Origin: a virus
Strand: one strand, 5' to 3'
DNA: 51,691 nucleotides
Virus record (IMG/VR): IMGVR_UViG_3300033075_001734
Coordinates: 1-51,691 of that record
The notes beneath the pieces are model-generated. The model did no database searches. It was given only the letters and a program-made list of their open reading frames with translations, and was not told the DNA's origin. The position numbers were made by a program, and so were the translations under genes. Positions 1 through 51,691 of this stretch are shown here, piece by piece; positions within the stretch are counted from its first letter, which is position 1, and each line of letters opens with the position of its first letter.

Positions 1-27
1 TTGATATATTATGCATAGGAGCATGTA

Positions 28-3000
28 ATGGCTGAGCAGACATTTAAATCACCAGGATTTTTTGAACGAGAAGTTGATCAATCAGCGCCAAGAACAATTG
101 GTCCTGCTGGAACACCCGCTGGCGTAATTGGTACGTCTAACAAGGGTCCCGCGTTCGTTCCGGTGACAGTTGCAAATTTTGATGAATTCGTTCAAACTTT
201 CGGTAATCTTGATCCAAAGAAATTTGGTCCATATGCCGTTAATGAATTTTTAAAGCATAGAGCTTCACTTACATACTTAAGAGTATTGGGCGCGGGCGCT
301 AATACGACTGATACACATATTGCGACAACACAGGCAACTGGGCGCGTGCAAAATGCAGGTGTATATTTAGATGGAATTTCAGCTGCACATGATTCTCGTG
401 GTAGACATGTAGGTGCTGTACAGTTTATTGTTGCTAGACATCAACTACAAACAAATGAAGCATTTGGTATGCCTATGTTTACTGATAATGCAAGTTATCA
501 AGGTGGATTTGCAAATTTAGTTAGAGGTATGGTTTTAATGGCGTCAGGAGCCCGTATGATGGTTCTTGATGGAAATGAAAGTTCTGTTGGACAATTTTCA
601 GCAACTGGCCCAGATGACGCTGCGACACCCGTAAGTGGTAAGTTTAAACTTGTTATTTCGTCAACGCTCGGAAATGAATTTTCTAATGTTGACAGCACAC
701 CAGGCGTTAAGATTTTTACAGCATCATTAAATCCTTCAAGTTCAGATTACATTGGTAAGATTCTTAATTCAGATCCCGATAAATTTGCTCAAGAACAACA
801 TTTATTTTATGGTGATTTTGCCGTTGATGATGAAGTTGCAACACCTACTGTAGTCGGTATTCTTTCTGGTTCAGCAACAACAAGTACCACATCTGGTGAT
901 ACATCGCTTGTGTTCAGAAAAATGTTCGGCGCATTTGACACTAGATACAAAGCGCCAAAATCATCAATGTTTATTTCGCAACCATTTGGTGCAACAGAAT
1001 ACGACTTGTTCAATATTGAATCACTTGATGATGGTGAATTTGCAAACAAACTGTATAAGATTTCTATCGTTGGGTTAAAGGCGTCTTTAGATGATTCAAA
1101 GCCCTATGGAACATTTACATTGCAAGTTAGAGATTGGAATGATACAGATCAAAATCCAATGGTTTTGGAATCATATCCAAATTGTTCATTAAATCCACAA
1201 GCTGAAAATTATATTGCAAAATTAATTGGTGATAGAAAAGTTTTCTTTAATTTTGATTCTTCTGTTGTTACAGAACGTCGAGTCACTGCAACTGGAAAAT
1301 ATCCAAATGTTTCAAAGCGAATCAGAGTTATTATGTCTGACGCCGCCGACCGAGGATTGGTTCCAGAAAAATCATTGCCTTTCGGATTTAGGGGACTTGA
1401 ATTATTAAAAACAAATGATTCTATGACCGATTCCGGGTCACTAGCAGCTAGAATAGTGGGTGTTCTTGGAGTAAGTTCTGGTTCAGCTCTTAGTGGTTCA
1501 ATACTTCCTCCGATACCTTTCAGATACAAAGTCACAAAAGGTGAAATTCCTACAACATCAGTATTTGATGGTGACCCAGGTCCAACAGAGAGCGTAAATA
1601 CGAGCTTACATTGGGGTATTAAATTTGAAAGAAATACGTTACCTTTGAACGCAAACTTGTCAGCTGATAAAAACCGTTGTTTAGCAGCATATACAAAGTT
1701 CATGGGTATCAAAAAACTTGATGCTCTTTATACTGGTTCTGGTGCTGATACGTTTAACAACAATAAGTTTACGTTAGCAAAAGTTGCATTTTCAAATACA
1801 TCAATTGCGCATCTTACTGGTACAGTAAATGATCATATTAGAGAAGCTGCCTATCTTAGAAACGGTCGTATTGATCAATCTGAATATACGATTGGTAGTA
1901 ATATTGGAAATCGTATTACGTTTGCAACTATTTTAGCAAAAGATACAGCCGCAAACTTTAATAAGTTTTCACAATTCGCCAAGTTCACAAATATGTTACA
2001 TGGTGGATATGATGGTGTTAATTTTCTTGATTCATCTGCTAAGAAATTAAATGATAAATCAACTTCATTTGATACGTCAGGTGCAGCTGAAGCAAATTAT
2101 GTCGCTCCCGGCCTAGTTATTAATCCCAACGGAACTGGTCAAACAAATTCATCTGTTTTGTCATATACGACAGCAGTTGATATCATGACCGATCCAATGG
2201 TGGTGAATATAAACATTCTCGGCATCCCAGGAATACGTGAAACATATATCACTGATTATACACTTACGAAAGTTCGTGACTATGGTTTAGCATACTACAT
2301 TATGGACATTCCATCATATGACGACGGAGGTACAAGATTGTATGATGAGTCAACTACAAGACCTGACGTTGAAAAAACAGTATCTTCGTTTGATTCAAGA
2401 GCAATTGACAACAATTACGCTGGAACTTATTTTCCAAGCGTTACAATTGACGATACGGTAAATAATAGAAAAGTAAAAGTTGCAGCATCAGTCGCAGCAT
2501 TTGGTGCATTAGCGTTTAATGATAGAGTTGCTTATCCTTGGTTCGCCCCAGCAGGATTTAATCGAGCATCATTGGATTTCGTTTCAAATGTTGAAATAAG
2601 ATTGAATGTAAAAGATCGTGATAGACTTTACGAGTCTAGAATTAATCCAATTGCAACATTCCCTAAATTGGGATTTGTAATTTATGGACAGAAAACATTA
2701 CAGATTAACAAATCTGCGCTCGACAGAGTTAATGTAAGAAGACTTCTTTTAGAAGTCAAACGTCAGATTGTTGAAGTTGCACAAAAAATGGCATTTGAAC
2801 AAAATACGCCCGCTGTTAGAAATAAATTTAGAGCTGATTCAGCTTTAAGATTAGGTTTGATTCAAGCACAAGCTGGCATAGAAAAATTTCAAGTTGTATG
2901 TGATGAAAGTAACAATACGGCAGATGATGTTGATCTTAACAGATTGAATGGTAGAATTGTTGTCGTCCCCACCAGAACAATTGAATTTATTGCCATTGAT

Positions 3001-3036
3001 TTTGTTATAACGCGTTCAGGAGTGTCATTCGTTTAA
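28..3036 (+). CDS. Phage tail sheath protein, paralog 1 (1002 aa)
   Basis: The N-terminus (SPGFFEREVD...PAGVIGTS.KG.AFVPV...FGP...YLRVLG) and the C-terminus (YGQKTLQ...LDRVNVRRLL...) are typical of contractile-tail sheath proteins. An AGGAG-like RBS (ataggagca) sits upstream of the ATG at 28. The next gene is a clear paralog. Confidence 0.75.
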   Translation: MAEQTFKSPGFFEREVDQSAPRTIGPAGTPAGVIGTSNKGPAFVPVTVANFDEFVQTFGNLDPKKFGPYAVNEFLKHRASLTYLRVLGAGANTTDTHIATTQATGRVQNAGVYLDGISAAHDSRGRHVGAVQFIVARHQLQTNEAFGMPMFTDNASYQGGFANLVRGMVLMASGARMMVLDGNESSVGQFSATGPDDAATPVSGKFKLVISSTLGNEFSNVDSTPGVKIFTASLNPSSSDYIGKILNSDPDKFAQEQHLFYGDFAVDDEVATPTVVGILSGSATTSTTSGDTSLVFRKMFGAFDTRYKAPKSSMFISQPFGATEYDLFNIESLDDGEFANKLYKISIVGLKASLDDSKPYGTFTLQVRDWNDTDQNPMVLESYPNCSLNPQAENYIAKLIGDRKVFFNFDSSVVTERRVTATGKYPNVSKRIRVIMSDAADRGLVPEKSLPFGFRGLELLKTNDSMTDSGSLAARIVGVLGVSSGSALSGSILPPIPFRYKVTKGEIPTTSVFDGDPGPTESVNTSLHWGIKFERNTLPLNANLSADKNRCLAAYTKFMGIKKLDALYTGSGADTFNNNKFTLAKVAFSNTSIAHLTGTVNDHIREAAYLRNGRIDQSEYTIGSNIGNRITFATILAKDTAANFNKFSQFAKFTNMLHGGYDGVNFLDSSAKKLNDKSTSFDTSGAAEANYVAPGLVINPNGTGQTNSSVLSYTTAVDIMTDPMVVNINILGIPGIRETYITDYTLTKVRDYGLAYYIMDIPSYDDGGTRLYDESTTRPDVEKTVSSFDSRAIDNNYAGTYFPSVTIDDTVNNRKVKVAASVAAFGALAFNDRVAYPWFAPAGFNRASLDFVSNVEIRLNVKDRDRLYESRINPIATFPKLGFVIYGQKTLQINKSALDRVNVRRLLLEVKRQIVEVAQKMAFEQNTPAVRNKFRADSALRLGLIQAQAGIEKFQVVCDESNNTADDVDLNRLNGRIVVVPTRTIEFIAIDFVITRSGVSFV

Positions 3037-3102
3037 TTAACGGATCAATTAATTCACAATGATAGCAATAAACAGAATACTTAGACACAAGGAAAATAGA
3101 CG

Positions 3103-6100
3103 ATGTCACAGTTAAAATTTGGAAGCGCTGGCGTTTCAGCAAGAGAAATTGATTTAACAAGCCCAATTGAACATGAACCGTCAGGTGTTCCTGCTGGTAT
3201 TATTGGAACATCTGTTAAAGGACGTGCATTCGTACCATTGACAATGGGCCTTATTGAAGATTTTTATTCTAAGTTTGGAAAAACTGATGGTAAGAAATTT
3301 GGACCATTGGCAGTAACAGAATGGTTACGTAATGCAGGTTCTGTTACATATTTAAGAGTTCTTGGAGTTGGAAATGGTCTCGAAAGAAATGCTGACGGGT
3401 CAGTAACTTCAGCTGGTTTTACCGTTGGTGAAAATCAGCCAAGATTGAGCGATGGAACTTTATTTGGTAATGAATATGCCACGTCAGGTAGTAACAGTGT
3501 TTCTGGCAGAACGTTCATTTTAGGCGCGTTTATGTCAGAGTCTGCTGGTTCAACTGTATTTTCAGAAGCTGGCATCTTGGGACAGGGAAGTGTTACACCA
3601 ATGACAGTGGGGACAGGTTCAAGTCTCCCGGTTGTTAGGGCGATTTTAATGGCGGCATCAGGCGTTATTTTACGATTATCATCGTCAATTACTTCGTCTA
3701 CGGCACCTGCTTCAACGTTGATAGCAACTGAACAAAGTTCACAAGGTTCGTTATTTGGTGCTGTAACTTTATTAGATGGTACTGTCGCTAAACAAGAATT
3801 TGTGTTACTTTTGAATGGACACAAAGGAACAGATCCTTTATATCCAAACGTAATTACTGCATCATTTGATGTCACATCACCAAGTTATTTTGCGAATGTC
3901 TTAAATACAGATCCGTATAAATATCAACAGGCAGGACATTATCTATACGCTCACTGGGATTTGCACCCAGCAACAACAGTTGTAACCGGTTCGGGATTAT
4001 TGAATATTCTCAGTGGTTCTTCAGCTGCCACGGCCGTTAGATCTGGTGTTGAAATTTCAGCGTTTATTACAACGGGTTCAACTGCACGCAACGTAGGTAG
4101 TGCAACGATTCCTAATTATGAATCTTTTACAGACAGATTTAAATCAGCTAATACGCCGTGGGTTATTTCACAAAGATTTGGTGGTACTGCAACAAATCTA
4201 TTTAGATTACACGCTCTTGACGCTGGTGCTGGAATTTCTGCGAATTACAAATTCTCAATCGAGAACATCACACCTTCCTCAGATCCGGCAAATGAATATG
4301 GCAACTTTGATCTTGTCGTAAGAGATTGGAATGACAGAGATTCAGATCAAATACCGCTTGAACAATTTAGAGGATTAAATCTCGATCCAAGTTCAGATCG
4401 ATATATCTGCAAAGTTATTGGTGATGCTAATATCTTTTATGATTTTGATCAGGTTGTATCAAGTCAAAAATTGATAATTGAAGGAAATTATCCTAACAGA
4501 TCTAACCTTGTTAGAGTCGAAGTTTCTACTGACGTAGAAAACCAAGCAGTTGATGCTACGGCATTGCCATTTGGTGTTAGAGGAATTTCACATCTTATGA
4601 CTTCTGGCACGATGCCAATGACAAGTCCTTCTCATTCACACATGGATGTTGCAGGTGTTCTTAAACGAACAGTACAGGCACCATTGCCGATGAGAAAGAA
4701 TATTACGCAAGGAACTGGTGCTAAGCTGTCTGCAAATCCTCAACTTTATTGGGGAACACAATTTGAACATGTTACAAGTCTCACGACTCCAAACGCCGGG
4801 ACACTTAAAAATAAATCACTTGTAAGTTTTGCGAAATACTTCCCAGATTTTTCTCTTACACAACAAAATGTTGTCGTAGGGGATAATGTAGGAACAGTTG
4901 CAACTGCAGAAAATGGTATCATCGATTCAGACAGATTTAATCTAAATCAGTTTTCACTTGAAAATATACAAGTCGTAACTGCATCATCAGGTCTCGCAGA
5001 TCCAGCTTCTTGGAGTTCAGCAACTTATGTTAGAGACAGTAATATCACAACAAATGAAACTGCAAAAACAAGAAGACTTGCAGTAACTGACTTTACACAA
5101 GCAAATAGAAAGTTTTTGAAGTATACATTCTTTATGCAAGGTGGCTTTAATGGTGTTAATATCTTTGATGCCGATGAAGCAGAAATTACAAATACGGCAG
5201 TTGTTGCTGATATGAATGATGCTAACAGAGGTAGACAAGAAGGTCCGTCAGTTAAGGCGTTCAACAAAGCAATTGAAATTATGAAAAATGTTGTTAACGT
5301 TGATATTCAATTGTTAGCAATCCCCGGTATTCGTCATCCAATCGTTACAAACGCTGCTGATGATGCCGTTAAAGAAAGATTCGATGCACTTTATTTAATG
5401 GATATCGAACAACTTGATAATGCGGGCGCGAACGTAACGTCTGATTCACAATTACCTTCTGTATCTTTAACAGTAAGTAACTTTGCAGGAAGATCTCTTG
5501 ATTCAAGTTTCTCAGCAGCATATTTCCCAGATACACTTATGACAGATCCAACAACAAAGACCAACCTTTTTGTTCCACCTTCTGTTTCAGTTCTTGGAGC
5601 ACTCGCTCTTAACGATTCACTTGGGCATCCGTGGTTCGCACCAGCAGGTTTCACAAGAGGTTCACTACAAACAACACTTGAAGCAAGAGTTCAATTGTCA
5701 AAGACAAACATGGATTCTCTTTATGACAACAATATTAACCCGATTGTTGCATTCCCAGGAAACGCAACATCAGGAACTAATCCTAAAGGTGGTGTAGTTG
5801 TTTGGGGTCAAAAAACACTTCAAGTTGCAGCATCTGCGCTTGACAGAGTAAATGTCAGAAGACTTCTTATTGATGTCAGAAGACAAGTAAGAGACATTGC
5901 ACAAACAATTATTTTCGAACCAAATCGAGAATCAACCCTTGCAAAATTCTCTGCTGCTGTTGAACCAAAACTTGCAAGAATTCAAGCTCTTGCTGGTGTT
6001 GATAAGTACAAAGTTGTTATTGATACTTCAACTACTACACAGGCAGACGTAGAGAACAATACGTTGAGAGGCAAAATTTTCTTGCAGCCAACAAAGACAA

Positions 6101-6150
6101 TTGAATTTGTTTCCCTCGATTTCGTTGTCTCCAACAATATCTCAGGATAA
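3103..6150 (+). CDS. Phage tail sheath protein, paralog 2 (1015 aa)
   Basis: Both sheath motifs match ORF 28..3036 (PAGIIGTSVKGRAFVPLT...FGPLAV...YLRVLG, and C-terminal WGQKTLQ...LDRVNVRRLLIDVRRQ). The RBS is ggaaaataga upstream of the start. Confidence 0.75.
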   Translation: MSQLKFGSAGVSAREIDLTSPIEHEPSGVPAGIIGTSVKGRAFVPLTMGLIEDFYSKFGKTDGKKFGPLAVTEWLRNAGSVTYLRVLGVGNGLERNADGSVTSAGFTVGENQPRLSDGTLFGNEYATSGSNSVSGRTFILGAFMSESAGSTVFSEAGILGQGSVTPMTVGTGSSLPVVRAILMAASGVILRLSSSITSSTAPASTLIATEQSSQGSLFGAVTLLDGTVAKQEFVLLLNGHKGTDPLYPNVITASFDVTSPSYFANVLNTDPYKYQQAGHYLYAHWDLHPATTVVTGSGLLNILSGSSAATAVRSGVEISAFITTGSTARNVGSATIPNYESFTDRFKSANTPWVISQRFGGTATNLFRLHALDAGAGISANYKFSIENITPSSDPANEYGNFDLVVRDWNDRDSDQIPLEQFRGLNLDPSSDRYICKVIGDANIFYDFDQVVSSQKLIIEGNYPNRSNLVRVEVSTDVENQAVDATALPFGVRGISHLMTSGTMPMTSPSHSHMDVAGVLKRTVQAPLPMRKNITQGTGAKLSANPQLYWGTQFEHVTSLTTPNAGTLKNKSLVSFAKYFPDFSLTQQNVVVGDNVGTVATAENGIIDSDRFNLNQFSLENIQVVTASSGLADPASWSSATYVRDSNITTNETAKTRRLAVTDFTQANRKFLKYTFFMQGGFNGVNIFDADEAEITNTAVVADMNDANRGRQEGPSVKAFNKAIEIMKNVVNVDIQLLAIPGIRHPIVTNAADDAVKERFDALYLMDIEQLDNAGANVTSDSQLPSVSLTVSNFAGRSLDSSFSAAYFPDTLMTDPTTKTNLFVPPSVSVLGALALNDSLGHPWFAPAGFTRGSLQTTLEARVQLSKTNMDSLYDNNINPIVAFPGNATSGTNPKGGVVVWGQKTLQVAASALDRVNVRRLLIDVRRQVRDIAQTIIFEPNRESTLAKFSAAVEPKLARIQALAGVDKYKVVIDTSTTTQADVENNTLRGKIFLQPTKTIEFVSLDFVVSNNISG

Positions 6151-6163
6151 TTAGTAAGGTATT

Positions 6164-6958
6164 TTGCTAAAAGTCATCACACCATCTAAACCGGGTGTTT
6201 ATGAAATAAAAAACATAAACACCGGAATGATTTACGTTGGAGCTTCAAAAGATCCACGTAATAGATGGAAAACGCATATCGCAGCGAGCAAAAGAGCAGA
6301 CGATCTAAACAACTATTTTTACAGTTCATTACGAAAACATGGTAGTGATTCTTTTTCTTTCACGATTGTAAAAGAATTTGATACTTCGTTTGAAGCTTTT
6401 GAATATGAAAATATCAGAATGATCGAATTGCGAGAACTAGGATGCACACTTTACAATAAACATCCGGGTGGTAACGGTCATTTTGTAATGTCTAGCAAAA
6501 TGAAATTAGAACGCTCTGAACGTCTTTTAGGTACAAAATTAAGTAAAGAAATAAAAGAGAAAATTTCTAATTCGTTAAAAGGAAGAACTTTAACTGAGGA
6601 ACATAAAGAAAATATTGGAAAAGGTCTTAGTGTTCCTGAAGTAATTTTGAAACGAAGATTAACAAGAAAAAACGTTAAACTAACTAAAAACACAAAAGAG
6701 AAAATTTCAAATTCACTTAAACTTGCATATAAAAACAAAACAAAAATTGCTAAGCACTCTGGTGAGAGTAATCCACGATCAGTTTTAAATGAAAATGATG
6801 TTAAAGAAATCAGAAATTTGTGGAATTCTTTTATTCAAACTTCATCACTAAAACGTGGCGAAAAAGGAAAATATTATACTGAACTAGCAATTAAGTACAA
6901 TGTTTCACCTTCGAATATTTGTCGTTTAATTACAGGTCGTACTTGGAAAAACGTTTAA
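6164..6958 (+). mobile_element. Free-standing GIY-YIG homing endonuclease with NUMOD3-like repeats and C-terminal HTH
   Basis: It has GVYEIKN...GMIYVGAS (the GIY...YIG motif) with a conserved R (RNRWKTH), a Glu (FEYENIRMIEL) and an Asn. It carries two 'EKISNSLKG' NUMOD3-like repeats and a C-terminal IENR/HTH-like region. It is inserted between the sheath and tube genes. Confidence 0.7.
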
Positions 6959-7164
6959 CACAGATTAATCATGGTTCCACACCTATAGACCAATTTTGAC
7001 AGGGCTCTGATTATTCTCGGGCCGTTGTCGTTTAAACTTAAAGGCAAATTTATTAGTTGTTGCCTAGTTATTTGGGAATCAAAATAATAAGCAAAATAAA
7101 CTGAATTTCGTTTATGATTGACTGATATATAATTTATGAAACGATTAACACACGGAGAATTCTC

Positions 7165-7653
7165 ATGGCTGAAACACTAGACGTAACATCAATGATCCCA
7201 AACAATTTCGAATCAAAGCGAAAAAATCGTTTTATTCTTATGATAGAAGGAATTGATGCTTACATCGTCAAAAAAGCAAGTCGTCCAAAGATTTCAACTG
7301 CACCAATTGCAATTGATTTTATGAATGCACAAAGATTCGTCGCGGGCAAAACAACGTTCGGAACAATGTCAGTTTCTCTTCACGAACCAATTGCACCTTC
7401 GGGAGCACAACAGGTTATGGAATGGATTCGTTTACACTACGAATCTGTATCTGGTCGTTCTGGGTATGCTGATTTCTACAAACGTGACATTCAATTAAAA
7501 CTCGTAGATCCAGTCGGAACTGTTGTTGAATTCTGGGATGGAAAAGGCGCCTTAATTACAGAAGCCGATTTCGGTGATTTAGATTATTCAGCAGGTGATC
7601 TTGCTGAAATTAACTTAACAATTCAATGTGACAATTGGGTTCTTCAGTACTAA
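7165..7653 (+). CDS. Putative tail tube protein (162 aa)
   Basis: Its size and its position just downstream of the sheath genes match T4 gp19/P2 FII-type tubes. The RBS is acggagaa. No diagnostic motif could be verified by eye. Confidence 0.45.
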   Translation: MAETLDVTSMIPNNFESKRKNRFILMIEGIDAYIVKKASRPKISTAPIAIDFMNAQRFVAGKTTFGTMSVSLHEPIAPSGAQQVMEWIRLHYESVSGRSGYADFYKRDIQLKLVDPVGTVVEFWDGKGALITEADFGDLDYSAGDLAEINLTIQCDNWVLQY

Positions 7654-7766
7654 TTTAAGAAACGCAAACGTGTGTTTGATTTTGGTCGGAAATAAATTTT
7701 CTGACCATTTCTTTTTGTTTGTAATGAATGTATTGTAGAATTTAACGATATTATGTATTGTAATAT

Positions 7767-8039
7767 ATGAGTTCATTAACAGATCCATCACTTCATCAAA
7801 AAACAATTGATAGAATCGTTTCATATTTTCACAAAGTTGACAGACCTGTTTTGGTTGGAACTATTTCACTTGAGTATAAGTTTAATTTAAGTCAGACAAA
7901 GATTTTTTTTGATTATCTTGAAGATAAAGGAATTATTAGACAAATGACTGATGATGAAAAGAAAGAAAAACACCTTGATAAAAGATGTGATGCGTATATG
8001 TTAACGTCAAAAGCAGACATTAGTAAGGTTATGGGCTGA
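7767..8039 (+). CDS. Hypothetical protein (90 aa)
   Basis: ORF between tube and tape-measure region; possible tail assembly chaperone by position only. Confidence 0.3.
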   Translation: MSSLTDPSLHQKTIDRIVSYFHKVDRPVLVGTISLEYKFNLSQTKIFFDYLEDKGIIRQMTDDEKKEKHLDKRCDAYMLTSKADISKVMG

Positions 8040-8045
8040 TATGTT

Positions 8046-8258
8046 ATGAAACGAAAAGTGTCATTTAATACGCTTCTTTCGTTTCAAGATATGCTTGACA
8101 CTCTTCTCGTTGAAAATAAAATATCGCTGTCATCATATCATCAACGGTGGGTATCGGCGCTTGATAAAATGGGTTATTCAAATAGTGAATATGAACGTCT
8201 TATTGATGAACGCTGGGATATTATCACGAAAATTTTGACTTTAAAAATGTCGAATTAA
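8046..8258 (+). CDS. Hypothetical protein (70 aa)
   Basis: Small ORF tightly spaced after the previous one; its position is chaperone-like. Confidence 0.3.
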   Translation: MKRKVSFNTLLSFQDMLDTLLVENKISLSSYHQRWVSALDKMGYSNSEYERLIDERWDIITKILTLKMSN

Positions 8259-8291
8259 ACATTTACGTCTCAACAAGAGTGATTACAATTC

Positions 8292-9164
8292 TTGTTAGGA
8301 GTAAATATGTCAGAAGAACGAGAACAACGAAATCAGGTTTTTGGTGGTGAACAGCAACGGTCACACGCGGTGATTAATGCTGAAAAAGTTAAAGCAGATT
8401 TCGGGTTAGATATTCCGAATGAAACTGTTCCATTGCCTTCATGTGGCAAAACATATCATCCACAACATCCTTTGCACAAAGCTGAACGCGTTGATATTCG
8501 TGCAATGACAGCTCGTGAAGAAGATATTCTTACGAGTCCCGCCCTTTTGAAAAAGGGTACAGTAATTACTGAGTTAATTCGTTCATGTCTTGTTGATAAA
8601 CAAATTGATCCTGTTGAACTTTTGACCGGCGATAGAAATGCACTTATGGTTGCAATTCGTATTACGGGTTACGGCGCAGAATATGAAACAGAAGTTGAGT
8701 GCGGTGGATGTAACGTAAAATCAAAACAAGTTTTTAATCTTGCTGAATTACCTATTAAGAGCCTTGAACTTGAACCCGTTGAACCGGGAAGCAATTTATT
8801 TGAATTCGTACTCCCTTATTGCAAAAAGAGTGTCAAGTTTAAATTTATGAACGGTCTTGACGAAGAAGAAATAGTTGTTTCAAGTGAACGTCAAAAGAAA
8901 CTTGGAATGCAGGCGTCAACTTCAGTAACAACAAGTTTGATGCATAGCATAGTGTCAATTGACAATGTAACTGATAAATCAAAAATTAATGCTTTCATAA
9001 AGTTAATGCCAGCACGAGATTCTCTTGCTTTAAGAAATTACATTAAAGAAAATGAACCCGGTTTAAGACTCAAACAAGAAAAATCTTGTCCAATGTGTGA
9101 TCACACTGAGGAGGTCAGTATGCCGCTTGGTGCATCGTTTCTTTGGCCTTCGACCGCAGGATAA
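8292..9164 (+). CDS. Hypothetical zinc-ribbon protein (290 aa), possible tail assembly protein
   Basis: The RBS is ttaggagtaaat-ATG. It has two CxxC pairs (ECGGCN ... CPMCDH). Its 3' end overlaps a +1-frame ORF (9097..9417). Confidence 0.4.
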   Translation: MLGVNMSEEREQRNQVFGGEQQRSHAVINAEKVKADFGLDIPNETVPLPSCGKTYHPQHPLHKAERVDIRAMTAREEDILTSPALLKKGTVITELIRSCLVDKQIDPVELLTGDRNALMVAIRITGYGAEYETEVECGGCNVKSKQVFNLAELPIKSLELEPVEPGSNLFEFVLPYCKKSVKFKFMNGLDEEEIVVSSERQKKLGMQASTSVTTSLMHSIVSIDNVTDKSKINAFIKLMPARDSLALRNYIKENEPGLRLKQEKSCPMCDHTEEVSMPLGASFLWPSTAG

Positions 9165-9417
9165 AGAGACACTAATCTTAGAGCCTGCATTTCTTTTAAT
9201 GTATTATGGTGGTTTTACTTGGCGTGAAACCATCCATTTACCCGTTCAATATAAAAGATGGTTCGTTAATCGAATTGTTAAAGAATTGAATAAATCTTCG
9301 GGAGGAGAAGACGGTGGTGGACAGTCTAGAGCTCTTCATCAAAATTCACCCGAAACTCGTTCAATGCAAGGAATGCAAAGAACACAAACACCATCTAGGT
9401 TAAGAAGATTTACATAG
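9097..9417 (+). CDS. Hypothetical protein in +1 frame overlapping the 3' end of 8292..9164 (GTG start, or frameshift/extension product)
   Basis: The ORF is 106 aa and protein-like (ILEPAFLLMYYGGFTWRETIHLPVQYKRWFVNRIVKEL). It overlaps the upstream ORF by 68 nt. Its own start has no obvious SD, which leaves room for a programmed frameshift. Confidence 0.25.
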   Translation: MITLRRSVCRLVHRFFGLRPQDKETLILEPAFLLMYYGGFTWRETIHLPVQYKRWFVNRIVKELNKSSGGEDGGGQSRALHQNSPETRSMQGMQRTQTPSRLRRFT

Positions 9418-9435
9418 TTATTAATAATTACTTTC

Positions 9436-10536
9436 ATGACTTCTTCTTTAAATCTTCTGCGTGAATATCTCAGATTGATTTTGATTTCTGAAGGTAAGGT
9501 CGAAGACCTCGCCAAGCAGAATCCCAATATTCCTGTCATAGATCTCGCTTCTTCAGATTCAACTCCGACAAAAAAGCTTCTTCCGTGGATGGTGAAACAA
9601 GTTTCCAAAGGTGCTGACGTGGAACACGTCAGATCTGTTGCTTCTCGTTTTGCAAAAGATGGTTCTAGACTCAAGAACAAAGACATAAACTCTTATTCTG
9701 AAATTGATGAATTGGAATCTGTGCTTGATGCACTCGGTGCATCAAAGCGTTCAGAAACAATTCAGGCAAAATCAGGTGCAGTTAAGATTTATGAAGACGA
9801 CGCCTGTACTGTTTTAAGAATCGACACAAAAGAAGCTGCACAACAATATGGAAAAGGCACCAAGTGGTGCATCACAATGGAGAAGCAACAACACTATGAA
9901 ATGTATAAAGCTTCAAACGTGTTGTTCTATTACGTTCTGAGAAAAGAACCACTGAGTGATGATCTTGATAAAGTTGCTCTTGCAGTGTCGAGAGATAAAG
10001 ATAACTTTATTCAAAAAATTCAGGCTTTTGATCAAGCTGATAAAGAAATGACGCCTGATGTTGTGAGTGCACAAGCACTCACAACAGTTAAATCCGATGT
10101 CAAGTCTCAACCAAAAGCCTTTCTTGCTAGAATAAAATCAGGTGATAAATACAGTGATGAGGAATTATTTAGCTATTGGGAAAACCTGGGAACAGAACAA
10201 AACAAAATTGCATTTCTGTGTTCTACAGATCTAATCAAAAAAGAAAAACTTCAGAAACTTCTTTCAGTTGAAAATGATGAAGAAATGAAAGAGATTCTTT
10301 CAGATATGATTTCTGGGAAAGCAGAGATTAAATCTGATTATGTTATATGGCGTAATTCAGCAGGACAACTTCATCGAGACAATGATCAGCCTGCAATAAT
10401 TTATTCTGACGGATCAAAAAAATGGTATCAAAATGGAAAACTGAACAGAGACAATGATCAACCTGCAATAATTTTTGCTGACGGATCAAAAAAATGGTAT
10501 CAAAATGGTCTTGAATATGTTCCTAAGAAAAAGTGA
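9436..10536 (+). CDS. Multicopy family protein, copy A (366 aa): N-terminal helical domain, conserved WCIT core, two C-terminal HRDNDQPA/WY-NG repeats
   Basis: It is one of five paralogs (copies A-E; A-D all lie within 9436..24622, E is at 43099..44802). The N-terminus is MTSSLNLLREYLRLILISEGKVEDLAKQNP. The core is SGAVKIYEDDACTVLRIDTKEAAQQYGKGTKWCITM...NVLFYYVLRKEP. The C-terminus carries the repeats QLHRDNDQPAIIYSDGSKKWYQNGKLNRDNDQPAIIFADGSKKWYQNG. Confidence 0.7.
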   Translation: MTSSLNLLREYLRLILISEGKVEDLAKQNPNIPVIDLASSDSTPTKKLLPWMVKQVSKGADVEHVRSVASRFAKDGSRLKNKDINSYSEIDELESVLDALGASKRSETIQAKSGAVKIYEDDACTVLRIDTKEAAQQYGKGTKWCITMEKQQHYEMYKASNVLFYYVLRKEPLSDDLDKVALAVSRDKDNFIQKIQAFDQADKEMTPDVVSAQALTTVKSDVKSQPKAFLARIKSGDKYSDEELFSYWENLGTEQNKIAFLCSTDLIKKEKLQKLLSVENDEEMKEILSDMISGKAEIKSDYVIWRNSAGQLHRDNDQPAIIYSDGSKKWYQNGKLNRDNDQPAIIFADGSKKWYQNGLEYVPKKK

Positions 10537-10586
10537 TAAATTTGCATTTTATTAATGTTATTTTCCTACATATCTTTTAGGAATAA

Positions 10587-13500
10587 ATGACTATTTCAAA
10601 AGAAGAACTATCTGAGCAACTATTAATTACGCAGAAAATGACGTCTGCTATCGAAATGATGGCAAAGTCAATGTCTAAGATTGAATCTTCTTATGACACA
10701 CAGATTGCCGCAGTTGAAAAATTAACAACTGCAATCGGTAAACTTAAAGGTGAAAACCTTGAAGAACTTGACAAAACAAAGTTCACAAATCTTCAATCTG
10801 AATTTGATAAAACTGAAAAAAATGTAACAAGTTTCTCAGAAAAATTACGTGAAGTTGGAATTAATGTTGGTACGAAGTTTGTTAAACACACGTCTATAGG
10901 CGTTGCTGCATTAAGTGGTTTCGGTAGAGGAATAATCAACATACTTGCATTAGGTAGAAGTACCGCGAGTTTTTTTGCAAGTTTTGTTGATGGCGCTTTA
11001 AGTATTGGCGCCGCGATTATTTCTATTCCATTCAAGATGTTCAATGGGCTTGTTGATATGGCTGCCGCAGCAGGAGGCGGGTCAAATGAGCTCGCGCTGG
11101 CGATTGAACATCTTCGCGACGAGATGGGTAACTTAAAAGAGTCAGGTTCAAAAGCCGTTCTTGATACTGCAAAAACATTTAAAAACTTTGGTGAAACAGG
11201 ACTAAGTGTTTGGCGTGTTTTTGGATCAGTTGCTGAAAGACTTGAAACAGTCATAAAAGTTGCAACTTCAATGGGAGCAACGTTTGGTGTTCTTAAAAAT
11301 GAATTCGTTGAAAACGGTGGTGCCTTATTGGCATATCAAAAAGGTCTTGGTGTTACTGACGAACAAATGAAAGGTCTTGGCGATACGGCACTTATGATGG
11401 GTAAACCAATGTCCCGTATATTTCTTGACATGACCAAACAAACCCTTGCCCTTGGAAAAGCGTTTGATATCGATCAAAAACTTATCGGCAAAGATATGAC
11501 GAAAGCGCTTATCGATGTTGGACATTTTGGTGGCGCTACTGTTAAACAAATTGGTGTTGCGTCTGTTTATGCTCGTAAATTGGGTCTTGAACTTGATAAA
11601 ATCGTTGGAACGCTTGATTCATTTGAAACATTTGATTCTGCCGCTGAAAATGCTGCAAAATTATCACAGGCTTTCGGCGTATCAATTGATGCTTTCAAAA
11701 TGATGGAAGCACAAAGTCCTGCAGATCAACTCGATATGTTGCGAACATCATTTAGAAACGCAGGAGTTGATGCTTCAACATTTTCAAGACAACAATTAAA
11801 ACTACTTTCAACTTCAACCGGGTTGAGCGCCGAAACAGTTAAACAAGCATTTTCAGCAAAAAACTATGGAACTTCACTTGATTCAGTAAACAAAAAAGCA
11901 GATGCAGCCGAAAAGAAAACAATGTCTCAAGCTGAGGCAATGAACCAACTTGCTGACAGCATTAAACGTTTAACGCCTTCGGGAGGATCTCAACTTGGTG
12001 GTTTCTGGGAAACATTTGTTCACGGTTTCATGGGTGGTGTTCAAGCAACAAAAGAATTCCGTGACATAATCTGGAATATTAAAAGAAGTTTAAGAGAAAC
12101 AGAACTTCAAGGCGTCAGATTAGGCCGGGCATTTGTTGCAGCATTTCCTGGTATGAAAGAGTTCTTGGGTGGAATTGGTGATTTCTTTAAACCCGCAAAA
12201 TTTAAATCACTTGCGTCAGGAGTTGTTGATGTTTTTATTAACTTCATGGAAAAGTTAAAAAGTGGTCCTGCGTCTTTTGGTGATCTTATGAAATCACTGC
12301 AAGATCAGTTCTTTAAATTCTTTGATGCATCATCACCAGCTAGTCAAAAAATGATGGAAGGATTTAAGACTGTTTTAAGAACTATTTCAAGTATAGTGTC
12401 GCAAGGTATTGTTTGGGTCTCAACGAAAATTGCTGATGGTGTTGATTTTATATCTGATGTGTTAAGTGGAAATGTTGATTTAGGTAAACTGAGTAATTCT
12501 GGCTCAGAAGGTCTTGGTTTTATTTGGAACATTTTGGAACCCATGATTAAATCACTTGGAAAGGCTTGGGATCTATTATATCCAGCACTTAAGCATCTTT
12601 TTTCAATTGCCCTTACAAAATTATGGACATTCTTAAAATCTGACACAGTAACTGGGCCTTTAAAAGAATATGCACCCCACATTGCCGCTATATTGTTTGG
12701 ACCAGCATTATTACGTGCTCTTATGGCTTCAGGTGGTTGGGCATTAGGAGAAGCAGCAAAAGGCTTATTTTCTAAGGGTTCAAGCATTATGAAAGGCGTT
12801 GCAGATAAAGCCGAGAAAATGAATGAAGCCGGATCTACGCTTAAGAAAGCATCAAAAGGAAGTGATGCAGCTGAAGGAATTTCAAATGCTGCAAAATCTT
12901 CAAAAGCAGCAACTGAACTTGATAAATCTTCAAAATGGGGTGTCGAAGAGGCTGCAAAATTAGGTCTTAAACTTATTGCAATGGCTGGTGCTCTTTCATT
13001 AGGTGGAATAATGATGGCCTATGCGGTTGTTAAAATGTATGACGTGTTAAAATCGGGAGGAATCGTATCGTATAAAGACGCTGCTGCTCCATTATTGGTT
13101 TTGGGAGCAATGGTAACTGCTGCTGTTCCATTAATGTTTGCACTTAAGATTGCAGCAAATGCTGGAAGTCCTAGCGAAGTTGCAAAAGGCGGCGCGCTAA
13201 TTGCTTCAGGATTGTTAATCGTAGGTGGTGTTGGATCAATGCTAACTTATGTTTTGAACCAAGTTGGATCACCTGCAGAATTAAGTGCAGCTGGCAAAAT
13301 GATGGGAATGATGACGCTTGTGTTTCTTGGTATGGTTCCTTTGGTTTTAGGAGCGATGGCCGTCGGCGCAGTCGTTTCTGCTTCGGGTGGAACTGCCCTT
13401 GCGGCGGCAGCAGTTGGTATGGCGACAATGGGAACTGCCGTTGGGGCAGTTGCGACATTGGCGACAGTAATAATTGCTGAACTTAGAGGTATGACAATTG

Positions 13501-14903
13501 AAGCTGGATTTCAGACGAAGATTGATGCATTTTTAAGTATCATGAAAACTATACAGACATTTTCTGATACGCTTGTAAGTCTTGTAAGTTTAATGACACC
13601 ATCAATTGCCGAATTGGTATCAGGAAAAACAAAGACATTTACTGAAAAGGTAAATGCAACCATTGATATGATGAAGGAGATGATTGGTGTTTCAAATACG
13701 GGAACTGGTATCATCGGAATTGTTGAAACTGTTGTAACACAAATTAAGTCATTGTCTTCATATGCCGGAATTGGTGAATCAGCAAAAATCTTTGCTGATG
13801 TTTTAACTGCCGTGTCATCAATTATGCAATACATGACACCTAATCCTGAATTCATGAAAGCGCAAACAAGTTTATTAGGAATTGCAAGCAAACATCTTTT
13901 TGGTGATGATGTTGCAAAGTCAACAACTGATTATGTTAAGTTAATGACTACAACTGTTAAACCGATTATGAACAGTGTAATCGAATCAATGAAAGAACTG
14001 TTGAGTATATCTGTTCCTGATGTTACAAAAGCTCAAGCTCTCGGGAATTTATTAAATACGGTTTCAGGAATTATGAAAGGCATTATGCCTGATCCTGCAT
14101 CATTAAAAGCATTTTCAACAACAGCAAAAGCAGGTATCGGACCGATTGGAACAGAAATAGGTTCACTTGACGCTAGTGGTCTTGCAACGTTTATAGGATC
14201 ATATGCAGAAAAACTTGGAACTTTAATCCCAGCTCTAACGAGTGGAATATTAAACGGGTTAGCGAATAGTGTTGGTTCGTTTGATAAGTCAAAGATTGAA
14301 AGTCTTACAAAGACAGCTGATATATTAACTTCAACGGCAAATTTCATTAAATCAATATCTGACATAAGTAAAATGGACTTTTCAACAAGCAATGAATCAG
14401 AAACTGTAATTCAAAGAATGGTAACATCAATTGATAAAATCATAAGTGAAGAATCAATGAAAGGTATATTTGAAACTTCGGGAAGAATTTCGAAGTACGG
14501 CGTAGCTTTAGGCGCAATTGGAAAAACAATTACGAATAATGGTATAGTTCAAGCCCTCGCCGCCGTGGGAGATATGGTTAAACAAACGCAAATGCTTGAT
14601 GATGCATTAAACGCAGGAACTGAAATTAACGTCGATGCAAAACTTCAGAAACTTGCTCAAGTTACAGGAATTGGTGGAAAGTTTGCGTATACTGTCCAGA
14701 GCAAGGAAGTTGTCATAAATCTTAACATGCAAATTTTCATGGACGTCGCTGAAACAGAAAAAGTTCTTATCATGAACAAAAAATCAATTATTCGTGACAG
14801 ACTTAATTTTGCAACTAATACACCTAATGAAAAAGGACAAAATGTAATTCCTGAAGAGTATCAAAAAATCTTGCCTAATGTTAAACCCGATGGAGCTCCA
14901 TAA
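10587..14903 (+). CDS. Tail tape measure protein (1438 aa)
   Basis: It is very long, with a coiled-coil N-terminus and a central run of Gly/Ala-rich hydrophobic segments (LIAMAGALSLGGIMMAYAVV, MMGMMTLVFLGMVPLVLGAMAVGAVV ...) typical of tape measure proteins. It lies downstream of the chaperone-like region of a contractile-tail module. Confidence 0.65.
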   Translation: MTISKEELSEQLLITQKMTSAIEMMAKSMSKIESSYDTQIAAVEKLTTAIGKLKGENLEELDKTKFTNLQSEFDKTEKNVTSFSEKLREVGINVGTKFVKHTSIGVAALSGFGRGIINILALGRSTASFFASFVDGALSIGAAIISIPFKMFNGLVDMAAAAGGGSNELALAIEHLRDEMGNLKESGSKAVLDTAKTFKNFGETGLSVWRVFGSVAERLETVIKVATSMGATFGVLKNEFVENGGALLAYQKGLGVTDEQMKGLGDTALMMGKPMSRIFLDMTKQTLALGKAFDIDQKLIGKDMTKALIDVGHFGGATVKQIGVASVYARKLGLELDKIVGTLDSFETFDSAAENAAKLSQAFGVSIDAFKMMEAQSPADQLDMLRTSFRNAGVDASTFSRQQLKLLSTSTGLSAETVKQAFSAKNYGTSLDSVNKKADAAEKKTMSQAEAMNQLADSIKRLTPSGGSQLGGFWETFVHGFMGGVQATKEFRDIIWNIKRSLRETELQGVRLGRAFVAAFPGMKEFLGGIGDFFKPAKFKSLASGVVDVFINFMEKLKSGPASFGDLMKSLQDQFFKFFDASSPASQKMMEGFKTVLRTISSIVSQGIVWVSTKIADGVDFISDVLSGNVDLGKLSNSGSEGLGFIWNILEPMIKSLGKAWDLLYPALKHLFSIALTKLWTFLKSDTVTGPLKEYAPHIAAILFGPALLRALMASGGWALGEAAKGLFSKGSSIMKGVADKAEKMNEAGSTLKKASKGSDAAEGISNAAKSSKAATELDKSSKWGVEEAAKLGLKLIAMAGALSLGGIMMAYAVVKMYDVLKSGGIVSYKDAAAPLLVLGAMVTAAVPLMFALKIAANAGSPSEVAKGGALIASGLLIVGGVGSMLTYVLNQVGSPAELSAAGKMMGMMTLVFLGMVPLVLGAMAVGAVVSASGGTALAAAAVGMATMGTAVGAVATLATVIIAELRGMTIEAGFQTKIDAFLSIMKTIQTFSDTLVSLVSLMTPSIAELVSGKTKTFTEKVNATIDMMKEMIGVSNTGTGIIGIVETVVTQIKSLSSYAGIGESAKIFADVLTAVSSIMQYMTPNPEFMKAQTSLLGIASKHLFGDDVAKSTTDYVKLMTTTVKPIMNSVIESMKELLSISVPDVTKAQALGNLLNTVSGIMKGIMPDPASLKAFSTTAKAGIGPIGTEIGSLDASGLATFIGSYAEKLGTLIPALTSGILNGLANSVGSFDKSKIESLTKTADILTSTANFIKSISDISKMDFSTSNESETVIQRMVTSIDKIISEESMKGIFETSGRISKYGVALGAIGKTITNNGIVQALAAVGDMVKQTQMLDDALNAGTEINVDAKLQKLAQVTGIGGKFAYTVQSKEVVINLNMQIFMDVAETEKVLIMNKKSIIRDRLNFATNTPNEKGQNVIPEEYQKILPNVKPDGAP

Positions 14904-14911
14904 TTACTTTC

Positions 14912-16090
14912 ATGACTTCTTCTTTAAATCTTCTTCAAGAATATCTCAGATTGATTTTGATTTCTGAAGGCAAGGTCGAAGACCTTGCTAAACAGAATCC
15001 CAATGTTCCTGTCATAGATCTCGCTTCTTCAGATTTAACTCCGACAAAAAAGCTTCTTCCGTGGATGGTGAAACAAGTTTCCAAAGGTGCTGACGTGGAA
15101 CACGTCAGATCTGTTGCTTCTCGTTTTGCAAAAGATGGTTCTAGACTCAAGAACAAAGACATAAACTCTTATTCTGAAATTGATGAATTGGAATCTGCGC
15201 TTGATTCTTTGGGAGCGTCAAAACGCTCTCAGGAAATTCAGGCAAAATCAGGTGCAGTTAAGATCTATGAAGACGACGCATGCGTCGTCTTAAGAATTGA
15301 CACAAAAGAAGCTGCTCAACAGTATGGAAAAGGCACCAAGTGGTGCATCACAATGGGGAGGCAACAACACTATGAAGAGTACAAAGCTTCAAACGTGTTG
15401 TTCTATTACGTTCTGAGAAAAGAACCACTGAGTGATGATCTTGACAAAGTTGCTCTTGCAGTAATGAGAGATGAAAAAAACGTTGTGAAACAAGTTCAGG
15501 CTTTTAATCAAGCTGATAAAAAAATGACACCTGAAAATGCGAGTGTGAGTGCACAAGCACTCACAGCAGTTAAATCAGATGTCAAGTCTCAACCAAAAGC
15601 CTTTCTTGCTAGAATAAAGTCGGGTGATAAATACAGTGATGAGGAATTGTTTAGCTATTGGGAAAACCTGGGAACAGAACAGAACAAACTTTCATTTCTG
15701 TGTTCTGAACAGTTAAACGAAAAAGATACGCTTCGAAAACTTCTTCAGGTTGAATCTGACAAAAAAATGAAAGAAATTCTTTCAGATATGATTTCTGGGA
15801 AAGCAGTTTCTTTTTATGATGGAATTAAATGGAAAAATAAAAACGGTCAACTACACAGAGACAATGATCAACCTGCAGTGATTTATTCTGACGGATCAAA
15901 AGTTTGGTATCAAAATGGTCAACGTCATCGAGACAATGATAAGCCTGCAATGATTTATGCTGATGGATCAAAAGAATGGTATCGAAATGATCTACTTCAT
16001 CGAGATAATGATCAACCTGCAGTGATTTATGATGATGGAACAAAAGAATGGTATCGAAATGGTCTTAAATACGTTCCTAAGAAAAAATGA
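14912..16090 (+). CDS. Multicopy family protein, copy B (392 aa), four C-terminal repeats
   Basis: It has the same N-terminal and core sequence as copy A, with four HRDNDxPA...WY.NG repeats. Its ATG is 8 nt after the tape-measure stop, within the shared 'TAATTACTTTC-ATG' junction. Confidence 0.7.
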   Translation: MTSSLNLLQEYLRLILISEGKVEDLAKQNPNVPVIDLASSDLTPTKKLLPWMVKQVSKGADVEHVRSVASRFAKDGSRLKNKDINSYSEIDELESALDSLGASKRSQEIQAKSGAVKIYEDDACVVLRIDTKEAAQQYGKGTKWCITMGRQQHYEEYKASNVLFYYVLRKEPLSDDLDKVALAVMRDEKNVVKQVQAFNQADKKMTPENASVSAQALTAVKSDVKSQPKAFLARIKSGDKYSDEELFSYWENLGTEQNKLSFLCSEQLNEKDTLRKLLQVESDKKMKEILSDMISGKAVSFYDGIKWKNKNGQLHRDNDQPAVIYSDGSKVWYQNGQRHRDNDKPAMIYADGSKEWYRNDLLHRDNDQPAVIYDDGTKEWYRNGLKYVPKKK

Positions 16091-16150
16091 TAAGTAAACA
16101 ATAGGAATTTATATGAAAGATAAGAATCGTTAATTAATTGAAAGTATATA

Positions 16151-19100
16151 ATGTCAGGTACAAAAACAGGAACAGGCGGGTTTGAAATTGATAACAAAAC
16201 GTACAGTTTTGATCCTGGTGATCCGTCTTCACCTGGACAAGAACCGATACAAACAGATCGTGGCGATATAATTGTTGATCATACTCCTAAAGATCTTGGA
16301 AAGAAAACTCGTGCAACGCTTGGGAAATATTTAAGCGATGTAACAAAAGGTGAAGCTGGTTCTAACACACGAAGATCAAACACTTTTACCGTGGATCCTC
16401 CAAGATCATCTGAGCAACCTGATGAAATAATGTTATCTGACGACAAGGGAAATCCTATTAAATTAACGCCATCACCAAATTCATCACAGTTTTCAAGAGA
16501 ATCTGCCGAACATGATAATCGGGGGGTTGTTTTTGATTCACCTGATTTAAAGTCATGGTCTCAAACAATTTCCAATCCAAGAACTGAAATTCACGATAAA
16601 AACATTAGTGGACATACACTTTTACCCAGCGTGGGAAAAGACAAAGTTCCAGCTCCAATTGAATCGTATAGAAAGACAGTTTTAAGAGCAAATCGTTTTT
16701 CTTCAGTAGATCGCATGTCAAATGACAAGACATATAAAATCAAAGGAAGAACTTATAATGGAGCACAATTAAAACAAGTCGGCGCTATGCTTTCGCTCCG
16801 TGGAAGTCAAGAATTTCCAGCCGCGTTTAATGACAGTGTAAATCCTGTTAACGCTGGTTCTGTTGCCGGTGCAATTCTTCCAAGCCCTAATCAATTGGGA
16901 ATTCTTAAGGTTCCAAATAAATTATTACAAACTCAAGACGCTCTTGAGCATCTTGCAAATACAACAGACGAACCAATTGAACTTGAAATAGCTCCTTTGG
17001 GAAATCAATCTTGGGGAGCATTAAATAACGTTGAAGAACCTTTTGCTGGTGTTTTGAACGTCGGTATGATTGCGATGGCTCTCGCAATGCAAGCTGCAAT
17101 GATGTTAGCGTTTAAAGGTTTGGGATCTTTGATCGGATTAATGGGAAATTCAAAAGTACCTGTGAGTTCAACAAAAGATTATGCCGGAAGATATACATTG
17201 GGTGAATATTTAACTTCTCCCAATAAAGGAAAAAGTGGATTAAGTTTCCCACCAAATTTAGCTTTATTATTGGGTCTAAAAGGAACACGACATCCGTTTG
17301 ATTCTGCTTTAGATGCAGGTGCTAAAGCATTTTTTATGGGAGGAAAAACAACTACAGAAACACTTTCTTCTGCACTGTCTGATGCACTTTCAGATTCAAC
17401 TTCAGCGGGTCATTTAATTATTGTTTCACGTCTTATCATAAGAACTGGTCAATCTGTTGCGAGTGACATATCAAAAATAGGAAAAGCATTTGCATCAAAT
17501 CCTGTTAGTGGGATTAAGAGCGTTGTTAGTTTATTAGCAAATATACGTAAATCTAAGTTAATTGTAGCGATGAACTTATTTGCTACGTTAGGTGACGTTA
17601 TTTTAAGCGAATCAGATTGGGAAAAAGATCCTGAAGGTCGTGGCTCACCAATGGATGCATTCGAAGACAGCTCGCCGGGAGCTTCTATATCTAAAAACAG
17701 ATTAAAAAACAAACTCAAATTAGCGTGGGCATCGAACAGATCGCCGGCGATGTATCTTATTCCAGATTCTCTTGCGTCAATGAGTGTCACCGATACTCAT
17801 TTAGGTGGATTTAAAGGTGCTTTAGGAATTCATGATCCTGATACGAAATCAAACATTATCGTTCAAAGTATGAATGATAAAGAAAATGGCACAAGGATTG
17901 CAAGGAACTCAAAGAAACCTGATCAAATTGATGTTGTAAAAATGGAGGCATTACTTGAATCTGAATATATGCCATTTTATTTTCATGATTTACGAACGAA
18001 TGAAATCATTTCATTTCATGCATTTATGGCATCTTTGTCTGATGATTTTACGCCGACCTGGGAAAATGTAGAAGGTTTTGGTCGTGTTGAACCTGTGAAA
18101 ATTTACAAAGGAACACAACGTAAAATTGGAATGAGTTTTTATGTTGTTTCAACGAGCGAAGAAGACTTTGATGAAATGTGGGTAAAAATAAATAAACTTG
18201 TTACGCTCATTTATCCACAATATACCAAAGGAAGAACACTTCAAAGCGAAGATTCAAAATACAAATTTACACAACCCTTTAGTCAACTTGTGGGTGCAAG
18301 TCCACTCATAAGAATTCGTCTTGGTGATCTGTTTAAATCAAATTATTCTAGATTTGCGCTTGCTAGATTATTTGGTGCAGCAGATAACGATATGAAACTT
18401 AATGATCAAAATATAAAATTTGAAGGTGTAACAAAAGAAGATTTAGATAAGGTTGTTAATGACGCAAAAGCAAACCCCACTACAGTATATAAACTTAGCT
18501 TCGGTGGTTGGAAAAGACAAGAAGATGGGCCTGGTTCTTCTGAACCTCCTTATGCAGAAACGCTTAACGTTGATTATGGTGATTTACATTATTTTAATTT
18601 CAAAATAGTTAAACAATCGGCAATTAAATCACCAACTAACTTAAGTGGTTCTGATGTTATTGTAGAAACATTTTTAATGACGCCTGATGATATGATTAGA
18701 GAATTTGGTTATGATAAAAAGGAAGCGTCAAAAAATCATTATAGGTTGGGTTATAAATACGGTTTTTCCGGAAATCCAAAAACTAGAGTTATATCCGCAA
18801 AATATATTGTTCCTCGAGGTGCATTAGTACCTGATAGAAATTCATTAAACGTTGCGTTTGCAGCAAACAACAAAATAAACCAAAATAAAACGAACATTGA
18901 TGAACTTTCAAAATTTTTAAGCGAAAAAAATGCCCTTGTTAAATCGTTCAGTTCAGTTCAAGGTAAAGGTTTGGCAGGAGTAATTGATTCATTGAATTTT
19001 GATTGGTATGATAAAATTACATGGGAAATAAAACCTGGCAGCAAAGCGCCTAAAATGTGTAAAATAACTCTTGGATTTTCTCCTGTTCATGATATTTCAC

Positions 19101-19198
19101 CGGGAATTGATCATTTTGGCTATAACAGAGCACCTGTGTATAACGTCGGTGGTCTTATGGGTCAAGGATATGACAGTGATGGGAAGAAAGAAGAGTAA
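16151..19198 (+). CDS. Large putative tail/baseplate structural protein (1015 aa)
   Basis: The call rests on position (immediately after the tape measure region in a tail module) and size. No motif was recognised. Confidence 0.3.
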   Translation: MSGTKTGTGGFEIDNKTYSFDPGDPSSPGQEPIQTDRGDIIVDHTPKDLGKKTRATLGKYLSDVTKGEAGSNTRRSNTFTVDPPRSSEQPDEIMLSDDKGNPIKLTPSPNSSQFSRESAEHDNRGVVFDSPDLKSWSQTISNPRTEIHDKNISGHTLLPSVGKDKVPAPIESYRKTVLRANRFSSVDRMSNDKTYKIKGRTYNGAQLKQVGAMLSLRGSQEFPAAFNDSVNPVNAGSVAGAILPSPNQLGILKVPNKLLQTQDALEHLANTTDEPIELEIAPLGNQSWGALNNVEEPFAGVLNVGMIAMALAMQAAMMLAFKGLGSLIGLMGNSKVPVSSTKDYAGRYTLGEYLTSPNKGKSGLSFPPNLALLLGLKGTRHPFDSALDAGAKAFFMGGKTTTETLSSALSDALSDSTSAGHLIIVSRLIIRTGQSVASDISKIGKAFASNPVSGIKSVVSLLANIRKSKLIVAMNLFATLGDVILSESDWEKDPEGRGSPMDAFEDSSPGASISKNRLKNKLKLAWASNRSPAMYLIPDSLASMSVTDTHLGGFKGALGIHDPDTKSNIIVQSMNDKENGTRIARNSKKPDQIDVVKMEALLESEYMPFYFHDLRTNEIISFHAFMASLSDDFTPTWENVEGFGRVEPVKIYKGTQRKIGMSFYVVSTSEEDFDEMWVKINKLVTLIYPQYTKGRTLQSEDSKYKFTQPFSQLVGASPLIRIRLGDLFKSNYSRFALARLFGAADNDMKLNDQNIKFEGVTKEDLDKVVNDAKANPTTVYKLSFGGWKRQEDGPGSSEPPYAETLNVDYGDLHYFNFKIVKQSAIKSPTNLSGSDVIVETFLMTPDDMIREFGYDKKEASKNHYRLGYKYGFSGNPKTRVISAKYIVPRGALVPDRNSLNVAFAANNKINQNKTNIDELSKFLSEKNALVKSFSSVQGKGLAGVIDSLNFDWYDKITWEIKPGSKAPKMCKITLGFSPVHDISPGIDHFGYNRAPVYNVGGLMGQGYDSDGKKEE

Positions 19199-19203
19199 TT
19201 CTA

Positions 19204-19497
19204 ATGGCATTCAGTAGATACACAAAAACACCTAAACTCAATTTCGGCGCCCAAGTGGGAACTTCAAACATAATTCCTATTATGCGAGCCGCGATTAAAA
19301 ATGGGTCACTTCCAGTGAAAATAACCATACTTCGGGGCGCAGAAAGACTTGATACAATGGCTGGCTCAATTTATGGTGATTCTCGTTATTGGTGGATTCT
19401 TGCTGCATCAAGTGATATAGGTTGGGGGTTACAAGTTCCTGCTGGGACTATAATTAAGATTCCCGATTTATCTGACGTAATATCGTTGACTAGTTAA
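19204..19497 (+). CDS. Phage tail protein X-like / LysM-like small protein (97 aa)
   Basis: The segment ITILRGAERLDTMAGSIYGDSRYWWILAASSDIGWGLQVPAGTIIKIP fits the P2 gpX/LysM pattern (GDTL...YGD..W..I..AN.L....L..G..L.IP). Its context is baseplate-like. Confidence 0.45.
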   Translation: MAFSRYTKTPKLNFGAQVGTSNIIPIMRAAIKNGSLPVKITILRGAERLDTMAGSIYGDSRYWWILAASSDIGWGLQVPAGTIIKIPDLSDVISLTS

Positions 19498-19509
19498 TAA
19501 TTACTTTCA

Positions 19510-20691
19510 ATGACTTCATCTTTAAATCTTCTTCAAGAATATCTCAGATTGATTTTGATTTCTGAAGGTAAGGTCGAAGACCTCGCCAAGCAGAATCCCA
19601 ATATTCCTGTCATAGATCTCGCTTCTTCAGATTCAACTCCGACAAAAAAGCTTCTTCCGTGGATGGTGAAACAAGTTTCCAAAGGTGCTGACGTGGAACA
19701 CGTCAGATCTGTTGCTTCTCGTTTTGCAAAAGATGGTTCTAGACTCAAGAACAAAGACATAAACTCTTATTCTGAAATTGATGAATTGGAATCTGCGCTT
19801 GATTCTTTGGGAGCGTCAAAACGCTCTCAGGAAATTCAGGCAAAATCGGGTGCAGTTAAGATCTATGAAGACGACGCATGCGTCGTCTTAAGAATCGATA
19901 CAAAAGAAGCTGCACAACAGTATGGAAAAGGCACCAAGTGGTGCATCACAATGAGCGAAGAACAACACTATGAAGAGTACAAAGCTTCAAACGTATTATT
20001 CTATTACGTTCTGAGAAAAGAACCTTTAGGAAATAATCTTGACAAAGTTGCTCTTGTTATGATGAGAGATGAAAATAATTCTGTTCAACAGATTCAAGCT
20101 TTTGATCAGGCTGATGAAGAAATGACACCCAAAAAAGCAGGGGTAAGTGCACAAGCACTCACAGCAGTTAAATCAGATGTCAAGTTTCAACCAAAAGCCT
20201 TTCTCACTAAAATAAAGTCGGGTGATAAATACAGTGATGAGGAACTCATCACATATTGGTCACAACTAGGAACTGAAAAAGATAAACTTGTATTTCTGTG
20301 TTCTGAACAGTTAAACGAAAAAGATACGCTTCGAAAACTTCTTCAGGTTGAATCTGAAAAAAAAATGAAAGAAATTCTTTCAGATTTGATTTCTGGGAAA
20401 GCAGTTTCTTTTTATGATGGAATTAAATGGAAAAATTCAGCAGAACAACTTCACAGAGACGATGATCAACCTGCAGCGATTTATGTTGACGGATCAAAAG
20501 AATGGTATCGAAATGGTCAACGTCACAGAGATAATGATCAACCTGCAGTGATTTATGTTGATGGAACAAAATATTGGTATCGAAATGATCTACTTCATCG
20601 AGATAATGATCAACCTGCAATAATTTATAGCGACGGAATAAAACGTTGGTATAAAAATGGTCTTGAATACGTTCCTAAGGGAAATAAATGA
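19510..20691 (+). CDS. Multicopy family protein, copy C (393 aa), four C-terminal repeats
   Basis: It shares a 259-nt tract that is 100% identical with copy A (19537..19795 vs 9463..9721). Its 3' half is near-identical to copy B. Confidence 0.7.
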   Translation: MTSSLNLLQEYLRLILISEGKVEDLAKQNPNIPVIDLASSDSTPTKKLLPWMVKQVSKGADVEHVRSVASRFAKDGSRLKNKDINSYSEIDELESALDSLGASKRSQEIQAKSGAVKIYEDDACVVLRIDTKEAAQQYGKGTKWCITMSEEQHYEEYKASNVLFYYVLRKEPLGNNLDKVALVMMRDENNSVQQIQAFDQADEEMTPKKAGVSAQALTAVKSDVKFQPKAFLTKIKSGDKYSDEELITYWSQLGTEKDKLVFLCSEQLNEKDTLRKLLQVESEKKMKEILSDLISGKAVSFYDGIKWKNSAEQLHRDDDQPAAIYVDGSKEWYRNGQRHRDNDQPAVIYVDGTKYWYRNDLLHRDNDQPAIIYSDGIKRWYKNGLEYVPKGNK

Positions 20692-23567
20692 CTTTCGAAA
20701 AATTAGACGACATATTCAGAATGATGACACCCACAGATTTGATGGGTGCTCAGAAACTTTCTTTAGGAACAGACAAGAGCATTGATACGAGCCTTGCAAA
20801 AGATTTGATAAACATCATATACGGTACTTCAGGTGCAAGAACAGTTGATCAAATTAGTAAAGATTTAACAACGTTTAGTGCCAAGGCGGAAGAAGCATCA
20901 CAACTTGAACAATTTAAGCGTATTATTCAGTTCTATAAAACAGGCGCGTCTTGTACGGCTTTTGGTTCAGCACCTTTTATTGCAATGGGTTCATCTGGAA
21001 AAGATCCTGTTAATAATGTTACGTTTGAACAAATCATCGGAACTGATATTAAATTAAATGATGTTAAACCATCAAAATCAATGGGAATAATGTTGTGTAA
21101 TTCTGGGTTTATGAGCCCAGCAATAAGAAATTCAGAAAAAGTTGAAAAATTTTTAAATTTCATGCCAACTATAGTCGCTTCTCGAATGATTCCATTACTT
21201 GATGTTGAATTTGCTTTTAAACGTGGTGTTCCTGAAGCAAATATATCGCAACCTCATATGTGGTCACCTGGGCTTTTAAAGTTCTTATTAGGTGGTGATA
21301 ATTCAGTTCTCAAAGATTCAGAATCACCTACATCTATATTGATTAATGCAAATGAAAAACATGGTCTCGACGGTGCGCAATCTGTATCAGGAATGGAAAT
21401 GTTTACTTCACCTCAAACATTGATTAATACAGATCCAACGTCAAACGTAGGGCGCTATGTTGACGTAATTGATCCCATGCGACCATTGATGACACTTGAA
21501 AGTTTTTCAGTGAATATCACACCTAACGTTGGTTTGTATTCATATAAGAAAGCAACTGTCGTTTTCAAATTACATGACAGATCAAGATTGTCTGAAATTG
21601 CAGATCTTATAAGACCACAGGTGTATCAAGATAAAGATTCTGCACCTACTGTTTGGATTACTTATGGTTGGAGACACCCGGTCGAGCCTGGAAATCCTTA
21701 CGCAGATTTTATCAATGAAAATATGCTTGTTAGAGATGCGTATGGAATCATAAACACTCAATTCGAATTTGATCAAATGGGTCAAGTAAACATAACATTA
21801 TCATTATGGACTAAAGGGATCCCAGAAATGAGAACGTCAAATGTTAATGGTGATGGTTCTTTGCAAATAATCAAAGATATACAAGACATTGCAAAAAAAG
21901 TTGCTCGATATAAAAATGCACTAGGAATCTCTTCGAATGGAGGCACAAATCGTGAGATTCGTGGATTTACATTACTTGAATCAGCAGAAAGTGGGACCTA
22001 TCCTTCTGAAATTTCGTCAGACGATATTAAAAAATCACTTAGTGATATCAAAACAAGCTTAAACAGTAAAGATCTAAAACTTGATCAAACAGCAGTTAAA
22101 GGTCTTATTGAACAACTTGAAAAGTTGTATAACCCAAAATATAAAGGTTACGTTAAATTTAAAGAAACACTTGAAACGCAATCAACAATAAAAACAAATG
22201 AAAAATTTCAACAGGTTATTAGCGGTGCAGATCCGTTTTTACCTTCAATTAAAAAGGACGAAAAAAGATTCATTGAATCAAAATCAGTTTCTCACCCATT
22301 AACAAGCCTAATTGAATCTATTAACGAATATTATGGTGAATCTGAAATAAAAGATTTGAAAAATCCAACGGGAACTAAAGTTAAAGGTTTTCAAAAGAAA
22401 GCAGTTTCACTTGGTAAACTAATTTCTGTGTTTATGGCAGAAGCCCTAAAATCACTTGACGGAATTGACGAATTACAATTGTATTTTTATCAGTTTAATA
22501 GTCATGCCGGAAGTTGTGCAGCAGTAAACATCGCTGAATTTCCAATCGACATGCCAGTGTTCTTAGATCAATATCGTGATCACATACAACGAAAAGGAAA
22601 TGAACGAGTTACACTTGAAGAATTTTTAAGACTTGTTATTGATTCGCAGTTACATGATTCAAGAGCAATAGGATATGGTCACAGAAAATATTTCGCTCCA
22701 TACGATCCTTCAAATAAATCACCCGCGCTAAAAAAGGGAATTCCACCTGAAAAATATGAACTTGCAAAAGGTCAGTTTATTATGCCCGCAATTGAGTTGT
22801 ATATTGAAACTGTTCAAGCATCAACATCATTATCAGAACATGATAAATTAAATCAAATTCAAACTTCTTCTGGAAATAATCGTGCAGAACAATACACAAA
22901 AATTATGAGACTTCATATTTTTGACAAGACAAATAATCCTTACAAAATAGCAGATTTATTACTGCAAGGTGACGATGAAATGTCTTTTGTTGAAGCAGAT
23001 AGTGAATATGTTAAACAACAATCGATGTTAAATAGTCTCACACCTAATGAAATCTATAATAGTCATACTGATGGCGACAAATTATTAAAAAACAAAGAAA
23101 GCAAAACCGTTAGTAATAAAGACGTTAAAACGTTTGTGTCAAAAATGGTTCCGACAATTATTCATGGAATGAACGCTTCAAGTGTTTCAAGCGCAAACTT
23201 AGCATCAAAACAAGATCCATTGTTAGCGACAGCGCAAATGCAGGCTTTGGCAAAAGGTCACGGTAAACCTCAGACTTTGTCGCCTAACGGCGCTGACGTA
23301 GGAGGTTTACCTTTAAGAATTATTCCTGCATCATTGACATTAGATTCATTAGGTTGCCCAATGTTATCTTATGGTCAAGTGTTCTTTATTGACTTTAATA
23401 CTGGAACGACTGTTGATAACATGTATCTTATGACTGGGTTGACGCACAATATTTCACCAGGGAAGTTTAGTTCACAAATGACGTTAACTTTTCATGACGC
23501 GTATGGAAAATTCTTCAGTGCACCAAAAATTACAGATTACATTAAGTCTCTTAAAGGAACAGAATGA
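20688..23567 (+). CDS. Large putative baseplate/tail structural protein (959 aa)
   Basis: The call rests on position (after the gpX-like gene) and size. It has an ATGA overlap with copy C upstream and with copy D downstream. No motif was recognised. Confidence 0.25.
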   Translation: MTFEKLDDIFRMMTPTDLMGAQKLSLGTDKSIDTSLAKDLINIIYGTSGARTVDQISKDLTTFSAKAEEASQLEQFKRIIQFYKTGASCTAFGSAPFIAMGSSGKDPVNNVTFEQIIGTDIKLNDVKPSKSMGIMLCNSGFMSPAIRNSEKVEKFLNFMPTIVASRMIPLLDVEFAFKRGVPEANISQPHMWSPGLLKFLLGGDNSVLKDSESPTSILINANEKHGLDGAQSVSGMEMFTSPQTLINTDPTSNVGRYVDVIDPMRPLMTLESFSVNITPNVGLYSYKKATVVFKLHDRSRLSEIADLIRPQVYQDKDSAPTVWITYGWRHPVEPGNPYADFINENMLVRDAYGIINTQFEFDQMGQVNITLSLWTKGIPEMRTSNVNGDGSLQIIKDIQDIAKKVARYKNALGISSNGGTNREIRGFTLLESAESGTYPSEISSDDIKKSLSDIKTSLNSKDLKLDQTAVKGLIEQLEKLYNPKYKGYVKFKETLETQSTIKTNEKFQQVISGADPFLPSIKKDEKRFIESKSVSHPLTSLIESINEYYGESEIKDLKNPTGTKVKGFQKKAVSLGKLISVFMAEALKSLDGIDELQLYFYQFNSHAGSCAAVNIAEFPIDMPVFLDQYRDHIQRKGNERVTLEEFLRLVIDSQLHDSRAIGYGHRKYFAPYDPSNKSPALKKGIPPEKYELAKGQFIMPAIELYIETVQASTSLSEHDKLNQIQTSSGNNRAEQYTKIMRLHIFDKTNNPYKIADLLLQGDDEMSFVEADSEYVKQQSMLNSLTPNEIYNSHTDGDKLLKNKESKTVSNKDVKTFVSKMVPTIIHGMNASSVSSANLASKQDPLLATAQMQALAKGHGKPQTLSPNGADVGGLPLRIIPASLTLDSLGCPMLSYGQVFFIDFNTGTTVDNMYLMTGLTHNISPGKFSSQMTLTFHDAYGKFFSAPKITDYIKSLKGTE

Positions 23568-24622
23568 ATCTTCTGCGTGAATATCTCAGATTGATTTTGA
23601 TCTCTGAAGGAAGAGTTGAAGATCTTGCTAAGAGGAATCCAAATGTAGACGTTCAAAGCCTTGCCGCAGTTGATTCCACACCTACAAAAAAGCTTCTTCA
23701 ATGGATGATTAAACAAGTGTCAAAAGGTGCTGACGTGGAACACGTCAAATCTGTAACTTCTCGTTTTATTAAAGATGGTTCTAGGCTTCCCAATAAAGAC
23801 ATATATTTTTATTCTGAAATTGATGATTTAGAAGTTGAATTAGACATACTTGGTGCATCAAAGCGTTCTGAAACAATACAAGTTAAGACAGGCGCCGTTA
23901 AGATTTTTGAAGATAAAACATGCATTGTATTGAGAATTGATACAAAGAAAGCTGCACAATTGTACGGAAGAAATACAACCTGGTGCATAACACAAGAAAA
24001 TACGGGAGATTACGAAGGTTACAAGTCTGAAAATGCGTTATTTTATTTCGTAATAAGGAAAAAGCAATTAAAAGACAATTTTGATAAAGTTGCTGTTCAA
24101 GTTGTTAGAGATGATTATAATCAAATTGATGATTTAAAATGTTACAATCAACTAGATGATCAAAATGATCCTATTTCTTCCAAATTATCTTCAGAAGTTA
24201 TTGAAAGTATTAAATTTGACGCAGAATCACAACCCTATTGTTTAAGTGATATGATTTTATCGTGGAATAATTGTAAAACTTTTTTTGCCAAAATGGTATT
24301 TTTGATTGATCGTAATTTTAGTGTAGAAGATCTCTTGTTAGAACTTTATTTAATTGAAGAAGACGAAGACGTAAAAGAAATTCTGCAAGATCTAATTGAT
24401 AAAAAAGCGTACATTGACGAGGAGTTAGATTCAATCGTGTGGATAAAAAACGGTCGATTGAATCGTGTTGGTGATAAACCTGCCTTGATCAGTGCATCTG
24501 GGAAATTTGAATATTGGCGTTCTGGAAAATTGCACAGAGATAACGACAAACCAGCTGTTATAGATGGAAGTTCAAAACAATGGTTTAAGCATGGAGTTCA
24601 ATATGAACCTAAAGGTTTGTAA
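23564..24622 (+). CDS. Multicopy family protein, copy D (352 aa), divergent, two C-terminal repeats
   Basis: It has MNLLREYLRLILISEGRVEDLAKRNPN at the N-terminus, a conserved core (GAVKIFEDKTCIVLRIDTKKAAQLYGRNTTWCIT...LFYFVIRKK) and the C-terminal repeats LNRVGDKPALISASGKFEYWRSGKLHRDNDKPAVIDGSSKQWFKHG. Confidence 0.65.
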   Translation: MNLLREYLRLILISEGRVEDLAKRNPNVDVQSLAAVDSTPTKKLLQWMIKQVSKGADVEHVKSVTSRFIKDGSRLPNKDIYFYSEIDDLEVELDILGASKRSETIQVKTGAVKIFEDKTCIVLRIDTKKAAQLYGRNTTWCITQENTGDYEGYKSENALFYFVIRKKQLKDNFDKVAVQVVRDDYNQIDDLKCYNQLDDQNDPISSKLSSEVIESIKFDAESQPYCLSDMILSWNNCKTFFAKMVFLIDRNFSVEDLLLELYLIEEDEDVKEILQDLIDKKAYIDEELDSIVWIKNGRLNRVGDKPALISASGKFEYWRSGKLHRDNDKPAVIDGSSKQWFKHGVQYEPKGL

Positions 24623-24650
24623 TTTTCTGTAAATTTGATTAAGTTAATTT

Positions 24651-25862
24651 ATGTGCCTCTGCATTGATTCATCTGTAATCGGTACAGAAAAACATTTGTT
24701 GTGTAATTCAGGCATTTATAGTTGGATTAAATCTGTTCCAAACGATTCATGGCATTTGAGTGGAAAAATTAAAAATGAATCTCAACGATGTTTTGATACG
24801 TTATTGAGATTAAACGATTTAAGTTTTTCATTACTTCCTGATGAAAAGTATTTGAAAATGATGTCTTCATTAGAATCTGACTCAATTCAGTTTCCTTGGA
24901 AGAACATAATGTCTTCTTCTGCCCATCGTGATTTTGTCAAAAAAATCGCAAATTTAGCTGCAGAAGCCTATAAAAAAGTATCAATGAATTATTATGAAGG
25001 CACGTGGGTGCCCTGTAACAAGCCTTTGAACTCCTTAAATAGGGCAAAAATTGATAAGACAAGACTTAAGAATACGTTAACAGATAATGCTCAAAATCCT
25101 CATGTGATCAAATCATTTCAACCTACTGTGAATAGTGATTATGCTGATACTGTTGTGTACAACAGGTTTGGAACTTTAACTGGTCGTTTGACAGTGACGA
25201 AAGGACCACAGATTCTAACGTTAAAACGTAACTGTCGTGATATTATTGTTTCCGAAAGTGAAAACAGTACAATAATGTCAATTGATTTTTCTGCGCTTGA
25301 ACCACGCATATTGTTATATGAATCTGGCAAAGATTGTCTAGACGAAGATCTATATCGTTCAATTTCTTCTGAAATTAATCGCCCACGAAATGATGTAAAA
25401 CTTGTTATTATAAGTGAATTGTATGGAAGTTCTAAGCGTTTGCTGGGAGACAAATTAAAATTAGACGGTGACGAATTAGACAACTTTGTTAAGTACGTTA
25501 AACAATATTTCAATACGAAATCATTACTAGAACGTTTAAAAAAACAAGTATACGAACTGGGTTATATCGAAAATCATTATGGAAGAAGAATAAAGATTGA
25601 TGACCCAACTGAACATATTTTGATCAATTATTATACACAGTCAACTGGTGTTGATGTATCCTTATTAGGATTTGGGAGAATAATTGATATTCTTAAAGAA
25701 CAATCTGACAAAATAAAACCTTTGTATCTTTTGCATGATGCACTAATTCTTGATGTCCCAAATAGTCAGATTGATAATCTTAAGCAAATAAAATCAATAT
25801 TTGTTCCAGGATATACACAGGCTTTTCCCCTCAAAATTGAACCTTTGTACACAAATGATTAA
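24651..25862 (+). CDS. Family-A DNA polymerase, polymerase (palm/fingers) domain only (403 aa)
   Basis: Pol I motifs are present. There is a TGRL motif (LTGRLTV). Motif A is SIDFSALEPRILLY (D and E conserved). Motif B is RPRNDVKLVIISELYG (R, K and Y conserved). Motif C is LLHDALILDVP (HD conserved, E to A). No 3'-5' exonuclease motifs or upstream N-terminal domain are present. Confidence 0.6.
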   Translation: MCLCIDSSVIGTEKHLLCNSGIYSWIKSVPNDSWHLSGKIKNESQRCFDTLLRLNDLSFSLLPDEKYLKMMSSLESDSIQFPWKNIMSSSAHRDFVKKIANLAAEAYKKVSMNYYEGTWVPCNKPLNSLNRAKIDKTRLKNTLTDNAQNPHVIKSFQPTVNSDYADTVVYNRFGTLTGRLTVTKGPQILTLKRNCRDIIVSESENSTIMSIDFSALEPRILLYESGKDCLDEDLYRSISSEINRPRNDVKLVIISELYGSSKRLLGDKLKLDGDELDNFVKYVKQYFNTKSLLERLKKQVYELGYIENHYGRRIKIDDPTEHILINYYTQSTGVDVSLLGFGRIIDILKEQSDKIKPLYLLHDALILDVPNSQIDNLKQIKSIFVPGYTQAFPLKIEPLYTND

Positions 25863-25878
25863 AGGAATATGTTGTTAT

Positions 25879-26469
25879 ATGTCATTAACAGAAGAAGAAC
25901 TTGAGAAAAATTGGAATAAAACACTTGAATTGATGTCAAAGTTAGGTGAGAGATCTGAATTTGCAACGTCAATGGTTGAAACATTAGGCGAAAGGCTTTA
26001 TTTATGTCCTGCATCAGGAAAACCAGAGTTTCATTGTGCATTCCCAGGTGGTTTATTAGATCATTCACTACGTGTTCTTGGAAACGCACTAAAACTTAAT
26101 GCTGCATTTGAATGGAATTTGCCGAAAGATTCATTGATTATTGCATCAATGTTTCATGACCTTGGAAAATGTGGTGATATTGATAATGATTATTACATTC
26201 CACAAACTGATGAATGGCGTCGAAATAAATTGGGAGAGATTTATACGTACAATAAAGATATGCAATATATGACGATTCCCGATCGAAGTATATTTCTATG
26301 TCAGCATTTTGGTCTTAAATTGACACTTAATGAAATGTTAGCTATTCGTTTAAATGATGGATTTGTTGTTGAAGAAAATCGTCAATATTGTCTGAAAGAA
26401 CCATTACTTGCGCATGTTATTATGACTGCTGATTATATCAGTACGATGCAAGAAAAAGAAAAATTTTAA
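25879..26469 (+). CDS. HD-domain phosphohydrolase
   Basis: It has the HD signature H...HD...D (GLLDHSLRV ... MFHDLGK ... ITADYIS). The AAAGGAA RBS lies before the ATG at 25879. The tracked ORF from 25801 is probably an N-terminal over-extension. Confidence 0.55.
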   Translation: MSLTEEELEKNWNKTLELMSKLGERSEFATSMVETLGERLYLCPASGKPEFHCAFPGGLLDHSLRVLGNALKLNAAFEWNLPKDSLIIASMFHDLGKCGDIDNDYYIPQTDEWRRNKLGEIYTYNKDMQYMTIPDRSIFLCQHFGLKLTLNEMLAIRLNDGFVVEENRQYCLKEPLLAHVIMTADYISTMQEKEKF

Positions 26470-26520
26470 GGAAAAAGTATTAACCTTGTTAAGAAATTGT
26501 CTTTGACGAATATTTAGATT

Positions 26521-26751
26521 ATGATTAAAACATTGATTACACAGTATGTGAAACTGTTTCTTGAAGAAACAAGATTAGCTCGTGTACCTCAACAATTAAT
26601 CTCACCAAACAAAGATAATGAAGAAACTGATGAAGTTGAAGAAGCTGAAAATGTTAATGAATTTTCTGGCGTTGGTGCTGTAGCAGGTTATTCAGCTCCT
26701 TTGGGTATGAATCCTGACAAATTGGGAAGAAAAAAGAATAAGACAAAATAA
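26521..26751 (+). CDS. Small acidic hypothetical protein (76 aa)
   Basis: ORF only, with a Glu/Asp-rich middle. Confidence 0.25.
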   Translation: MIKTLITQYVKLFLEETRLARVPQQLISPNKDNEETDEVEEAENVNEFSGVGAVAGYSAPLGMNPDKLGRKKNKTK

Positions 26752-26872
26752 AGAAAAAGTTTAATCTTCTATAAACTGAAGAGTGAACAAATGGTTAAAC
26801 GGAAAATAAGATTCAATCAATCAGATTGAATGATTTAATTGGTCAATCGGAATAAAGGAAATAGGAAATATT

Positions 26873-27718
26873 ATGGCTATAGATTTAGAAGCAATTCGTA
26901 AGCGCGTTGCGCAACTCTCGGGAAATTATAAGAATTCATCAATTCAGCTCTGGAAACCAGGCGTGGGTGAATATAAAATAAGAGGTCTAGCATGGAAAAA
27001 TGCGCCTGAAGGTTCTCCAATCATTGAAAAATGGTTTTATTATCTTGGTAACGGTCCTGGGATTTTAACACCAAATCAGTTTGGAAAACCTGATCCAATT
27101 CAAGATCTTATTCGTAAACTTTATTCTTCGGGAAAACCTGAAGATAAGACTCTTGCAAAGAAACTTCTTCCAAAAATGCGAGCGTATTTGCCAATAATTG
27201 TTCGAGGCGAAGAAGCAAAAGGCGTCCAAGTTTGGTCATTTGGAAAGATAATTTATCAGAAATTGTTAGGTTATTATCTTGATTCTGATGTAGGGGATAT
27301 TCTTGATCCAGAAACTGGATTTGATCTTAAAGTGGTGATTACCCAACAACCAGGAAAACAATTTCAAGATACACAAGTTGAGGCAGCAAGAAAAACATCG
27401 GTGTTGACCTCAGACGCAGAACTTTTGAAAAAGTGGTCAGAGTCAGTTCCCAATCTTGATGACATGTATAAACTTAAGTCAACTCAGGAAATTGAATCAC
27501 TTCTTAATCAATGGTTAACAGGTGATGCTTTATCTACAGATGATGGCCTTTCAAAGTCACCCTCAAAAGAAAAAGATGAACTTGATAAATTGGTTGATGA
27601 AATTAAACCTGCAAAAAAGTCAAAAAAATCAACAGCTTCTGAAGTTGACGTTGATGCACCTGTAGTTGAAAATAAGTCAATTGATGATGCATTTGATGAA
27701 TTAATGCAAGACGATTGA
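26873..27718 (+). CDS. Hypothetical protein, possible ssDNA-binding protein (281 aa)
   Basis: It has a strong RBS (aaaggaaataggaaatatt-ATG). It has a K-rich linker and an acidic C-terminal tail (IDDAFDELMQDD) resembling phage SSB tails. It sits in the replication/recombination block. Confidence 0.3.
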   Translation: MAIDLEAIRKRVAQLSGNYKNSSIQLWKPGVGEYKIRGLAWKNAPEGSPIIEKWFYYLGNGPGILTPNQFGKPDPIQDLIRKLYSSGKPEDKTLAKKLLPKMRAYLPIIVRGEEAKGVQVWSFGKIIYQKLLGYYLDSDVGDILDPETGFDLKVVITQQPGKQFQDTQVEAARKTSVLTSDAELLKKWSESVPNLDDMYKLKSTQEIESLLNQWLTGDALSTDDGLSKSPSKEKDELDKLVDEIKPAKKSKKSTASEVDVDAPVVENKSIDDAFDELMQDD

Positions 27719-27824
27719 AAATAATCTTGGTGTCTTAATTGACATCAAACGCGAGCGTGGTGTAAGCAACATACCTAAGTACCCCTTAGGAGATTCTTGG
27801 TGCAAGTCCAAGCGTTTCGCTCAA

Positions 27825-28781
27825 ATGCTAAAGTCATACATAACGTTAAAACGAGTTTTACTTGAATGTGATGTTTGTAAAAAAGACATTGAGAGATATC
27901 TTTGTTCAGTGCGCATTGAAAGTATACATTTTTGTTCAAGGGAGTGTAGAAAGTTATCGTTAAAAACGGGTGGTTTGTTGGCGAATAAAATTGCTAGAAC
28001 AAATTTAGAGCGTCATGGCGTGACAAATGTTTTTTCGTCCTTAGAAATAAGAGATAAAATTAAAGAAACTTGGATAAAATTACGTGGCGTTGATAATCCT
28101 AAAAAAGATCAATCAATAATTGATGCATCAAAATTAACATCTATAGAACGATATGGTGTTGATAATCCTGCAAAATCAGATTTAATTAAAGAAAAAACGA
28201 ATCTCACGGTTAAGAAACGTACAGCTGAACAACAAAACGCAATAAATTCTAAACGTTCTAAAACAAACTTAGAACGATATGGTGTTGAATACGTGATGCA
28301 ATCTGATGAAATAAAGGCCAAATTTAATTGGTCGTCTGCGTATCAAAAATCTTTGATAACAAAGAAATTACGCGGAACTAAAAAATTAACTTCACAAGTT
28401 GAAGAATTTGTGGGTAAAGTTTTATATGATTTATATGGAAAAGAAAACGTTCTAACACAAGTTAGAACAACTAATCGATGGGTTTTTGATTTTCAAATTT
28501 TAAATCTAAATCTATATGTTCAAGTAGATGGTGTTTATTGGCACGGATTAAATCGGCCGTTAAACACCATCAAACAATTGAAATCAACTAAAGATATATC
28601 AATACTAAAAAATATTGACAAAGATACTAAACAAAATCAATGGGCTATTGACAATAATGAGATTATTGTAAGATTTACAGATAAAGAGATAATAGAATGG
28701 CAAAAAAAGAAAAGTTACAAGAACGAAATAAACAGCAGGATTCAACAGAAATTGAGCTCGACGCGCTCACAAAGGCCTTAA
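27825..28781 (+). mobile_element. Homing-endonuclease-like nuclease: N-terminal C4 zinc ribbon, four ~37-aa 'ERYGV-NP' repeats, C-terminal Vsr/DUF559-like PD-(D/E)xK motif
   Basis: The zinc ribbon is CDVCKK...C..R..HFCSRECRK. The repeats are NLERHGVTNVFS / SIERYGVDNPAKS / NLERYGVEYVMQS. The C-terminus has FDFQIL...YVQVDGVYWHGL (the xDxxIExDGxxWH-type motif). Its 3' end overlaps the first ~28 codons of the recombinase gene. Confidence 0.45.
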
Positions 28782-29923
28782 TTTCCGATATAAATAAAGA
28801 ATTCGGAATTCGTTGTGCATATAATCTTGCTGAAACTGAAGCACCAACAACGGTTAAGCGTTGGCTTGATACTGGTTCAATTCAGTTAAATTATGCTATT
28901 CGTAATGCAGCAGGAGGTGGTTATCCAGAAGGAAGAATTATTGAAATTGCTGGTCCACCTTCGATTGGTAAGTCACACTTAGCTTATCATGCAGCAGCAA
29001 ATGCACAGTCATTAGGGGGTTTAGTTATTTATATCGATACAGAGAATGCAACCCCCGTTCAAAAACTTCAACAGATGGGAATTAATATTAAACGAGGGTT
29101 CGTTTTTCTTGATCTTCATGCAACAGAACACGTATTCAAAGCAATCGAAGATACAGTTCTTAAGGCGAAATCATTAACAAAAGACATACCAGTCGTTGTT
29201 ATCTGGGATTCAGTAGCAGCATCATCACCCCTTGCGGAACTTCAAGGTGAATATGAAAATAATACAATGGGTCTTCAAGCTCGCGTTATCAGCAAAGGAA
29301 TGCGTAAACTAACTGGCATCATCGGGCAAAATAATGTAACGCTATTATGTCTTAATCAATTACGTGATGCTATTGGTGTAATGCATGGTGATCCACAAAC
29401 AACGCCAGGTGGAAAAGCTATTCCATTTCATTCAAGTATTCGTATTCGTTTGAGTTCAGGCAGTCAAGTTAAAGACAAAAAAGGAAACGTTATTGGTATT
29501 CATGTAATAATGACTATCAAGAAAAACAAAGTTGCTCCTCCATTTAGAAAATATGAATTTGATATTATCTTTGGAAAAGGAATCGTTGAACATGAATATA
29601 TCTTTGATGAGGTTCGTGCTTATTGTGTTAACAATGAAGTATTAACTGATTATACACACCTTAAAAATGGTATATGTAAAGCAAAAATCAACGTATCAGG
29701 AACAAGTGCCTGGAAAGAACTTGTTGTTTCTGATGAATCAACGGGTGAAATAATTCTTGAAAAGAAGTTTTACAAGGCAGATTTTGGTGATCTAATGAAA
29801 GATCCTTTGTATAAACCTTTTCTTGACAAGGTAATTGAAGCGGCATATACGATTGTGAGTTCAACTGATTCAGAACATAATATTGAAGGTGAAGTTGTAG
29901 AAGACGAGGTTATAGATGAGTGA
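28697..29923 (+). CDS. RecA/UvsX-family recombinase (408 aa)
   Basis: DTGSIQLNYAIR..GGYPEGRIIEIAGPPSIGKSHLA carries the Walker A motif, followed by LVIYIDTENA. The segment LLCLNQLRDAIGVMHGDPQTTPGGKAIPFHSSIRIRL aligns with RecA NQIR.[26 protein letters not shown]. Confidence 0.8.
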   Translation: MAKKEKLQERNKQQDSTEIELDALTKALISDINKEFGIRCAYNLAETEAPTTVKRWLDTGSIQLNYAIRNAAGGGYPEGRIIEIAGPPSIGKSHLAYHAAANAQSLGGLVIYIDTENATPVQKLQQMGINIKRGFVFLDLHATEHVFKAIEDTVLKAKSLTKDIPVVVIWDSVAASSPLAELQGEYENNTMGLQARVISKGMRKLTGIIGQNNVTLLCLNQLRDAIGVMHGDPQTTPGGKAIPFHSSIRIRLSSGSQVKDKKGNVIGIHVIMTIKKNKVAPPFRKYEFDIIFGKGIVEHEYIFDEVRAYCVNNEVLTDYTHLKNGICKAKINVSGTSAWKELVVSDESTGEIILEKKFYKADFGDLMKDPLYKPFLDKVIEAAYTIVSSTDSEHNIEGEVVEDEVIDE

Positions 29924-30299
29924 TGCAACAAGATATTTTGTTCTTTTTGAAAAAGAGCGATTACCTCTTGATTCATCCGAAAACGTGCAAAGTGAATCAT
30001 TGGTTGAAAATATCAAAGCAATAGTTAATGATCTTCAAAAACTTGCATTTGCAAAATATGGTCGAGCTAAACGATTACAAAATGATTTGTTTGTCAATAA
30101 AAATTTGATGCCTTATCTTGAAAGTTCTGTATTGTTTCAGAAATCATCTGATAATTCATGTTATGGTAAAATTGCTGATATGAATATTCACTATGATCAT
30201 GTTCTTCATGAAGATCGAATTAGGATCGTATCAGAATTTGATGTCGAAGAAGATCCACCAAAAATGTATCATGGAACAGTAATGATCATCAAAGAGTGA
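29916..30299 (+). CDS. Hypothetical protein (127 aa)
   Basis: ORF with ATGA overlap to recombinase stop. Confidence 0.3.
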   Translation: MSDATRYFVLFEKERLPLDSSENVQSESLVENIKAIVNDLQKLAFAKYGRAKRLQNDLFVNKNLMPYLESSVLFQKSSDNSCYGKIADMNIHYDHVLHEDRIRIVSEFDVEEDPPKMYHGTVMIIKE

Positions 30300-30989
30300 T
30301 TATTTCTTTGTTGTCCCGTCACGAGCATTTGCTGTAATTGCACTTGATGTTGCAGTTTTAAACGTGACGGGAGATTTTGAATAATATTTGTCAAATACTT
30401 CTCCCGTAAATCCATAATCAAGTAAAACAACTCTACCATCGGGCGTCTTACCCCAGTGTTCAACGTTGTCTACATCTCCAAACATTAGATCATTTGATTT
30501 AACTGTTGATCTTGCCGCAATTGACAAAGGAGTTTGTGGTTTATCATCATCCCATACACCGTCAATAAATTCTTGCCAGGGTTCACCACTAATTTGTTCA
30601 AATTCTTCTTCTGATTTGATTGGATTTACAACGTCAGAAATCAACCATTTATAATCATGATCATAGTCGTGAATTTTAGCAACAACTTCTTTTGTTTTAG
30701 GGTTTGTATAAACTGAAGCTTCGGTTTCATTTTGTGCAAGTCCTTTTTTGTTTATTGCAATCTTGAGCACATATCGTCCAGATAAAAGGTATGCTGCTCT
30801 TGAACTACCTTGCCCGAGTTTATTTAAAAATCTTTTAGCATAGGAATTCAATACGTGAATATTATCAATATTCTTGAAAGTTTCGAGATTAAACCGTGTA
30901 CCAAAAGATTGTTTTATATCATGCACATATTTGCTTTTTATTCTTTCAACCATAAGCTGTATACACTCTGCCAATAGTCCGTTGTTCAT
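30300..30989 (-). CDS. Small atypical protein-kinase-like protein (229 aa); the only minus-strand gene
   Basis: It has a Gly-rich loop (LGQGSSRAAYLL), then the Lys motif YVLKIA (VAIK-like), a downstream D..N (GDVDNVEHW) and a DFG-like LLDYGFT. Its size is like RIO/Bud32-type kinases. It is convergent with the upstream genes and divergent from the FEN gene. Confidence 0.35.
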   Translation of the reverse strand: MNNGLLAECIQLMVERIKSKYVHDIKQSFGTRFNLETFKNIDNIHVLNSYAKRFLNKLGQGSSRAAYLLSGRYVLKIAINKKGLAQNETEASVYTNPKTKEVVAKIHDYDHDYKWLISDVVNPIKSEEEFEQISGEPWQEFIDGVWDDDKPQTPLSIAARSTVKSNDLMFGDVDNVEHWGKTPDGRVVLLDYGFTGEVFDKYYSKSPVTFKTATSSAITANARDGTTKK

Positions 30990-31039
30990 GTTGATAAATA
31001 GTAGTTGTTCTGAGATTGCAAATAGATTAGAATAAATAA

Positions 31040-31993
31040 ATGAATAATGTTCAACAAAATCCTATTCTCATTGTTGATGGGTTAAATCTTTTTGTACGTA
31101 GTTATAGTGCATATCCTGCGATGTCAACACACGGATATCAAATGGGCGGTTGTGTTGGGTTTCTTAAAACTTTAAAACGTATTACGTTTGAAATGCAACC
31201 TTCTGCGATTTATATTTGTTGGGAGTCAGGAGGCTCACAAAAAAGACGAAAACTTTATTCTGAATATAAACTCAACAGACGTCCAGACAAGGTAAATCGT
31301 TTTTATGAAGATGATATTCCCGAATCTGACGACAATCAAAAACATCAATTGATCGCATTATTGGCAATGATAAAATATGCTCCTGCGTGTCAAATATATG
31401 TTCAAGATTGCGAAGGTGATGATGTTATAGCGTATCTTTGTAGAGGACGTTTTAGGATGATTGATAAAATTATTGCTTCATCTGACAAAGACATGTATCA
31501 ACTTGTTGATGAAAAAACGAGAATATATAGTTTTCATAAAAAGACATTCGTAAAAGAAGAAGATGTTTTGAGTGAATTTCGTGTAACAGCACAGAATTTT
31601 GCATTGGCAAAAACATTGTGTGGTGATCCTTCAGACAACATTCCTGGAATTAAAGGATTGGGATTTAAGACAATTGCAAAATTGTTTCCATTTTTGGGGT
31701 CAGAAGAAGTTGTTCTTTTACAAGACGTTTTGAATTATGCCGAAGCTCACAAAGAAGATAATCACATGTATAAGCGGATTCTTGATAATAAAGATGTCGT
31801 TCAAAGGAATTGGAAATTAGTTTATCTTGATGGGGGAATGTTAACAGCATTGCAATCGTCACAAGTTGATAATATCATTAGTACATTTGCACCTAAAATT
31901 GATAAGGTCGGTTTAGTAAAGCAATTGGTTAAAGAAGGTCTTGGCAATTTTGATGTTGAAGACTTTTTTTATTCTTTTAATGGTTTAAAATGA
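31040..31993 (+). CDS. 5'-3' exonuclease / flap endonuclease (RNase H-like, T4 rnh / Pol I 5' exo family)
   Basis: It has ILIVDGLNLFVRSY ... YKLNRR and a helix-3turn-helix (LCGDPSDNIPGIKGLGFKTIAKL). Confidence 0.8.
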   Translation: MNNVQQNPILIVDGLNLFVRSYSAYPAMSTHGYQMGGCVGFLKTLKRITFEMQPSAIYICWESGGSQKRRKLYSEYKLNRRPDKVNRFYEDDIPESDDNQKHQLIALLAMIKYAPACQIYVQDCEGDDVIAYLCRGRFRMIDKIIASSDKDMYQLVDEKTRIYSFHKKTFVKEEDVLSEFRVTAQNFALAKTLCGDPSDNIPGIKGLGFKTIAKLFPFLGSEEVVLLQDVLNYAEAHKEDNHMYKRILDNKDVVQRNWKLVYLDGGMLTALQSSQVDNIISTFAPKIDKVGLVKQLVKEGLGNFDVEDFFYSFNGLK

Positions 31994-33402
31994 CGGAATT
32001 ACAGAATACAACGTTTGGACAGTTTGGGCGAAATTTTCAAGAAAAAATTATGCAAGCATTATTGTCAGATAGACAATTTGCAGAACAAATGCTTGAAGTA
32101 TTAGATGTTGAATATTTTGATCTGAAATATTTAATATTTCTTTCAGATCGTTATTTTGCGTACGCGAAGAAATATAAAGTTTTCCCTACGTTACAATTAC
32201 TTGTTACAATTGTTCGCGATGAATTAAAATCAGGAACTGAATCATCATTACGTGATCAAATTATTGATTACTTACAAAGGATGAAATCAGATCCAGATAC
32301 TGGTGATTTGATTTATGTAAAAGAAAAAGCGCTTGAATTTTGTAGAAAACAGGCTTTAAAACATGCGCTTGAAAATGCAGTTGATCAAATGGCTGCGAAT
32401 AAATATGAACAGATTGTTGAGGAGATCAAAAAAGCTGTTTGTGTTGGAACTACACCTGCTTTAGGTCATGATTTTTTTGAAGATTATGAAAGTAGATTTA
32501 CGCTTTTACAACGTAATTGTGTTACAACAGGGTTACCTGAACTTGATAAAAAAGAAATTCTTAACGGTGGTTTGGGTGCTGGTGAACTTGGTTGCATTGT
32601 CGCCTCGACAGGCGTTGGCAAAAGCCATATGCTTACATTTTTGGGCGCTTCGGCACTAAAAGTGGGTGTTAATGTTTTACATTATACGTTTGAACTTTCT
32701 GAATCTGCGGTTGGTAGAAGATATGATTCGAATCTTTGTGAAATTGATTCAAATGACATCATTGAAAATAAAGAAAAAGTATTAGAAAAATACAAATCAA
32801 CATCATTGGGAAAATTGATGATCAAGGAATTTCCAACTAACACGGCGAGTATTTATACGATAAGAAGTCACCTTGAAAGATTAGACTTAAAAGGGTTTCG
32901 TCCCGGATTGATAATCATTGACTATGCTGATATCATGCGTTCAACGCGTCAGTATGATTCATTAAGACATGAATTAAAACTTGTATATGAAGAATTACGT
33001 GGTTTAGCAAGTGAAAAACAATTAGGAATCTGGACAGCGAGTCAGTCTAATAAAGAAGGTTCATCAGCAGAAATTGTTGATTTAAGTAATATGTCTGAAG
33101 CGTACGGAAAAGCAATGGTTGCAGACGTTGTTATTAGTATTTCTAGACGCGCTCACGAAAAATCATCAGGAATAGGAAGATTGTTTGTTGCAAAAAACAG
33201 AGCTGGTCGTGATGGTCTTGTTTATCCTTTGAAAATTGATACTGCAAGAAGTAATTTTGAAATTACTGGTGGACCAGGTGGATTTGACGAGGCAAAGAAT
33301 TCTGATGATAATTCAATGAAAAAAGCGCTTAGAGCGAAGTGGGAAGAATTACGCAATGATCCTGTTTTTCAAAAGAAAAAAGATGATGATGAAGTTTTAT
33401 AA
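31990..33402 (+). CDS. DnaB-family replicative DNA helicase (470 aa)
   Basis: It has Walker A (GELGCIVASTGVGKSHML), LIIIDYADIM (Walker B), and a RecA-like C-terminal domain. It has an ATGA overlap with the FEN gene. Confidence 0.7.
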   Translation: MTELQNTTFGQFGRNFQEKIMQALLSDRQFAEQMLEVLDVEYFDLKYLIFLSDRYFAYAKKYKVFPTLQLLVTIVRDELKSGTESSLRDQIIDYLQRMKSDPDTGDLIYVKEKALEFCRKQALKHALENAVDQMAANKYEQIVEEIKKAVCVGTTPALGHDFFEDYESRFTLLQRNCVTTGLPELDKKEILNGGLGAGELGCIVASTGVGKSHMLTFLGASALKVGVNVLHYTFELSESAVGRRYDSNLCEIDSNDIIENKEKVLEKYKSTSLGKLMIKEFPTNTASIYTIRSHLERLDLKGFRPGLIIIDYADIMRSTRQYDSLRHELKLVYEELRGLASEKQLGIWTASQSNKEGSSAEIVDLSNMSEAYGKAMVADVVISISRRAHEKSSGIGRLFVAKNRAGRDGLVYPLKIDTARSNFEITGGPGGFDEAKNSDDNSMKKALRAKWEELRNDPVFQKKKDDDEVL

Positions 33403-33455
33403 TTTGTATGATATGTATTCTTCTCTCGTTTTGAGTAAATTTCACGGTAAGTAAT

Positions 33456-35954
33456 ATGAAAAAATATACGTATGAAGAAGTTAGAAATGCATCCATAAAT
33501 TATTTTAATGGTGATACACTTGCAGCAGATGTTTTTGCAGGAAAATATGCACTTCAAGATTTAGAAGGCAATCTTTATGAATTAACGCCTAAAGATATGC
33601 ACAATCGAATTGCTTCTGAATTCGCTCGTATTGAACAGAATTATCCTAATCCATTATCAGAACAAGAAATTTTTGAAATGTTGAATTCGTGGGATGTTGT
33701 TCCACAAGGTAGTCCAATGTCTGCGATTGGTAATCCTTTTCAGGTTCAATCATTATCAAATTGTTTTGTCATTGAATCACCGTATGATTCCTATGGTGGA
33801 ATTCTTAAAACAGATCAAGAACAAGTTCAGATTATGAAACGTCGTGGAGGTGTTGGAATTGATCTTTCAACACTTAGACCATTTGGACTTCAGGTTGCTA
33901 ATGCAGCAAGATCATCAGATGGTATTGGTTCCTTTATGGAACGTTATAGCAACACAACTAGAGAAGTTGCCCAAGGTGGAAGACGTGGTGCTTTGATGTT
34001 GTCTATTTCTTGTCATCACCCAGATGTTATGACATTTGTAAATATCAAACGTGATACAACAAAAGTGACGGGAGCAAATGTGTCTGTTCGTATTACTGAT
34101 GAATTTATGAATGCAGTTAAAAATGACGAACTATACGAACAAAGATTTCCTGTTGAAAAAGATGCAAAACATCAAGTTAAGAAGCTAGTTTCAGCTCGTG
34201 AAATTTGGAAAAATATCGTAAAAGCAATGCGTGATTGTTCTGAGCCGGGAATGTTATTTTGGGACAGAATAACGAGCTATTCACCTGCTGACTCATACGC
34301 ATCAAAAGGATTTAAAACAACGTCGACAAATCCTTGTGCAGAATTACCGCTAAGTTGTAATGACAGTTGTAGATTAATTTTGATCAACTTAAAGAACTTT
34401 GTTGTTGAACCCTTTACTGAAAATGCGTATTTTGATTTCAATAGATTTTATGAAGTCGCGCATAAATCACAACGTTTAATGGATGATCTTGTTGATCTAG
34501 AAATTGAAGCAATTGATAAAATCATTGAAAAAGTAAAATCAGATCCTGAACCTGAATCTATTAAAAGGATGGAATTAGAACTGTGGAATCGAATTAGACA
34601 ATCTGCAGTTAATGGGCGTCGAACTGGTCTTGGAATTACTGCGCTTGGAGATGTTTTTGCACATTTAAATTTGAAATATGATTCAATTGAGTCAATTGCT
34701 TTAACAACTGAAATATACAGAACATTGGCGTTAAGTTCATATTATTCATCAGTTGTTCTTGCTTCAGAACGTGGAACATTTCCTGCATTTTCACATAAAC
34801 TTGAAAAAGACGATAAATTCATAAATCATTTATTATCTGTTGATGATGATTTAACAGAACAAACTGGACTCGGGTCACTAAAAGAAATGTATCTGAAACA
34901 TGGCCGACGCAACATTGCAAATTTAACAACAGCACCAGCGGGATCAGTTTCAATTCTTACACAAACAACTTCAGGTTGCGAACCGGTTTTATTTTTAAAG
35001 GCCCACCGCAAACGTAAAGTTAATCCAAACGACAAATTGGCATCGATTGATGAAATTGACAAGATGGGTGATAAATGGCAACATTATGATGTTTATCATG
35101 AAGGTGTTAAAAAATGGATGGAAATTACAGGAAAATCTGATGTAACACAATCGCCCTATCACGGTTCAACAGTTGAAGAAATTGATTATCTAAAAAAGAT
35201 AAAAATTCAGGCTGCTGCACAAGAATGGTTAGATCACAGCGTTTCAAACACTTTAAACCTACCAAATAACGTTACGACTGAAGAAGTTGAAGAAGTTTGC
35301 ATGAAGGCATGGGAACTTGGGTGTAAGGGCATTACAGTATACCGCATTGGATCAAGGGATGCAGTCATTTTAAAGCAACAAGAGACCCACGAGCAGACCC
35401 AGGAAATTCTTGTAACTAAAGCGCCTAAAAGACCTAAAGTATTACCTTGTGATATTCAGAGGGTCACCGTACAAGGTGAAACGTATCTTGTTCTTGTTGG
35501 ATTAATGAATGGGAAACCATATGAAGTTTTTGCAGGACTTCAAGAACATGTTTTGCTTCCTAGGAAGATTAAGACGGGATCTCTGATCAAAAACGGAAAA
35601 GGAAAAGACGGCGTTGTAACGTACAATCTTTCAATTCAAATTGATGATGAAGAACTTGTATTCAAAGATATTGTTAATCTGTTCGATAATAAAATTCACG
35701 GTGCATTTACGAGAACAATTTCACTTGCTCTCAGACACGGCACACCAGTTCAATTTTTGTGTGAACAGTTAAGAAAAGATAAGAATAGCGATATTACTTC
35801 ATTTTCAAATTGTATAGCAAGAGTATTGAAATCATATGTTCCTGACGGCGTAAGTTCATCATCAGAAAAAACATGTCCTACCTGTAATTCAACGGGATTA
35901 ATTTATCAACAAGGATGTCCACAATGTAATAATTGTGGGTGGAGCAAATGTTGA
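33456..35954 (+). CDS. Ribonucleotide reductase large subunit, probably class II (NrdJ-like), 832 aa
   Basis: The RNR active-site region is TSTNPCAELPLSCNDSCRLILINL (NPCGE...C.L.S.NL). A C-terminal Cys cluster (CPTCNST...CPQCNNCGWSKC) is present. No separate small-subunit gene is adjacent. Confidence 0.7.
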   Translation: MKKYTYEEVRNASINYFNGDTLAADVFAGKYALQDLEGNLYELTPKDMHNRIASEFARIEQNYPNPLSEQEIFEMLNSWDVVPQGSPMSAIGNPFQVQSLSNCFVIESPYDSYGGILKTDQEQVQIMKRRGGVGIDLSTLRPFGLQVANAARSSDGIGSFMERYSNTTREVAQGGRRGALMLSISCHHPDVMTFVNIKRDTTKVTGANVSVRITDEFMNAVKNDELYEQRFPVEKDAKHQVKKLVSAREIWKNIVKAMRDCSEPGMLFWDRITSYSPADSYASKGFKTTSTNPCAELPLSCNDSCRLILINLKNFVVEPFTENAYFDFNRFYEVAHKSQRLMDDLVDLEIEAIDKIIEKVKSDPEPESIKRMELELWNRIRQSAVNGRRTGLGITALGDVFAHLNLKYDSIESIALTTEIYRTLALSSYYSSVVLASERGTFPAFSHKLEKDDKFINHLLSVDDDLTEQTGLGSLKEMYLKHGRRNIANLTTAPAGSVSILTQTTSGCEPVLFLKAHRKRKVNPNDKLASIDEIDKMGDKWQHYDVYHEGVKKWMEITGKSDVTQSPYHGSTVEEIDYLKKIKIQAAAQEWLDHSVSNTLNLPNNVTTEEVEEVCMKAWELGCKGITVYRIGSRDAVILKQQETHEQTQEILVTKAPKRPKVLPCDIQRVTVQGETYLVLVGLMNGKPYEVFAGLQEHVLLPRKIKTGSLIKNGKGKDGVVTYNLSIQIDDEELVFKDIVNLFDNKIHGAFTRTISLALRHGTPVQFLCEQLRKDKNSDITSFSNCIARVLKSYVPDGVSSSSEKTCPTCNSTGLIYQQGCPQCNNCGWSKC

Positions 35955-35994
35955 AGTTTTTAGTTTAATAGCGATATATATTGTTTGAGGAAAA

Positions 35995-36441
35995 ATGAAA
36001 CTAACTCCAAATATGTTACGTGGGTTGATTAAAGAAGCGATTCAGAGTCGTGAGCCTGGTTCTCCGCTTTGGACTCCTGAGAAAACAAAAAGAACAAGAA
36101 AAACTGAAGCGTTCGGCGCGTTCAACGCTGAACCAGTTCCTTATAGTCCCTCGTCGAGAACCCGCCGTGCCCCAGTAGAAATGAAAGACATTAATTTTGA
36201 AAGTGCTCATAAAGAATTATTTTCGCAAGCATTGAATTCTGTTGTTGAAGAATTTATAGAAACAATGCGCGAAAGATTTGATTCAGAATATAATCCCCTA
36301 GGCGAACCAGATGAAGATGGTACAACTGAACACATGATGGGTGAATTTGAATCTGAACTTGCCTATATTTCTGAAGAAATGCGTGAAGATTTATTGAAAT
36401 CAATTTCAGAATGGTTAAAAACTGCAGAAGATCGACTGTAA
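35995..36441 (+). CDS. Hypothetical protein (148 aa)
   Basis: RBS ggaaaa; N-terminus MKLTPNMLRGLIKE paralogous to next ORF. Confidence 0.35.
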   Translation: MKLTPNMLRGLIKEAIQSREPGSPLWTPEKTKRTRKTEAFGAFNAEPVPYSPSSRTRRAPVEMKDINFESAHKELFSQALNSVVEEFIETMRERFDSEYNPLGEPDEDGTTEHMMGEFESELAYISEEMREDLLKSISEWLKTAEDRL

Positions 36442-36708
36442 ATGAAATTAACACAAGAACAATTGCGAGAACTCATAAAAGAAGAATATCTCAGGGGAAT
36501 TCCTGAATTTACTCTTCGTCAAGCAACAACAAAATACGTTGAAGATATTCGAAAGCAATTGTTTAGATATATTATGATGAATAAATCATTAACTGGACAG
36601 TCGCAACGAGAAGCTTTAAGTGCAGCGAATGAAGTTCTTGAAGATCTTGAAGAAAAAGCAAATGACTTGCTTGAAGAACAATTATTTGAATTTACAAGAA
36701 AAATATAA
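36442..36708 (+). CDS. Hypothetical protein (88 aa), N-terminal paralog of previous
   Basis: MKLTQEQLRELIKE start; abuts previous stop. Confidence 0.35.
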   Translation: MKLTQEQLRELIKEEYLRGIPEFTLRQATTKYVEDIRKQLFRYIMMNKSLTGQSQREALSAANEVLEDLEEKANDLLEEQLFEFTRKI

Positions 36709-36758
36709 AATGAAACTTACTCGTGGACGATGAGTAAATAAAGATTAGATGAACAAAG

Positions 36759-36788
36759 TGCCATGTTAGATTAAGTTTTAACATGGCA
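36759..36788 (+). promoter_or_regulatory. 10-bp hairpin (TGCCATGTTA ... TAACATGGCA) whose 3' arm contains the thyX start codon
   Basis: Seen directly; ATG 36783-36785 lies inside the 3' arm. Confidence 0.4.
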
Positions 36789-37610
36789 TATTCAGTAAAA
36801 GTACTAAAAGACAGTATAAATTCAAATAAGCAAAGATTAACAACATTAGAAATAACCTTCCCACGATGTGTTTTAAGCGAATTTAATACACATAGAATGT
36901 TTTCACGTAATAGCTCTTCAAGTCGAGCGATTCCAATTGAAAAAATAATTAAGCGTGTTACTGAAGATCCTTTTATTCCTGTTTATTGGGGGAAAAATAA
37001 AAGTGGTATGCAGGCAACTGAAGAATTATCGTTTAGAGAGCAAGATGTTGCAAAAGAAAAATGGTTGTTTGCAATGAAGGCTGCAGTTAACAGTGTATAT
37101 CAACTGCTTGCACTTAACGTTCATAAACAAATTTCTAATAGAATTCTTGAACCATGGATGTGGCAAACAGTAATTGTAACTGCAACTGAATGGGAAAATT
37201 TCTTTGCACTTCGCTGTCATCCTGACGCACAACCCGAAATTAGAAAAGCAGCAGTTATGATGAAAGATGCAATGAATAATTCAACGCCAACACCAATTAA
37301 ATACGGTGATTGGCATTTACCTTTGGTTGATGATTTAATTCAGTTACGTGTGGATAAGTTTGATCTTGAAGACATAAAACGAATAAGTGTTGGTCGTTGT
37401 GCTCGAGTGAGTTATTTGACCCACGATGGAAAACGCGATCCAAAAGCCGATATAGAATTATGCAATAAATTGTTGAAAGGTGGTCATATGTCTCCGTTTG
37501 AACATGTTGCAACACCTGATTCTGGAATTCAAAATAGCAATTTCATAGGATGGAAACAATTTCGAAAAGAACTTCCTAATGAAAGCATATTCAAAGGTGA
37601 AGTAAAATGA
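36783..37610 (+). CDS. thyX: Flavin-dependent thymidylate synthase ThyX
   Basis: The ThyX signature RHR-x7-S-x-R is present (NTHRMFSRNSSSSRAIP). The length of 275 aa is typical. Confidence 0.75.
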   Translation: MAYSVKVLKDSINSNKQRLTTLEITFPRCVLSEFNTHRMFSRNSSSSRAIPIEKIIKRVTEDPFIPVYWGKNKSGMQATEELSFREQDVAKEKWLFAMKAAVNSVYQLLALNVHKQISNRILEPWMWQTVIVTATEWENFFALRCHPDAQPEIRKAAVMMKDAMNNSTPTPIKYGDWHLPLVDDLIQLRVDKFDLEDIKRISVGRCARVSYLTHDGKRDPKADIELCNKLLKGGHMSPFEHVATPDSGIQNSNFIGWKQFRKELPNESIFKGEVK

Positions 37611-38197
37611 GCCTTGCAAAAATAATTTGTATAGAAGGCCCAGATCAAATGGGTAAACAAACGCAAGCAAGTCTATTGTTCTTAGATTTAAGAAGTTCTG
37701 TGTTAAGGGAAATTCCATTTAACGATCATTTTACATACTCTTTAATTTATTTCATGCTTGAAAATGGATTTGCAAAACGATTTCACAATTTATTTCAATT
37801 TGTTCAATTTTGTAATAAACTCTTGTTTCAATGTCTACACTTGTTTCCAATGATGTTTATGTATGATTTTATCATATTGGATCGTTGGTATGCATCATCT
37901 ATTGTTTATGGTGATGCAACGGGTGTCAATAAACGATTTAATCGTATGTTACAAAAATTGTTAATCAAACCTGATGTTACTTTTATTCTTGAAGGACAAC
38001 GATATAAACGCCCATATGAAAAAAATGATTCATATGAAAAAGATACTCTTCTTCAAAATTCTGTTAAATTAGGTTACAAATTATTTTCTATGAACGCCTA
38101 TAATAACGCCGTGATGATAAACAATGAAGGAACACCGAGTGATGTTCATGATAAAATCATACAAGAATTACTGCGTTTACAAATCATAAATCTATGA
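37607..38197 (+). CDS. Thymidylate kinase-like / deoxynucleotide kinase
   Basis: It has a P-loop (IICIEGPDQMGKQTQ) and LDRWYASSIVYG (a DRY-like lid). It has an ATGA overlap with thyX. Confidence 0.55.
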   Translation: MSLAKIICIEGPDQMGKQTQASLLFLDLRSSVLREIPFNDHFTYSLIYFMLENGFAKRFHNLFQFVQFCNKLLFQCLHLFPMMFMYDFIILDRWYASSIVYGDATGVNKRFNRMLQKLLIKPDVTFILEGQRYKRPYEKNDSYEKDTLLQNSVKLGYKLFSMNAYNNAVMINNEGTPSDVHDKIIQELLRLQIINL

Positions 38198-38220
38198 TAG
38201 ATTTTAACAAGGAGAAATAA

Positions 38221-38457
38221 ATGTATAAATTATCAGATAGTGTTTCAATGCGTCTTGTTCAAATTTTTCAAGAAGCAATTATGACCGGCTGCGACGGCGC
38301 CGACCTATTAAGACAAGTAAGATTGCAAGTATCAGATAAAGAATTTGATACACTTGTATTAACACCGGAATACGTTAAACTTGTAAAACAAAGTCACGAT
38401 GAATTAGAAAAACGCGCAAAAGAACTTGCTGAGCAACGTAATGTTGACGTTGACTGA
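38221..38457 (+). CDS. Hypothetical protein (78 aa)
   Basis: RBS aaggagaaataa-ATG. Confidence 0.35.
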   Translation: MYKLSDSVSMRLVQIFQEAIMTGCDGADLLRQVRLQVSDKEFDTLVLTPEYVKLVKQSHDELEKRAKELAEQRNVDVD

Positions 38458-38527
38458 AATCATCTGTTTAGGTTTAATTTTATTTTTGTGTATTATTTTT
38501 CCGGGAGATAAAACAGCAGATTACATT

Positions 38528-38920
38528 ATGGACAATACTAAACACGATATATCAAATGATCAATTTAAGTTAATGTGGGATCAACAACATGAATTCATGA
38601 AGTTGTTAAAAGAAAAACGTAACTTCCCGGAATTTCCAGTTGACGTAACTTCAAAACAAGGTCAAAAATTACTTGATGATATTACATTTCATATTATGAA
38701 AGAATTGTTTGAATCGAATCAACATTTGAAAAATTCAAAATCACATCGAATAACAAACGTTCCTGACTTTGATAGAAGCGCATATATTGAAGAACTTGTT
38801 GATGCATTTCATTTACAACTTGAAATTTGTATTGCTGCAGGAATTACTAGAGAAGAATTTTTTGAAGCATATATGAAAAAAGGTGATGTTAATACAAAAC
38901 GCATAAAAAGTAATTATTAA
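38528..38920 (+). CDS. Possible MazG-like / all-alpha NTP pyrophosphohydrolase
   Basis: Acidic helix motifs (ITFHIMKELFESNQ ... EELVDAFHLQLEICIAAGIT) resemble MazG/dimeric-dUTPase-like proteins. The tracked ORF from 38426 looks over-extended (it has a hydrophobic read-through). Confidence 0.3.
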   Translation: MDNTKHDISNDQFKLMWDQQHEFMKLLKEKRNFPEFPVDVTSKQGQKLLDDITFHIMKELFESNQHLKNSKSHRITNVPDFDRSAYIEELVDAFHLQLEICIAAGITREEFFEAYMKKGDVNTKRIKSNY

Positions 38921-38979
38921 AGGTGTACTTCTTAAAAAATGTGAATTATCCTATCTTTACCCTTAAAAGGAGAATAAAT

Positions 38980-39348
38980 ATGTGGTCAACAGTATTAACT
39001 AAATTGCAGTTTCCTTATGATGAATTTGATACTTATTTTAGTAACGTTAATTCACAAAAACTTATGAAAAGTAAATTTTCTTATTCATCAGAAGTGAAAG
39101 AAAATTCATGTCTTTTAAAGGTTGAGGTACCTGGAATTGATCCAAAAAATATTTCTGTGTCATTTTCAGGGCAGCAGGTAACAGTTACCAGTTCATTTGA
39201 TGATAAAAAAGAAACATGGAAAATTGACAAACAATATGACGTTGAAAAGTGTGTTGCATCATATTCGTTTGGTGTTTTAACTATGAAATTTCCCAAGAAA
39301 ATCCCAACGGGAACAGAAACTGGAACAATAGAAGTTTCTATTGCGTAA
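38980..39348 (+). CDS. Small heat-shock protein, Hsp20/alpha-crystallin family
   Basis: It has AAAAGGAGAAT RBS before the ATG at 38980. The alpha-crystallin domain pattern is present (LKVEVPGIDPKNISVSFSGQQVTVTS...KQYDVEKCVASYSFGVLTMKFPK). Confidence 0.65.
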   Translation: MWSTVLTKLQFPYDEFDTYFSNVNSQKLMKSKFSYSSEVKENSCLLKVEVPGIDPKNISVSFSGQQVTVTSSFDDKKETWKIDKQYDVEKCVASYSFGVLTMKFPKKIPTGTETGTIEVSIA

Positions 39349-39363
39349 TTTAAATTGTGTATG

Positions 39364-39408
39364 TCAAGGGTTCCATTGGTTAGATTTAACAATCAATGGA
39401 ACCCTTGA
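39364..39408 (+). promoter_or_regulatory. 15-bp perfect hairpin (TCAAGGGTTCCATTG-n15-CAATGGAACCCTTGA) enclosing the start codon of the HExxH peptidase gene
   Basis: Seen directly; ATG 39396-39398 inside 3' arm; 16 nt after Hsp20 stop. Confidence 0.45.
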
Positions 39409-40007
39409 TTATTAACCCTACGTCATATAACAAATATGATGCAATAAATTTTACAAGGACATATATTAGTGAATTTTTAGCAACGAATTATATTCGTGAA
39501 CCATCAAAAGTTATTTACGATAACGTTGACAACAAACCTGGTCTTTGGCGTCAATATGGATGGTATGAGTTTCAAACAAGTACTCTTTTTGTAAACGTAA
39601 AAAAATCTCGTCCGCAAACAATTACACCTGGATTTGCATGGTCATTTACGGGATTTAAGTCTGATATGACAGCACCAGGGATTTTATCACATGAAATGGG
39701 ACACCATATTCACAATTGTTTAATCGTATTACGTGATAATACAAACTTTTTGAAAGCAATTAAGAAAATTAGAAAAAATGAATATCCTGTGTCTGGATAT
39801 GAACCAAATTCATATGAAACATTTGCAGAGATGATTCGTTTGTTTATTTTAAATCCTAATCTTTTACGACTAGGTCGCCCAATTCGTTGGGCGTTTTTAA
39901 CGCAAGGTCTTGGATTTAAACCTTTACATGATGTTCATTGGCGTGAAATTCTTGTTCACGCCCACCCGAAAATTATTGCTTCTGCAGAAAAATGGATTTT
40001 GAAATGA
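39396..40007 (+). CDS. Putative zinc metallopeptidase (HExxH; SprT/ImmA-like)
   Basis: The motif is GILSHEMGHHIHN. The start codon lies inside a 15-bp perfect hairpin. Confidence 0.4.
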   Translation: MEPLIINPTSYNKYDAINFTRTYISEFLATNYIREPSKVIYDNVDNKPGLWRQYGWYEFQTSTLFVNVKKSRPQTITPGFAWSFTGFKSDMTAPGILSHEMGHHIHNCLIVLRDNTNFLKAIKKIRKNEYPVSGYEPNSYETFAEMIRLFILNPNLLRLGRPIRWAFLTQGLGFKPLHDVHWREILVHAHPKIIASAEKWILK

Positions 40008-40957
40008 ATTTTAACGTAGACGAACGAACAATTTATCTTGCACGACATGGCTCATTTGCATATGGGCTTAACATTGAAACTTCTGATGAAGATTTCAAGG
40101 GAATATGTGTTAAACCTTTGCAGTATTATTATGGATTTTTACATAGTTTTGAACAATATGAACACATGGGATCCAAATCTGACGGTATCGATAAAGTAAT
40201 TTATTCACTTGACAAATTTGTAAAGCTTGCAACAGATTGTAATCCTGGAATCATTGAAGTTTTGAATGTAGATAATTCAGATGTTATTCATATGAATGAA
40301 TTTGGCGAACAGTTAAGATCATGGAGAAATGAATTTCTTTCAAAGAAAGCTCGTTTCACATTTTCTGGATACGCAAATGCCCAACTTAAAAGAATTAAGA
40401 CACATCGTTCTTGGCTCTTGAATCCACCAAAAGCAAAACCAGATCGTTCTGACTATGGTCTTTTTGGTGTTCGTGAAATATCAAAAACAGATTTGGGTGC
40501 TTTTCAAGAACTTGAAAATCAACAAGCAATTGAATTACAAAATCTGCCAACAAACGTTGTTGAACTTCTCACAAAAGAAAAAGCATATTCATCTGCCAAA
40601 TTATATTGGGATCAATATCAAAATTGGGTAAAAACACGAAACAAAGAACGTGCAATCATGGAAGAAAAATTTGGATTTGATACGAAACATGGAATGCATT
40701 TAATTCGCTTGATGCGAATGTGCAAAGAAATTCTTGAAGGAAAAGGTGTCATTGTAAAACGCCATGATCGTGAAGAACTTCTTGATATACGTCGAGGAAA
40801 ATGGCCTTATGAACAGCTTGTTGAACAAGCTGAAAAACTTGACATTGAATGTGGTGTGTTATATGAAACAAGCAAACTTCCCAAAGAACCCAATCGAAAC
40901 AAATTAAATGATTTGCTTGTTGATATGACTGAACGATATTTGAAATTACACGGGTGA
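39992..40957 (+). CDS. Pol-beta-superfamily nucleotidyltransferase-fold protein (321 aa)
   Basis: The N-terminal NTase signature is hGS-x9-13-DxD (RHGSFAYGLNIETSDEDFKG), with a third acidic residue downstream (SLDKF). Confidence 0.4.
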   Translation: MDFEMNFNVDERTIYLARHGSFAYGLNIETSDEDFKGICVKPLQYYYGFLHSFEQYEHMGSKSDGIDKVIYSLDKFVKLATDCNPGIIEVLNVDNSDVIHMNEFGEQLRSWRNEFLSKKARFTFSGYANAQLKRIKTHRSWLLNPPKAKPDRSDYGLFGVREISKTDLGAFQELENQQAIELQNLPTNVVELLTKEKAYSSAKLYWDQYQNWVKTRNKERAIMEEKFGFDTKHGMHLIRLMRMCKEILEGKGVIVKRHDREELLDIRRGKWPYEQLVEQAEKLDIECGVLYETSKLPKEPNRNKLNDLLVDMTERYLKLHG

Positions 40958-40963
40958 TTTAAC

Positions 40964-41284
40964 ATGACAATGCCATCAAAGAGAAAAGTTACGATTGAAA
41001 ATTTGGGTGAATTTCGTTGGCTGCCATCGAAAGGTTGTTTGTATGTTGAACCCATTAACAAACCCGGGAACATGCTGTGCATAACCGATCAATATGATTA
41101 CTATTGGACGCCAAAGTTTGTTTGTGACACAATTAAAAACGCCATTAAAAACGGATGGGATATTCAGGGAAAATCACAAGTGAATTATTATTCCATGAAT
41201 CAGTTATATTGTACGCATGAATATGTTCAGTATTATGACACAAATAGAGAAATTTGTAATATTTGTAATAGAATTCAACTTTGA
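40964..41284 (+). CDS. Hypothetical Cys-rich protein (106 aa)
   Basis: ORF; C...C..C..CNIC. Confidence 0.3.
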   Translation: MTMPSKRKVTIENLGEFRWLPSKGCLYVEPINKPGNMLCITDQYDYYWTPKFVCDTIKNAIKNGWDIQGKSQVNYYSMNQLYCTHEYVQYYDTNREICNICNRIQL

Positions 41285-41295
41285 TTTAAACCATT

Positions 41296-41514
41296 ATGTC
41301 AAATGAAAATGATATTGAATATGTTGCAAACGTGATAAATGACTTGATTGAACGAGGTATTTCATCAGATGAGCATATTGCTTCATTCGCTTCACAAGCA
41401 ACCAAACACCCATCTAAAGAACGAATGCTTGAAATTATAAGTGATTCACGATTTATTGATATTATAACAAGTAGCCTACGTCCTTTGCTTGAAAAAGCAT
41501 GGGATGATAAATAA
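41296..41514 (+). CDS. Hypothetical protein (72 aa)
   Basis: ORF only. Confidence 0.25.
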   Translation: MSNENDIEYVANVINDLIERGISSDEHIASFASQATKHPSKERMLEIISDSRFIDIITSSLRPLLEKAWDDK

Positions 41515-41526
41515 AAAAGAAGTTAA

Positions 41527-41868
41527 ATGAGAATAACGTTTATATTTTTGCTGGCGCTATTGTTTGCCTGTTCAGGTGACACACATCAATGTGATACGAA
41601 AAAAGTCATCACTAATGATAACCCAGCTCAAATAACTCCAAGTGTTCCGCCAGAAAAAGAAAACGTTCCTCATAAGGTATGTACAATTGTACGCGTTGAT
41701 TATGAATCAATGTGTGACATTTATACGTTAGATTGTGAAGGCGTCACAGAGTATGCACTTGTTTGTCATATAAAACCTGTTGGAAAAATCACAAATCCGC
41801 CACGTCCGATTCAAATAATTTTTGATTCAAAAAGAGATTTAAAAACAATACACCAAATACAATTATAG
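41527..41868 (+). CDS. Putative small lipoprotein (113 aa)
   Basis: It has a signal peptide with a lipobox (MRITFIFLLALLFACSGD). The RBS is gaagttaa. Confidence 0.4.
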   Translation: MRITFIFLLALLFACSGDTHQCDTKKVITNDNPAQITPSVPPEKENVPHKVCTIVRVDYESMCDIYTLDCEGVTEYALVCHIKPVGKITNPPRPIQIIFDSKRDLKTIHQIQL

Positions 41869-41899
41869 TATAATTCATTAGAAAGTAACGGAAAAGAAA

Positions 41900-42631
41900 A
41901 TGTCAAAATTATGTCAGATTGTTGCAGTTGAAAAGTCAGTAAAGAACAAGGCACATCAAGGTTTAACTGAAGCGTATCAAAAGGTTCAAAAAAGTGCGTT
42001 GTTAACTGGTATTTCAAGGGTTTATCGCCCAAATGATGAATCGGGGGAGCAGCTCCCAGCTGAATCAACTCGTGTTCAGCTTAATGCGCAAGATGTTTTG
42101 AAGGATGTTGCAAAAGTTTTAACAGAACTTTTTGATGTTACAGCGTGTAAAGATTACACAAACTGTTTTGCTCATGCAGATGTTTCAGTTGGTGAAGTTG
42201 TTCTTGCAAAAGATGTTCCAATTACGTATTTGCTCTTTCTTGAGAAGAAATTAACAGATGTTCATACATTTGTTTCGAAGTTGCCAACGCTTGATCCGAG
42301 TGAAGAGTGGACATTTGATTCAAATGTTGGTGCATTTGTTTCGAAACCGTCAGAGACCGTGAAGACAAAGAAAGTATTCGTACCTCTTTTGCTTGCCCCT
42401 GCAACGGATAAACATCCTGCTCAGGTTAAAGAAGGGTTTGAAGATAAGACAGTAGGTGTTTGGAAAACAGTGAAGTTTTCTGGTGCAATGCCTGCACAGA
42501 AAGTTGCTGATATGCTTGAGCGTGTTGAACGCTTGCAAAAAGCAGTAAAATTTGCACGAGAGGAATGTAACACTCGTGAAGTTGAACAAGTAAAAGTAGG
42601 AGAAAAAATCTTTACATATTTGTTCACTTAA
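41900..42631 (+). CDS. Hypothetical protein (243 aa)
   Basis: RBS aaagaaa; no recognisable motif. Confidence 0.35.
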   Translation: MSKLCQIVAVEKSVKNKAHQGLTEAYQKVQKSALLTGISRVYRPNDESGEQLPAESTRVQLNAQDVLKDVAKVLTELFDVTACKDYTNCFAHADVSVGEVVLAKDVPITYLLFLEKKLTDVHTFVSKLPTLDPSEEWTFDSNVGAFVSKPSETVKTKKVFVPLLLAPATDKHPAQVKEGFEDKTVGVWKTVKFSGAMPAQKVADMLERVERLQKAVKFAREECNTREVEQVKVGEKIFTYLFT

Positions 42632-43041
42632 AAGACTTTGTGAGGAAACTCACAGGGAGCACAAACTGAAGTTAAAATTCAAGCTGACAAAATCATAAAC
42701 AAGTATAGGTGCAAGTCCTGTTCTCACCACAAATGCGAAAGCATAAATTCTTGGTGAGATAGCCCAATTAGCAGAGGCTTAGTGATTAAGAATCTTAGAT
42801 TATTGCAACAGTTTAACTGAGTTAATTTCGAAGGAATCAGATTCAATCGACCACTATCATACTGAAATCATGTGTCAATGAAAGTTCAATTCTTTCTCGG
42901 GTCTCCAAGATATGAAAATATCTTTTTATGACTCGGTAACTTAAAGGTAAAGTAGGCACATCTAAGGACTGATGTGATAGTTTAAATGTAGTGAATCATA
43001 CCGTTAAAAAATTAACGTGACGTAAGTCATAACAAATCTGC

Positions 43042-43082
43042 GCGGCCCGAATAGGATACATTCGGGCCGCTTTTTTGTTTTT
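43042..43082 (+). terminator. Rho-independent terminator
   Basis: The GC-rich stem is GCGGCCCGAA / TTCGGGCCGC with a 9-nt loop, followed by TTTTTTGTTTTT. Confidence 0.75.
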
Positions 43083-43098
43083 GAGCTATATTTAGATT

Positions 43099-44802
43099 AT
43101 GCCTAATTCTTTAAATTTTCTTCGTGAATACCTTGAACTTATTTTGATTTGTGAAGATAAAGTAAGAGATCTTGCGAAAAAAAATCCCAGAATAAATGTT
43201 TACGTTCTCGCTGACTATGATGTTTCGCCCACAAAAAAACTCTTACCTTGGATGGTGAAACAGGCTTCTAAGGGCGCAAATGAAAATGAGATTAAGAGTA
43301 TTGCTTCTCAATTTTTTGAATATGAAGCAATGTTACCAAATAAAGACATAAATTCATATTCAACACTTGAAGATTTACAGTCTGCGTTTGATAAACTTGG
43401 ACCTTCAAAACGTTCACATTTAATTCAAATTAAGTCAGGTGCTGTTAAGATTTATGAAGACAAAAAAGATCTTGTTTTAAGAATTGACACAAAAGAAGCT
43501 GCCCAACAGTATGGAAAAGGCACCAAATGGTGCATCACAATGGAAGATGAACCACACTATGAAGAATATAAAGAAAAAAATGTTTTATTCTATTATGTTC
43601 TGAAAAAAAAAGAATATGGAAAACCTGAACTTCAAAAGGTTGCTCTTGCAGTGATTAGAAATCATAATAATTCAATACAAGAAATTCAAGCATTTGATAA
43701 TGTCGACGCGCAGATGACACCTGAAGATGCATATGTTAGTGAACAGGTTTTAGAAGCAGTTAAATCAGATGCAAAAAAACAACCTCAATCTGTGTTAGCA
43801 AAATTGAAAGCTGGAAATTTTACAGATGATGATATTAAACAAATTTGGAATTCACTGTCATCTGAACAACAGAAATATAAATTTCTAATTGCTATGGAAA
43901 ATAGAAGTCACAATTTTAATGACATATTATACACAATCCTAAAGTTGGAAACAGATCCAGATATGAAAGAAATTGTTCATGATTTAGTATATGACAAAGC
44001 TAGTGTCGAGGATGGCGAGAAAATCTGTTGGTATTCACCTCAATATGAATTGAATCGTGAAGATGATAAGCCTGCGGTGATTTATGACACAGGTACGAAA
44101 GTTTGGTATAAAAACGGATTAAAACATCGAGATAATGATAAACCCGCAGTAGAATATCATGATGGAAGAAGAGCATATTGGAAAAATGGTGTTCAATATG
44201 AATTAAAACAAGAAAATTATATAAGAACAACGTTAAAAGGTCTTAAGCGCGTATTACGTGAATATGCAAAAATTGAAAAAAACAAAGACGTATACATGAA
44301 TTCTTCTGATCCAATTGCAAAAGTAATTGAACCTGAAATTTATGACATGGTTACAAAATCTTATGCTGCCGCTGGGGGGAATGCAACAATTCATTCACCT
44401 TCTGACGTATCATCAGAATATCATAATTGGATTGTCGCTGACATTGATGATGATCCTGATATTGATGTTTTTATTGGTGCAAATGAACGCGACGGAAAAA
44501 TGAAAATTGGCGCATCTGCAACGGATGGTTCTTTGCAAGCAAAAGATTATTCAATGCAACTTAGAAAACGATTACTTTCTAACGGTTATTGGGCCGAAGT
44601 ATCAGGTGCCGTGGCACATATTGTTATGAATAAACTTGGAATTAAACCAATTGAAGATGAGAAAAAAGTTCGTTCACTTTTAAATAAAGATATCGTGTGG
44701 CATGGAAAACATCCAGAAGGTAAATTTCCTGGTACGAATGGATGGTATACTAGAAACATTGGGGGAACTGAACACATTAAAATTATTGTTGGCGACGTTT
44801 AA
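43099..44802 (+). CDS. Multicopy family protein, copy E (567 aa), divergent, with extra ~200-aa C-terminal domain
   Basis: It has MPNSLNFLREYLELILICEDKVRDLAKKNP at the N-terminus and the core SGAVKIYEDKKDLVLRIDTKEAAQQYGKGTKWCITM...VLFYYVLKKK. The repeats are NREDDKPAVIYDTGTKVWYKNGLKHRDNDKPAVEYHDGRRAYWKNG, followed by a unique C-terminal extension. Confidence 0.65.
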   Translation: MPNSLNFLREYLELILICEDKVRDLAKKNPRINVYVLADYDVSPTKKLLPWMVKQASKGANENEIKSIASQFFEYEAMLPNKDINSYSTLEDLQSAFDKLGPSKRSHLIQIKSGAVKIYEDKKDLVLRIDTKEAAQQYGKGTKWCITMEDEPHYEEYKEKNVLFYYVLKKKEYGKPELQKVALAVIRNHNNSIQEIQAFDNVDAQMTPEDAYVSEQVLEAVKSDAKKQPQSVLAKLKAGNFTDDDIKQIWNSLSSEQQKYKFLIAMENRSHNFNDILYTILKLETDPDMKEIVHDLVYDKASVEDGEKICWYSPQYELNREDDKPAVIYDTGTKVWYKNGLKHRDNDKPAVEYHDGRRAYWKNGVQYELKQENYIRTTLKGLKRVLREYAKIEKNKDVYMNSSDPIAKVIEPEIYDMVTKSYAAAGGNATIHSPSDVSSEYHNWIVADIDDDPDIDVFIGANERDGKMKIGASATDGSLQAKDYSMQLRKRLLSNGYWAEVSGAVAHIVMNKLGIKPIEDEKKVRSLLNKDIVWHGKHPEGKFPGTNGWYTRNIGGTEHIKIIVGDV

Positions 44803-44844
44803 AATAGTTACCTATTTAAATTACTAATCTAAGAAAGATCAAAA

Positions 44845-46029
44845 ATGAACAAATTTTTAAATGTATTATTCAGAATTTTTTTTGCAACTATGTTAGCATT
44901 GATTTTTGCAATAAGTTTTTCAACTTCTGGTTGTACTACACAACCCAATGACAAGCAGTTAGATGCGCAGGTTGATGTCAATGTAACAAAACTTTCTGCA
45001 ACGGCTTCATCCCCAACAAAACCCGCCGCACCAGTTTCATTTCAAAAAGAAGTTGTATTAACAACAAATAGCGGCACAACAAACTGGGTTTTTGTCCCGT
45101 CAACGTATGATTCTACGCATGAAACACCAATGAAACTTTTTGTTTGGTTGCATGGATGTGGTGGTCGCGCGCAATATGACGTATATAATGTTTCACCAGG
45201 AGGAAGTCAAAATTGGATTTCACTTGCTGTCGGCGGGCGCGAAGGCTCTTGTTGGTCAAACGCCGCAACTGACGGAAAGAAAATCTTAACTGCAATTGCA
45301 GATCTTAGAACGCATTTCAATATCGATCCTCAACAAATTTATCTTGGTGGATATTCATCTGGTGGCGATATTGGTTATGTTTTGGCATTTCAAAATTCAA
45401 ATCTTTTTGCAGGATTATTATTTGAAAATACCGGGCCAAGTGCAGAAGCATTAACGTTGGCAAAAAGCGTAACCAAGAAAATGCCAATTGCACATTTGTC
45501 ACACGTAAGTGACACAACGTATCCAATTGCAACAATTCGTTCTAAAATGGCAACACTGAAATCGTTAGGATTTTCGGTGACATTATTAGAACGTCCAGGT
45601 ACACATTGGGATAATGATACCGCAACGTCGGGAACTGTTTATGATTTACGTAAATTGATTCTTCCTTATTTGAGTAATGGATTCGCTGCCGCCCCAATAC
45701 CTACACCATCCATTGTTTTAAATGTGTCAGTTGTTAAAACATATGAATGGGGTTCTGGTTATTGTCAACAATATTACTTTGAAAATAAAAATAGCGTTCC
45801 CGTTACATGGAAGCAATTTAAAGTTGATTTAAAAGATGGAAGACTTCGCGGAACAGGTTCAACATGGAATGGCGTTTTTGCAGATCAAAAAGCGTCTGGT
45901 GTTATAACTGTTCTCCCTGTTGATTGGGTTAAAACTGTATCTGCTTCAACGAAAATTGCAGGTCCTGGTTTTTGCGTTGATTATGGTGTTTCAAAACAAG
46001 TTAGTGCAGTAGTTGAATTGACATATTAA
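44845..46029 (+). CDS. Secreted lipoprotein: alpha/beta-hydrolase esterase (PHB-depolymerase/LpqC-like) with C-terminal beta-rich putative carbohydrate-binding domain
   Basis: It has a signal peptide with a lipobox (FSTSGC), then VWLHGCGG and GGYSSGGDIGY (the GxSxG nucleophile elbow). The C-terminal ~100 aa are W/G/N-rich (YEWGSGYCQQYYF...TWNGVF) and CBM2-like. Confidence 0.5.
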   Translation: MNKFLNVLFRIFFATMLALIFAISFSTSGCTTQPNDKQLDAQVDVNVTKLSATASSPTKPAAPVSFQKEVVLTTNSGTTNWVFVPSTYDSTHETPMKLFVWLHGCGGRAQYDVYNVSPGGSQNWISLAVGGREGSCWSNAATDGKKILTAIADLRTHFNIDPQQIYLGGYSSGGDIGYVLAFQNSNLFAGLLFENTGPSAEALTLAKSVTKKMPIAHLSHVSDTTYPIATIRSKMATLKSLGFSVTLLERPGTHWDNDTATSGTVYDLRKLILPYLSNGFAAAPIPTPSIVLNVSVVKTYEWGSGYCQQYYFENKNSVPVTWKQFKVDLKDGRLRGTGSTWNGVFADQKASGVITVLPVDWVKTVSASTKIAGPGFCVDYGVSKQVSAVVELTY

Positions 46030-46052
46030 ATTCACAGCGCTAATTTACAGTG

Positions 46053-46086
46053 AAAGGATAACATGTAATGTGTTATCCTTTTTTAT
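46053..46086 (+). terminator. Rho-independent terminator after esterase gene
   Basis: The stem is AAAGGATAACA-tgtaatg-TGTTATCCTTT, followed by TTTTAT. The pnk ATG follows immediately. Confidence 0.55.
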
Positions 46087-47007
46087 ATGAAAAAACTTGT
46101 CATTTGTCAGGGTCTCCCGGCCAGTGGAAAATCCACTTATGCAAAAGAGTTGGTAACCAAAGAAAAATTCAAACGAATTAACCGTGATGAACTTCGGGCA
46201 ATGCTTGACTGTTCTGTGTGGAGCAAAGCCAATGAAAAGATTGTATCTGATGCTCGCGATCAAATGATGAAAAATTCATTGGAAAATGGTTTCAATGTTA
46301 TTATTGATGATACGAACCTAGTTGAATCAACAGTGAAACATCTCATTGAAATTGCACGTGAAGTTGGTGACGTTGAGGTTATTGTTGAACCTTTTAATGT
46401 GTCAGTTGAAGAGTGTTTGGCACGAAATTCAAAACGTGAAGGAATTGCTCGAGTTCCCGACTCTGTTATTTTGGGAATGTCAAAATTAATTAAAGGAAAG
46501 ACTCTTCATAGAGTAGGTTATGAATTTCCTGCCCGATTCAAGATATTAGATCTTGAACAAGATGAATCTTTGAAAAAAGCAATCATTTGTGATCTTGACG
46601 GTACGCTTGCATTGATCGGTGATCGTTCGCCATATGACGCAAGTCAATGTGACGTTAAAGATAAACCCAACGCACCAGTAATTGAATGTGTAAAAGCAAT
46701 GTTCATGGAAGGATGTAAGATTATTTTTATGTCTGGACGTGACGAAAAATATCGTGAACAATCAAAAAGATTTATTGAAAAGCATCTTCAATATTTTTTT
46801 GATTCACAAAAATGTATTCCTTATGAATTGTTTATGAGATCTCAAAATGACAAACGTAAAGATTCAATTGTGAAACGTGAACTATTTGAAACGCATGTTG
46901 CCGGGAAATATAACGTCCAGTTTGTATTAGACGACAGGAATTGCGTAGTTGCGACTTGGCGACAAATGGGATTGACTTGTTTTCAAGTTGCAGAAGGCGC
47001 GTTTTAA
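46087..47007 (+). CDS. pnk: Polynucleotide 5'-kinase/3'-phosphatase (T4 Pnk/PseT-like)
   Basis: The N-terminal P-loop kinase motif is VICQGLPASGKSTYAKE. The C-terminal HAD phosphatase motif is IICDLDGTLAL (DxDGT), plus a later MSGRDEKYRE. The 306-aa architecture matches T4 Pnk. Confidence 0.7.
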   Translation: MKKLVICQGLPASGKSTYAKELVTKEKFKRINRDELRAMLDCSVWSKANEKIVSDARDQMMKNSLENGFNVIIDDTNLVESTVKHLIEIAREVGDVEVIVEPFNVSVEECLARNSKREGIARVPDSVILGMSKLIKGKTLHRVGYEFPARFKILDLEQDESLKKAIICDLDGTLALIGDRSPYDASQCDVKDKPNAPVIECVKAMFMEGCKIIFMSGRDEKYREQSKRFIEKHLQYFFDSQKCIPYELFMRSQNDKRKDSIVKRELFETHVAGKYNVQFVLDDRNCVVATWRQMGLTCFQVAEGAF

Positions 47008-47444
47008 TTTGAAACTTATGCACAATATGAAAAAACCTTTTCCTGGTGACTTGTGGGGAAGAAGGTTTCAAACTCAATATGAGTATGTTTTTATTGTTCA
47101 AAGTATTGAATACTCACCTTTTGCGTTTGATATTATTTGCATATGGGATTCTAAAATAAGAAATTTAAACATTCGTATACCATCAGGTCTTTGGTTTTAT
47201 TGTGAATAAACGACATCATTATCCGATGATTTATGATTGACGCATATCGAAGTTTACCAGCCAAAGTTAAGTACAAGAAAATAAAGCGTTCTATGTTTAA
47301 AACAATTTATTGGAAAACGTTGATTAAATCAAAGGGAACATTTAGAGAAAGATTTTTTAGATGTCGTTTTTGTTTTAAAGTATTTTTACGAAAAAGTACA
47401 AGTTGGATTGCTCACTATTTTAAACACAGATATAAGGTTTGTAA

Positions 47445-47909
47445 ATGAATAAATTTTCTACTAAAAAGTTAAAAATGATGATATCAACTTGGTTGTCAAA
47501 TTCAACATTTAAAGAAGATTTGAATTATTTTTTTGATTTTGATAATGAAGAAGAATTTCAATATCAAAAAAAATTAAACTATGATGTCCCAGAAAGTATA
47601 AAAACAAAAGATCAATTTGATGAATATTCTTGGAAACTTATTACGAATGGATTAAACTGGAGACGTGATAGAAAACACAAACTCGGAGATGAACAATTCT
47701 TATTTTTTGGAAATAGATTTGCTGTTGGTATGGCAGGTGAATGTAATGATCTTCTTGTAGAGAAGTACTGTACTGATATTAAACAACTTAGTATATGTAT
47801 ATTGCGGGAATTTATTCCCAACAATGAATTTGCGCTTACTTTTCGTTTACATGTTGTAACAACACCTGAAGATGATGAAATCATCGGATGGTCATTATTT
47901 GCCGAATGA
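47445..47909 (+). CDS. Hypothetical protein (154 aa)
   Basis: ORF only; the 440-bp stretch upstream contains just two weak, very basic small ORFs. Confidence 0.35.
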   Translation: MNKFSTKKLKMMISTWLSNSTFKEDLNYFFDFDNEEEFQYQKKLNYDVPESIKTKDQFDEYSWKLITNGLNWRRDRKHKLGDEQFLFFGNRFAVGMAGECNDLLVEKYCTDIKQLSICILREFIPNNEFALTFRLHVVTTPEDDEIIGWSLFAE

Positions 47910-48118
47910 ACATACCAAAACCTGGCGAATTGTGGCAACTTAATTGTGCAAAATTAAGTGAAAATGATTTTGATTTATTTTTAGTAATATCAGTAAATAC
48001 AGAAAATTATGTTGCTGACCAGGATTGTAACTGTCTTGATTTGTTGATAATTTCAAATCTTGGAATTAGAAAATTACTTATTTATCCTCCACACGATGTT
48101 AGATATAAGCGTTTATGA
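47906..48118 (+). CDS. Small hypothetical protein, 'IP-PGELW' family member 1 (~70 aa)
   Basis: It has ATGA overlap with the upstream stop. The N-terminus MNIPKPGELWQLN is paralogous to the next small ORF. Confidence 0.3.
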   Translation: MNIPKPGELWQLNCAKLSENDFDLFLVISVNTENYVADQDCNCLDLLIISNLGIRKLLIYPPHDVRYKRL

Positions 48119-48297
48119 ATAAAATTCCTCTCCCAGGTGAATTATGGAAATATCACCAATTATGGGATGGGCCTCCGATAACTGATTATAATAATTTTAT
48201 ATTCATTGTGACGTTGATATCAACGTCACAATTGTCTTGTTTTGAAAAATGGTATAATACAATACGTTATGATTTCATATTATACTGAAATGTACAT
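48115..48297 (+). CDS. Small hypothetical protein, 'IP-PGELW' family member 2 (~60 aa; below the ORF-track cutoff)
   Basis: It has ATGA overlap. The N-terminus MNKIPLPGELWKYHQLW is paralogous to the previous ORF. It contains a 28-bp perfect palindrome. Confidence 0.25.
48205..48258 (+). promoter_or_regulatory. 28-bp perfect palindrome ATTGTGACGTTGAT|ATCAACGTCACAAT followed by extended -10 element TGgTATAAT
   Basis: It is seen directly. The palindrome spans 48205..48232. TGGTATAAT is at 48250..48258, 45 nt upstream of the GTG start of ORF 48303. Confidence 0.35.
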
Positions 48298-48302
48298 TTA
48301 TT

Positions 48303-48521
48303 GTGAATGATTCAAATCAAAAATTAGTTCGTGATGCCGTTAAAGTAACAGGTGATTATCTTAAAGATAAACTTGTTGCAAATCAATTTCATAAAGTTCG
48401 TAATTCATACGCTCATGTTTGGGAACGAATTAAATGGAAGTTCGGTATGTCTTATAAAGAGTGTACTAATGAACAAACAGTTGATATTATTATCTTCATT
48501 AAAGGGTTAGAAAATGAATAA
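48303..48521 (+). CDS. Hypothetical protein (72 aa, GTG start)
   Basis: ORF downstream of TGgTATAAT extended -10 element. Confidence 0.3.
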   Translation: MNDSNQKLVRDAVKVTGDYLKDKLVANQFHKVRNSYAHVWERIKWKFGMSYKECTNEQTVDIIIFIKGLENE

Positions 48522-48954
48522 AAAACGTTTTAAGTTTCAAATTCCTATTGGTGATTGGTCTGATGACGGTCATGGAAAGTGTGAGTATTTTACAGCATCA
48601 TCATTTAAAACATTTGAAGATGTTTGTAAAGCATATGAAAAAGCGAAAGAAAAATTCAAGGATGATAATTTTTCTCCTGAATCATTTTGCGATGAATATG
48701 AATCTGCAGCTGTTGATCCAAATACTTTTCAATTGATGAAAAAACATGGATTTATCAAGGGTGATATAGATGATCTTGAAGATTTTTACATAGATGAAAT
48801 GGCAGATTTTGTTGTTTGGTTCTTAAATCAAGGTGATCCTGAATTAAATGTTAAACTTGATAATAAACCTGTCCCATGTTTGAATAATTGGCAATATGCA
48901 GAAATTGTTAAAGGAAAAACGCTTGGTCAATTTGGTTATGGAATGTTCAGTTGA
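48514..48954 (+). CDS. Hypothetical acidic protein (146 aa)
   Basis: ORF; overlaps previous by 8 nt. Confidence 0.35.
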   Translation: MNKKRFKFQIPIGDWSDDGHGKCEYFTASSFKTFEDVCKAYEKAKEKFKDDNFSPESFCDEYESAAVDPNTFQLMKKHGFIKGDIDDLEDFYIDEMADFVVWFLNQGDPELNVKLDNKPVPCLNNWQYAEIVKGKTLGQFGYGMFS

Positions 48955-49000
48955 ATTGCGTAATAATTGAGTTTCCATATTCTGGCGACGAAGGGAAAAA

Positions 49001-49816
49001 ATGAAATTAGCTTGGGTATCAGATACACATCTTGATTACGTCACAGATGATAATTTAATCACGTTTGCTGAGTCGCTTATTGTGGATAATCCTTCTGGGA
49101 TAATTTTAACTGGCGATATTTCGAATGCGAAAAAACTAACATATCATCTTTCTGCAATTGAAAAAATTGTCGATAGACCCATTTATTTTGTTCTTGGAAA
49201 TCATGATTTTTATGGTTCTGGAATTGAAACAACACGTAAAAATATGCGTGATACAGTTGCAATGTCGCAATTTTTACGTTATATGTCAATTACACCTTAC
49301 ATAACGTTATCGCCAACGTCTGTGATTTTAGGTCATGATTGTTGGTATGATGCATTAAATGGTGATCCACATGATGGACGAATGGTTCTTAATGATTGGA
49401 TTTACATTCAGGAATATTTGGGTAAAAATCAAGATGAGATCATTGCATATTCTCGTAAATTAGCTGTTGAAGGTGCTGTTCATATAATGAATGGTATTAA
49501 AAAAGCCCTTGCGATTAAGACGATAAAAAACGTTATCGTTCTTTCTCATGTTCCCCCATTTAAAGAAACACATGTATATAATGGAAAAATTAGCGATGAT
49601 TATGCGCAGCCATGGTTTACATCAAAATTGCTAGGTGACATGTTATTAGATGCAGCAAGATCATATCCAAATATAAATTTTACAGTTCTTGCAGGACATA
49701 CTCACGGTAAAGTAGAAGTCAGTAGATTACATAATCTTCATGTAAAAGTTGCAGGTGCTAAATACGGCAGTCCGCGTTTAGCAGATTTAATTCAAGTTGA
49801 CGTATATAAGGAATGA
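49001..49816 (+). CDS. Calcineurin-like metallophosphoesterase
   Basis: The motifs are WVSDTHLD (DxH), ILTGDISN (GD), VLGNHDFYG (GNHD/E), LSHVPP and GHTHG. Confidence 0.7.
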   Translation: MKLAWVSDTHLDYVTDDNLITFAESLIVDNPSGIILTGDISNAKKLTYHLSAIEKIVDRPIYFVLGNHDFYGSGIETTRKNMRDTVAMSQFLRYMSITPYITLSPTSVILGHDCWYDALNGDPHDGRMVLNDWIYIQEYLGKNQDEIIAYSRKLAVEGAVHIMNGIKKALAIKTIKNVIVLSHVPPFKETHVYNGKISDDYAQPWFTSKLLGDMLLDAARSYPNINFTVLAGHTHGKVEVSRLHNLHVKVAGAKYGSPRLADLIQVDVYKE

Positions 49817-50142
49817 AAATGAAAAAAACAGAAGGCACTATGGAAAATTTAAAACCAATCACACAAACAGATGAAGAAATCCAACATATGATTTCACGTT
49901 TAAAAGTCAATTTTGAACAAAACGTGAAATCATACAAGGTCAAAGTCGGACAAAAAGAACGCTATCAGGATTTGATGAAAAGATTTTCAGCTGAAAAGTG
50001 GAAACCTGCAAAAATTGCAAAAATGGTTCGACGTTTAACAAAAGCCGATGAAGAAATTGAACGCGTTGAATTAAATCTTGAAAAATTGAAAGACACACTT
50101 TCCAAACATGGAATTGAAGTCGATGTTGTTCGTAAGCGTTAG
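49813..50142 (+). CDS. Hypothetical coiled-coil protein (109 aa)
   Basis: ORF, ATGA overlap. Confidence 0.3.
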   Translation: MKMKKTEGTMENLKPITQTDEEIQHMISRLKVNFEQNVKSYKVKVGQKERYQDLMKRFSAEKWKPAKIAKMVRRLTKADEEIERVELNLEKLKDTLSKHGIEVDVVRKR

Positions 50143-50177
50143 AAATATTCATATTTTCTTAGTGTAGTTTTTTTCCT

Positions 50178-50217
50178 AATCACGTGATGATAAAAATTCC
50201 TGAGTCATCACGTGATT
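50178..50217. promoter_or_regulatory. 13-bp perfect inverted repeat AATCACGTGATGA-n14-TCATCACGTGATT (candidate operator / hairpin)
   Basis: It is seen directly in the intergenic space before the HNH gene. Each arm contains CACGTG. No U-tract follows it. Confidence 0.4.
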
Positions 50218-50259
50218 GTGCAAAATGGTTTAAATTGTATTATCTTGTTATAGGAACAT

Positions 50260-50793
50260 ATGATGAAACGTGCTCTTCTACTGAATTCTGATTATTCACC
50301 TTTGCATTTTATTAGTGATATCGATGCGATAACGCTTTTTTACAAAGGTCGTGCAGAAGTTGTGTGTGGTATTGATGGTGATTTGTCTGAATGGGACGAA
50401 GTGTATTCATCACCATCGACGAGCATCAGAGTTCCTGCAACAATGCGTGTTATAAAAAGAGTAAATCGTAAATGGAGACAACCTCGTTTTCGCAAGCGTG
50501 TTCTTTTTAATCGAGACAATTGGAAGTGTCAATATTGCAATGCAGTTCTTGTTGCGAAAACAGTAACGATTGAACATGTTTTTCCAAGGTCACGAGGTGG
50601 TACCAACTCTTGGACGAATTGTGTTACAGCATGTAAACCGTGTAATAGGAAAAAAGGCAACAGGACTCCTGAAGAAGCAGGAATGAAATTGTTGTCAAAG
50701 CCAGTTACACCTTCTGCGATGGATTTTTGGGATGCGATGAAATCCAATGTTTGGCACAAAGACTGGGATCTTTTTTTGCAAAAAAATCATTGA
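50260..50793 (+). CDS. HNH endonuclease
   Basis: The HNH motif is CQYCNAVLVAKTVTIEHVFPRSRGGTNSWTNCVTACKPCNRKKGNR. Confidence 0.8.
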   Translation: MMKRALLLNSDYSPLHFISDIDAITLFYKGRAEVVCGIDGDLSEWDEVYSSPSTSIRVPATMRVIKRVNRKWRQPRFRKRVLFNRDNWKCQYCNAVLVAKTVTIEHVFPRSRGGTNSWTNCVTACKPCNRKKGNRTPEEAGMKLLSKPVTPSAMDFWDAMKSNVWHKDWDLFLQKNH

Positions 50794-50811
50794 GGAAGCC
50801 TACGTATTGAA

Positions 50812-50994
50812 ATGAAAATAACGATACGTAGGCTTCGTGAAATTGTGAAAAATTCGTTATCTGGATCAGATCCTAATGAAGCTTATGATCATGACATTAT
50901 TAACGATGAATCCTTTAAGGGAAAAAGTCTTTGTGTAAATAAAAAATCTAAGCGTAAAATACGTAATTGGGTTATTGATATGGGTTTAATGTAA
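50812..50994 (+). CDS. Small hypothetical protein (60 aa)
   Basis: ORF only. Confidence 0.2.
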   Translation: MKITIRRLREIVKNSLSGSDPNEAYDHDIINDESFKGKSLCVNKKSKRKIRNWVIDMGLM

Positions 50995-51015
50995 TTGTGC
51001 GTAATACTTACATGC

Positions 51016-51691
51016 ATGAGTACGTTAAATGTCGGAAAACTACAAAATATTGTTCAACAAGTTTTAATTGAAGAGCGTTTAACAGAACAGTTACGCAAAG
51101 AAATCAAGAGAGTTCTTGGTGTTTCAGTTGTTGTTGACGGTGATTTAAAACAAATCACTTCGGCGGCAAATTTACACGTTGAAACACTTGAAAGAACTGG
51201 TAAAACGTTAAAGGAAAATTTTAATACGTCTCTTTTAATGAAGTTTGCATCGAATAATGATGCAAACGTTCGTGCATTTGTAGCTCGAGTTGCTCCACAA
51301 AAATTACTTTCAAAACTTGCATTTGATAAAAACAATGCAGTTAGAGCAGTCGTTGCTAGAAGATTACCTCTTAATGCTGTTTCTGAAATGCTTAAAAGAT
51401 ATCCTAAAGATGATCAATTACAATTGATACGCAAAGAAAAATCTTTAACGGAAGGTGGATTACCTCAACCTGAAGTTAATTCTGAACCATTTACATTGTA
51501 CGCAGATGAACGTCTTGGTGACGCTATTAAACAATGGGAAGGTGAAGAATTAAGTGATGTTTGGTATCGACAAAAAGCAATTGAATTTATGCAAGATTAT
51601 GGAAGAAATATTGAAGATTGTTGGGAAGAAGCTGTAGTTAAACGTTATGTTTCAAGTGTTAGAGCTACATCGGGAGTATTTATTGATCCTG
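51016..51691 (+). CDS. Partial CDS (runs off window end) with HEAT/PBS-lyase-like repeats
   Basis: An open frame runs from the ATG at 51016 to the window edge (225+ codons). It has repeated 'NDANVRAFVARVAP / NNAVRAVVARRLP' helices. It is not in the ORF track because it has no stop. Confidence 0.4.
   Translation, partial: MSTLNVGKLQNIVQQVLIEERLTEQLRKEIKRVLGVSVVVDGDLKQITSAANLHVETLERTGKTLKENFNTSLLMKFASNNDANVRAFVARVAPQKLLSKLAFDKNNAVRAVVARRLPLNAVSEMLKRYPKDDQLQLIRKEKSLTEGGLPQPEVNSEPFTLYADERLGDAIKQWEGEELSDVWYRQKAIEFMQDYGRNIEDCWEEAVVKRYVSSVRATSGVFIDP

Follow-up and report, generated by a model that had tools for sequence, protein, structure and literature searches.

The tail of this uncultured giant T4-like phage is probably made of two different sheath proteins. 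These are encoded side by side in the window, by which we mean the whole 51,691-nucleotide stretch of viral DNA analyzed here (IMG/VR record IMGVR_UViG_3300033075_001734). Sheath paralog A (positions 28..3036, + strand, 1002 aa) is followed by sheath paralog B (3103..6150, + strand, 1015 aa), and both of these T4 gp18-type ORFs have an ATG start. BLASTP aligned the two proteins end to end at 32% identity with an E value of 1e-156, far in excess of chance, which bears out the proposal of an earlier note on this DNA that positions 28-6150 hold two tandem, full-length sheath paralogs. The PHROG 23 "tail sheath" profile (phrog_23) matched both A (E 1.6e-54) and B (E 1.9e-48). The sheath C-terminal domain, PF17482, scored 29.7 bits in A, above the Pfam cutoff of 26.9, and 25.5 bits (E 1.4e-5) in B, just below it. 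In phmmer searches of the PDB, B matched the KP1 sheath (E 2e-25) and T4 gp18 (E 3.8e-24). The AlphaFold2 model of A (pLDDT 83.3) had the T4 and Klebsiella KP1 sheaths as its top Foldseek PDB matches (E 2.5e-16, probability 1.00), and that of B (pLDDT 81.1) had T4 gp18 (E 1.1e-16, probability 1.00). These data confirm that A and B are full-length sheath paralogs with a T4 gp18-like fold.

Identity between A and B was not evenly distributed along their lengths. It reached 50% at residues 1-92 and 44% at residues 755-1002, and was 25-28% across most of the interior. The pair had been described earlier as conserved at both termini and diverged internally; this is broadly correct, except that an interior block of A, residues 322-470, is still fairly conserved (37% A-B identity). 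Segments at the N-terminus were conserved in both families, with F6, S8, E15, D17, and S19 invariant or nearly so, as were the C-terminal strands. Residues 1-22 were disordered in the monomer models of A and B, as expected of an arm. The arm motif REIDLS and the sequence GQKTLQ were retained in both proteins, and the core motif (F/L)DR(I/V)NVRRL, which reads DRVNVRRL in A and B, is common to both and to T4-type gp18. The B family also has a conserved loop in its core domain, at about residues 885-897, that is absent from the A family. Charge complementarity between A and B was not found, as A and B alike are acidic, with cores close to neutral. Gene conversion was considered as a cause of the conserved termini and rejected, as A-B identity within a genome was the same as between genomes in the N-terminal, middle, and C-terminal segments.

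The arrangement of the genes indicates that A and B are likely co-transcribed. The intergenic spacer is 66 nt long (3037..3102, + strand) and has an AAGGA Shine-Dalgarno-like motif preceding the B start codon by ~9 nt, and no terminator-like hairpin was detected by a terminator scan between the two genes. For A, the identical relative L001 shows an AGGAG Shine-Dalgarno motif 7 nt ahead of the start codon. The median anti-Shine-Dalgarno duplex energy in 41 relatives was -8.0 kcal/mol before A and -6.5 kcal/mol before B; the two motifs are similar in strength, that of A being somewhat stronger. The tube gene follows 1 kb downstream of the sheath pair and is itself followed by a baseplate hub gene, both of T4 type. 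It is gp19-like and encodes 162 aa (7165..7653, + strand; phrog_4542 E 9e-25, PF06841 E 1.3e-5), and a phmmer search with its product against all ORFs of the window matched only itself, i.e., there is no tube paralog in the window. A terminator-like hairpin and T-run at 7683..7707 (+ strand; a 10-bp stem followed by TTTCTTTTTG), recognized by consensus match only, could be where the sheath-tube transcription unit ends. A promoter scan gave a count no higher than that in shuffled sequence.

Comparison with other viral genomes revealed that the pair is old and widespread. Public viral contigs contained 109 distinct A-type genes, at identities down to about 38%, and 95 of these had at least 1 kb of downstream sequence. 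A B-type gene was present after A in 95/95 of them, with gene order and strand conserved throughout and a median A-B gap of 59 nt (measured stop-to-stop). The relatives are viral contigs of 100-357 kb that have T4 gp13/gp15 neck genes; in one of them, L005, the gene order is gp13-like, gp15-like, A, B, tube. They form dozens of 50%-identity clusters and derive from soil, groundwater, freshwater, and sea samples. Sequences identical to the A and B genes occurred in the JGI samples 3300045313, 3300045332, and 3300045372 and in SRR32548948. No near-identical DNA was found among GenBank phages. No phage record covered at least 80% of A at the protein level, and because of this there is no cultured member of the clade to serve as a source for proteomics. 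Most contractile-tail phages have one sheath gene, as the earlier note had assumed: in a search of phage records, 2682 phage records were matched at only 2745 places, with at most about 2% of records matched at multiple places. Related lineages with a single-copy sheath exist, e.g., Microcystis phage Mel-JY01. Sheath homologues as a whole amounted to 8570 representatives; besides this clade and PaBG, LR756508 and the L093 lineage are candidates for separate duplications.

In a neighbor-joining tree rooted with the PaBG sheath proteins as outgroup, A and B formed separate clades, with 96% support for the A core and only moderate support (57%) for the clade of A plus B. Two basal proteins, P0265 and P0274, were placed on the B side of this tree, a placement overturned by synteny, as each is in the A position and has its own B partner. 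Because of this we relied on the tree only for its well-supported nodes. Together with the strict synteny, these comparisons show that a ~1000-aa gp18-type gene was duplicated in tandem once, long ago, and that the duplication became fixed at the root of a large clade of uncultured jumbo phages. A recent duplication, one of the origins suggested earlier for the pair, is refuted by the 32% identity, the separate A and B clades, and the A-to-B tandem that persists in relatives down to about 38% identity.

The two genes have also changed at the same pace. Mean pairwise identity was 0.697 for A and 0.696 for B, and the two were correlated (r = 0.90, slope 1.00) across 51 A/B pairs that were joined via the equal length of their contigs. 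In 41 truly syntenic pairs, the dN values of A and B were also correlated (r = 0.947, slope 1.10), and omega was about 0.03-0.08 in A and in B for close pairs. Columns at least 90% conserved numbered 442 in A and 466 in B; 191 of the conserved columns were identical across families, and a further 73 were conserved in both yet different, including the first residues of the N-terminal arm. The core regions were the most conserved parts of each protein. These results show that both copies have been kept since the duplication, in the order A then B, under equal and strong purifying selection.

Some relatives have gone further. One sub-clade has a third tandem sheath copy, which is derived from B (nested inside B in the neighbor-joining tree with 98% support) and evolves about twice as fast as A and B. 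This faster third paralog indicates that the equal constraint seen for A and B does not come automatically with every sheath copy. B-type proteins reach 1655 aa through large peripheral insertions, and 38/67 B-type versus 5/31 A-type representatives were longer than 1100 aa, although the sampling of representatives biases this comparison. Pfam searches of the large insertions in long A- and B-type homologues returned nothing informative.

Our favored explanation, to which we give reasonably good odds, is that A and B are both abundant subunits of one obligate hetero-polymeric sheath around a single-protein tube. Both copies appear to retain the elements that would lock subunits together and to the tube, namely the N-terminal arm, the C-terminal domain IV, and DRVNVRRL. 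The private invariant residues in each core suggest that A and B occupy distinct, fixed positions in the lattice rather than mixing at random. The most likely layout, by analogy with Pvc2/Pvc3, would have hexameric layers of A and B in alternation, in which case every inter-layer strand-exchange contact would be an A-B contact. Each protein would then be useless without the other, which would explain their strict co-retention. Another possible layout has the two alternating inside each ring (A3B3). The absence of charge complementarity between A and B, the somewhat stronger Shine-Dalgarno motif of A, and the moderate tree support for the clade of A plus B count against our favored explanation. 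B, which has gained large peripheral insertions in many lineages, would probably be a surface platform for fibre docking or adhesion, with A staying compact. Of the options raised in the earlier note a heteromeric sheath is the best-supported inference, with precedents in PaBG and Pvc2/Pvc3. A fuller hypothesis, which we put forward tentatively and at somewhat less than even odds, is that a globally distributed clade of T4-like jumbo phages has an obligate alternating A/B sheath that evolved independently of PaBG and extracellular contractile injection systems (eCIS). In it the paralogs would be mutually dependent via heterotypic strand exchange, and B (or in some lineages the third copy) would be an evolvable platform on which lineage-specific surface domains are displayed.

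It is rather unlikely, in our estimation, that nearly the whole sheath is instead formed by one paralog, with the other confined to a single ring or a small number of rings next to the baseplate or neck, as an initiator or adaptor like Pvc4/Afp4. There is eCIS precedent for this, as Pvc4 forms a sheath-fold initiator ring (PMC12546770) and the AFP and PVC entries in the PDB contain three sheath paralogs. The slightly stronger Shine-Dalgarno of A is consistent with such a division, and the private conserved core loop of B could touch a baseplate or neck protein. However, A and B are alike in length, in their full set of outer domains, and in evolutionary rate, and the accessory-looking subunit, in the sub-clades that have one, is the faster-evolving third copy. 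Additionally, sheath initiation and termination in T4-type tails are already handled by dedicated proteins of gp25 and gp15 type, respectively, and the relatives have a gp15-like gene upstream. Equal rate alone is no proof of equal abundance, as a six-copy specialized ring could be just as constrained. We consider it improbable that one paralog lies outside the sheath lattice altogether, whether decorating the outside of a single-protein sheath, forming a second layer over it, or serving as a scaffold for tail "hair", even though large peripheral insertions are frequent in B-type proteins and relatives of PaBG have been termed "hairy" myoviruses (PMC7909554). This is because both proteins keep the inner core domain (DRVNVRRL, GQKTLQ, and the REIDLS arm motif), which an external decoration would not need, and their core regions are what is most conserved. 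The sheath-like terminator or decoration considered in the earlier note is likewise disfavored by the full gp18-like architecture and identical rates of both proteins and by the separate gp15-like tail-completion gene upstream in relatives.

That single virions use either A or B, as variants for different conditions, is very improbable. No support for such alternative sheaths was found; co-transcription from one operon would be compatible with regulated use of A or B. The sheath makes no contact with the host receptor, and mutual dependence rather than interchangeability is indicated by the strict co-retention, correlated divergence (r 0.95), and core invariants specific to each family. Tandem duplicates are often short-lived, but the chance that A or B is a redundant duplicate or a decaying pseudogene is negligible: both ORFs are intact in 95/95 lineages, their identity to each other has fallen to 32%, and more than 460 columns of B are conserved at 90% or more. 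A pseudogene, the outcome that the earlier note had named as speaking against its proposal, is excluded by an omega of about 0.05 in both genes. The obligate sheath of A and B is, in our view, the reading that best accommodates these observations.

Contractile sheaths are normally described as single-protein polymers, and the two-component sheath of phage PaBG was reportedly called "unique" in 2018. PaBG, a Pseudomonas jumbo phage (Baikalvirus), has the sheath paralogs gp76 and gp213, both of which were virion protein bands according to the account of Kurochkina et al. 2018 given in PMC7412058, and its sheath duplication has been dated to after the split from Mieseafarmvirus (PMC7412058). Its two sheath proteins are 528 and 547 aa long and 38-39% identical to each other (also PMC7412058). 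The phage studied here, like PaBG, is a jumbo myovirus in which duplication has given rise to two full-length sheath paralogs. Recombinant sheath proteins of PaBG, T4, and phiKZ have been assayed for polysheaths. In contrast to A and B, which are T4 gp18-like proteins of about 1000 aa conserved over a far larger uncultured clade, the PaBG sheaths can be aligned to just the last ~280 aa of each member of the pair (about 28% identity). The PaBG sheath genes are about 118 kb apart, whereas A and B are in tandem, and PaBG has two adjacent tube paralogs where the window has one tube gene. Judged from these comparisons, the A/B duplication is independent of the gp76/gp213 duplication.

A different parallel is found in the eCIS particles, the Photorhabdus PVC (Pvc2/Pvc3/Pvc4) and the Serratia AFP (Afp2/Afp3/Afp4), whose tandem sheath paralogs also lie beside a tube gene and number three, as in the three-copy sub-clade. 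In PlPVC1 of Photorhabdus, sheath layers alternate between Pvc2 and Pvc3, and an extra knob on Pvc3 docks fibres (PMC12546770), a surface addition to one paralog that is comparable to the insertions gained by B-type proteins. The eCIS, however, are bacterial phage-tail-like particles with sheath proteins of 350-450 aa, while A and B, at about 1000 aa, are closest to T4 gp18, and the window belongs to a true phage, with replication genes present and gp13/gp15 neck genes in its relatives. Among solved structures, T4 gp18 (659 aa) comes nearest to A and to B in both fold and sequence, but T4 has one sheath gene rather than an obligate pair, and its product is about 350 aa shorter than A and B, whose outer domains are more numerous or larger. 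The T6SS sheath, TssB/TssC (VipA/VipB), is likewise contractile and made of two different polypeptides, in fixed stoichiometry; these are not paralogous and each supplies half of one protomer, whereas A is a complete sheath protein, and so is B.

Overall, our data suggest that the A/B pair is a further, independent case beside the known two-component exceptions, PaBG and the eCIS particles. Sheath duplication followed by permanent co-dependence would then have occurred at least once more, and would be general across a very large clade of uncultured jumbo phages. The more than 95 independent pairs, together with the triples, are a natural test case for how two kinds of subunit can be accommodated in a helical contractile lattice, and they also bear on how paralogs become mutually dependent and how phages add surface domains to their tails. 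These questions are relevant to the engineering of PVC-like delivery devices. In annotation pipelines and sheath-based phylogenies, A and B need separate orthologous groups.

Several other features were noted in the window. It also encodes RecA/UvsX-like, DnaB-like, RNR, ThyA, and DNA polymerase genes, and Pfam searches of the giant ORFs downstream and of repeated 370-aa ORFs returned nothing informative. A search of GTDB for a host gave only the labels of mis-binned MAGs (Patescibacteria, Halobacteriovorax, Methylococcaceae), which were uninformative. Between sheath B and the tube gene there is a GIY-YIG homing endonuclease gene (6164..6958, + strand; PF01541 E 2.9e-11, phrog_314 E 3e-34). 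It is missing from the same position in L005, and a 243-aa version takes its place in another relative, L004; this homing endonuclease is a mobile intruder that stands outside the sheath system.

The earlier note had described two tandem, full-length tail-sheath paralogs at the start of the window, and both open reading frames (ORFs) are present there on the + strand: that for paralog A at 28–3036 (1002 aa) and that for paralog B at 3103–6150 (1015 aa). The two proteins align end to end with 32% identity (E = 1e-156), both match the PHROG 23 “tail sheath” family (E = 1.6e-54 for A and 1.9e-48 for B), and both match the Pfam sheath C-terminal domain. The conserved termini and diverged interior that had been noted were also borne out, with 50% A–B identity over residues 1–92 and 44% over residues 755–1002 versus 25–28% elsewhere, except that an internal block at residues 322–470 is conserved too (37%). 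Gene conversion as the cause of the conserved termini was rejected, as A–B identity within genomes equals that between genomes in all three segments. A scan of the 66-nt spacer between A and B found no terminator-like site, and B is preceded by an AAGGA Shine-Dalgarno motif. Downstream of the pair are a GIY-YIG homing endonuclease gene (6164–6958), a single gp19-like tube gene (7165–7653), a terminator-like hairpin 3′ of the tube gene (7683–7707), and a T4-type baseplate hub gene (8292–9164).

AlphaFold2 monomer models built on the family alignments were confident for both A (pLDDT 83.3, pTM 0.79) and B (pLDDT 81.1, pTM 0.77), with secondary-structure elements in identical order and a disordered N-terminal arm (residues 1–22) in each. 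Foldseek searches of the PDB with either model returned the T4 sheath protein gp18 and the Klebsiella KP1 sheath as top matches (E about 1e-16), with the sheaths of extracellular contractile injection systems (eCIS), pyocin and other phages ranked lower. T4 gp18 was also matched in PDB sequence searches, by a combined A+B profile (E = 6e-39) and by B alone (E = 4e-24), and within the PDB alignment the core motif (F/L)DR(I/V)NVRRL is common to gp18 and the sheath pair.

HMMs made from the A and B families gave bimodal scores for the best 150 representatives (50%-identity clusters), which were either A-type or B-type, apart from one set of ambiguous proteins. Every ORF was then scored on viral contigs around A-type genes and deep-branching homologues. 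This yielded 109 distinct A-type genes. Of these, 95 had 1 kb or more of sequence downstream, and in every one of the 95 a B-type gene follows on the same strand, with a median stop-to-stop gap of 59 nt. The order was kept even where the protein in the A position was only ~38–45% identical to A of the window (L121, L163, L165–L196). The gap exceeded 500 nt in nine pairs, with homing endonucleases of the GIY-YIG or NUMOD type encoded in several of the inserts. Insertions between A and B comprise GIY-YIG/NUMOD and DUF723 zinc-finger ORFs (L021, L050, L052, L055, L066, L155, L166, L170, L181, L186); the sheath–tube region is a homing-endonuclease hotspot, and close relatives lack the GIY-YIG gene that the window has between B and the tube gene, or have a different one.

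Single-copy relatives also exist: Microcystis phage Mel-JY01 encodes a lone 812-aa sheath with the tube gene immediately after it, and about 20 viral contigs carry a single ~980–995-aa sheath to which the A and B HMMs give equal scores. In a neighbor-joining (NJ) tree (84 taxa, 768 columns, 100 bootstraps), the A core clade had 96% support, the B core clade 69%, and A and B together 57%, and the A+B group was nested among single-copy Mel-JY01-like sequences. The tree's placement of two basal A-position proteins was wrong by synteny, so we relied only on strong nodes.

A and B have evolved at the same pace. Across 51 A/B pairs, matched through identical length of the carrying contig, mean pairwise identity was 0.697 for A and 0.696 for B (Pearson 0.90, slope 1.00), and in 41 truly syntenic pairs dN of A tracked dN of B (r = 0.947, slope 1.10), with omega at 0.03–0.08 for both among close pairs. 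That one paralog is a pseudogene is unlikely beside these values. In the joint alignment 442 columns of A and 466 of B are at least 90% conserved, of which 191 have the same residue in both families; a further 73, spread over every region and the core as well, are conserved within each family but as different residues. The N-terminal arm opens with family-specific residues (TFRSP in A versus KFGSAGV in B), and other invariants are family-specific too (DRD versus NMD; ETNN versus SSTTTQ). The loop PGnAt.sGtNPKGG, which immediately precedes the shared GQKTLQ motif of the core domain (window 5755–5793, B residues ~885–897), is conserved in the B family only. Its confidence is low in the AlphaFold2 monomer model, as expected of an interface element, which makes it a candidate for an assembly contact specific to one paralog.

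A third tandem paralog of about 1020–1050 aa follows B in six distinct lineages, which account for 11 of the first 80 loci (L022, L023, L029, L033–L035, L037, L042–L045; e.g., L035:14292–17429 and L043:14363–17425). It branches within the B clade and derives from B. A group with 98% support unites B of the window with the B and third copies of these lineages, whose third copies have the B copies of the same lineages as their sister group (74%). Two such lineages share 76.9% identity in copy 1 and 73.3% in copy 2, against 49.5% in copy 3. The third copy evolves about twice as fast as the others, a contrast showing that slow evolution at equal rates, as in A and B, need not follow from sheath duplication. 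In one lineage the motif of its N-terminal arm has changed. Lengths above 1100 aa occur in 38 of 67 near-full-length B-type representatives versus 5 of 31 A-type ones, and B-type proteins reach 1655 aa (P0306; other long examples among P0285–P0390 are P0341 with 1622 aa and P0293 with 1507 aa); this asymmetry is only suggestive, as ranking with the A query biased the sampling. The extra sequence is lineage-specific and lies in the poorly conserved N-terminal third; large insertions in B-type proteins had no match in a Pfam search. One long protein of the A type, P0244 (1488 aa), gave a weak pectate-lyase-like match.

Overall, A and B are two intact, ancient, co-transcribed-looking and equally constrained gp18-type genes that always occur together, with one tube gene. 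Subunits of the gp18, pyocin and eCIS sheaths are held to the tube and to each other by their core domain and terminal arms. As both paralogs keep the core domain and arms, both would be lattice subunits of one sheath, and the paralog-specific invariants in the core suggest that they would hold non-equivalent, fixed positions. Against such shared retention, a role for one paralog as a decoration is unlikely, and alternative use of A or B is likewise unlikely for genes found side by side so consistently.

Sheaths made of paralogs are already known. In the Photorhabdus injection system PlPVC1, layers of the sheath proteins Pvc2 and Pvc3 alternate, and a knob of Pvc3 docks fibers (PMC12546770). 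In Pseudomonas jumbo phage PaBG, whose sheath was termed “unique”, both paralogs are virion bands; the PaBG pair is a separate duplication (PMC7412058). With these analogies, the gene facts and the predicted lattice roles lead us to lean toward an obligate two-component sheath trunk, in which alternating rings of A and B would be most likely. Alternation of A and B within rings is possible, and a minor specialized ring formed by one paralog is a less likely alternative.

PaBG further differs in that a pair of neighboring genes, gp74 and gp75, both labelled “putative tail tube protein”, lies by its sheath gene gp76 (L089, KF147891, 662–1732), whereas the window has one tube gene. The 484-kb uncultured phage LR756508.1 (L007) encodes 824-aa copies at 8029–10503 and 11518–13992, 1 kb apart and 29% identical, and the IMG/VR contig L093 encodes a 1213-aa (49–3687) and a 1008-aa (4942–7965) copy 1.25 kb apart; all four are ambiguous on the A and B models, and these pairs may be further independent duplications. 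Our literature search found nothing on tandem ~1000-aa T4-type sheath pairs. The present case stands apart by its independent origin, different architecture and much wider distribution, triples included. With so many natural members, the clade lends itself to the study of hetero-polymeric contractile lattices, of worthwhile rather than startling value to specialists.

GenBank phages had no DNA-level match, and no phage record reached 80% coverage of A in protein comparison, the best matches being LR756508 and Mel-JY01. Metagenomes contained thousands of homologues of A and of B, with orthologues of 63–100% identity on contigs up to 357 kb. The gene content of the window (RecA/UvsX-like, DnaB-like, RNR, ThyA, PNK, a DNA-polymerase piece, several homing endonucleases) and the gene order in a 357-kb relative (gp13-like, an ORF without family match, gp15-like, A, B, small ORFs, tube, hub) place the window in an uncultured T4-like jumbo-phage lineage; no close cultured relative of its recombinase was found. 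A few clade contigs sit in MAGs labelled Patescibacteria, Halobacteriovorax and Methylococcaceae, which is probably a binning artefact and not host evidence; MAG-deposited contigs are L118 (JBAYGC010000019.1), L119 (PBIO01000013.1) and L120 (NHDW01000006.1), with protein P0164 (MFA6573604.1).

Downstream of the hub, five paralogs of a ~370-aa module, 45–87% identical, match only PHROG 17056 (function not known in PHROG). They lie at 9436–10536, 14912–16090, 19510–20691, 23564–24622 and in the N-terminal part of 43099–44802, and giant ORFs without family matches (1438, 1015 and 959 aa) are interspersed in turn between the first four; the array may be a repeated fiber or adaptor cassette. The polymerase of the window may be split, as the ORF at 24651–25862 (403 aa) aligns with profiles of phage DNA polymerases over their C-terminal part only (phrog_17 positions 965–1198 of 1445). 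The genome is rich in endonucleases; one homing-endonuclease gene (27825–28781) overlaps the RecA/UvsX-like gene at its start, and another, of the HNH type, is found at 50260–50793.

Follow-up and report, generated by a model that had tools for sequence, protein, structure and literature searches.

Results

The paralog family and its surroundings

The window, i.e., the whole 51,691-nt stretch of DNA that was analyzed, comes from a myovirus-like phage in which one gene has been copied into at least 5 gene junctions, 4 of them between tail or baseplate genes; related phages carry it at further junctions. The family members (paralogs A to E), the short motif in front of 3 of them and the neighboring genes needed below are arranged as follows.

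9424..9435, + strand: motif copy A, ATAATTACTTTC, directly followed by the ATG at 9436
9436..10536, + strand: paralog A, 366 aa, N-terminal domain followed by C-terminal MORN-like repeats
10587..14903, + strand: tape-measure-like gene, 1438 aa
14900..14911, + strand: motif copy B, ATAATTACTTTC, directly followed by the ATG at 14912
14912..16090, + strand: paralog B, 392 aa
19497..19509, + strand: motif copy C, ATAATTACTTTC followed by a single additional A and then the ATG at 19510
19510..20691, + strand: paralog C, 393 aa, identical to P0003
20684..20696, + strand: start context of gene 20688..23567 (g20688), ATAAATGACTTTC, nearly identical to the motif and located at the 3′ edge of copy C
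23564..24622, + strand: paralog D, 352 aa, about 50% identical to A–C, motif absent
43099..44802, + strand: paralog E, 567 aa, with an extra C-terminal domain, motif absent

The family protein has a conserved N-terminal domain without a recognized relative and a C-terminal part that qualifies as MORN-like, consisting of tandem repeats of about 23 residues that form β-hairpins. A PDB sequence search gave no match, nor did a scan of metagenome contigs using the family alignment. The possibility that its N-terminus derives from orfA, a small conserved gene upstream of the tape-measure gene in distant relatives, was rejected (hhalign probability 0.6%). The copies, of which there are at least 5 per genome, are intact and diversifying, and they exchange sequence by gene conversion. 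A megablast search for a close cultured relative of the phage found no match; the best protein match was Microcystis phage Mel-JY01, at 30–39%. Paralog E (43099..44802) is a fifth family member and was missing from the list of the first, sequence-only reading.

A short motif precedes three paralogs

Counted over the whole window, the 11-mer TAATTACTTTC occurs exactly 3 times (at 9425, 14901 and 19498), always on the + strand and always adjoining a paralog start codon on its 5′ side. That the same sequence of about 11 nt stands before A, B and C had been seen in the sequence-only reading; its third position is 19498–19508 and not 19499–19509, and it lies directly before the ATG at A and B but not at C, where the junction reads TAATTACTTTC-A-ATGACTTC with the extra A at 19509. 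The block common to all 3 copies slightly exceeds that first description and comprises the 12 bases ATAATTACTTTC. A longer block, TTAATAATTACTTTC, is common to A and C, and the exact 19-mer TAATTACTTTCATGACTTC is found at 9425–9443 and 14901–14919 and nowhere else in the window (chance expectation, 0.04 matches allowing up to 3 mismatches). The sequences upstream of the other 46 listed gene starts are unrelated to the motif. The objection that the motif might be a generic start context of this genome was therefore not borne out.

The motif is closely associated with upstream stop codons. The TAG of g9199 at 9415–9417 lies 18 nt before the ATG of copy A; the TAA of the tape-measure ORF (14901–14903) lies within motif B and forms the first three bases of the 11-mer, just as the first reading stated; and the TAA of the LysM-like gene (19495–19497) is immediately 5′ of motif C and overlaps its first base. 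Since the spacing from motif to ATG differs by 0 or 1 nt, the motif is non-coding, and an upstream extension of the paralog coding sequence was rejected because of this 1-nt indel and an in-frame stop upstream. An Rfam search found no match anywhere in the window, folding of the junctions from −40 to +60 revealed no RNA structure (z-scores −0.5 to +0.7), and a scan detected no terminator-like site beside the motifs.

The paralogs that lack the motif begin differently. As had also been noted, the ATG of paralog D overlaps the TGA of the 959-aa gene 20688..23567 in an ATGA; an AAGGA Shine-Dalgarno-like sequence lies inside this upstream gene, and the homology of D to A, B and C begins only at codon 5 of the latter. 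The TGA of paralog C in turn overlaps the ATG of gene 20688..23567. Upstream of paralog E is a terminator-like hairpin followed by TATATTTAGATT-ATG, an arrangement that differs from that of the motif-bearing copies. In general, family copies without the motif have ATGA overlaps (copy D and two relatives) or spacers of 5–17 nt.

In an alignment of 4 copies with their flanks, homology is lost upstream of ATAATTACTTTC and past the TGA(TAA) stops. On this comparison the motif is the left (5′) edge of the repeated unit and travels with the copied gene.

Filled and empty sites in related phages

Across the window and related phages, at least 7 different gene neighborhoods contain family members preceded by the motif, either intact or with a single change. 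Three of these are of the window type (g9199 and the tape-measure gene; the tape-measure gene and g16151, the gene following copy B; the LysM gene and g20688). The others lie between gp15 and the sheath gene (L132/L133, L005), between orf75 and a 78-aa gene in a head module (L003/L082), alongside a divergent gene (L004) and, on the minus strand of L003, at the end of a contig. A scan of IMG/VR for the motif returned at least 119 matches, nearly all of them due to chance, and the motif was next to a paralog only in contigs in which the family had been found before.

Relatives at 90–99% amino acid identity differ in whether the A, B and C sites are filled or empty, and the 5′ neighbors are swapped at the motif. 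All three sites are empty in L220/L221 (about 94%), as are A and B in L218 (about 90%); the segment 9418–10539, which holds paralog A, is missing from L218 and L221. Taking these close relatives together, copies A, B and C were gained. The family is also absent from all 80 loci that encode relatives of the 1015-aa neighbor (0/80), and gene order is kept in the 4 of these 80 in which it was checked (L134–L137, 40–60% amino acid identity). Paralog B takes the position where relatives have a conserved gene of 75–91 aa, orf75/76, which is missing from the window. We considered whether the 60 nt after copy B are a remnant of orf75/76, and this was not significant (253/500 and 302/1000 shuffles scored as well).

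The first reading had regarded the motif as a junction signature or a conserved insertion site. As a signature it holds good, marking the left boundary of the duplicated segment and recurring in related phages. As an insertion site it mostly does not, because the motif moves with the gene into unrelated neighborhoods, the empty A site of close relatives contains nothing resembling it, and no target-site duplication was found at the junctions compared with empty sites. Two observations nevertheless keep part of that idea alive. The empty B and C sites start with TAATTA and TACTTA, respectively, right after the upstream stop codon: the 3′ flank of the tape-measure gene is TAATTA-ACCCGAG in L218 and L221 versus TAATTA-CTTTCATG in the window, a 6-nt microhomology with the motif, and that of the LysM gene is TGA-TACTTA in the empty L221 versus TGA-TATTTA-CTTTCA in the filled L214. 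These sequences suggest microhomology at the junctions. In addition, the exact 12-mer in L220/L221 joins the stop of orf76 to the start of g16151 with no paralog there. The microhomologies are 6 nt long and AT-rich, and the empty A site has none.

Conservation of the motif and exchange between copies

The motif varies less than synonymous sites. In 9 motif-bearing copies compared over their first 73 codons, a set that takes in only copies with a recognizable motif, 2 of 12 motif columns vary versus 59–64% of third codon positions (P about 0.001–0.003). Mean pairwise identity is 0.94 in the motif, 0.87 in the coding sequence, 0.73 at third positions and 0.36 in the 20 nt further upstream. Gene conversion among copies could also homogenize the 5′ edge without selection. 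The orthologous copy at the gp15 site in L217 has a degenerate motif, so the requirement for it is not absolute. Between L004 and L217, the gene and its 3′ flank are 94–100% identical and the 5′ neighbors are unrelated, which points to recombination at the 5′ edge. The flanks of L002 are identical to those of the window, and its A copy differs in a mosaic pattern in which 83 of 129 differences match other copies.

Discussion

Based on these findings, the best explanation, and one that we hold on balance to be right, is that the motif is a short, non-coding linker at gene boundaries with the structure (TAA)TAATTACTTTC(A)-ATG. The geometry of stops and starts tips us slightly toward the further proposal that it would act as a portable stop-to-start linker supporting coupled translation, a role already put forward in the sequence-only reading. 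The distance from the upstream stop to the ATG is 8, 12 and 18 nt in the window and 9–18 nt in relatives. A stop 8–18 nt from the ATG, or the TAA of the motif itself, is found at A, B and C of the window, at the B copy of L002, in L003b, L005 and L132 and at the C copy of L214; this geometry holds for every motif-bearing copy with a co-directional upstream gene. There is no Shine-Dalgarno-like 4-mer at −18 to −5 of A, B or C. Ribosomes that terminate on the upstream late gene may therefore re-initiate at the ATG of the cassette. Only 15 of 44 other window genes (34%) have such a 4-mer, so its lack at A, B and C argues only weakly for coupling. Against coupling as a general rule, the motif-bearing copies in L004 and on the minus strand of L003 have no co-directional ORF within 150 nt upstream; the leader must act differently there, or these copies need a promoter.

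We suggest a plausible scheme for how such a linker would be kept and spread. It may be retained for providing the cassette with a functional start context at any landing site. Its AT-rich first half, TAATTA, could supply microhomology for the illegitimate recombination or deletion events that make the junctions. The B junction in particular would fit a deletion between two TAATTA sequences, one following the tape-measure stop and the other belonging to an orf76-motif-paralog arrangement; such a deletion would leave the tape-measure stop inside the motif and orf75/76 missing. The linker may have originated as the native spacer between orf76 and g16151, since one relative has the 12-mer there without a paralog. 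This relation can be read either way, as origin or as footprint.

The motif is a tidy example of phage gene shuffling at gene boundaries, not a new kind of element. What the locus offers is a base-resolved view of how an accessory gene was amplified in the best-conserved region of a tailed-phage genome while leaving that region intact: the gene fits precisely between one stop codon and the start that follows, a 12-nt linker keeps both neighbors readable, and at least 1 insertion displaces a conserved small gene beside the tape measure. Should the linker turn out to work as a reusable "stop-restart" module, it would offer a compact natural tool for adding genes to polycistronic phage operons and a useful marker for such cassettes in metagenomes. 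What the amplified MORN-repeat family does is probably of greater interest.

Transcription offers an unlikely, though not negligible, alternative to the linker: the motif would be a minimal promoter for a leaderless mRNA, the cassette bringing its own transcription signal. A −10-like AATAAT, CATAAT or TATAAT would end 7–8 nt before the ATG, with transcription starting at the A of the ATG or one base earlier. NATAAT is indeed located at −13 to −8 (A and B) or −14 to −9 (C and most relatives) relative to the ATG, agreeing with the leaderless spacing in which the −10 element ends about 7 nt before the A of the ATG; L005 carries a perfect TATAAT; all motif-bearing copies start with ATG; and in several motif-less copies TATATT or TATAAATA-like sequences lie about as far from the start. 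A promoter would also explain expression of the uncoupled copies in L004 and on the L003 minus strand, the former having a divergent upstream gene and a 36-nt spacer with a plausible TTGTTA-16-AATAAT. However, a σ70-type scan of 7–26 kb gave 57 sites, fewer than the 65 in shuffled sequence, and the matches at A and C reach only 9/12 while B, which has no −35, has none, so that a σ70 promoter is not supported. The T4 late-promoter consensus TATAAATA is upstream of no gene in the window. Moreover, the variants ATATTTAC (ATATTT; L001, L132, L214) weaken the −10 hexamer, the invariant part TTACTTTC would correspond to the discriminator and start region, not to the −10, and L221 has this motif in front of g16151, a gene midway in a late operon.

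Also improbable, in our estimation, is that the motif has no function and merely constitutes the last 12 bases of the duplicated segment, kept identical by recency and gene conversion. The first 60–300 nt of A, B and C in the window are 93–100% identical, with mosaic 100% blocks, and with 5′ coding ends so nearly identical, identical upstream bases are expected. The decay of the motif in the orthologous L217 copy, and the fact that D, E and a number of further family members function in the absence of the motif, fit this view as well. Yet the motif is more conserved than third codon positions in copies from different phages that are 64–80% identical in protein, it fronts a different gene without a paralog in L220/L221, and the edge of homology falls at the same base in at least 7 contexts.

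We give little credence to the idea that the motif is a recombination or attachment site, at which a nuclease, a recombinase or motif-motif recombination via a circle would insert the cassette into motif-like targets. The solitary 12-mer at an unoccupied junction in L220/L221, the half-motifs after the stops at the empty B and C sites, the resemblance of ATAAATGACTTTC at the start of g20688 to the motif at the 3′ edge of C, and the GIY-YIG and HNH endonuclease genes that occur in these phages would be in line with it. But the motif is on the 5′ side only; flanking direct repeats are limited to AT-rich 6–8-mers; the best terminal inverted repeat is 8/10 and lies within the Lys-rich coding end, the 3′ ends sharing only TGA(TAA); the empty A site has no related sequence; and ATAAATGACTTTC is native to g20688, given that the empty L221 site has it as well. 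Equally far-fetched to us is the specific form in which the 12-mer would be the crossover site of cassette shuffling, for example through excised mini-circles, and a promoter-less gene would hop between the stop-start junctions of late operons. If this were true, the solitary motif between orf76 and g16151 would be an unoccupied docking site, and TAATTA and TACTTA would be degenerate ones. A transposable element or insertion sequence is not supported, there being no target-site duplication, no convincing terminal inverted repeats and, as tested, no transposase, recombinase or nuclease encoded by the cassette.

Returning to the linker, one of its closest counterparts would be translational coupling, in which genes of polycistronic phage or bacterial operons are joined by stop-start overlaps (ATGA) or short spacers; coupling normally requires no specific conserved spacer sequence. 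Like coupled pairs, the motif-bearing copies have a stop within about 20 nt of the start on the same strand (with the exceptions of L004 and the L003 minus-strand copy), no strong ribosome-binding site of their own at A, B and C, and tightly packed co-directional neighbors. Unlike the usual case, one conserved spacer sequence is reused here at many junctions, at which coupling is a presumed function. The T7 gene 10 "epsilon" translational enhancer is UUAACUUUA; in RNA, the motif (UAAUUACUUUC) is likewise a pyrimidine-rich, ACUUU-containing leader just upstream of the start codon, a likeness that spans only about 6 nt and may serve as a lead only.

Morons are typically single-copy and come with a promoter and terminator of their own. 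Juhala et al. in 2000 and Clark et al. in 2001 reportedly described morons and conserved boundary linkers of lambdoid phages that favor modular exchange. As there, an extra gene that is missing in relatives sits precisely between two conserved genes, with breakpoints at gene boundaries; unlike morons, one gene has been amplified here to at least 5 copies and brings along no more than a leader of 12 nt. Free-standing homing endonuclease genes (seg, mob) lie between conserved T4 genes (Edgell et al. 2010, PMC2988022). The paralogs resemble them in being dispersed, presence/absence-polymorphic genes between essential genes of close relatives, but the cassette protein has no nuclease domain, its genes are paralogs that undergo gene conversion, and there is no evident cleavage-site logic. 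PeSLs, the mobile regulatory cassettes of T4-type phages, consist of a strong σ70-like early promoter and a terminator stem-loop in hyperplastic regions, and their recombination via excised mini-circles has been proposed (Arbiol et al. 2010, PMC2839356; Comeau et al. 2014, PMC4122927). The 12-nt motif differs from PeSLs in having neither a strong σ70 promoter (−35 and −10) nor an adjacent terminator stem-loop, and in its location within the late tail module and its link to a single gene family. Both, however, are short conserved non-coding gene-boundary sequences that flank variable non-essential genes, many per genome, and both are found at the breakpoints of insertion, deletion and replacement between close relatives.

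The A, B and C junctions

The phage is myovirus-like, has a G+C content of ~35% and carries almost every gene on the plus strand. It has no close relative among deposited phages: megablast gave no match, and the best protein matches are to Microcystis phage Mel-JY01 (30-39% identity). The five paralogs, all on the plus strand, are distributed as follows.

Gene order in the window, 5' to 3'
28-3036 and 3103-6150: two tail-sheath paralogs (1002 and 1015 aa)
6164-6958: GIY-YIG endonuclease gene
then: tail tube gene and two small genes
then: baseplate-hub gene (PF12322, phrog_150) and 72-aa gene g9199
9436..10536, plus strand: paralog A
10587..14903: 1438-aa tape-measure-like gene (TMP)
14912..16090, plus strand: paralog B
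then: 1015-aa gene g16151 and 97-aa LysM-like baseplate gene (phrog_7145)
19510..20691, plus strand: paralog C
then: 959-aa gene g20688
23564..24622, plus strand: paralog D
then: family A DNA polymerase fragment
43099..44802, plus strand: paralog E

The sequence-only reading had proposed that copies A, B and C share one sequence directly before their start codons. Over all 51,691 bases, exact matches to TAATTACTTTC occur at 9425, 14901 and 19498 only, each just 5' of a paralog ATG, and A and B agree exactly over a 19-mer that takes in ATGACTTC (chance expectation 0.04 matches); the shared motif is real and beyond chance. At copy C the motif is present as described, with coordinates that had been placed one base too high, and one extra A separates it from the ATG. 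The TAA within the B motif is indeed the tape-measure stop codon, and D starts with an ATGA overlap with its upstream gene, as reported before. The motif is non-coding, because its spacing to the ATG is 0 or 1 nt depending on the copy and an in-frame stop lies upstream. A generic gene-start context, which would undermine the observation, does not explain it: in the 30 nt upstream of 49 starts, nothing motif-like is found except at A, B and C. An SD-like 4-mer at -18..-5 precedes 15 of 44 other genes, compared with 10% of random positions; among paralogs A-E only D has such a sequence (AAGGA).

When the four copies A-D were aligned with 100-nt flanks, the left limit of similarity was ATAATTACTTTC, extended to TTAATAATTACTTTC for A and C, and on the right similarity ran to the stop codons, which read TGATAA in A and B and, in C, merge with the start of the following gene. 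D is homologous to A-C only from the fifth codon of the latter onward.

Gain of the paralogs at empty sites

Of the 80 loci retrieved with g16151 as query, none encodes the family. Four examined loci (L134-L137, 40-60% aa identity) retain the order hub, g9199, TMP, g16151, LysM, g20688, polymerase, in which g20688 directly adjoins LysM on one side and the polymerase on the other. Closer relatives were reached via members of the hub protein's 90% cluster: L220/L221 (~94% aa) lack a paralog at the A, B and C sites, and L218 (~90% aa; same contig as L214) lacks one at A and B. At single-base resolution, a spacer of 46-48 nt separates g9199-TAA from the TMP ATG at the empty A site; the window has 9418-10539 as an insert placed precisely at the boundary of the g9199 stop and this spacer, of which the right half, TTCCTACATATC.TTTAGGAATAAATG, is still there. 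At the B site, relatives have TAATTA-ACCCGAG after the TMP stop, and the window has TAATTA-CTTTC-ATG. The C site is TGA-TACTTAATAGTCAATAA-ATGACTTTC when empty and TGA-TATTTACTTTCA-ATG when filled, in L214. Based on these comparisons, copies A, B and C are gains, with B a replacement, and the sites taken by B and C had a TAATTA-like hexamer beforehand, at the present start of the motif. Distant relatives (L135-L137, L142, L143, L154, L157 and others) have a conserved 80-115-aa gene directly 5' of the tape-measure gene, between the g9199 and TMP homologs, which is absent from the window, L218 and L221; its homology to the paralog was ruled out (hhalign probability 0.6%).

What B replaced is a conserved small gene of 75-91 aa, orf75/76, carried between TMP and g16151 by seven related loci (close, L218 and L221; distant, L134, L135, L137, L140 and L142), with a likely counterpart in L136 and a further copy in the head-gene neighbourhood of L003/L082. 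The region spans 14904-16150 in the window vs 8570-8819 in L218 and 8985-9246 in L221, and orf75/76 has no match anywhere in the whole window. In L220/L221 the exact 12-mer stands between orf76 and g16151 with no paralog present (...AAGAAAGA-ATAATTACTTTC-G-ATG), its TAA being the orf76 stop codon. In L003/L082 the 3' end of orf75 is almost identical and leads into the TAATAATTACTTTCA-ATG of a paralog. Taken together, these two arrangements indicate a linker able to serve a different gene; it would be either the native orf76|g16151 spacer, acquired by the family, or the footprint of a lost copy. An ancestor with TMP-TAATTA...orf76...TAATTACTTTC-paralog could have lost the segment between both TAATTA repeats, which would yield exactly the window's B junction. 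We infer such an origin for B, since it would account for both the absent orf75/76 and the tape-measure stop inside the motif.

The motif in relatives and turnover of the copies

Although the family has 267 database relatives at E <= 0.001, the majority have just MORN-like repeats in common; the whole protein is common to ~20 of them (49-95% identity). We surveyed the flanks on contigs that carry close relatives.

Motif (exact or with one change) before a family ATG
same three sites: near-identical phages L001, L002
C site: L214 (~90% aa identity)
between gp15-like and sheath genes: L132/L133, L005
after a 75-aa gene, head-gene neighbourhood: L003/L082 (paralog with internal deletion)
adjoining a divergently transcribed gene: L004
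contig end, minus strand: L003

The motif thus travels with the gene. Family members without it are D, E, the L130 copy and two types flanking the terminase gene (L129, L216); the orthologous gp15-site copy of L217 has a degenerate motif. Between L004 and L217, the gene and 3' flank are 94-100% identical and the sequence 5' of the start is unrelated; since likeness ends upstream of the start, the 5' edge of the cassette is a recombination breakpoint.

Paralogs A, B and C are variation hot spots, with mosaic gene-conversion tracts, in genomes (window, L001, L002) otherwise 99-100% identical. On either side of copy A, L002 matches the window at 50/50 in every 50-nt block, over ~230 nt on the 5' side and, counted from the stop codon, over at least 650 nt on the 3' side; copy A itself has patchy differences and two extra repeats, and 83 of its 129 substitutions agree with copy B or C of the window. 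In pairwise profiles, A, B and C alternate between blocks of 100% and blocks of 70-85% identity. The MORN-like repeats number 2 to 4, so that the same site encodes 366 aa in the window and 415 aa in L002.

Possible functions of the motif

We explain the motif mainly by duplication of the gene together with a short, apparently constrained leader, and weighed four readings of its role. The first, to which we give somewhat better than even chances, is that it may act as a portable stop-restart linker. In every motif-bearing copy with a co-directional upstream neighbour, the neighbour's stop either precedes the ATG by 8-18 nt or coincides with the TAA of the motif, a spacing compatible with putative termination-reinitiation coupling; motif-less copies have ATGA overlaps or spacers of 5-17 nt. 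For two copies with the motif, the nearest 150 nt upstream hold no co-directional ORF, and a leaderless promoter, our second reading and an unlikely one, would permit a leaderless transcript there, with a -10-like NATAAT ending 7-8 nt before the ATG. However, a promoter scan of the region gave no enrichment, B has no -35, and the late-promoter motif TATAAATA is not used in the window. No RNA structure was found at the junction, and no Rfam match in the window.

Hitch-hiking without function, ranked third, is also doubtful. Among nine copies bearing the motif, the 12-mer has a mean pairwise identity of 0.94, as against 0.87 for the first 73 codons, 0.73 for the third positions of these codons and 0.36 for the next 20 nt upstream, and 2 of 12 motif columns vary vs 59-64% of third positions (binomial P ~0.001-0.003), in a test biased by its input of only copies with a recognisable motif. 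Gene conversion could also contribute to this conservation. A dedicated recombination site, ranked last, seems improbable; copies A-D are not bracketed by direct repeats within their 100-nt flanks, have no motif in common at the 3' end and lack convincing inverted termini.

Among described phenomena, the PeSLs of T4-type phages come closest; these conserved non-coding modules border variable genes and mediate insertions, deletions and replacements (PMC2839356, PMC4122927). A role at breakpoints is common to both, but the present element has neither the promoter nor the stem-loop of a PeSL, and is a sequence of 12 nt, located within the late tail module and linked to a single amplified gene family. 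In position it also recalls morons, yet without its own promoter and terminator, and free-standing homing-endonuclease genes (PMC2988022), yet without a nuclease. The junction is a clean yet unsurprising case of boundary-mediated shuffling; worth following up are the amplification of an uncharacterised MORN-repeat gene across the structural module and the occurrence of the linker by itself in a relative.

The cassette protein and other observations

None of the five copies has a Pfam match, PADLOC gave no match for B, D and E, PHROGs gave weak matches only, to families of unknown function, and PDB has no related sequence. Paralog E (567 aa) is extended at its C-terminus by an additional domain of ~200 aa, without Pfam match, and has a strong terminator-like hairpin upstream instead of the motif; relatives have orthologs (P0016 and L128), and the L130 copy most like E (P0014, 398 aa) does not have this domain. 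Neither strand of the 467 nt upstream of E (42632-43098) has an ORF of 50 aa or more; the stretch has no Rfam match and terminates in a hairpin, GCGGCCCGAATAGGATACATTCGGGCCGC-TTTTTT; L130 has a gap of like size with a like terminal hairpin before the equivalent gene. The stretch could encode a small RNA.

The tandem sheath-like genes share only ~32% identity and are both kept in L132/L133. The free-standing GIY-YIG gene lies between the second of these and the tube gene, where L133/L220 have a 109-aa gene and a 556-aa minus-strand gene instead or in addition, making this another variable junction. In L216 (15581-21206), the portal gene is called as a 2010-aa product in which three intein-splicing matches interrupt Portal_T4, and a 556-aa ORF of L082 appears intein-like in its translation.

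Of 21 occurrences of the hexamer TAGATT, 6 (26515, 31023, 36767, 38198, 39381 and 43093) fall within 30 nt before a gene start, a ~12-fold enrichment, and the genes at 26521 and 43099 both have ATATTTAGATT-ATG. The hexamer is a candidate phage promoter or start-context element. The starts of g20688 (ATAAATGACTTTC, 20684-20696) and the tape-measure gene (ATAAATGACTATTTC, 10583-10597) resemble ATAATTACTTTC, the paralogs, too, open with ATGACTT, and AAT[GT]ACTTTC has only five occurrences in the window. This likeness may reflect shared ancestry of start regions, recombination or chance.

Follow-up and report, generated by a model that had tools for sequence, protein, structure and literature searches.

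The window, i.e., the whole 51,691-nucleotide stretch of viral DNA that was analysed, contains a 403-aa open reading frame with the motifs of a family-A DNA polymerase, and a gene for an HD-domain protein follows it. This arrangement raises the question of whether the frame is what is left of a PolA that was split or disrupted, its N-terminal half being elsewhere or displaced by an inserted gene, or whether it is a minimal polymerase, deficient in proofreading. Both possibilities were put forward by an earlier inspection of the letters and reading frames (the sequence-only reading). A further question concerns the part that such an enzyme, here called mini-PolA, might play in the phage. The features first needed were as follows.

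23564–24622, plus strand: 'family copy D', a paralogue that has inserted itself after baseplate gene p959 and ahead of the polymerase gene, with a weak match to PHROG 17056
24645–24647, plus strand: in-frame TAA, two codons 5' of the mini-PolA ATG (translation 'LS*FMCL')
24651–25862, plus strand: mini-PolA, a family-A DNA polymerase of 403 aa that begins with ATG; palm and fingers are present, the thumb is reduced, and there is no DEDD 3'-5' exonuclease
24651–25154, plus strand: N-terminal 168 residues of mini-PolA, a small beta-sheet (residues 2–36) and then helices, conserved in the family
25879–26469, plus strand: HD-domain protein of 196 aa, which resembles the YhaM nuclease domain but has no OB fold

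The polymerase gene is intact, being neither split nor broken. It does start right after family copy D, as had been noticed, since that gene ends at 24622, 28 nt 5' of the ATG. However, the in-frame TAA at 24645–24647 means that no upstream extension of mini-PolA is possible. Pfam DNA_pol_A (PF00476) matched mini-PolA with 70.6 bits, against a gathering score of 34.3 (E = 1.6e-19); the alignment joined residues 169–380 to model positions 110–352 of 381. The profile of the mini-PolA family matched Klenow, Bst and Taq at E values of 1e-10 to 1e-11. A Pfam exonuclease domain was not found in mini-PolA (i.e., there was no PF01612 match), and a search for the exonuclease as a fragment elsewhere produced no DnaQ-like gene in the ~59 kb of the ~116-kb genome that the window and the following 7 kb cover.

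The architecture proved to be widespread and uniform. There were 503 homologues of mini-PolA, of which the best 120 were all 390–481 aa long with coverage of 96–100%. At 50% identity and E <= 1e-30, 555 clusters were obtained, with sequences of ~400 aa that were full-length save for a minority of shorter partial sequences. Across 121 sequences, lengths ranged from 390 to 481 aa (median 404), and an exonuclease domain was present in none. An architecture common to 555 clusters does not fit a PolA split or disrupted at this locus. Similarly, displacement by family copy D is contradicted by relatives without the insert; in L001, for example, the inserted paralogue is absent and the same 403-aa PolA gene stands directly after the baseplate gene. 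Among loci with both p959 and PolA, copy D was seen at two only, the window and L005, which have identical PolAs; four others (L013 and L066–L068) have unexamined spacers of 0.85–1.6 kb between the two genes. Family copy D is outside the polymerase system and truncates nothing. The alternative offered by the sequence-only reading, a minimal proofreading-deficient PolA, was supported.

The mini-PolAs are a large, previously undescribed clade of ~400-aa family-A DNA polymerases that lack a proofreading domain. The clade belongs to an uncultured lineage of aquatic myoviruses, where it heads a replication/recombination module. A tblastn search of GenBank phages with mini-PolA returned remote matches only (<=28% identity), and baseplate protein p959 had no match in the same phages. 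The best GenBank match, MT835881 ('Bacteriophage sp.'), turned out to be of bacterial origin, its contig encoding a normal 891-aa Pol I, and was rejected. A literature search found nothing specific on a mini-PolA paired with an HD nuclease, or on this phage lineage.

The TGR motif and motifs A, B and C, which had been read from the 403-aa frame, were confirmed in position by translation; residue conservation was counted over 121 mini-PolA sequences.

25179–25187, plus strand: TGR motif (T177, G178, R179), invariant in 121/121 and checked by translation
25284–25307, plus strand: motif A, DFSALEPR, with catalytic D212 and with E217, both invariant (121/121)
25386–25427, plus strand: motif B, RNDVKLVIISELYG, with R246, K250, I254 (position B3), Y258 and G259
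25734–25754, plus strand: motif C, HDALILD, with catalytic D363, A364 in place of the usual Glu, and D368

Alignment to Klenow placed E217 at the steric-gate position, E710. In motif B, K250, Y258 and G259 were invariant and R246 was missing from a single sequence (120/121), while position B3 was occupied by Ile in 110 sequences, Leu in 10 and Val in one; Ile at B3 is mentioned for none of 19 described PolA clusters (PMC10201439). In motif C, D363 was found in 121/121 sequences and D368 in 120/121, H362 was conserved, and Q330 was likewise invariant. The profile alignment set D363 on Klenow D882 and A364 on E883, which bears out the earlier observation that motif C is HDA instead of HDE. Position 364 was Ala in 111 of the 121 sequences, Gly in 6, Ser in 4 and Glu in none. 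T7 RNA polymerase has HDS at the motif C position, and therefore catalysis need not be lost without the motif C Glu.

The sequence-only reading had also stated that the frame has neither an exonuclease domain nor an N-terminal region. The first part stood, in that there is no DEDD exonuclease; the second did not, because residues 1–168 are conserved in the family and their predicted fold was confident. Invariant residues in this region were G11, W25, G38, K41, C47, D49, P82, W83 and W119. When this region of 15 members, and a profile, were searched against Pfam and the PDB, only chance-level matches were returned. Overall, the predicted structure of mini-PolA has the right-hand fold of Pol I (palm, fingers and thumb), with 347–370 of 403 residues superposed on PolA structures, and a fold search of BFVD found no close viral structure (TM <= 0.63). 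The N-terminal region is probably a vestigial remnant of the exonuclease combined with a short thumb. Judging from secondary structure, only D6 and D49 could be counterparts of the DEDD positions, and the thumb appears short in the predicted model.

The surroundings of mini-PolA were compared across 81 viral loci, where the gene order was p1015, p97, p959, PolA, HD, p76, gp32, RecA, FEN, DnaB and RNR. The genes 5' of PolA (p1015, p97 and p959) constitute a baseplate module, and the genes on its other side included the following in the window.

26521–26751, plus strand: p76, a small conserved protein whose gene separates HD from SSB in most relatives
26873–27718, plus strand: gp32-like ssDNA-binding protein (Pfam gp32, E = 2.2e-10; synteny)
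28697–29923, plus strand: RecA recombinase (Pfam RecA, E = 3.6e-62; synteny)
31040–31993, plus strand: stand-alone 5'-3' exonuclease, FEN (Pfam 5_3_exonuc_N, E = 2.6e-27), the counterpart of the domain at the N-terminus of bacterial Pol I
31990–33402, plus strand: DnaB-type replicative helicase (Pfam DnaB_C, E = 9.2e-20; synteny)

ThyX, thymidylate kinase, a dUTPase-like gene and RNR are also encoded in the window. Searches with p76 found no match in Pfam or PHROG, and a promoter and terminator scan of 19–28 kb gave nothing above shuffled controls. At one locus, L026, PolA, HD and p76 formed one 716-aa ORF; this is an unverified single case, and exact-match searches of viral and metagenome collections with the fusion junction found no second copy.

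A second polymerase is encoded just outside the window. The relative L002, 99.3% identical to the window across a 9,198-nt overlap, encodes a 692-aa protein with PHP and DNA_pol3_alpha domains at 4.3 kb beyond the window end, its DnaE being split by an intein. In a relative with 89% PolA identity, the DnaE-N and DnaE-C genes were 2 kb apart, and the DnaE genes of relatives were frequently interrupted by inteins. At least nine contigs apparently carry both DnaE and mini-PolA, where the same-contig calls were based on identical contig sizes or names (a proxy) and the pattern-based scan had recovered few contigs. On the deeper-diverged shared contigs, DnaE was 54–72% identical, compared with 41–49% for PolA. 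The PHP metal site of DnaE is apparently complete when set against the known nine-residue site. DnaE with its PHP domain is likely to be the genome replicase, and its presence just outside the window makes it likely that mini-PolA is an accessory enzyme and not the only replicase.

The nature of that role is suggested by FEN. On the NCBIfam Pol I model of 889 positions, FEN corresponded to positions 2–248 (E = 1.4e-39) and mini-PolA to positions 620–876. The distance matrices of PolA and FEN covaried although the genes are not adjacent (partial r = 0.58, Mantel p = 0.001). PolA also covaried with baseplate protein p959 (partial r = 0.70), and the PolA–FEN signal may therefore stem from rate class or mosaicism, and not from function. 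FEN is a likely functional partner of mini-PolA. The reading preferred here, and considered reasonably probable, is that mini-PolA is a complete, probably active, Pol I-like accessory polymerase beside a DnaE replicase, and works with the separate FEN. DnaE/PHP would copy the genome, while mini-PolA, as the phage's equivalent of Pol I, would join FEN in filling short gaps during Okazaki-fragment maturation and during recombination or repair synthesis. In effect, the FEN and polymerase parts of bacterial Pol I would have become separate genes, and the exonuclease domain between them would have been lost. The HD nuclease would probably trim single-stranded 3' ends in the same processes, and may replace the missing editing function.

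It is possible, though rather unlikely, that mini-PolA is instead a low-fidelity recombination or translesion polymerase, extending RecA D-loops or bypassing lesions while the HD protein removes non-homologous 3' tails. PolA was less than 3 kb from RecA and SSB at every locus, it is without an editing domain, and bacterial PolA groups with dead exonucleases have been proposed to be of low fidelity (PMC12926913). For the HD protein, covariation reached a partial r of 0.57 with gp32 and a weak 0.21 with RecA. PolA, however, covaried with FEN and showed no such link to RecA (partial r = 0.03) or gp32 (-0.25); moreover, this role overlaps the Pol I-like role and the two are not exclusive.

The HD neighbour bears on whether editing could be supplied in trans. 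Its start had been placed at TTG 25801; the ATG at 25879 is most likely instead, and the resulting 196-aa product corresponds end to end to database protein P0121, with relatives of 195–212 aa. With this start there is therefore no overlap with the polymerase gene. The protein matched Pfam HD (E = 1.3e-5), and its catalytic residues H62, H93-D94, D160 and D185, the H...HD...D metal ligands, were invariant in 25 sequences. Its profile matched YhaM/Cbf1, and its predicted structure, with HD-type helices throughout and no N-terminal OB fold, showed specific similarity to the nuclease domain of YhaM. These similarities point to a YhaM-type 3'-5' exonuclease domain with presumptive nuclease activity. 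YhaM/Cbf1 exonucleases are hexamers. YhaM is a Mn-dependent 3' exonuclease that acts on ssDNA and ssRNA, and its substrate binding requires the OB domain (PMC12107432). A doubtful but consequential extension is that the HD nuclease serves as an in-trans editing subunit of the exonuclease-less PolA, being recruited by a contact with the polymerase, with p76 or with the gp32-like SSB that would make up for the lack of an OB domain. This would explain how the PolA clade could discard the DEDD domain. If true, it would be a new proofreading arrangement: besides the DnaQ-like and PHP exonucleases, polymerases would have a third type of associated proofreader, unrelated to either. A co-evolution test of the PolA–HD partnership was negative (partial r = 0.08, p = 0.16), and the adjacency of the two genes may be inherited synteny only.

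The proposition that mini-PolA is the main replicase, either without proofreading or with the HD protein as editor, and that DnaE is an accessory or repair enzyme, is quite unlikely. In its favour, mini-PolA heads a module with SSB, RecA, FEN and DnaB, its catalytic residues are invariant, and DnaE genes are often broken by inteins. However, genomes of 100–370 kb copied without editing would presumably carry a heavy mutation load, and the short-looking thumb suggests low processivity. The greater conservation of DnaE on deeper-diverged contigs and its apparently complete PHP metal site also argue against this, as does the cultured phage immuto (see below), where the mini-PolA at the syntenic position is accompanied by a full exo+pol PolA.

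There is little likelihood that mini-PolA and the HD protein act together on the nucleotide pool as DpoZ and DatZ do, with the HD protein destroying one of the canonical dNTPs or dNMPs and the polymerase being adapted to a modified nucleotide. HD phosphohydrolases beside PolA genes act in this manner in Z-genome phages (PMC10201439), and the ThyX, thymidylate kinase, dUTPase-like and RNR genes of the window, together with the unusual B3 (Ile) and motif C (HDA), are in keeping with it; a test of the HD protein for the marks of a DatZ-type dNTP triphosphohydrolase (a structure similar to dNTPase-type HD domains, together with companion genes such as PurZ) was negative. A split or truncated polymerase gene, its exonuclease or N-terminal half lying elsewhere or displaced by family copy D, is highly improbable and largely refuted, for although a paralogous gene stops 28 nt before the start codon, two-gene exo/pol T7-like phages exist (PMC10201439) and only about half of the genome is covered, it is opposed by the uniform length of the homologues, the N-terminus shared with insertion-free relatives, the conservation and confident fold of the N-terminal 168 residues, the lack of a DnaQ-like gene in the window and 7 kb beyond, and an upstream neighbour that belongs to the baseplate module and is not an exonuclease.

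Under the preferred reading, the phage replisome is laid out on bacterial lines, with DnaE+PHP, a Pol I-like polymerase, FEN, DnaB and SSB, and with Pol I present as separate genes. The clade is a measure of how small a natural family-A DNA polymerase can get (~400 residues), and despite the short thumb, altered motif C and lack of an editing domain, hundreds of lineages have kept the catalytic residues without variation. If active, mini-PolA would offer a compact scaffold for enzyme engineering and a test case for the motif C Glu and position B3.

Among known systems, the T7-like phages with exo and pol as two genes (Czernecki et al. 2023, PMC10201439) resemble the present case in that a phage family-A gene encodes only the polymerase domain. 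There, however, a DnaQ-type exonuclease gene lies directly upstream of pol and the split is recent; no such gene was found for mini-PolA within the range searched, the flanks are a paralogous insert and baseplate genes upstream and HD downstream, and the architecture, uniform over 555 clusters, is an old one. Position B3 is Tyr in the T7-like enzymes (cluster 5), as opposed to Ile, Leu or Val in mini-PolAs, and the T7-like split enzyme is a podovirus replicase, whereas mini-PolA phages also have DnaE. The PolA groups whose exonuclease domain is inactive, such as APEX 1/2 and the Pol I of Taq and Bst, have likewise given up proofreading and kept their polymerase motifs (PMC10201439, PMC12926913), but they retain a full-size, inactive exonuclease domain, while in mini-PolA the domain itself has been reduced away.

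The nearest cultured relative is Flavobacterium phage vB_FspM_immuto, where gp001, a 441-aa 'DNA polymerase family A', occupies the syntenic position and also precedes SSB, RecA, FEN, DnaB and RNR. Its motif C, YDAFVFD, shares with mini-PolA the Ala and also the Asp that stands five residues further along, although it is otherwise very divergent (hhalign probability only 22%), with TSR for TGR, His at the steric gate and Phe at B3. The immuto HD homologue is 37% identical and lies 77 kb from its mini-PolA. A separate 777-aa exo+pol PolA is the second polymerase of immuto, so that a mini-PolA again accompanies another polymerase; no DnaE annotation was present within the ~118 kb examined.

The HD neighbour shares the HD catalytic core and nuclease-domain similarity with YhaM/Cbf1, a 3'-5' exonuclease of Firmicutes, but has no counterpart of the N-terminal OB fold through which YhaM binds ssDNA, is only 15% identical, and is encoded by a phage within a replication module. 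Finally, bacterial Pol I has FEN, 3'-5' exonuclease and polymerase in one chain, whereas here FEN is a separate gene 5 kb off and the DnaQ-like exonuclease domain of ~200 aa is absent from mini-PolA, any remnant being ~90 residues at most. Compared with Klenow and Klentaq, mini-PolA has a short thumb, HDA in motif C and Ile at B3, and measures 403 aa against 540–605 aa for Klentaq and Klenow.

The 403-aa family-A polymerase (mini-PolA) scored 70.6 bits (E = 1.6e-19) against the Pfam DNA_pol_A model, where the threshold is 34.3, its residues 169–380 aligning with model positions 110–352 of 381. The TGR motif and motifs A, B and C, previously noticed in the sequence-only reading, were located by translation. 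The features concerned are:

24651–25862, + strand: mini-PolA, 403-aa ORF with ATG start
25179–25187, + strand: TGR motif of mini-PolA
25284–25307, + strand: motif A, DFSALEPR
25386–25427, + strand: motif B, RNDVKLVIISELYG
25734–25754, + strand: motif C, HDALILD
25879, likely ATG: HD-domain gene, 196 aa, the same protein over its full length as database entry P0121

Among 121 aligned sequences, T177, G178, R179, D212, E217, K250, Y258, G259, Q330 and D363 were invariant and D368 nearly so. When the family profile was aligned with Klenow, D363 fell on D882 and A364 on E883; the residue after the motif C aspartate was Ala in 111 sequences, Gly in 6, Ser in 4 and Glu in none, which bears out the earlier observation of HDA in place of HDE. 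Motif B position B3 (I254 here) was Ile in 110, Leu in 10 and Val in one. Taken together with E217 as the steric-gate residue, these motifs suggest a DNA-dependent DNA polymerase. The AlphaFold2 model, built from a 35-sequence alignment, had a pLDDT of 92.4 and a pTM of 0.90.

Judged from sequence comparisons, mini-PolA is complete and belongs to a large family; it is not a fragment. A word-indexed protein search returned 503 homologues, the best 120 of which were 390–481 aa long and 42–100% identical, with 96–100% query coverage that included the N-terminal 168 residues. When 1.84 billion representatives were searched exhaustively with a profile, 555 clusters (50% identity) were obtained at E ≤ 1e-30; among the 150 clusters listed, the profile matched end to end at approximately 400 aa, save for some shorter partial sequences, and the longest did not exceed 430 aa. 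The paralogous gene upstream ends at 24622, and an in-frame TAA two codons 5' of the ATG makes the upstream extension considered earlier impossible. Among the IMG/VR loci compared, the insert between the baseplate gene p959 and PolA was present only in the window and in L005, a locus with an identical PolA; this count leaves aside the content of 0.85–1.6 kb spacers at the same position in four other loci (L013, L066–L068). By its restricted distribution, the insertion is evidently recent and left the polymerase gene unaltered. A split or disrupted PolA was therefore rejected, given the family-wide length, the upstream stop codon and the confinement of the insert.

Nor does the gene lack an N-terminal region, as had been supposed: residues 1–168 are kept across the family (G11, W25, G38, K41, C47, D49, P82, W83 and W119 being invariant), while finding no sequence match in Pfam or PDB. 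The AlphaFold2 model has four short strands (residues 2–36) followed by a helix from D49, and then one long and several short helices over residues 89–154. Residues 1–88 may be a remnant of a DnaQ-type domain, with D6 and D49 at the places of the Exo I and Exo II aspartates and the remaining DEDD residues lost, and residues 89–168 a shortened thumb, a reading taken from secondary structure.

The window comes from a myovirus genome. Two sheath paralogues and the tail tube and baseplate genes extend up to 23567; thereafter follow PolA, HD, the small-protein gene p76, a gp32-like SSB, a DUF7487 gene, RecA, the 5'-3' exonuclease FEN, DnaB, class II RNR, ThyX, Tmk and others. The IMG/VR scan identified 209 stretches encoding relatives, of which 80 loci were fetched and their ORFs searched with the window's proteins. 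Essentially every locus had the order p1015, p97, p959, PolA, HD, p76, gp32, RecA, FEN, DnaB, RNR. In each of the 81 loci HD came after PolA, on its strand; the gap was at most 100 nt in 47, and a spacer of 0.2–1.8 kb occurred in 32.

Several other features of the locus were observed. The tandem sheath paralogues (28–3036 and 3103–6150) each measure about 1,000 aa and include a sheath C-terminal domain; a GIY-YIG endonuclease gene (6164–6958) comes next. Five paralogous genes (9436–10536, 14912–16090, 19510–20691, 23564–24622 and 43099–44802) are located among conserved baseplate, replication and other genes; they have an N-terminal domain in common, with a weak match to PHROG 17056, and at least the third and fourth end in MORN-like repeats. 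The copies on either side of p959 are missing from relatives at 50% identity, so this gene family looks recently expanded and possibly mobile. The p76 gene (26521–26751), found between HD and SSB in most relatives, encodes a 76-aa product that has an acidic stretch as well as the conserved motif EFSGVG..AGY.APLG, and had no match in Pfam or PHROGs. The DUF7487 gene (27825–28781) lies between SSB and RecA and, as the ORFs were listed, shares 85 nt with the RecA ORF, which starts at 28697. Only a few relatives have it at this position and others have it elsewhere, a pattern suggestive of a homing-endonuclease-like mobile element.

A second polymerase, DnaE, is encoded nearby. The relative L002 matches the final 9,198 nt of the window at 99.3% identity and runs 7.3 kb beyond it. 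Approximately 4.3 kb past the window end (L002 13531–15609) it encodes a 692-aa DnaE-N that has PHP and DNA_pol3_alpha domains, corresponds to DnaE model positions 4–406 and ends '...APDID/CVNF...', by its sequence an intein N-fragment beginning within the catalytic motif. HNH, D, H, E, HH, C and DAH stand at what we take to be the places of the nine PHP metal ligands in proofreading-competent DnaE1 enzymes. In L128, a 59,316-nt contig with 89% PolA identity, DnaE-N (698 aa, 10001–12097) and DnaE-C (705 aa, 14081–16198) are 2 kb apart, with five small ORFs between them. DnaE-C starts 'MLHSFLNSGKSVVVHN/TDVSDRDK', which makes this a split intein with a 16-residue C-fragment; the split falls at PDID/C...HN/TD, and a C-terminal fragment of this size is unusually short. 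In another relative that site shows an unbroken junction, and an intein lies at a different place; in relatives generally, DnaE has inteins at other sites or none, and intact forms of 1,170–1,210 aa exist. In a relative at 50% identity (L001, 15081–16821), dUTPase is likewise called as two genes (181 and 98 aa, both with dUTPase Pfam matches) parted by a 300-aa ORF, with a weak intein-splicing match on the second gene, one more sign that inteins may be common in the lineage. PolA and DnaE were linked on six contigs (59316, 72400, 111117, 129643, 180088 and 341493), matching 'longest contig' sizes serving as a proxy for the same contig, and on three more from IMG/VR (85782, 110371 and 340433). 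On the deeper-diverged shared contigs DnaE was 54–72% identical and PolA 41–49%; the closest relative (59316) was reversed, at 89% for PolA against 84% for a DnaE query containing the intein fragment.

The HD-domain gene was assigned a start at 25879, which yields P0121 and avoids the overlap with PolA entailed by TTG 25801; the latter was set aside. Its relatives are 195–212 aa long and 60–81% identical across the lineage, with H62, H93-D94, D160 and D185 invariant. Besides the HD domain (Pfam E = 1.3e-5), the sequence profile found YhaM/Cbf1 (E = 6e-4) in a match starting well ahead of the HD motif, and what had been called a phosphohydrolase was re-assigned accordingly to a YhaM-like nuclease. 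YhaM degrades ssDNA and ssRNA as a Mn-dependent 3'-5' exonuclease, and its substrate binding requires its OB domain (PMC12107432), a domain that the phage protein lacks. The latter is thus read as a putative 3'-end-trimming nuclease and not a nucleotide-pool enzyme. It may edit for mini-PolA, since an exonuclease-less polymerase would call for an editor; the two genes constantly co-occur, and in one contig (L026, IMGVR_UViG_3300016474_001138, 1962–4109) PolA, HD and p76 form one 716-aa ORF with both junctions stop-free. However, the junction had no second example in exact-match searches and may reflect either a true fusion or an assembly error. Furthermore, PolA and HD showed no specific covariation (partial r = 0.08), HD covarying instead with gp32 (partial r = 0.57), and the two genes are apart in Flavobacterium phage immuto.

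Most simply, mini-PolA can be read as this phage's counterpart of Pol I. FEN and mini-PolA correspond to positions 2–248 and 620–876 of one 889-position NCBIfam Pol I model. The phage has a family-C polymerase with a probable editing domain of its own, DnaB helicase, SSB and stand-alone FEN; DnaE would replicate the genome, while mini-PolA would act with FEN in gap filling and nick translation during lagging-strand maturation, and in repair or recombination synthesis. The earlier suggestion of a minimal, proofreading-deficient PolA was accepted in this refined form, as an accessory Pol I-like enzyme beside DnaE. PolA was the most diverged of the replication proteins (mean Kimura distance 0.95, against 0.44–0.57 for HD, gp32, RecA, FEN and DnaB). 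PolA and FEN distance matrices covaried (partial r = 0.58, Mantel p = 0.001) with four genes between them; PolA also covaried with p959 (partial r = 0.70), and so the covariation with FEN may not be functional.

Searches of GenBank phages and, by structure, of BFVD gave mini-PolA no close counterpart, and the lineage's baseplate protein matched no GenBank phage. One entry in the phage collection, MT835881 ('UNVERIFIED: Bacteriophage sp.'), contains a standard 891-aa bacterial Pol I flanked by housekeeping genes and looks like a bacterial contig. Literature searches found no description of the clade, which is not proof that none exists. The closest cultured relative, immuto (NC_055915), has a 441-aa polymerase-only gene (1–1326) in syntenic position, heading an SSB, RecA, FEN, DnaB and RNR module; its motif C, YDAFVFD, has the Ala and downstream Asp of mini-PolA, although the relation is weak by sequence (hhalign probability 22%). 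Elsewhere in that genome (37898–40231) is a second PolA, of 777 aa, in which Pfam recognises an exonuclease domain, and 7-deazaguanine (DpdA/Que) genes are also present. This two-polymerase pattern, the low conservation of PolA and its covariation with FEN fit the Pol I-like accessory reading. The 2023 reclassification of family-A polymerases into 19 clusters reported polymerase-only genes solely in a T7-like subset, where the exonuclease had become a separate gene, and did not mention Ile at B3 (PMC10201439). A 2026 survey of bacterial polymerases described the exonuclease site as inactive in about half of the Pol I orthologues; it also noted that stand-alone FEN genes make up for the absence of Pol I (PMC12926913). 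The mini-PolA clade stands apart from these: the domain is gone entirely, and motif C is different.
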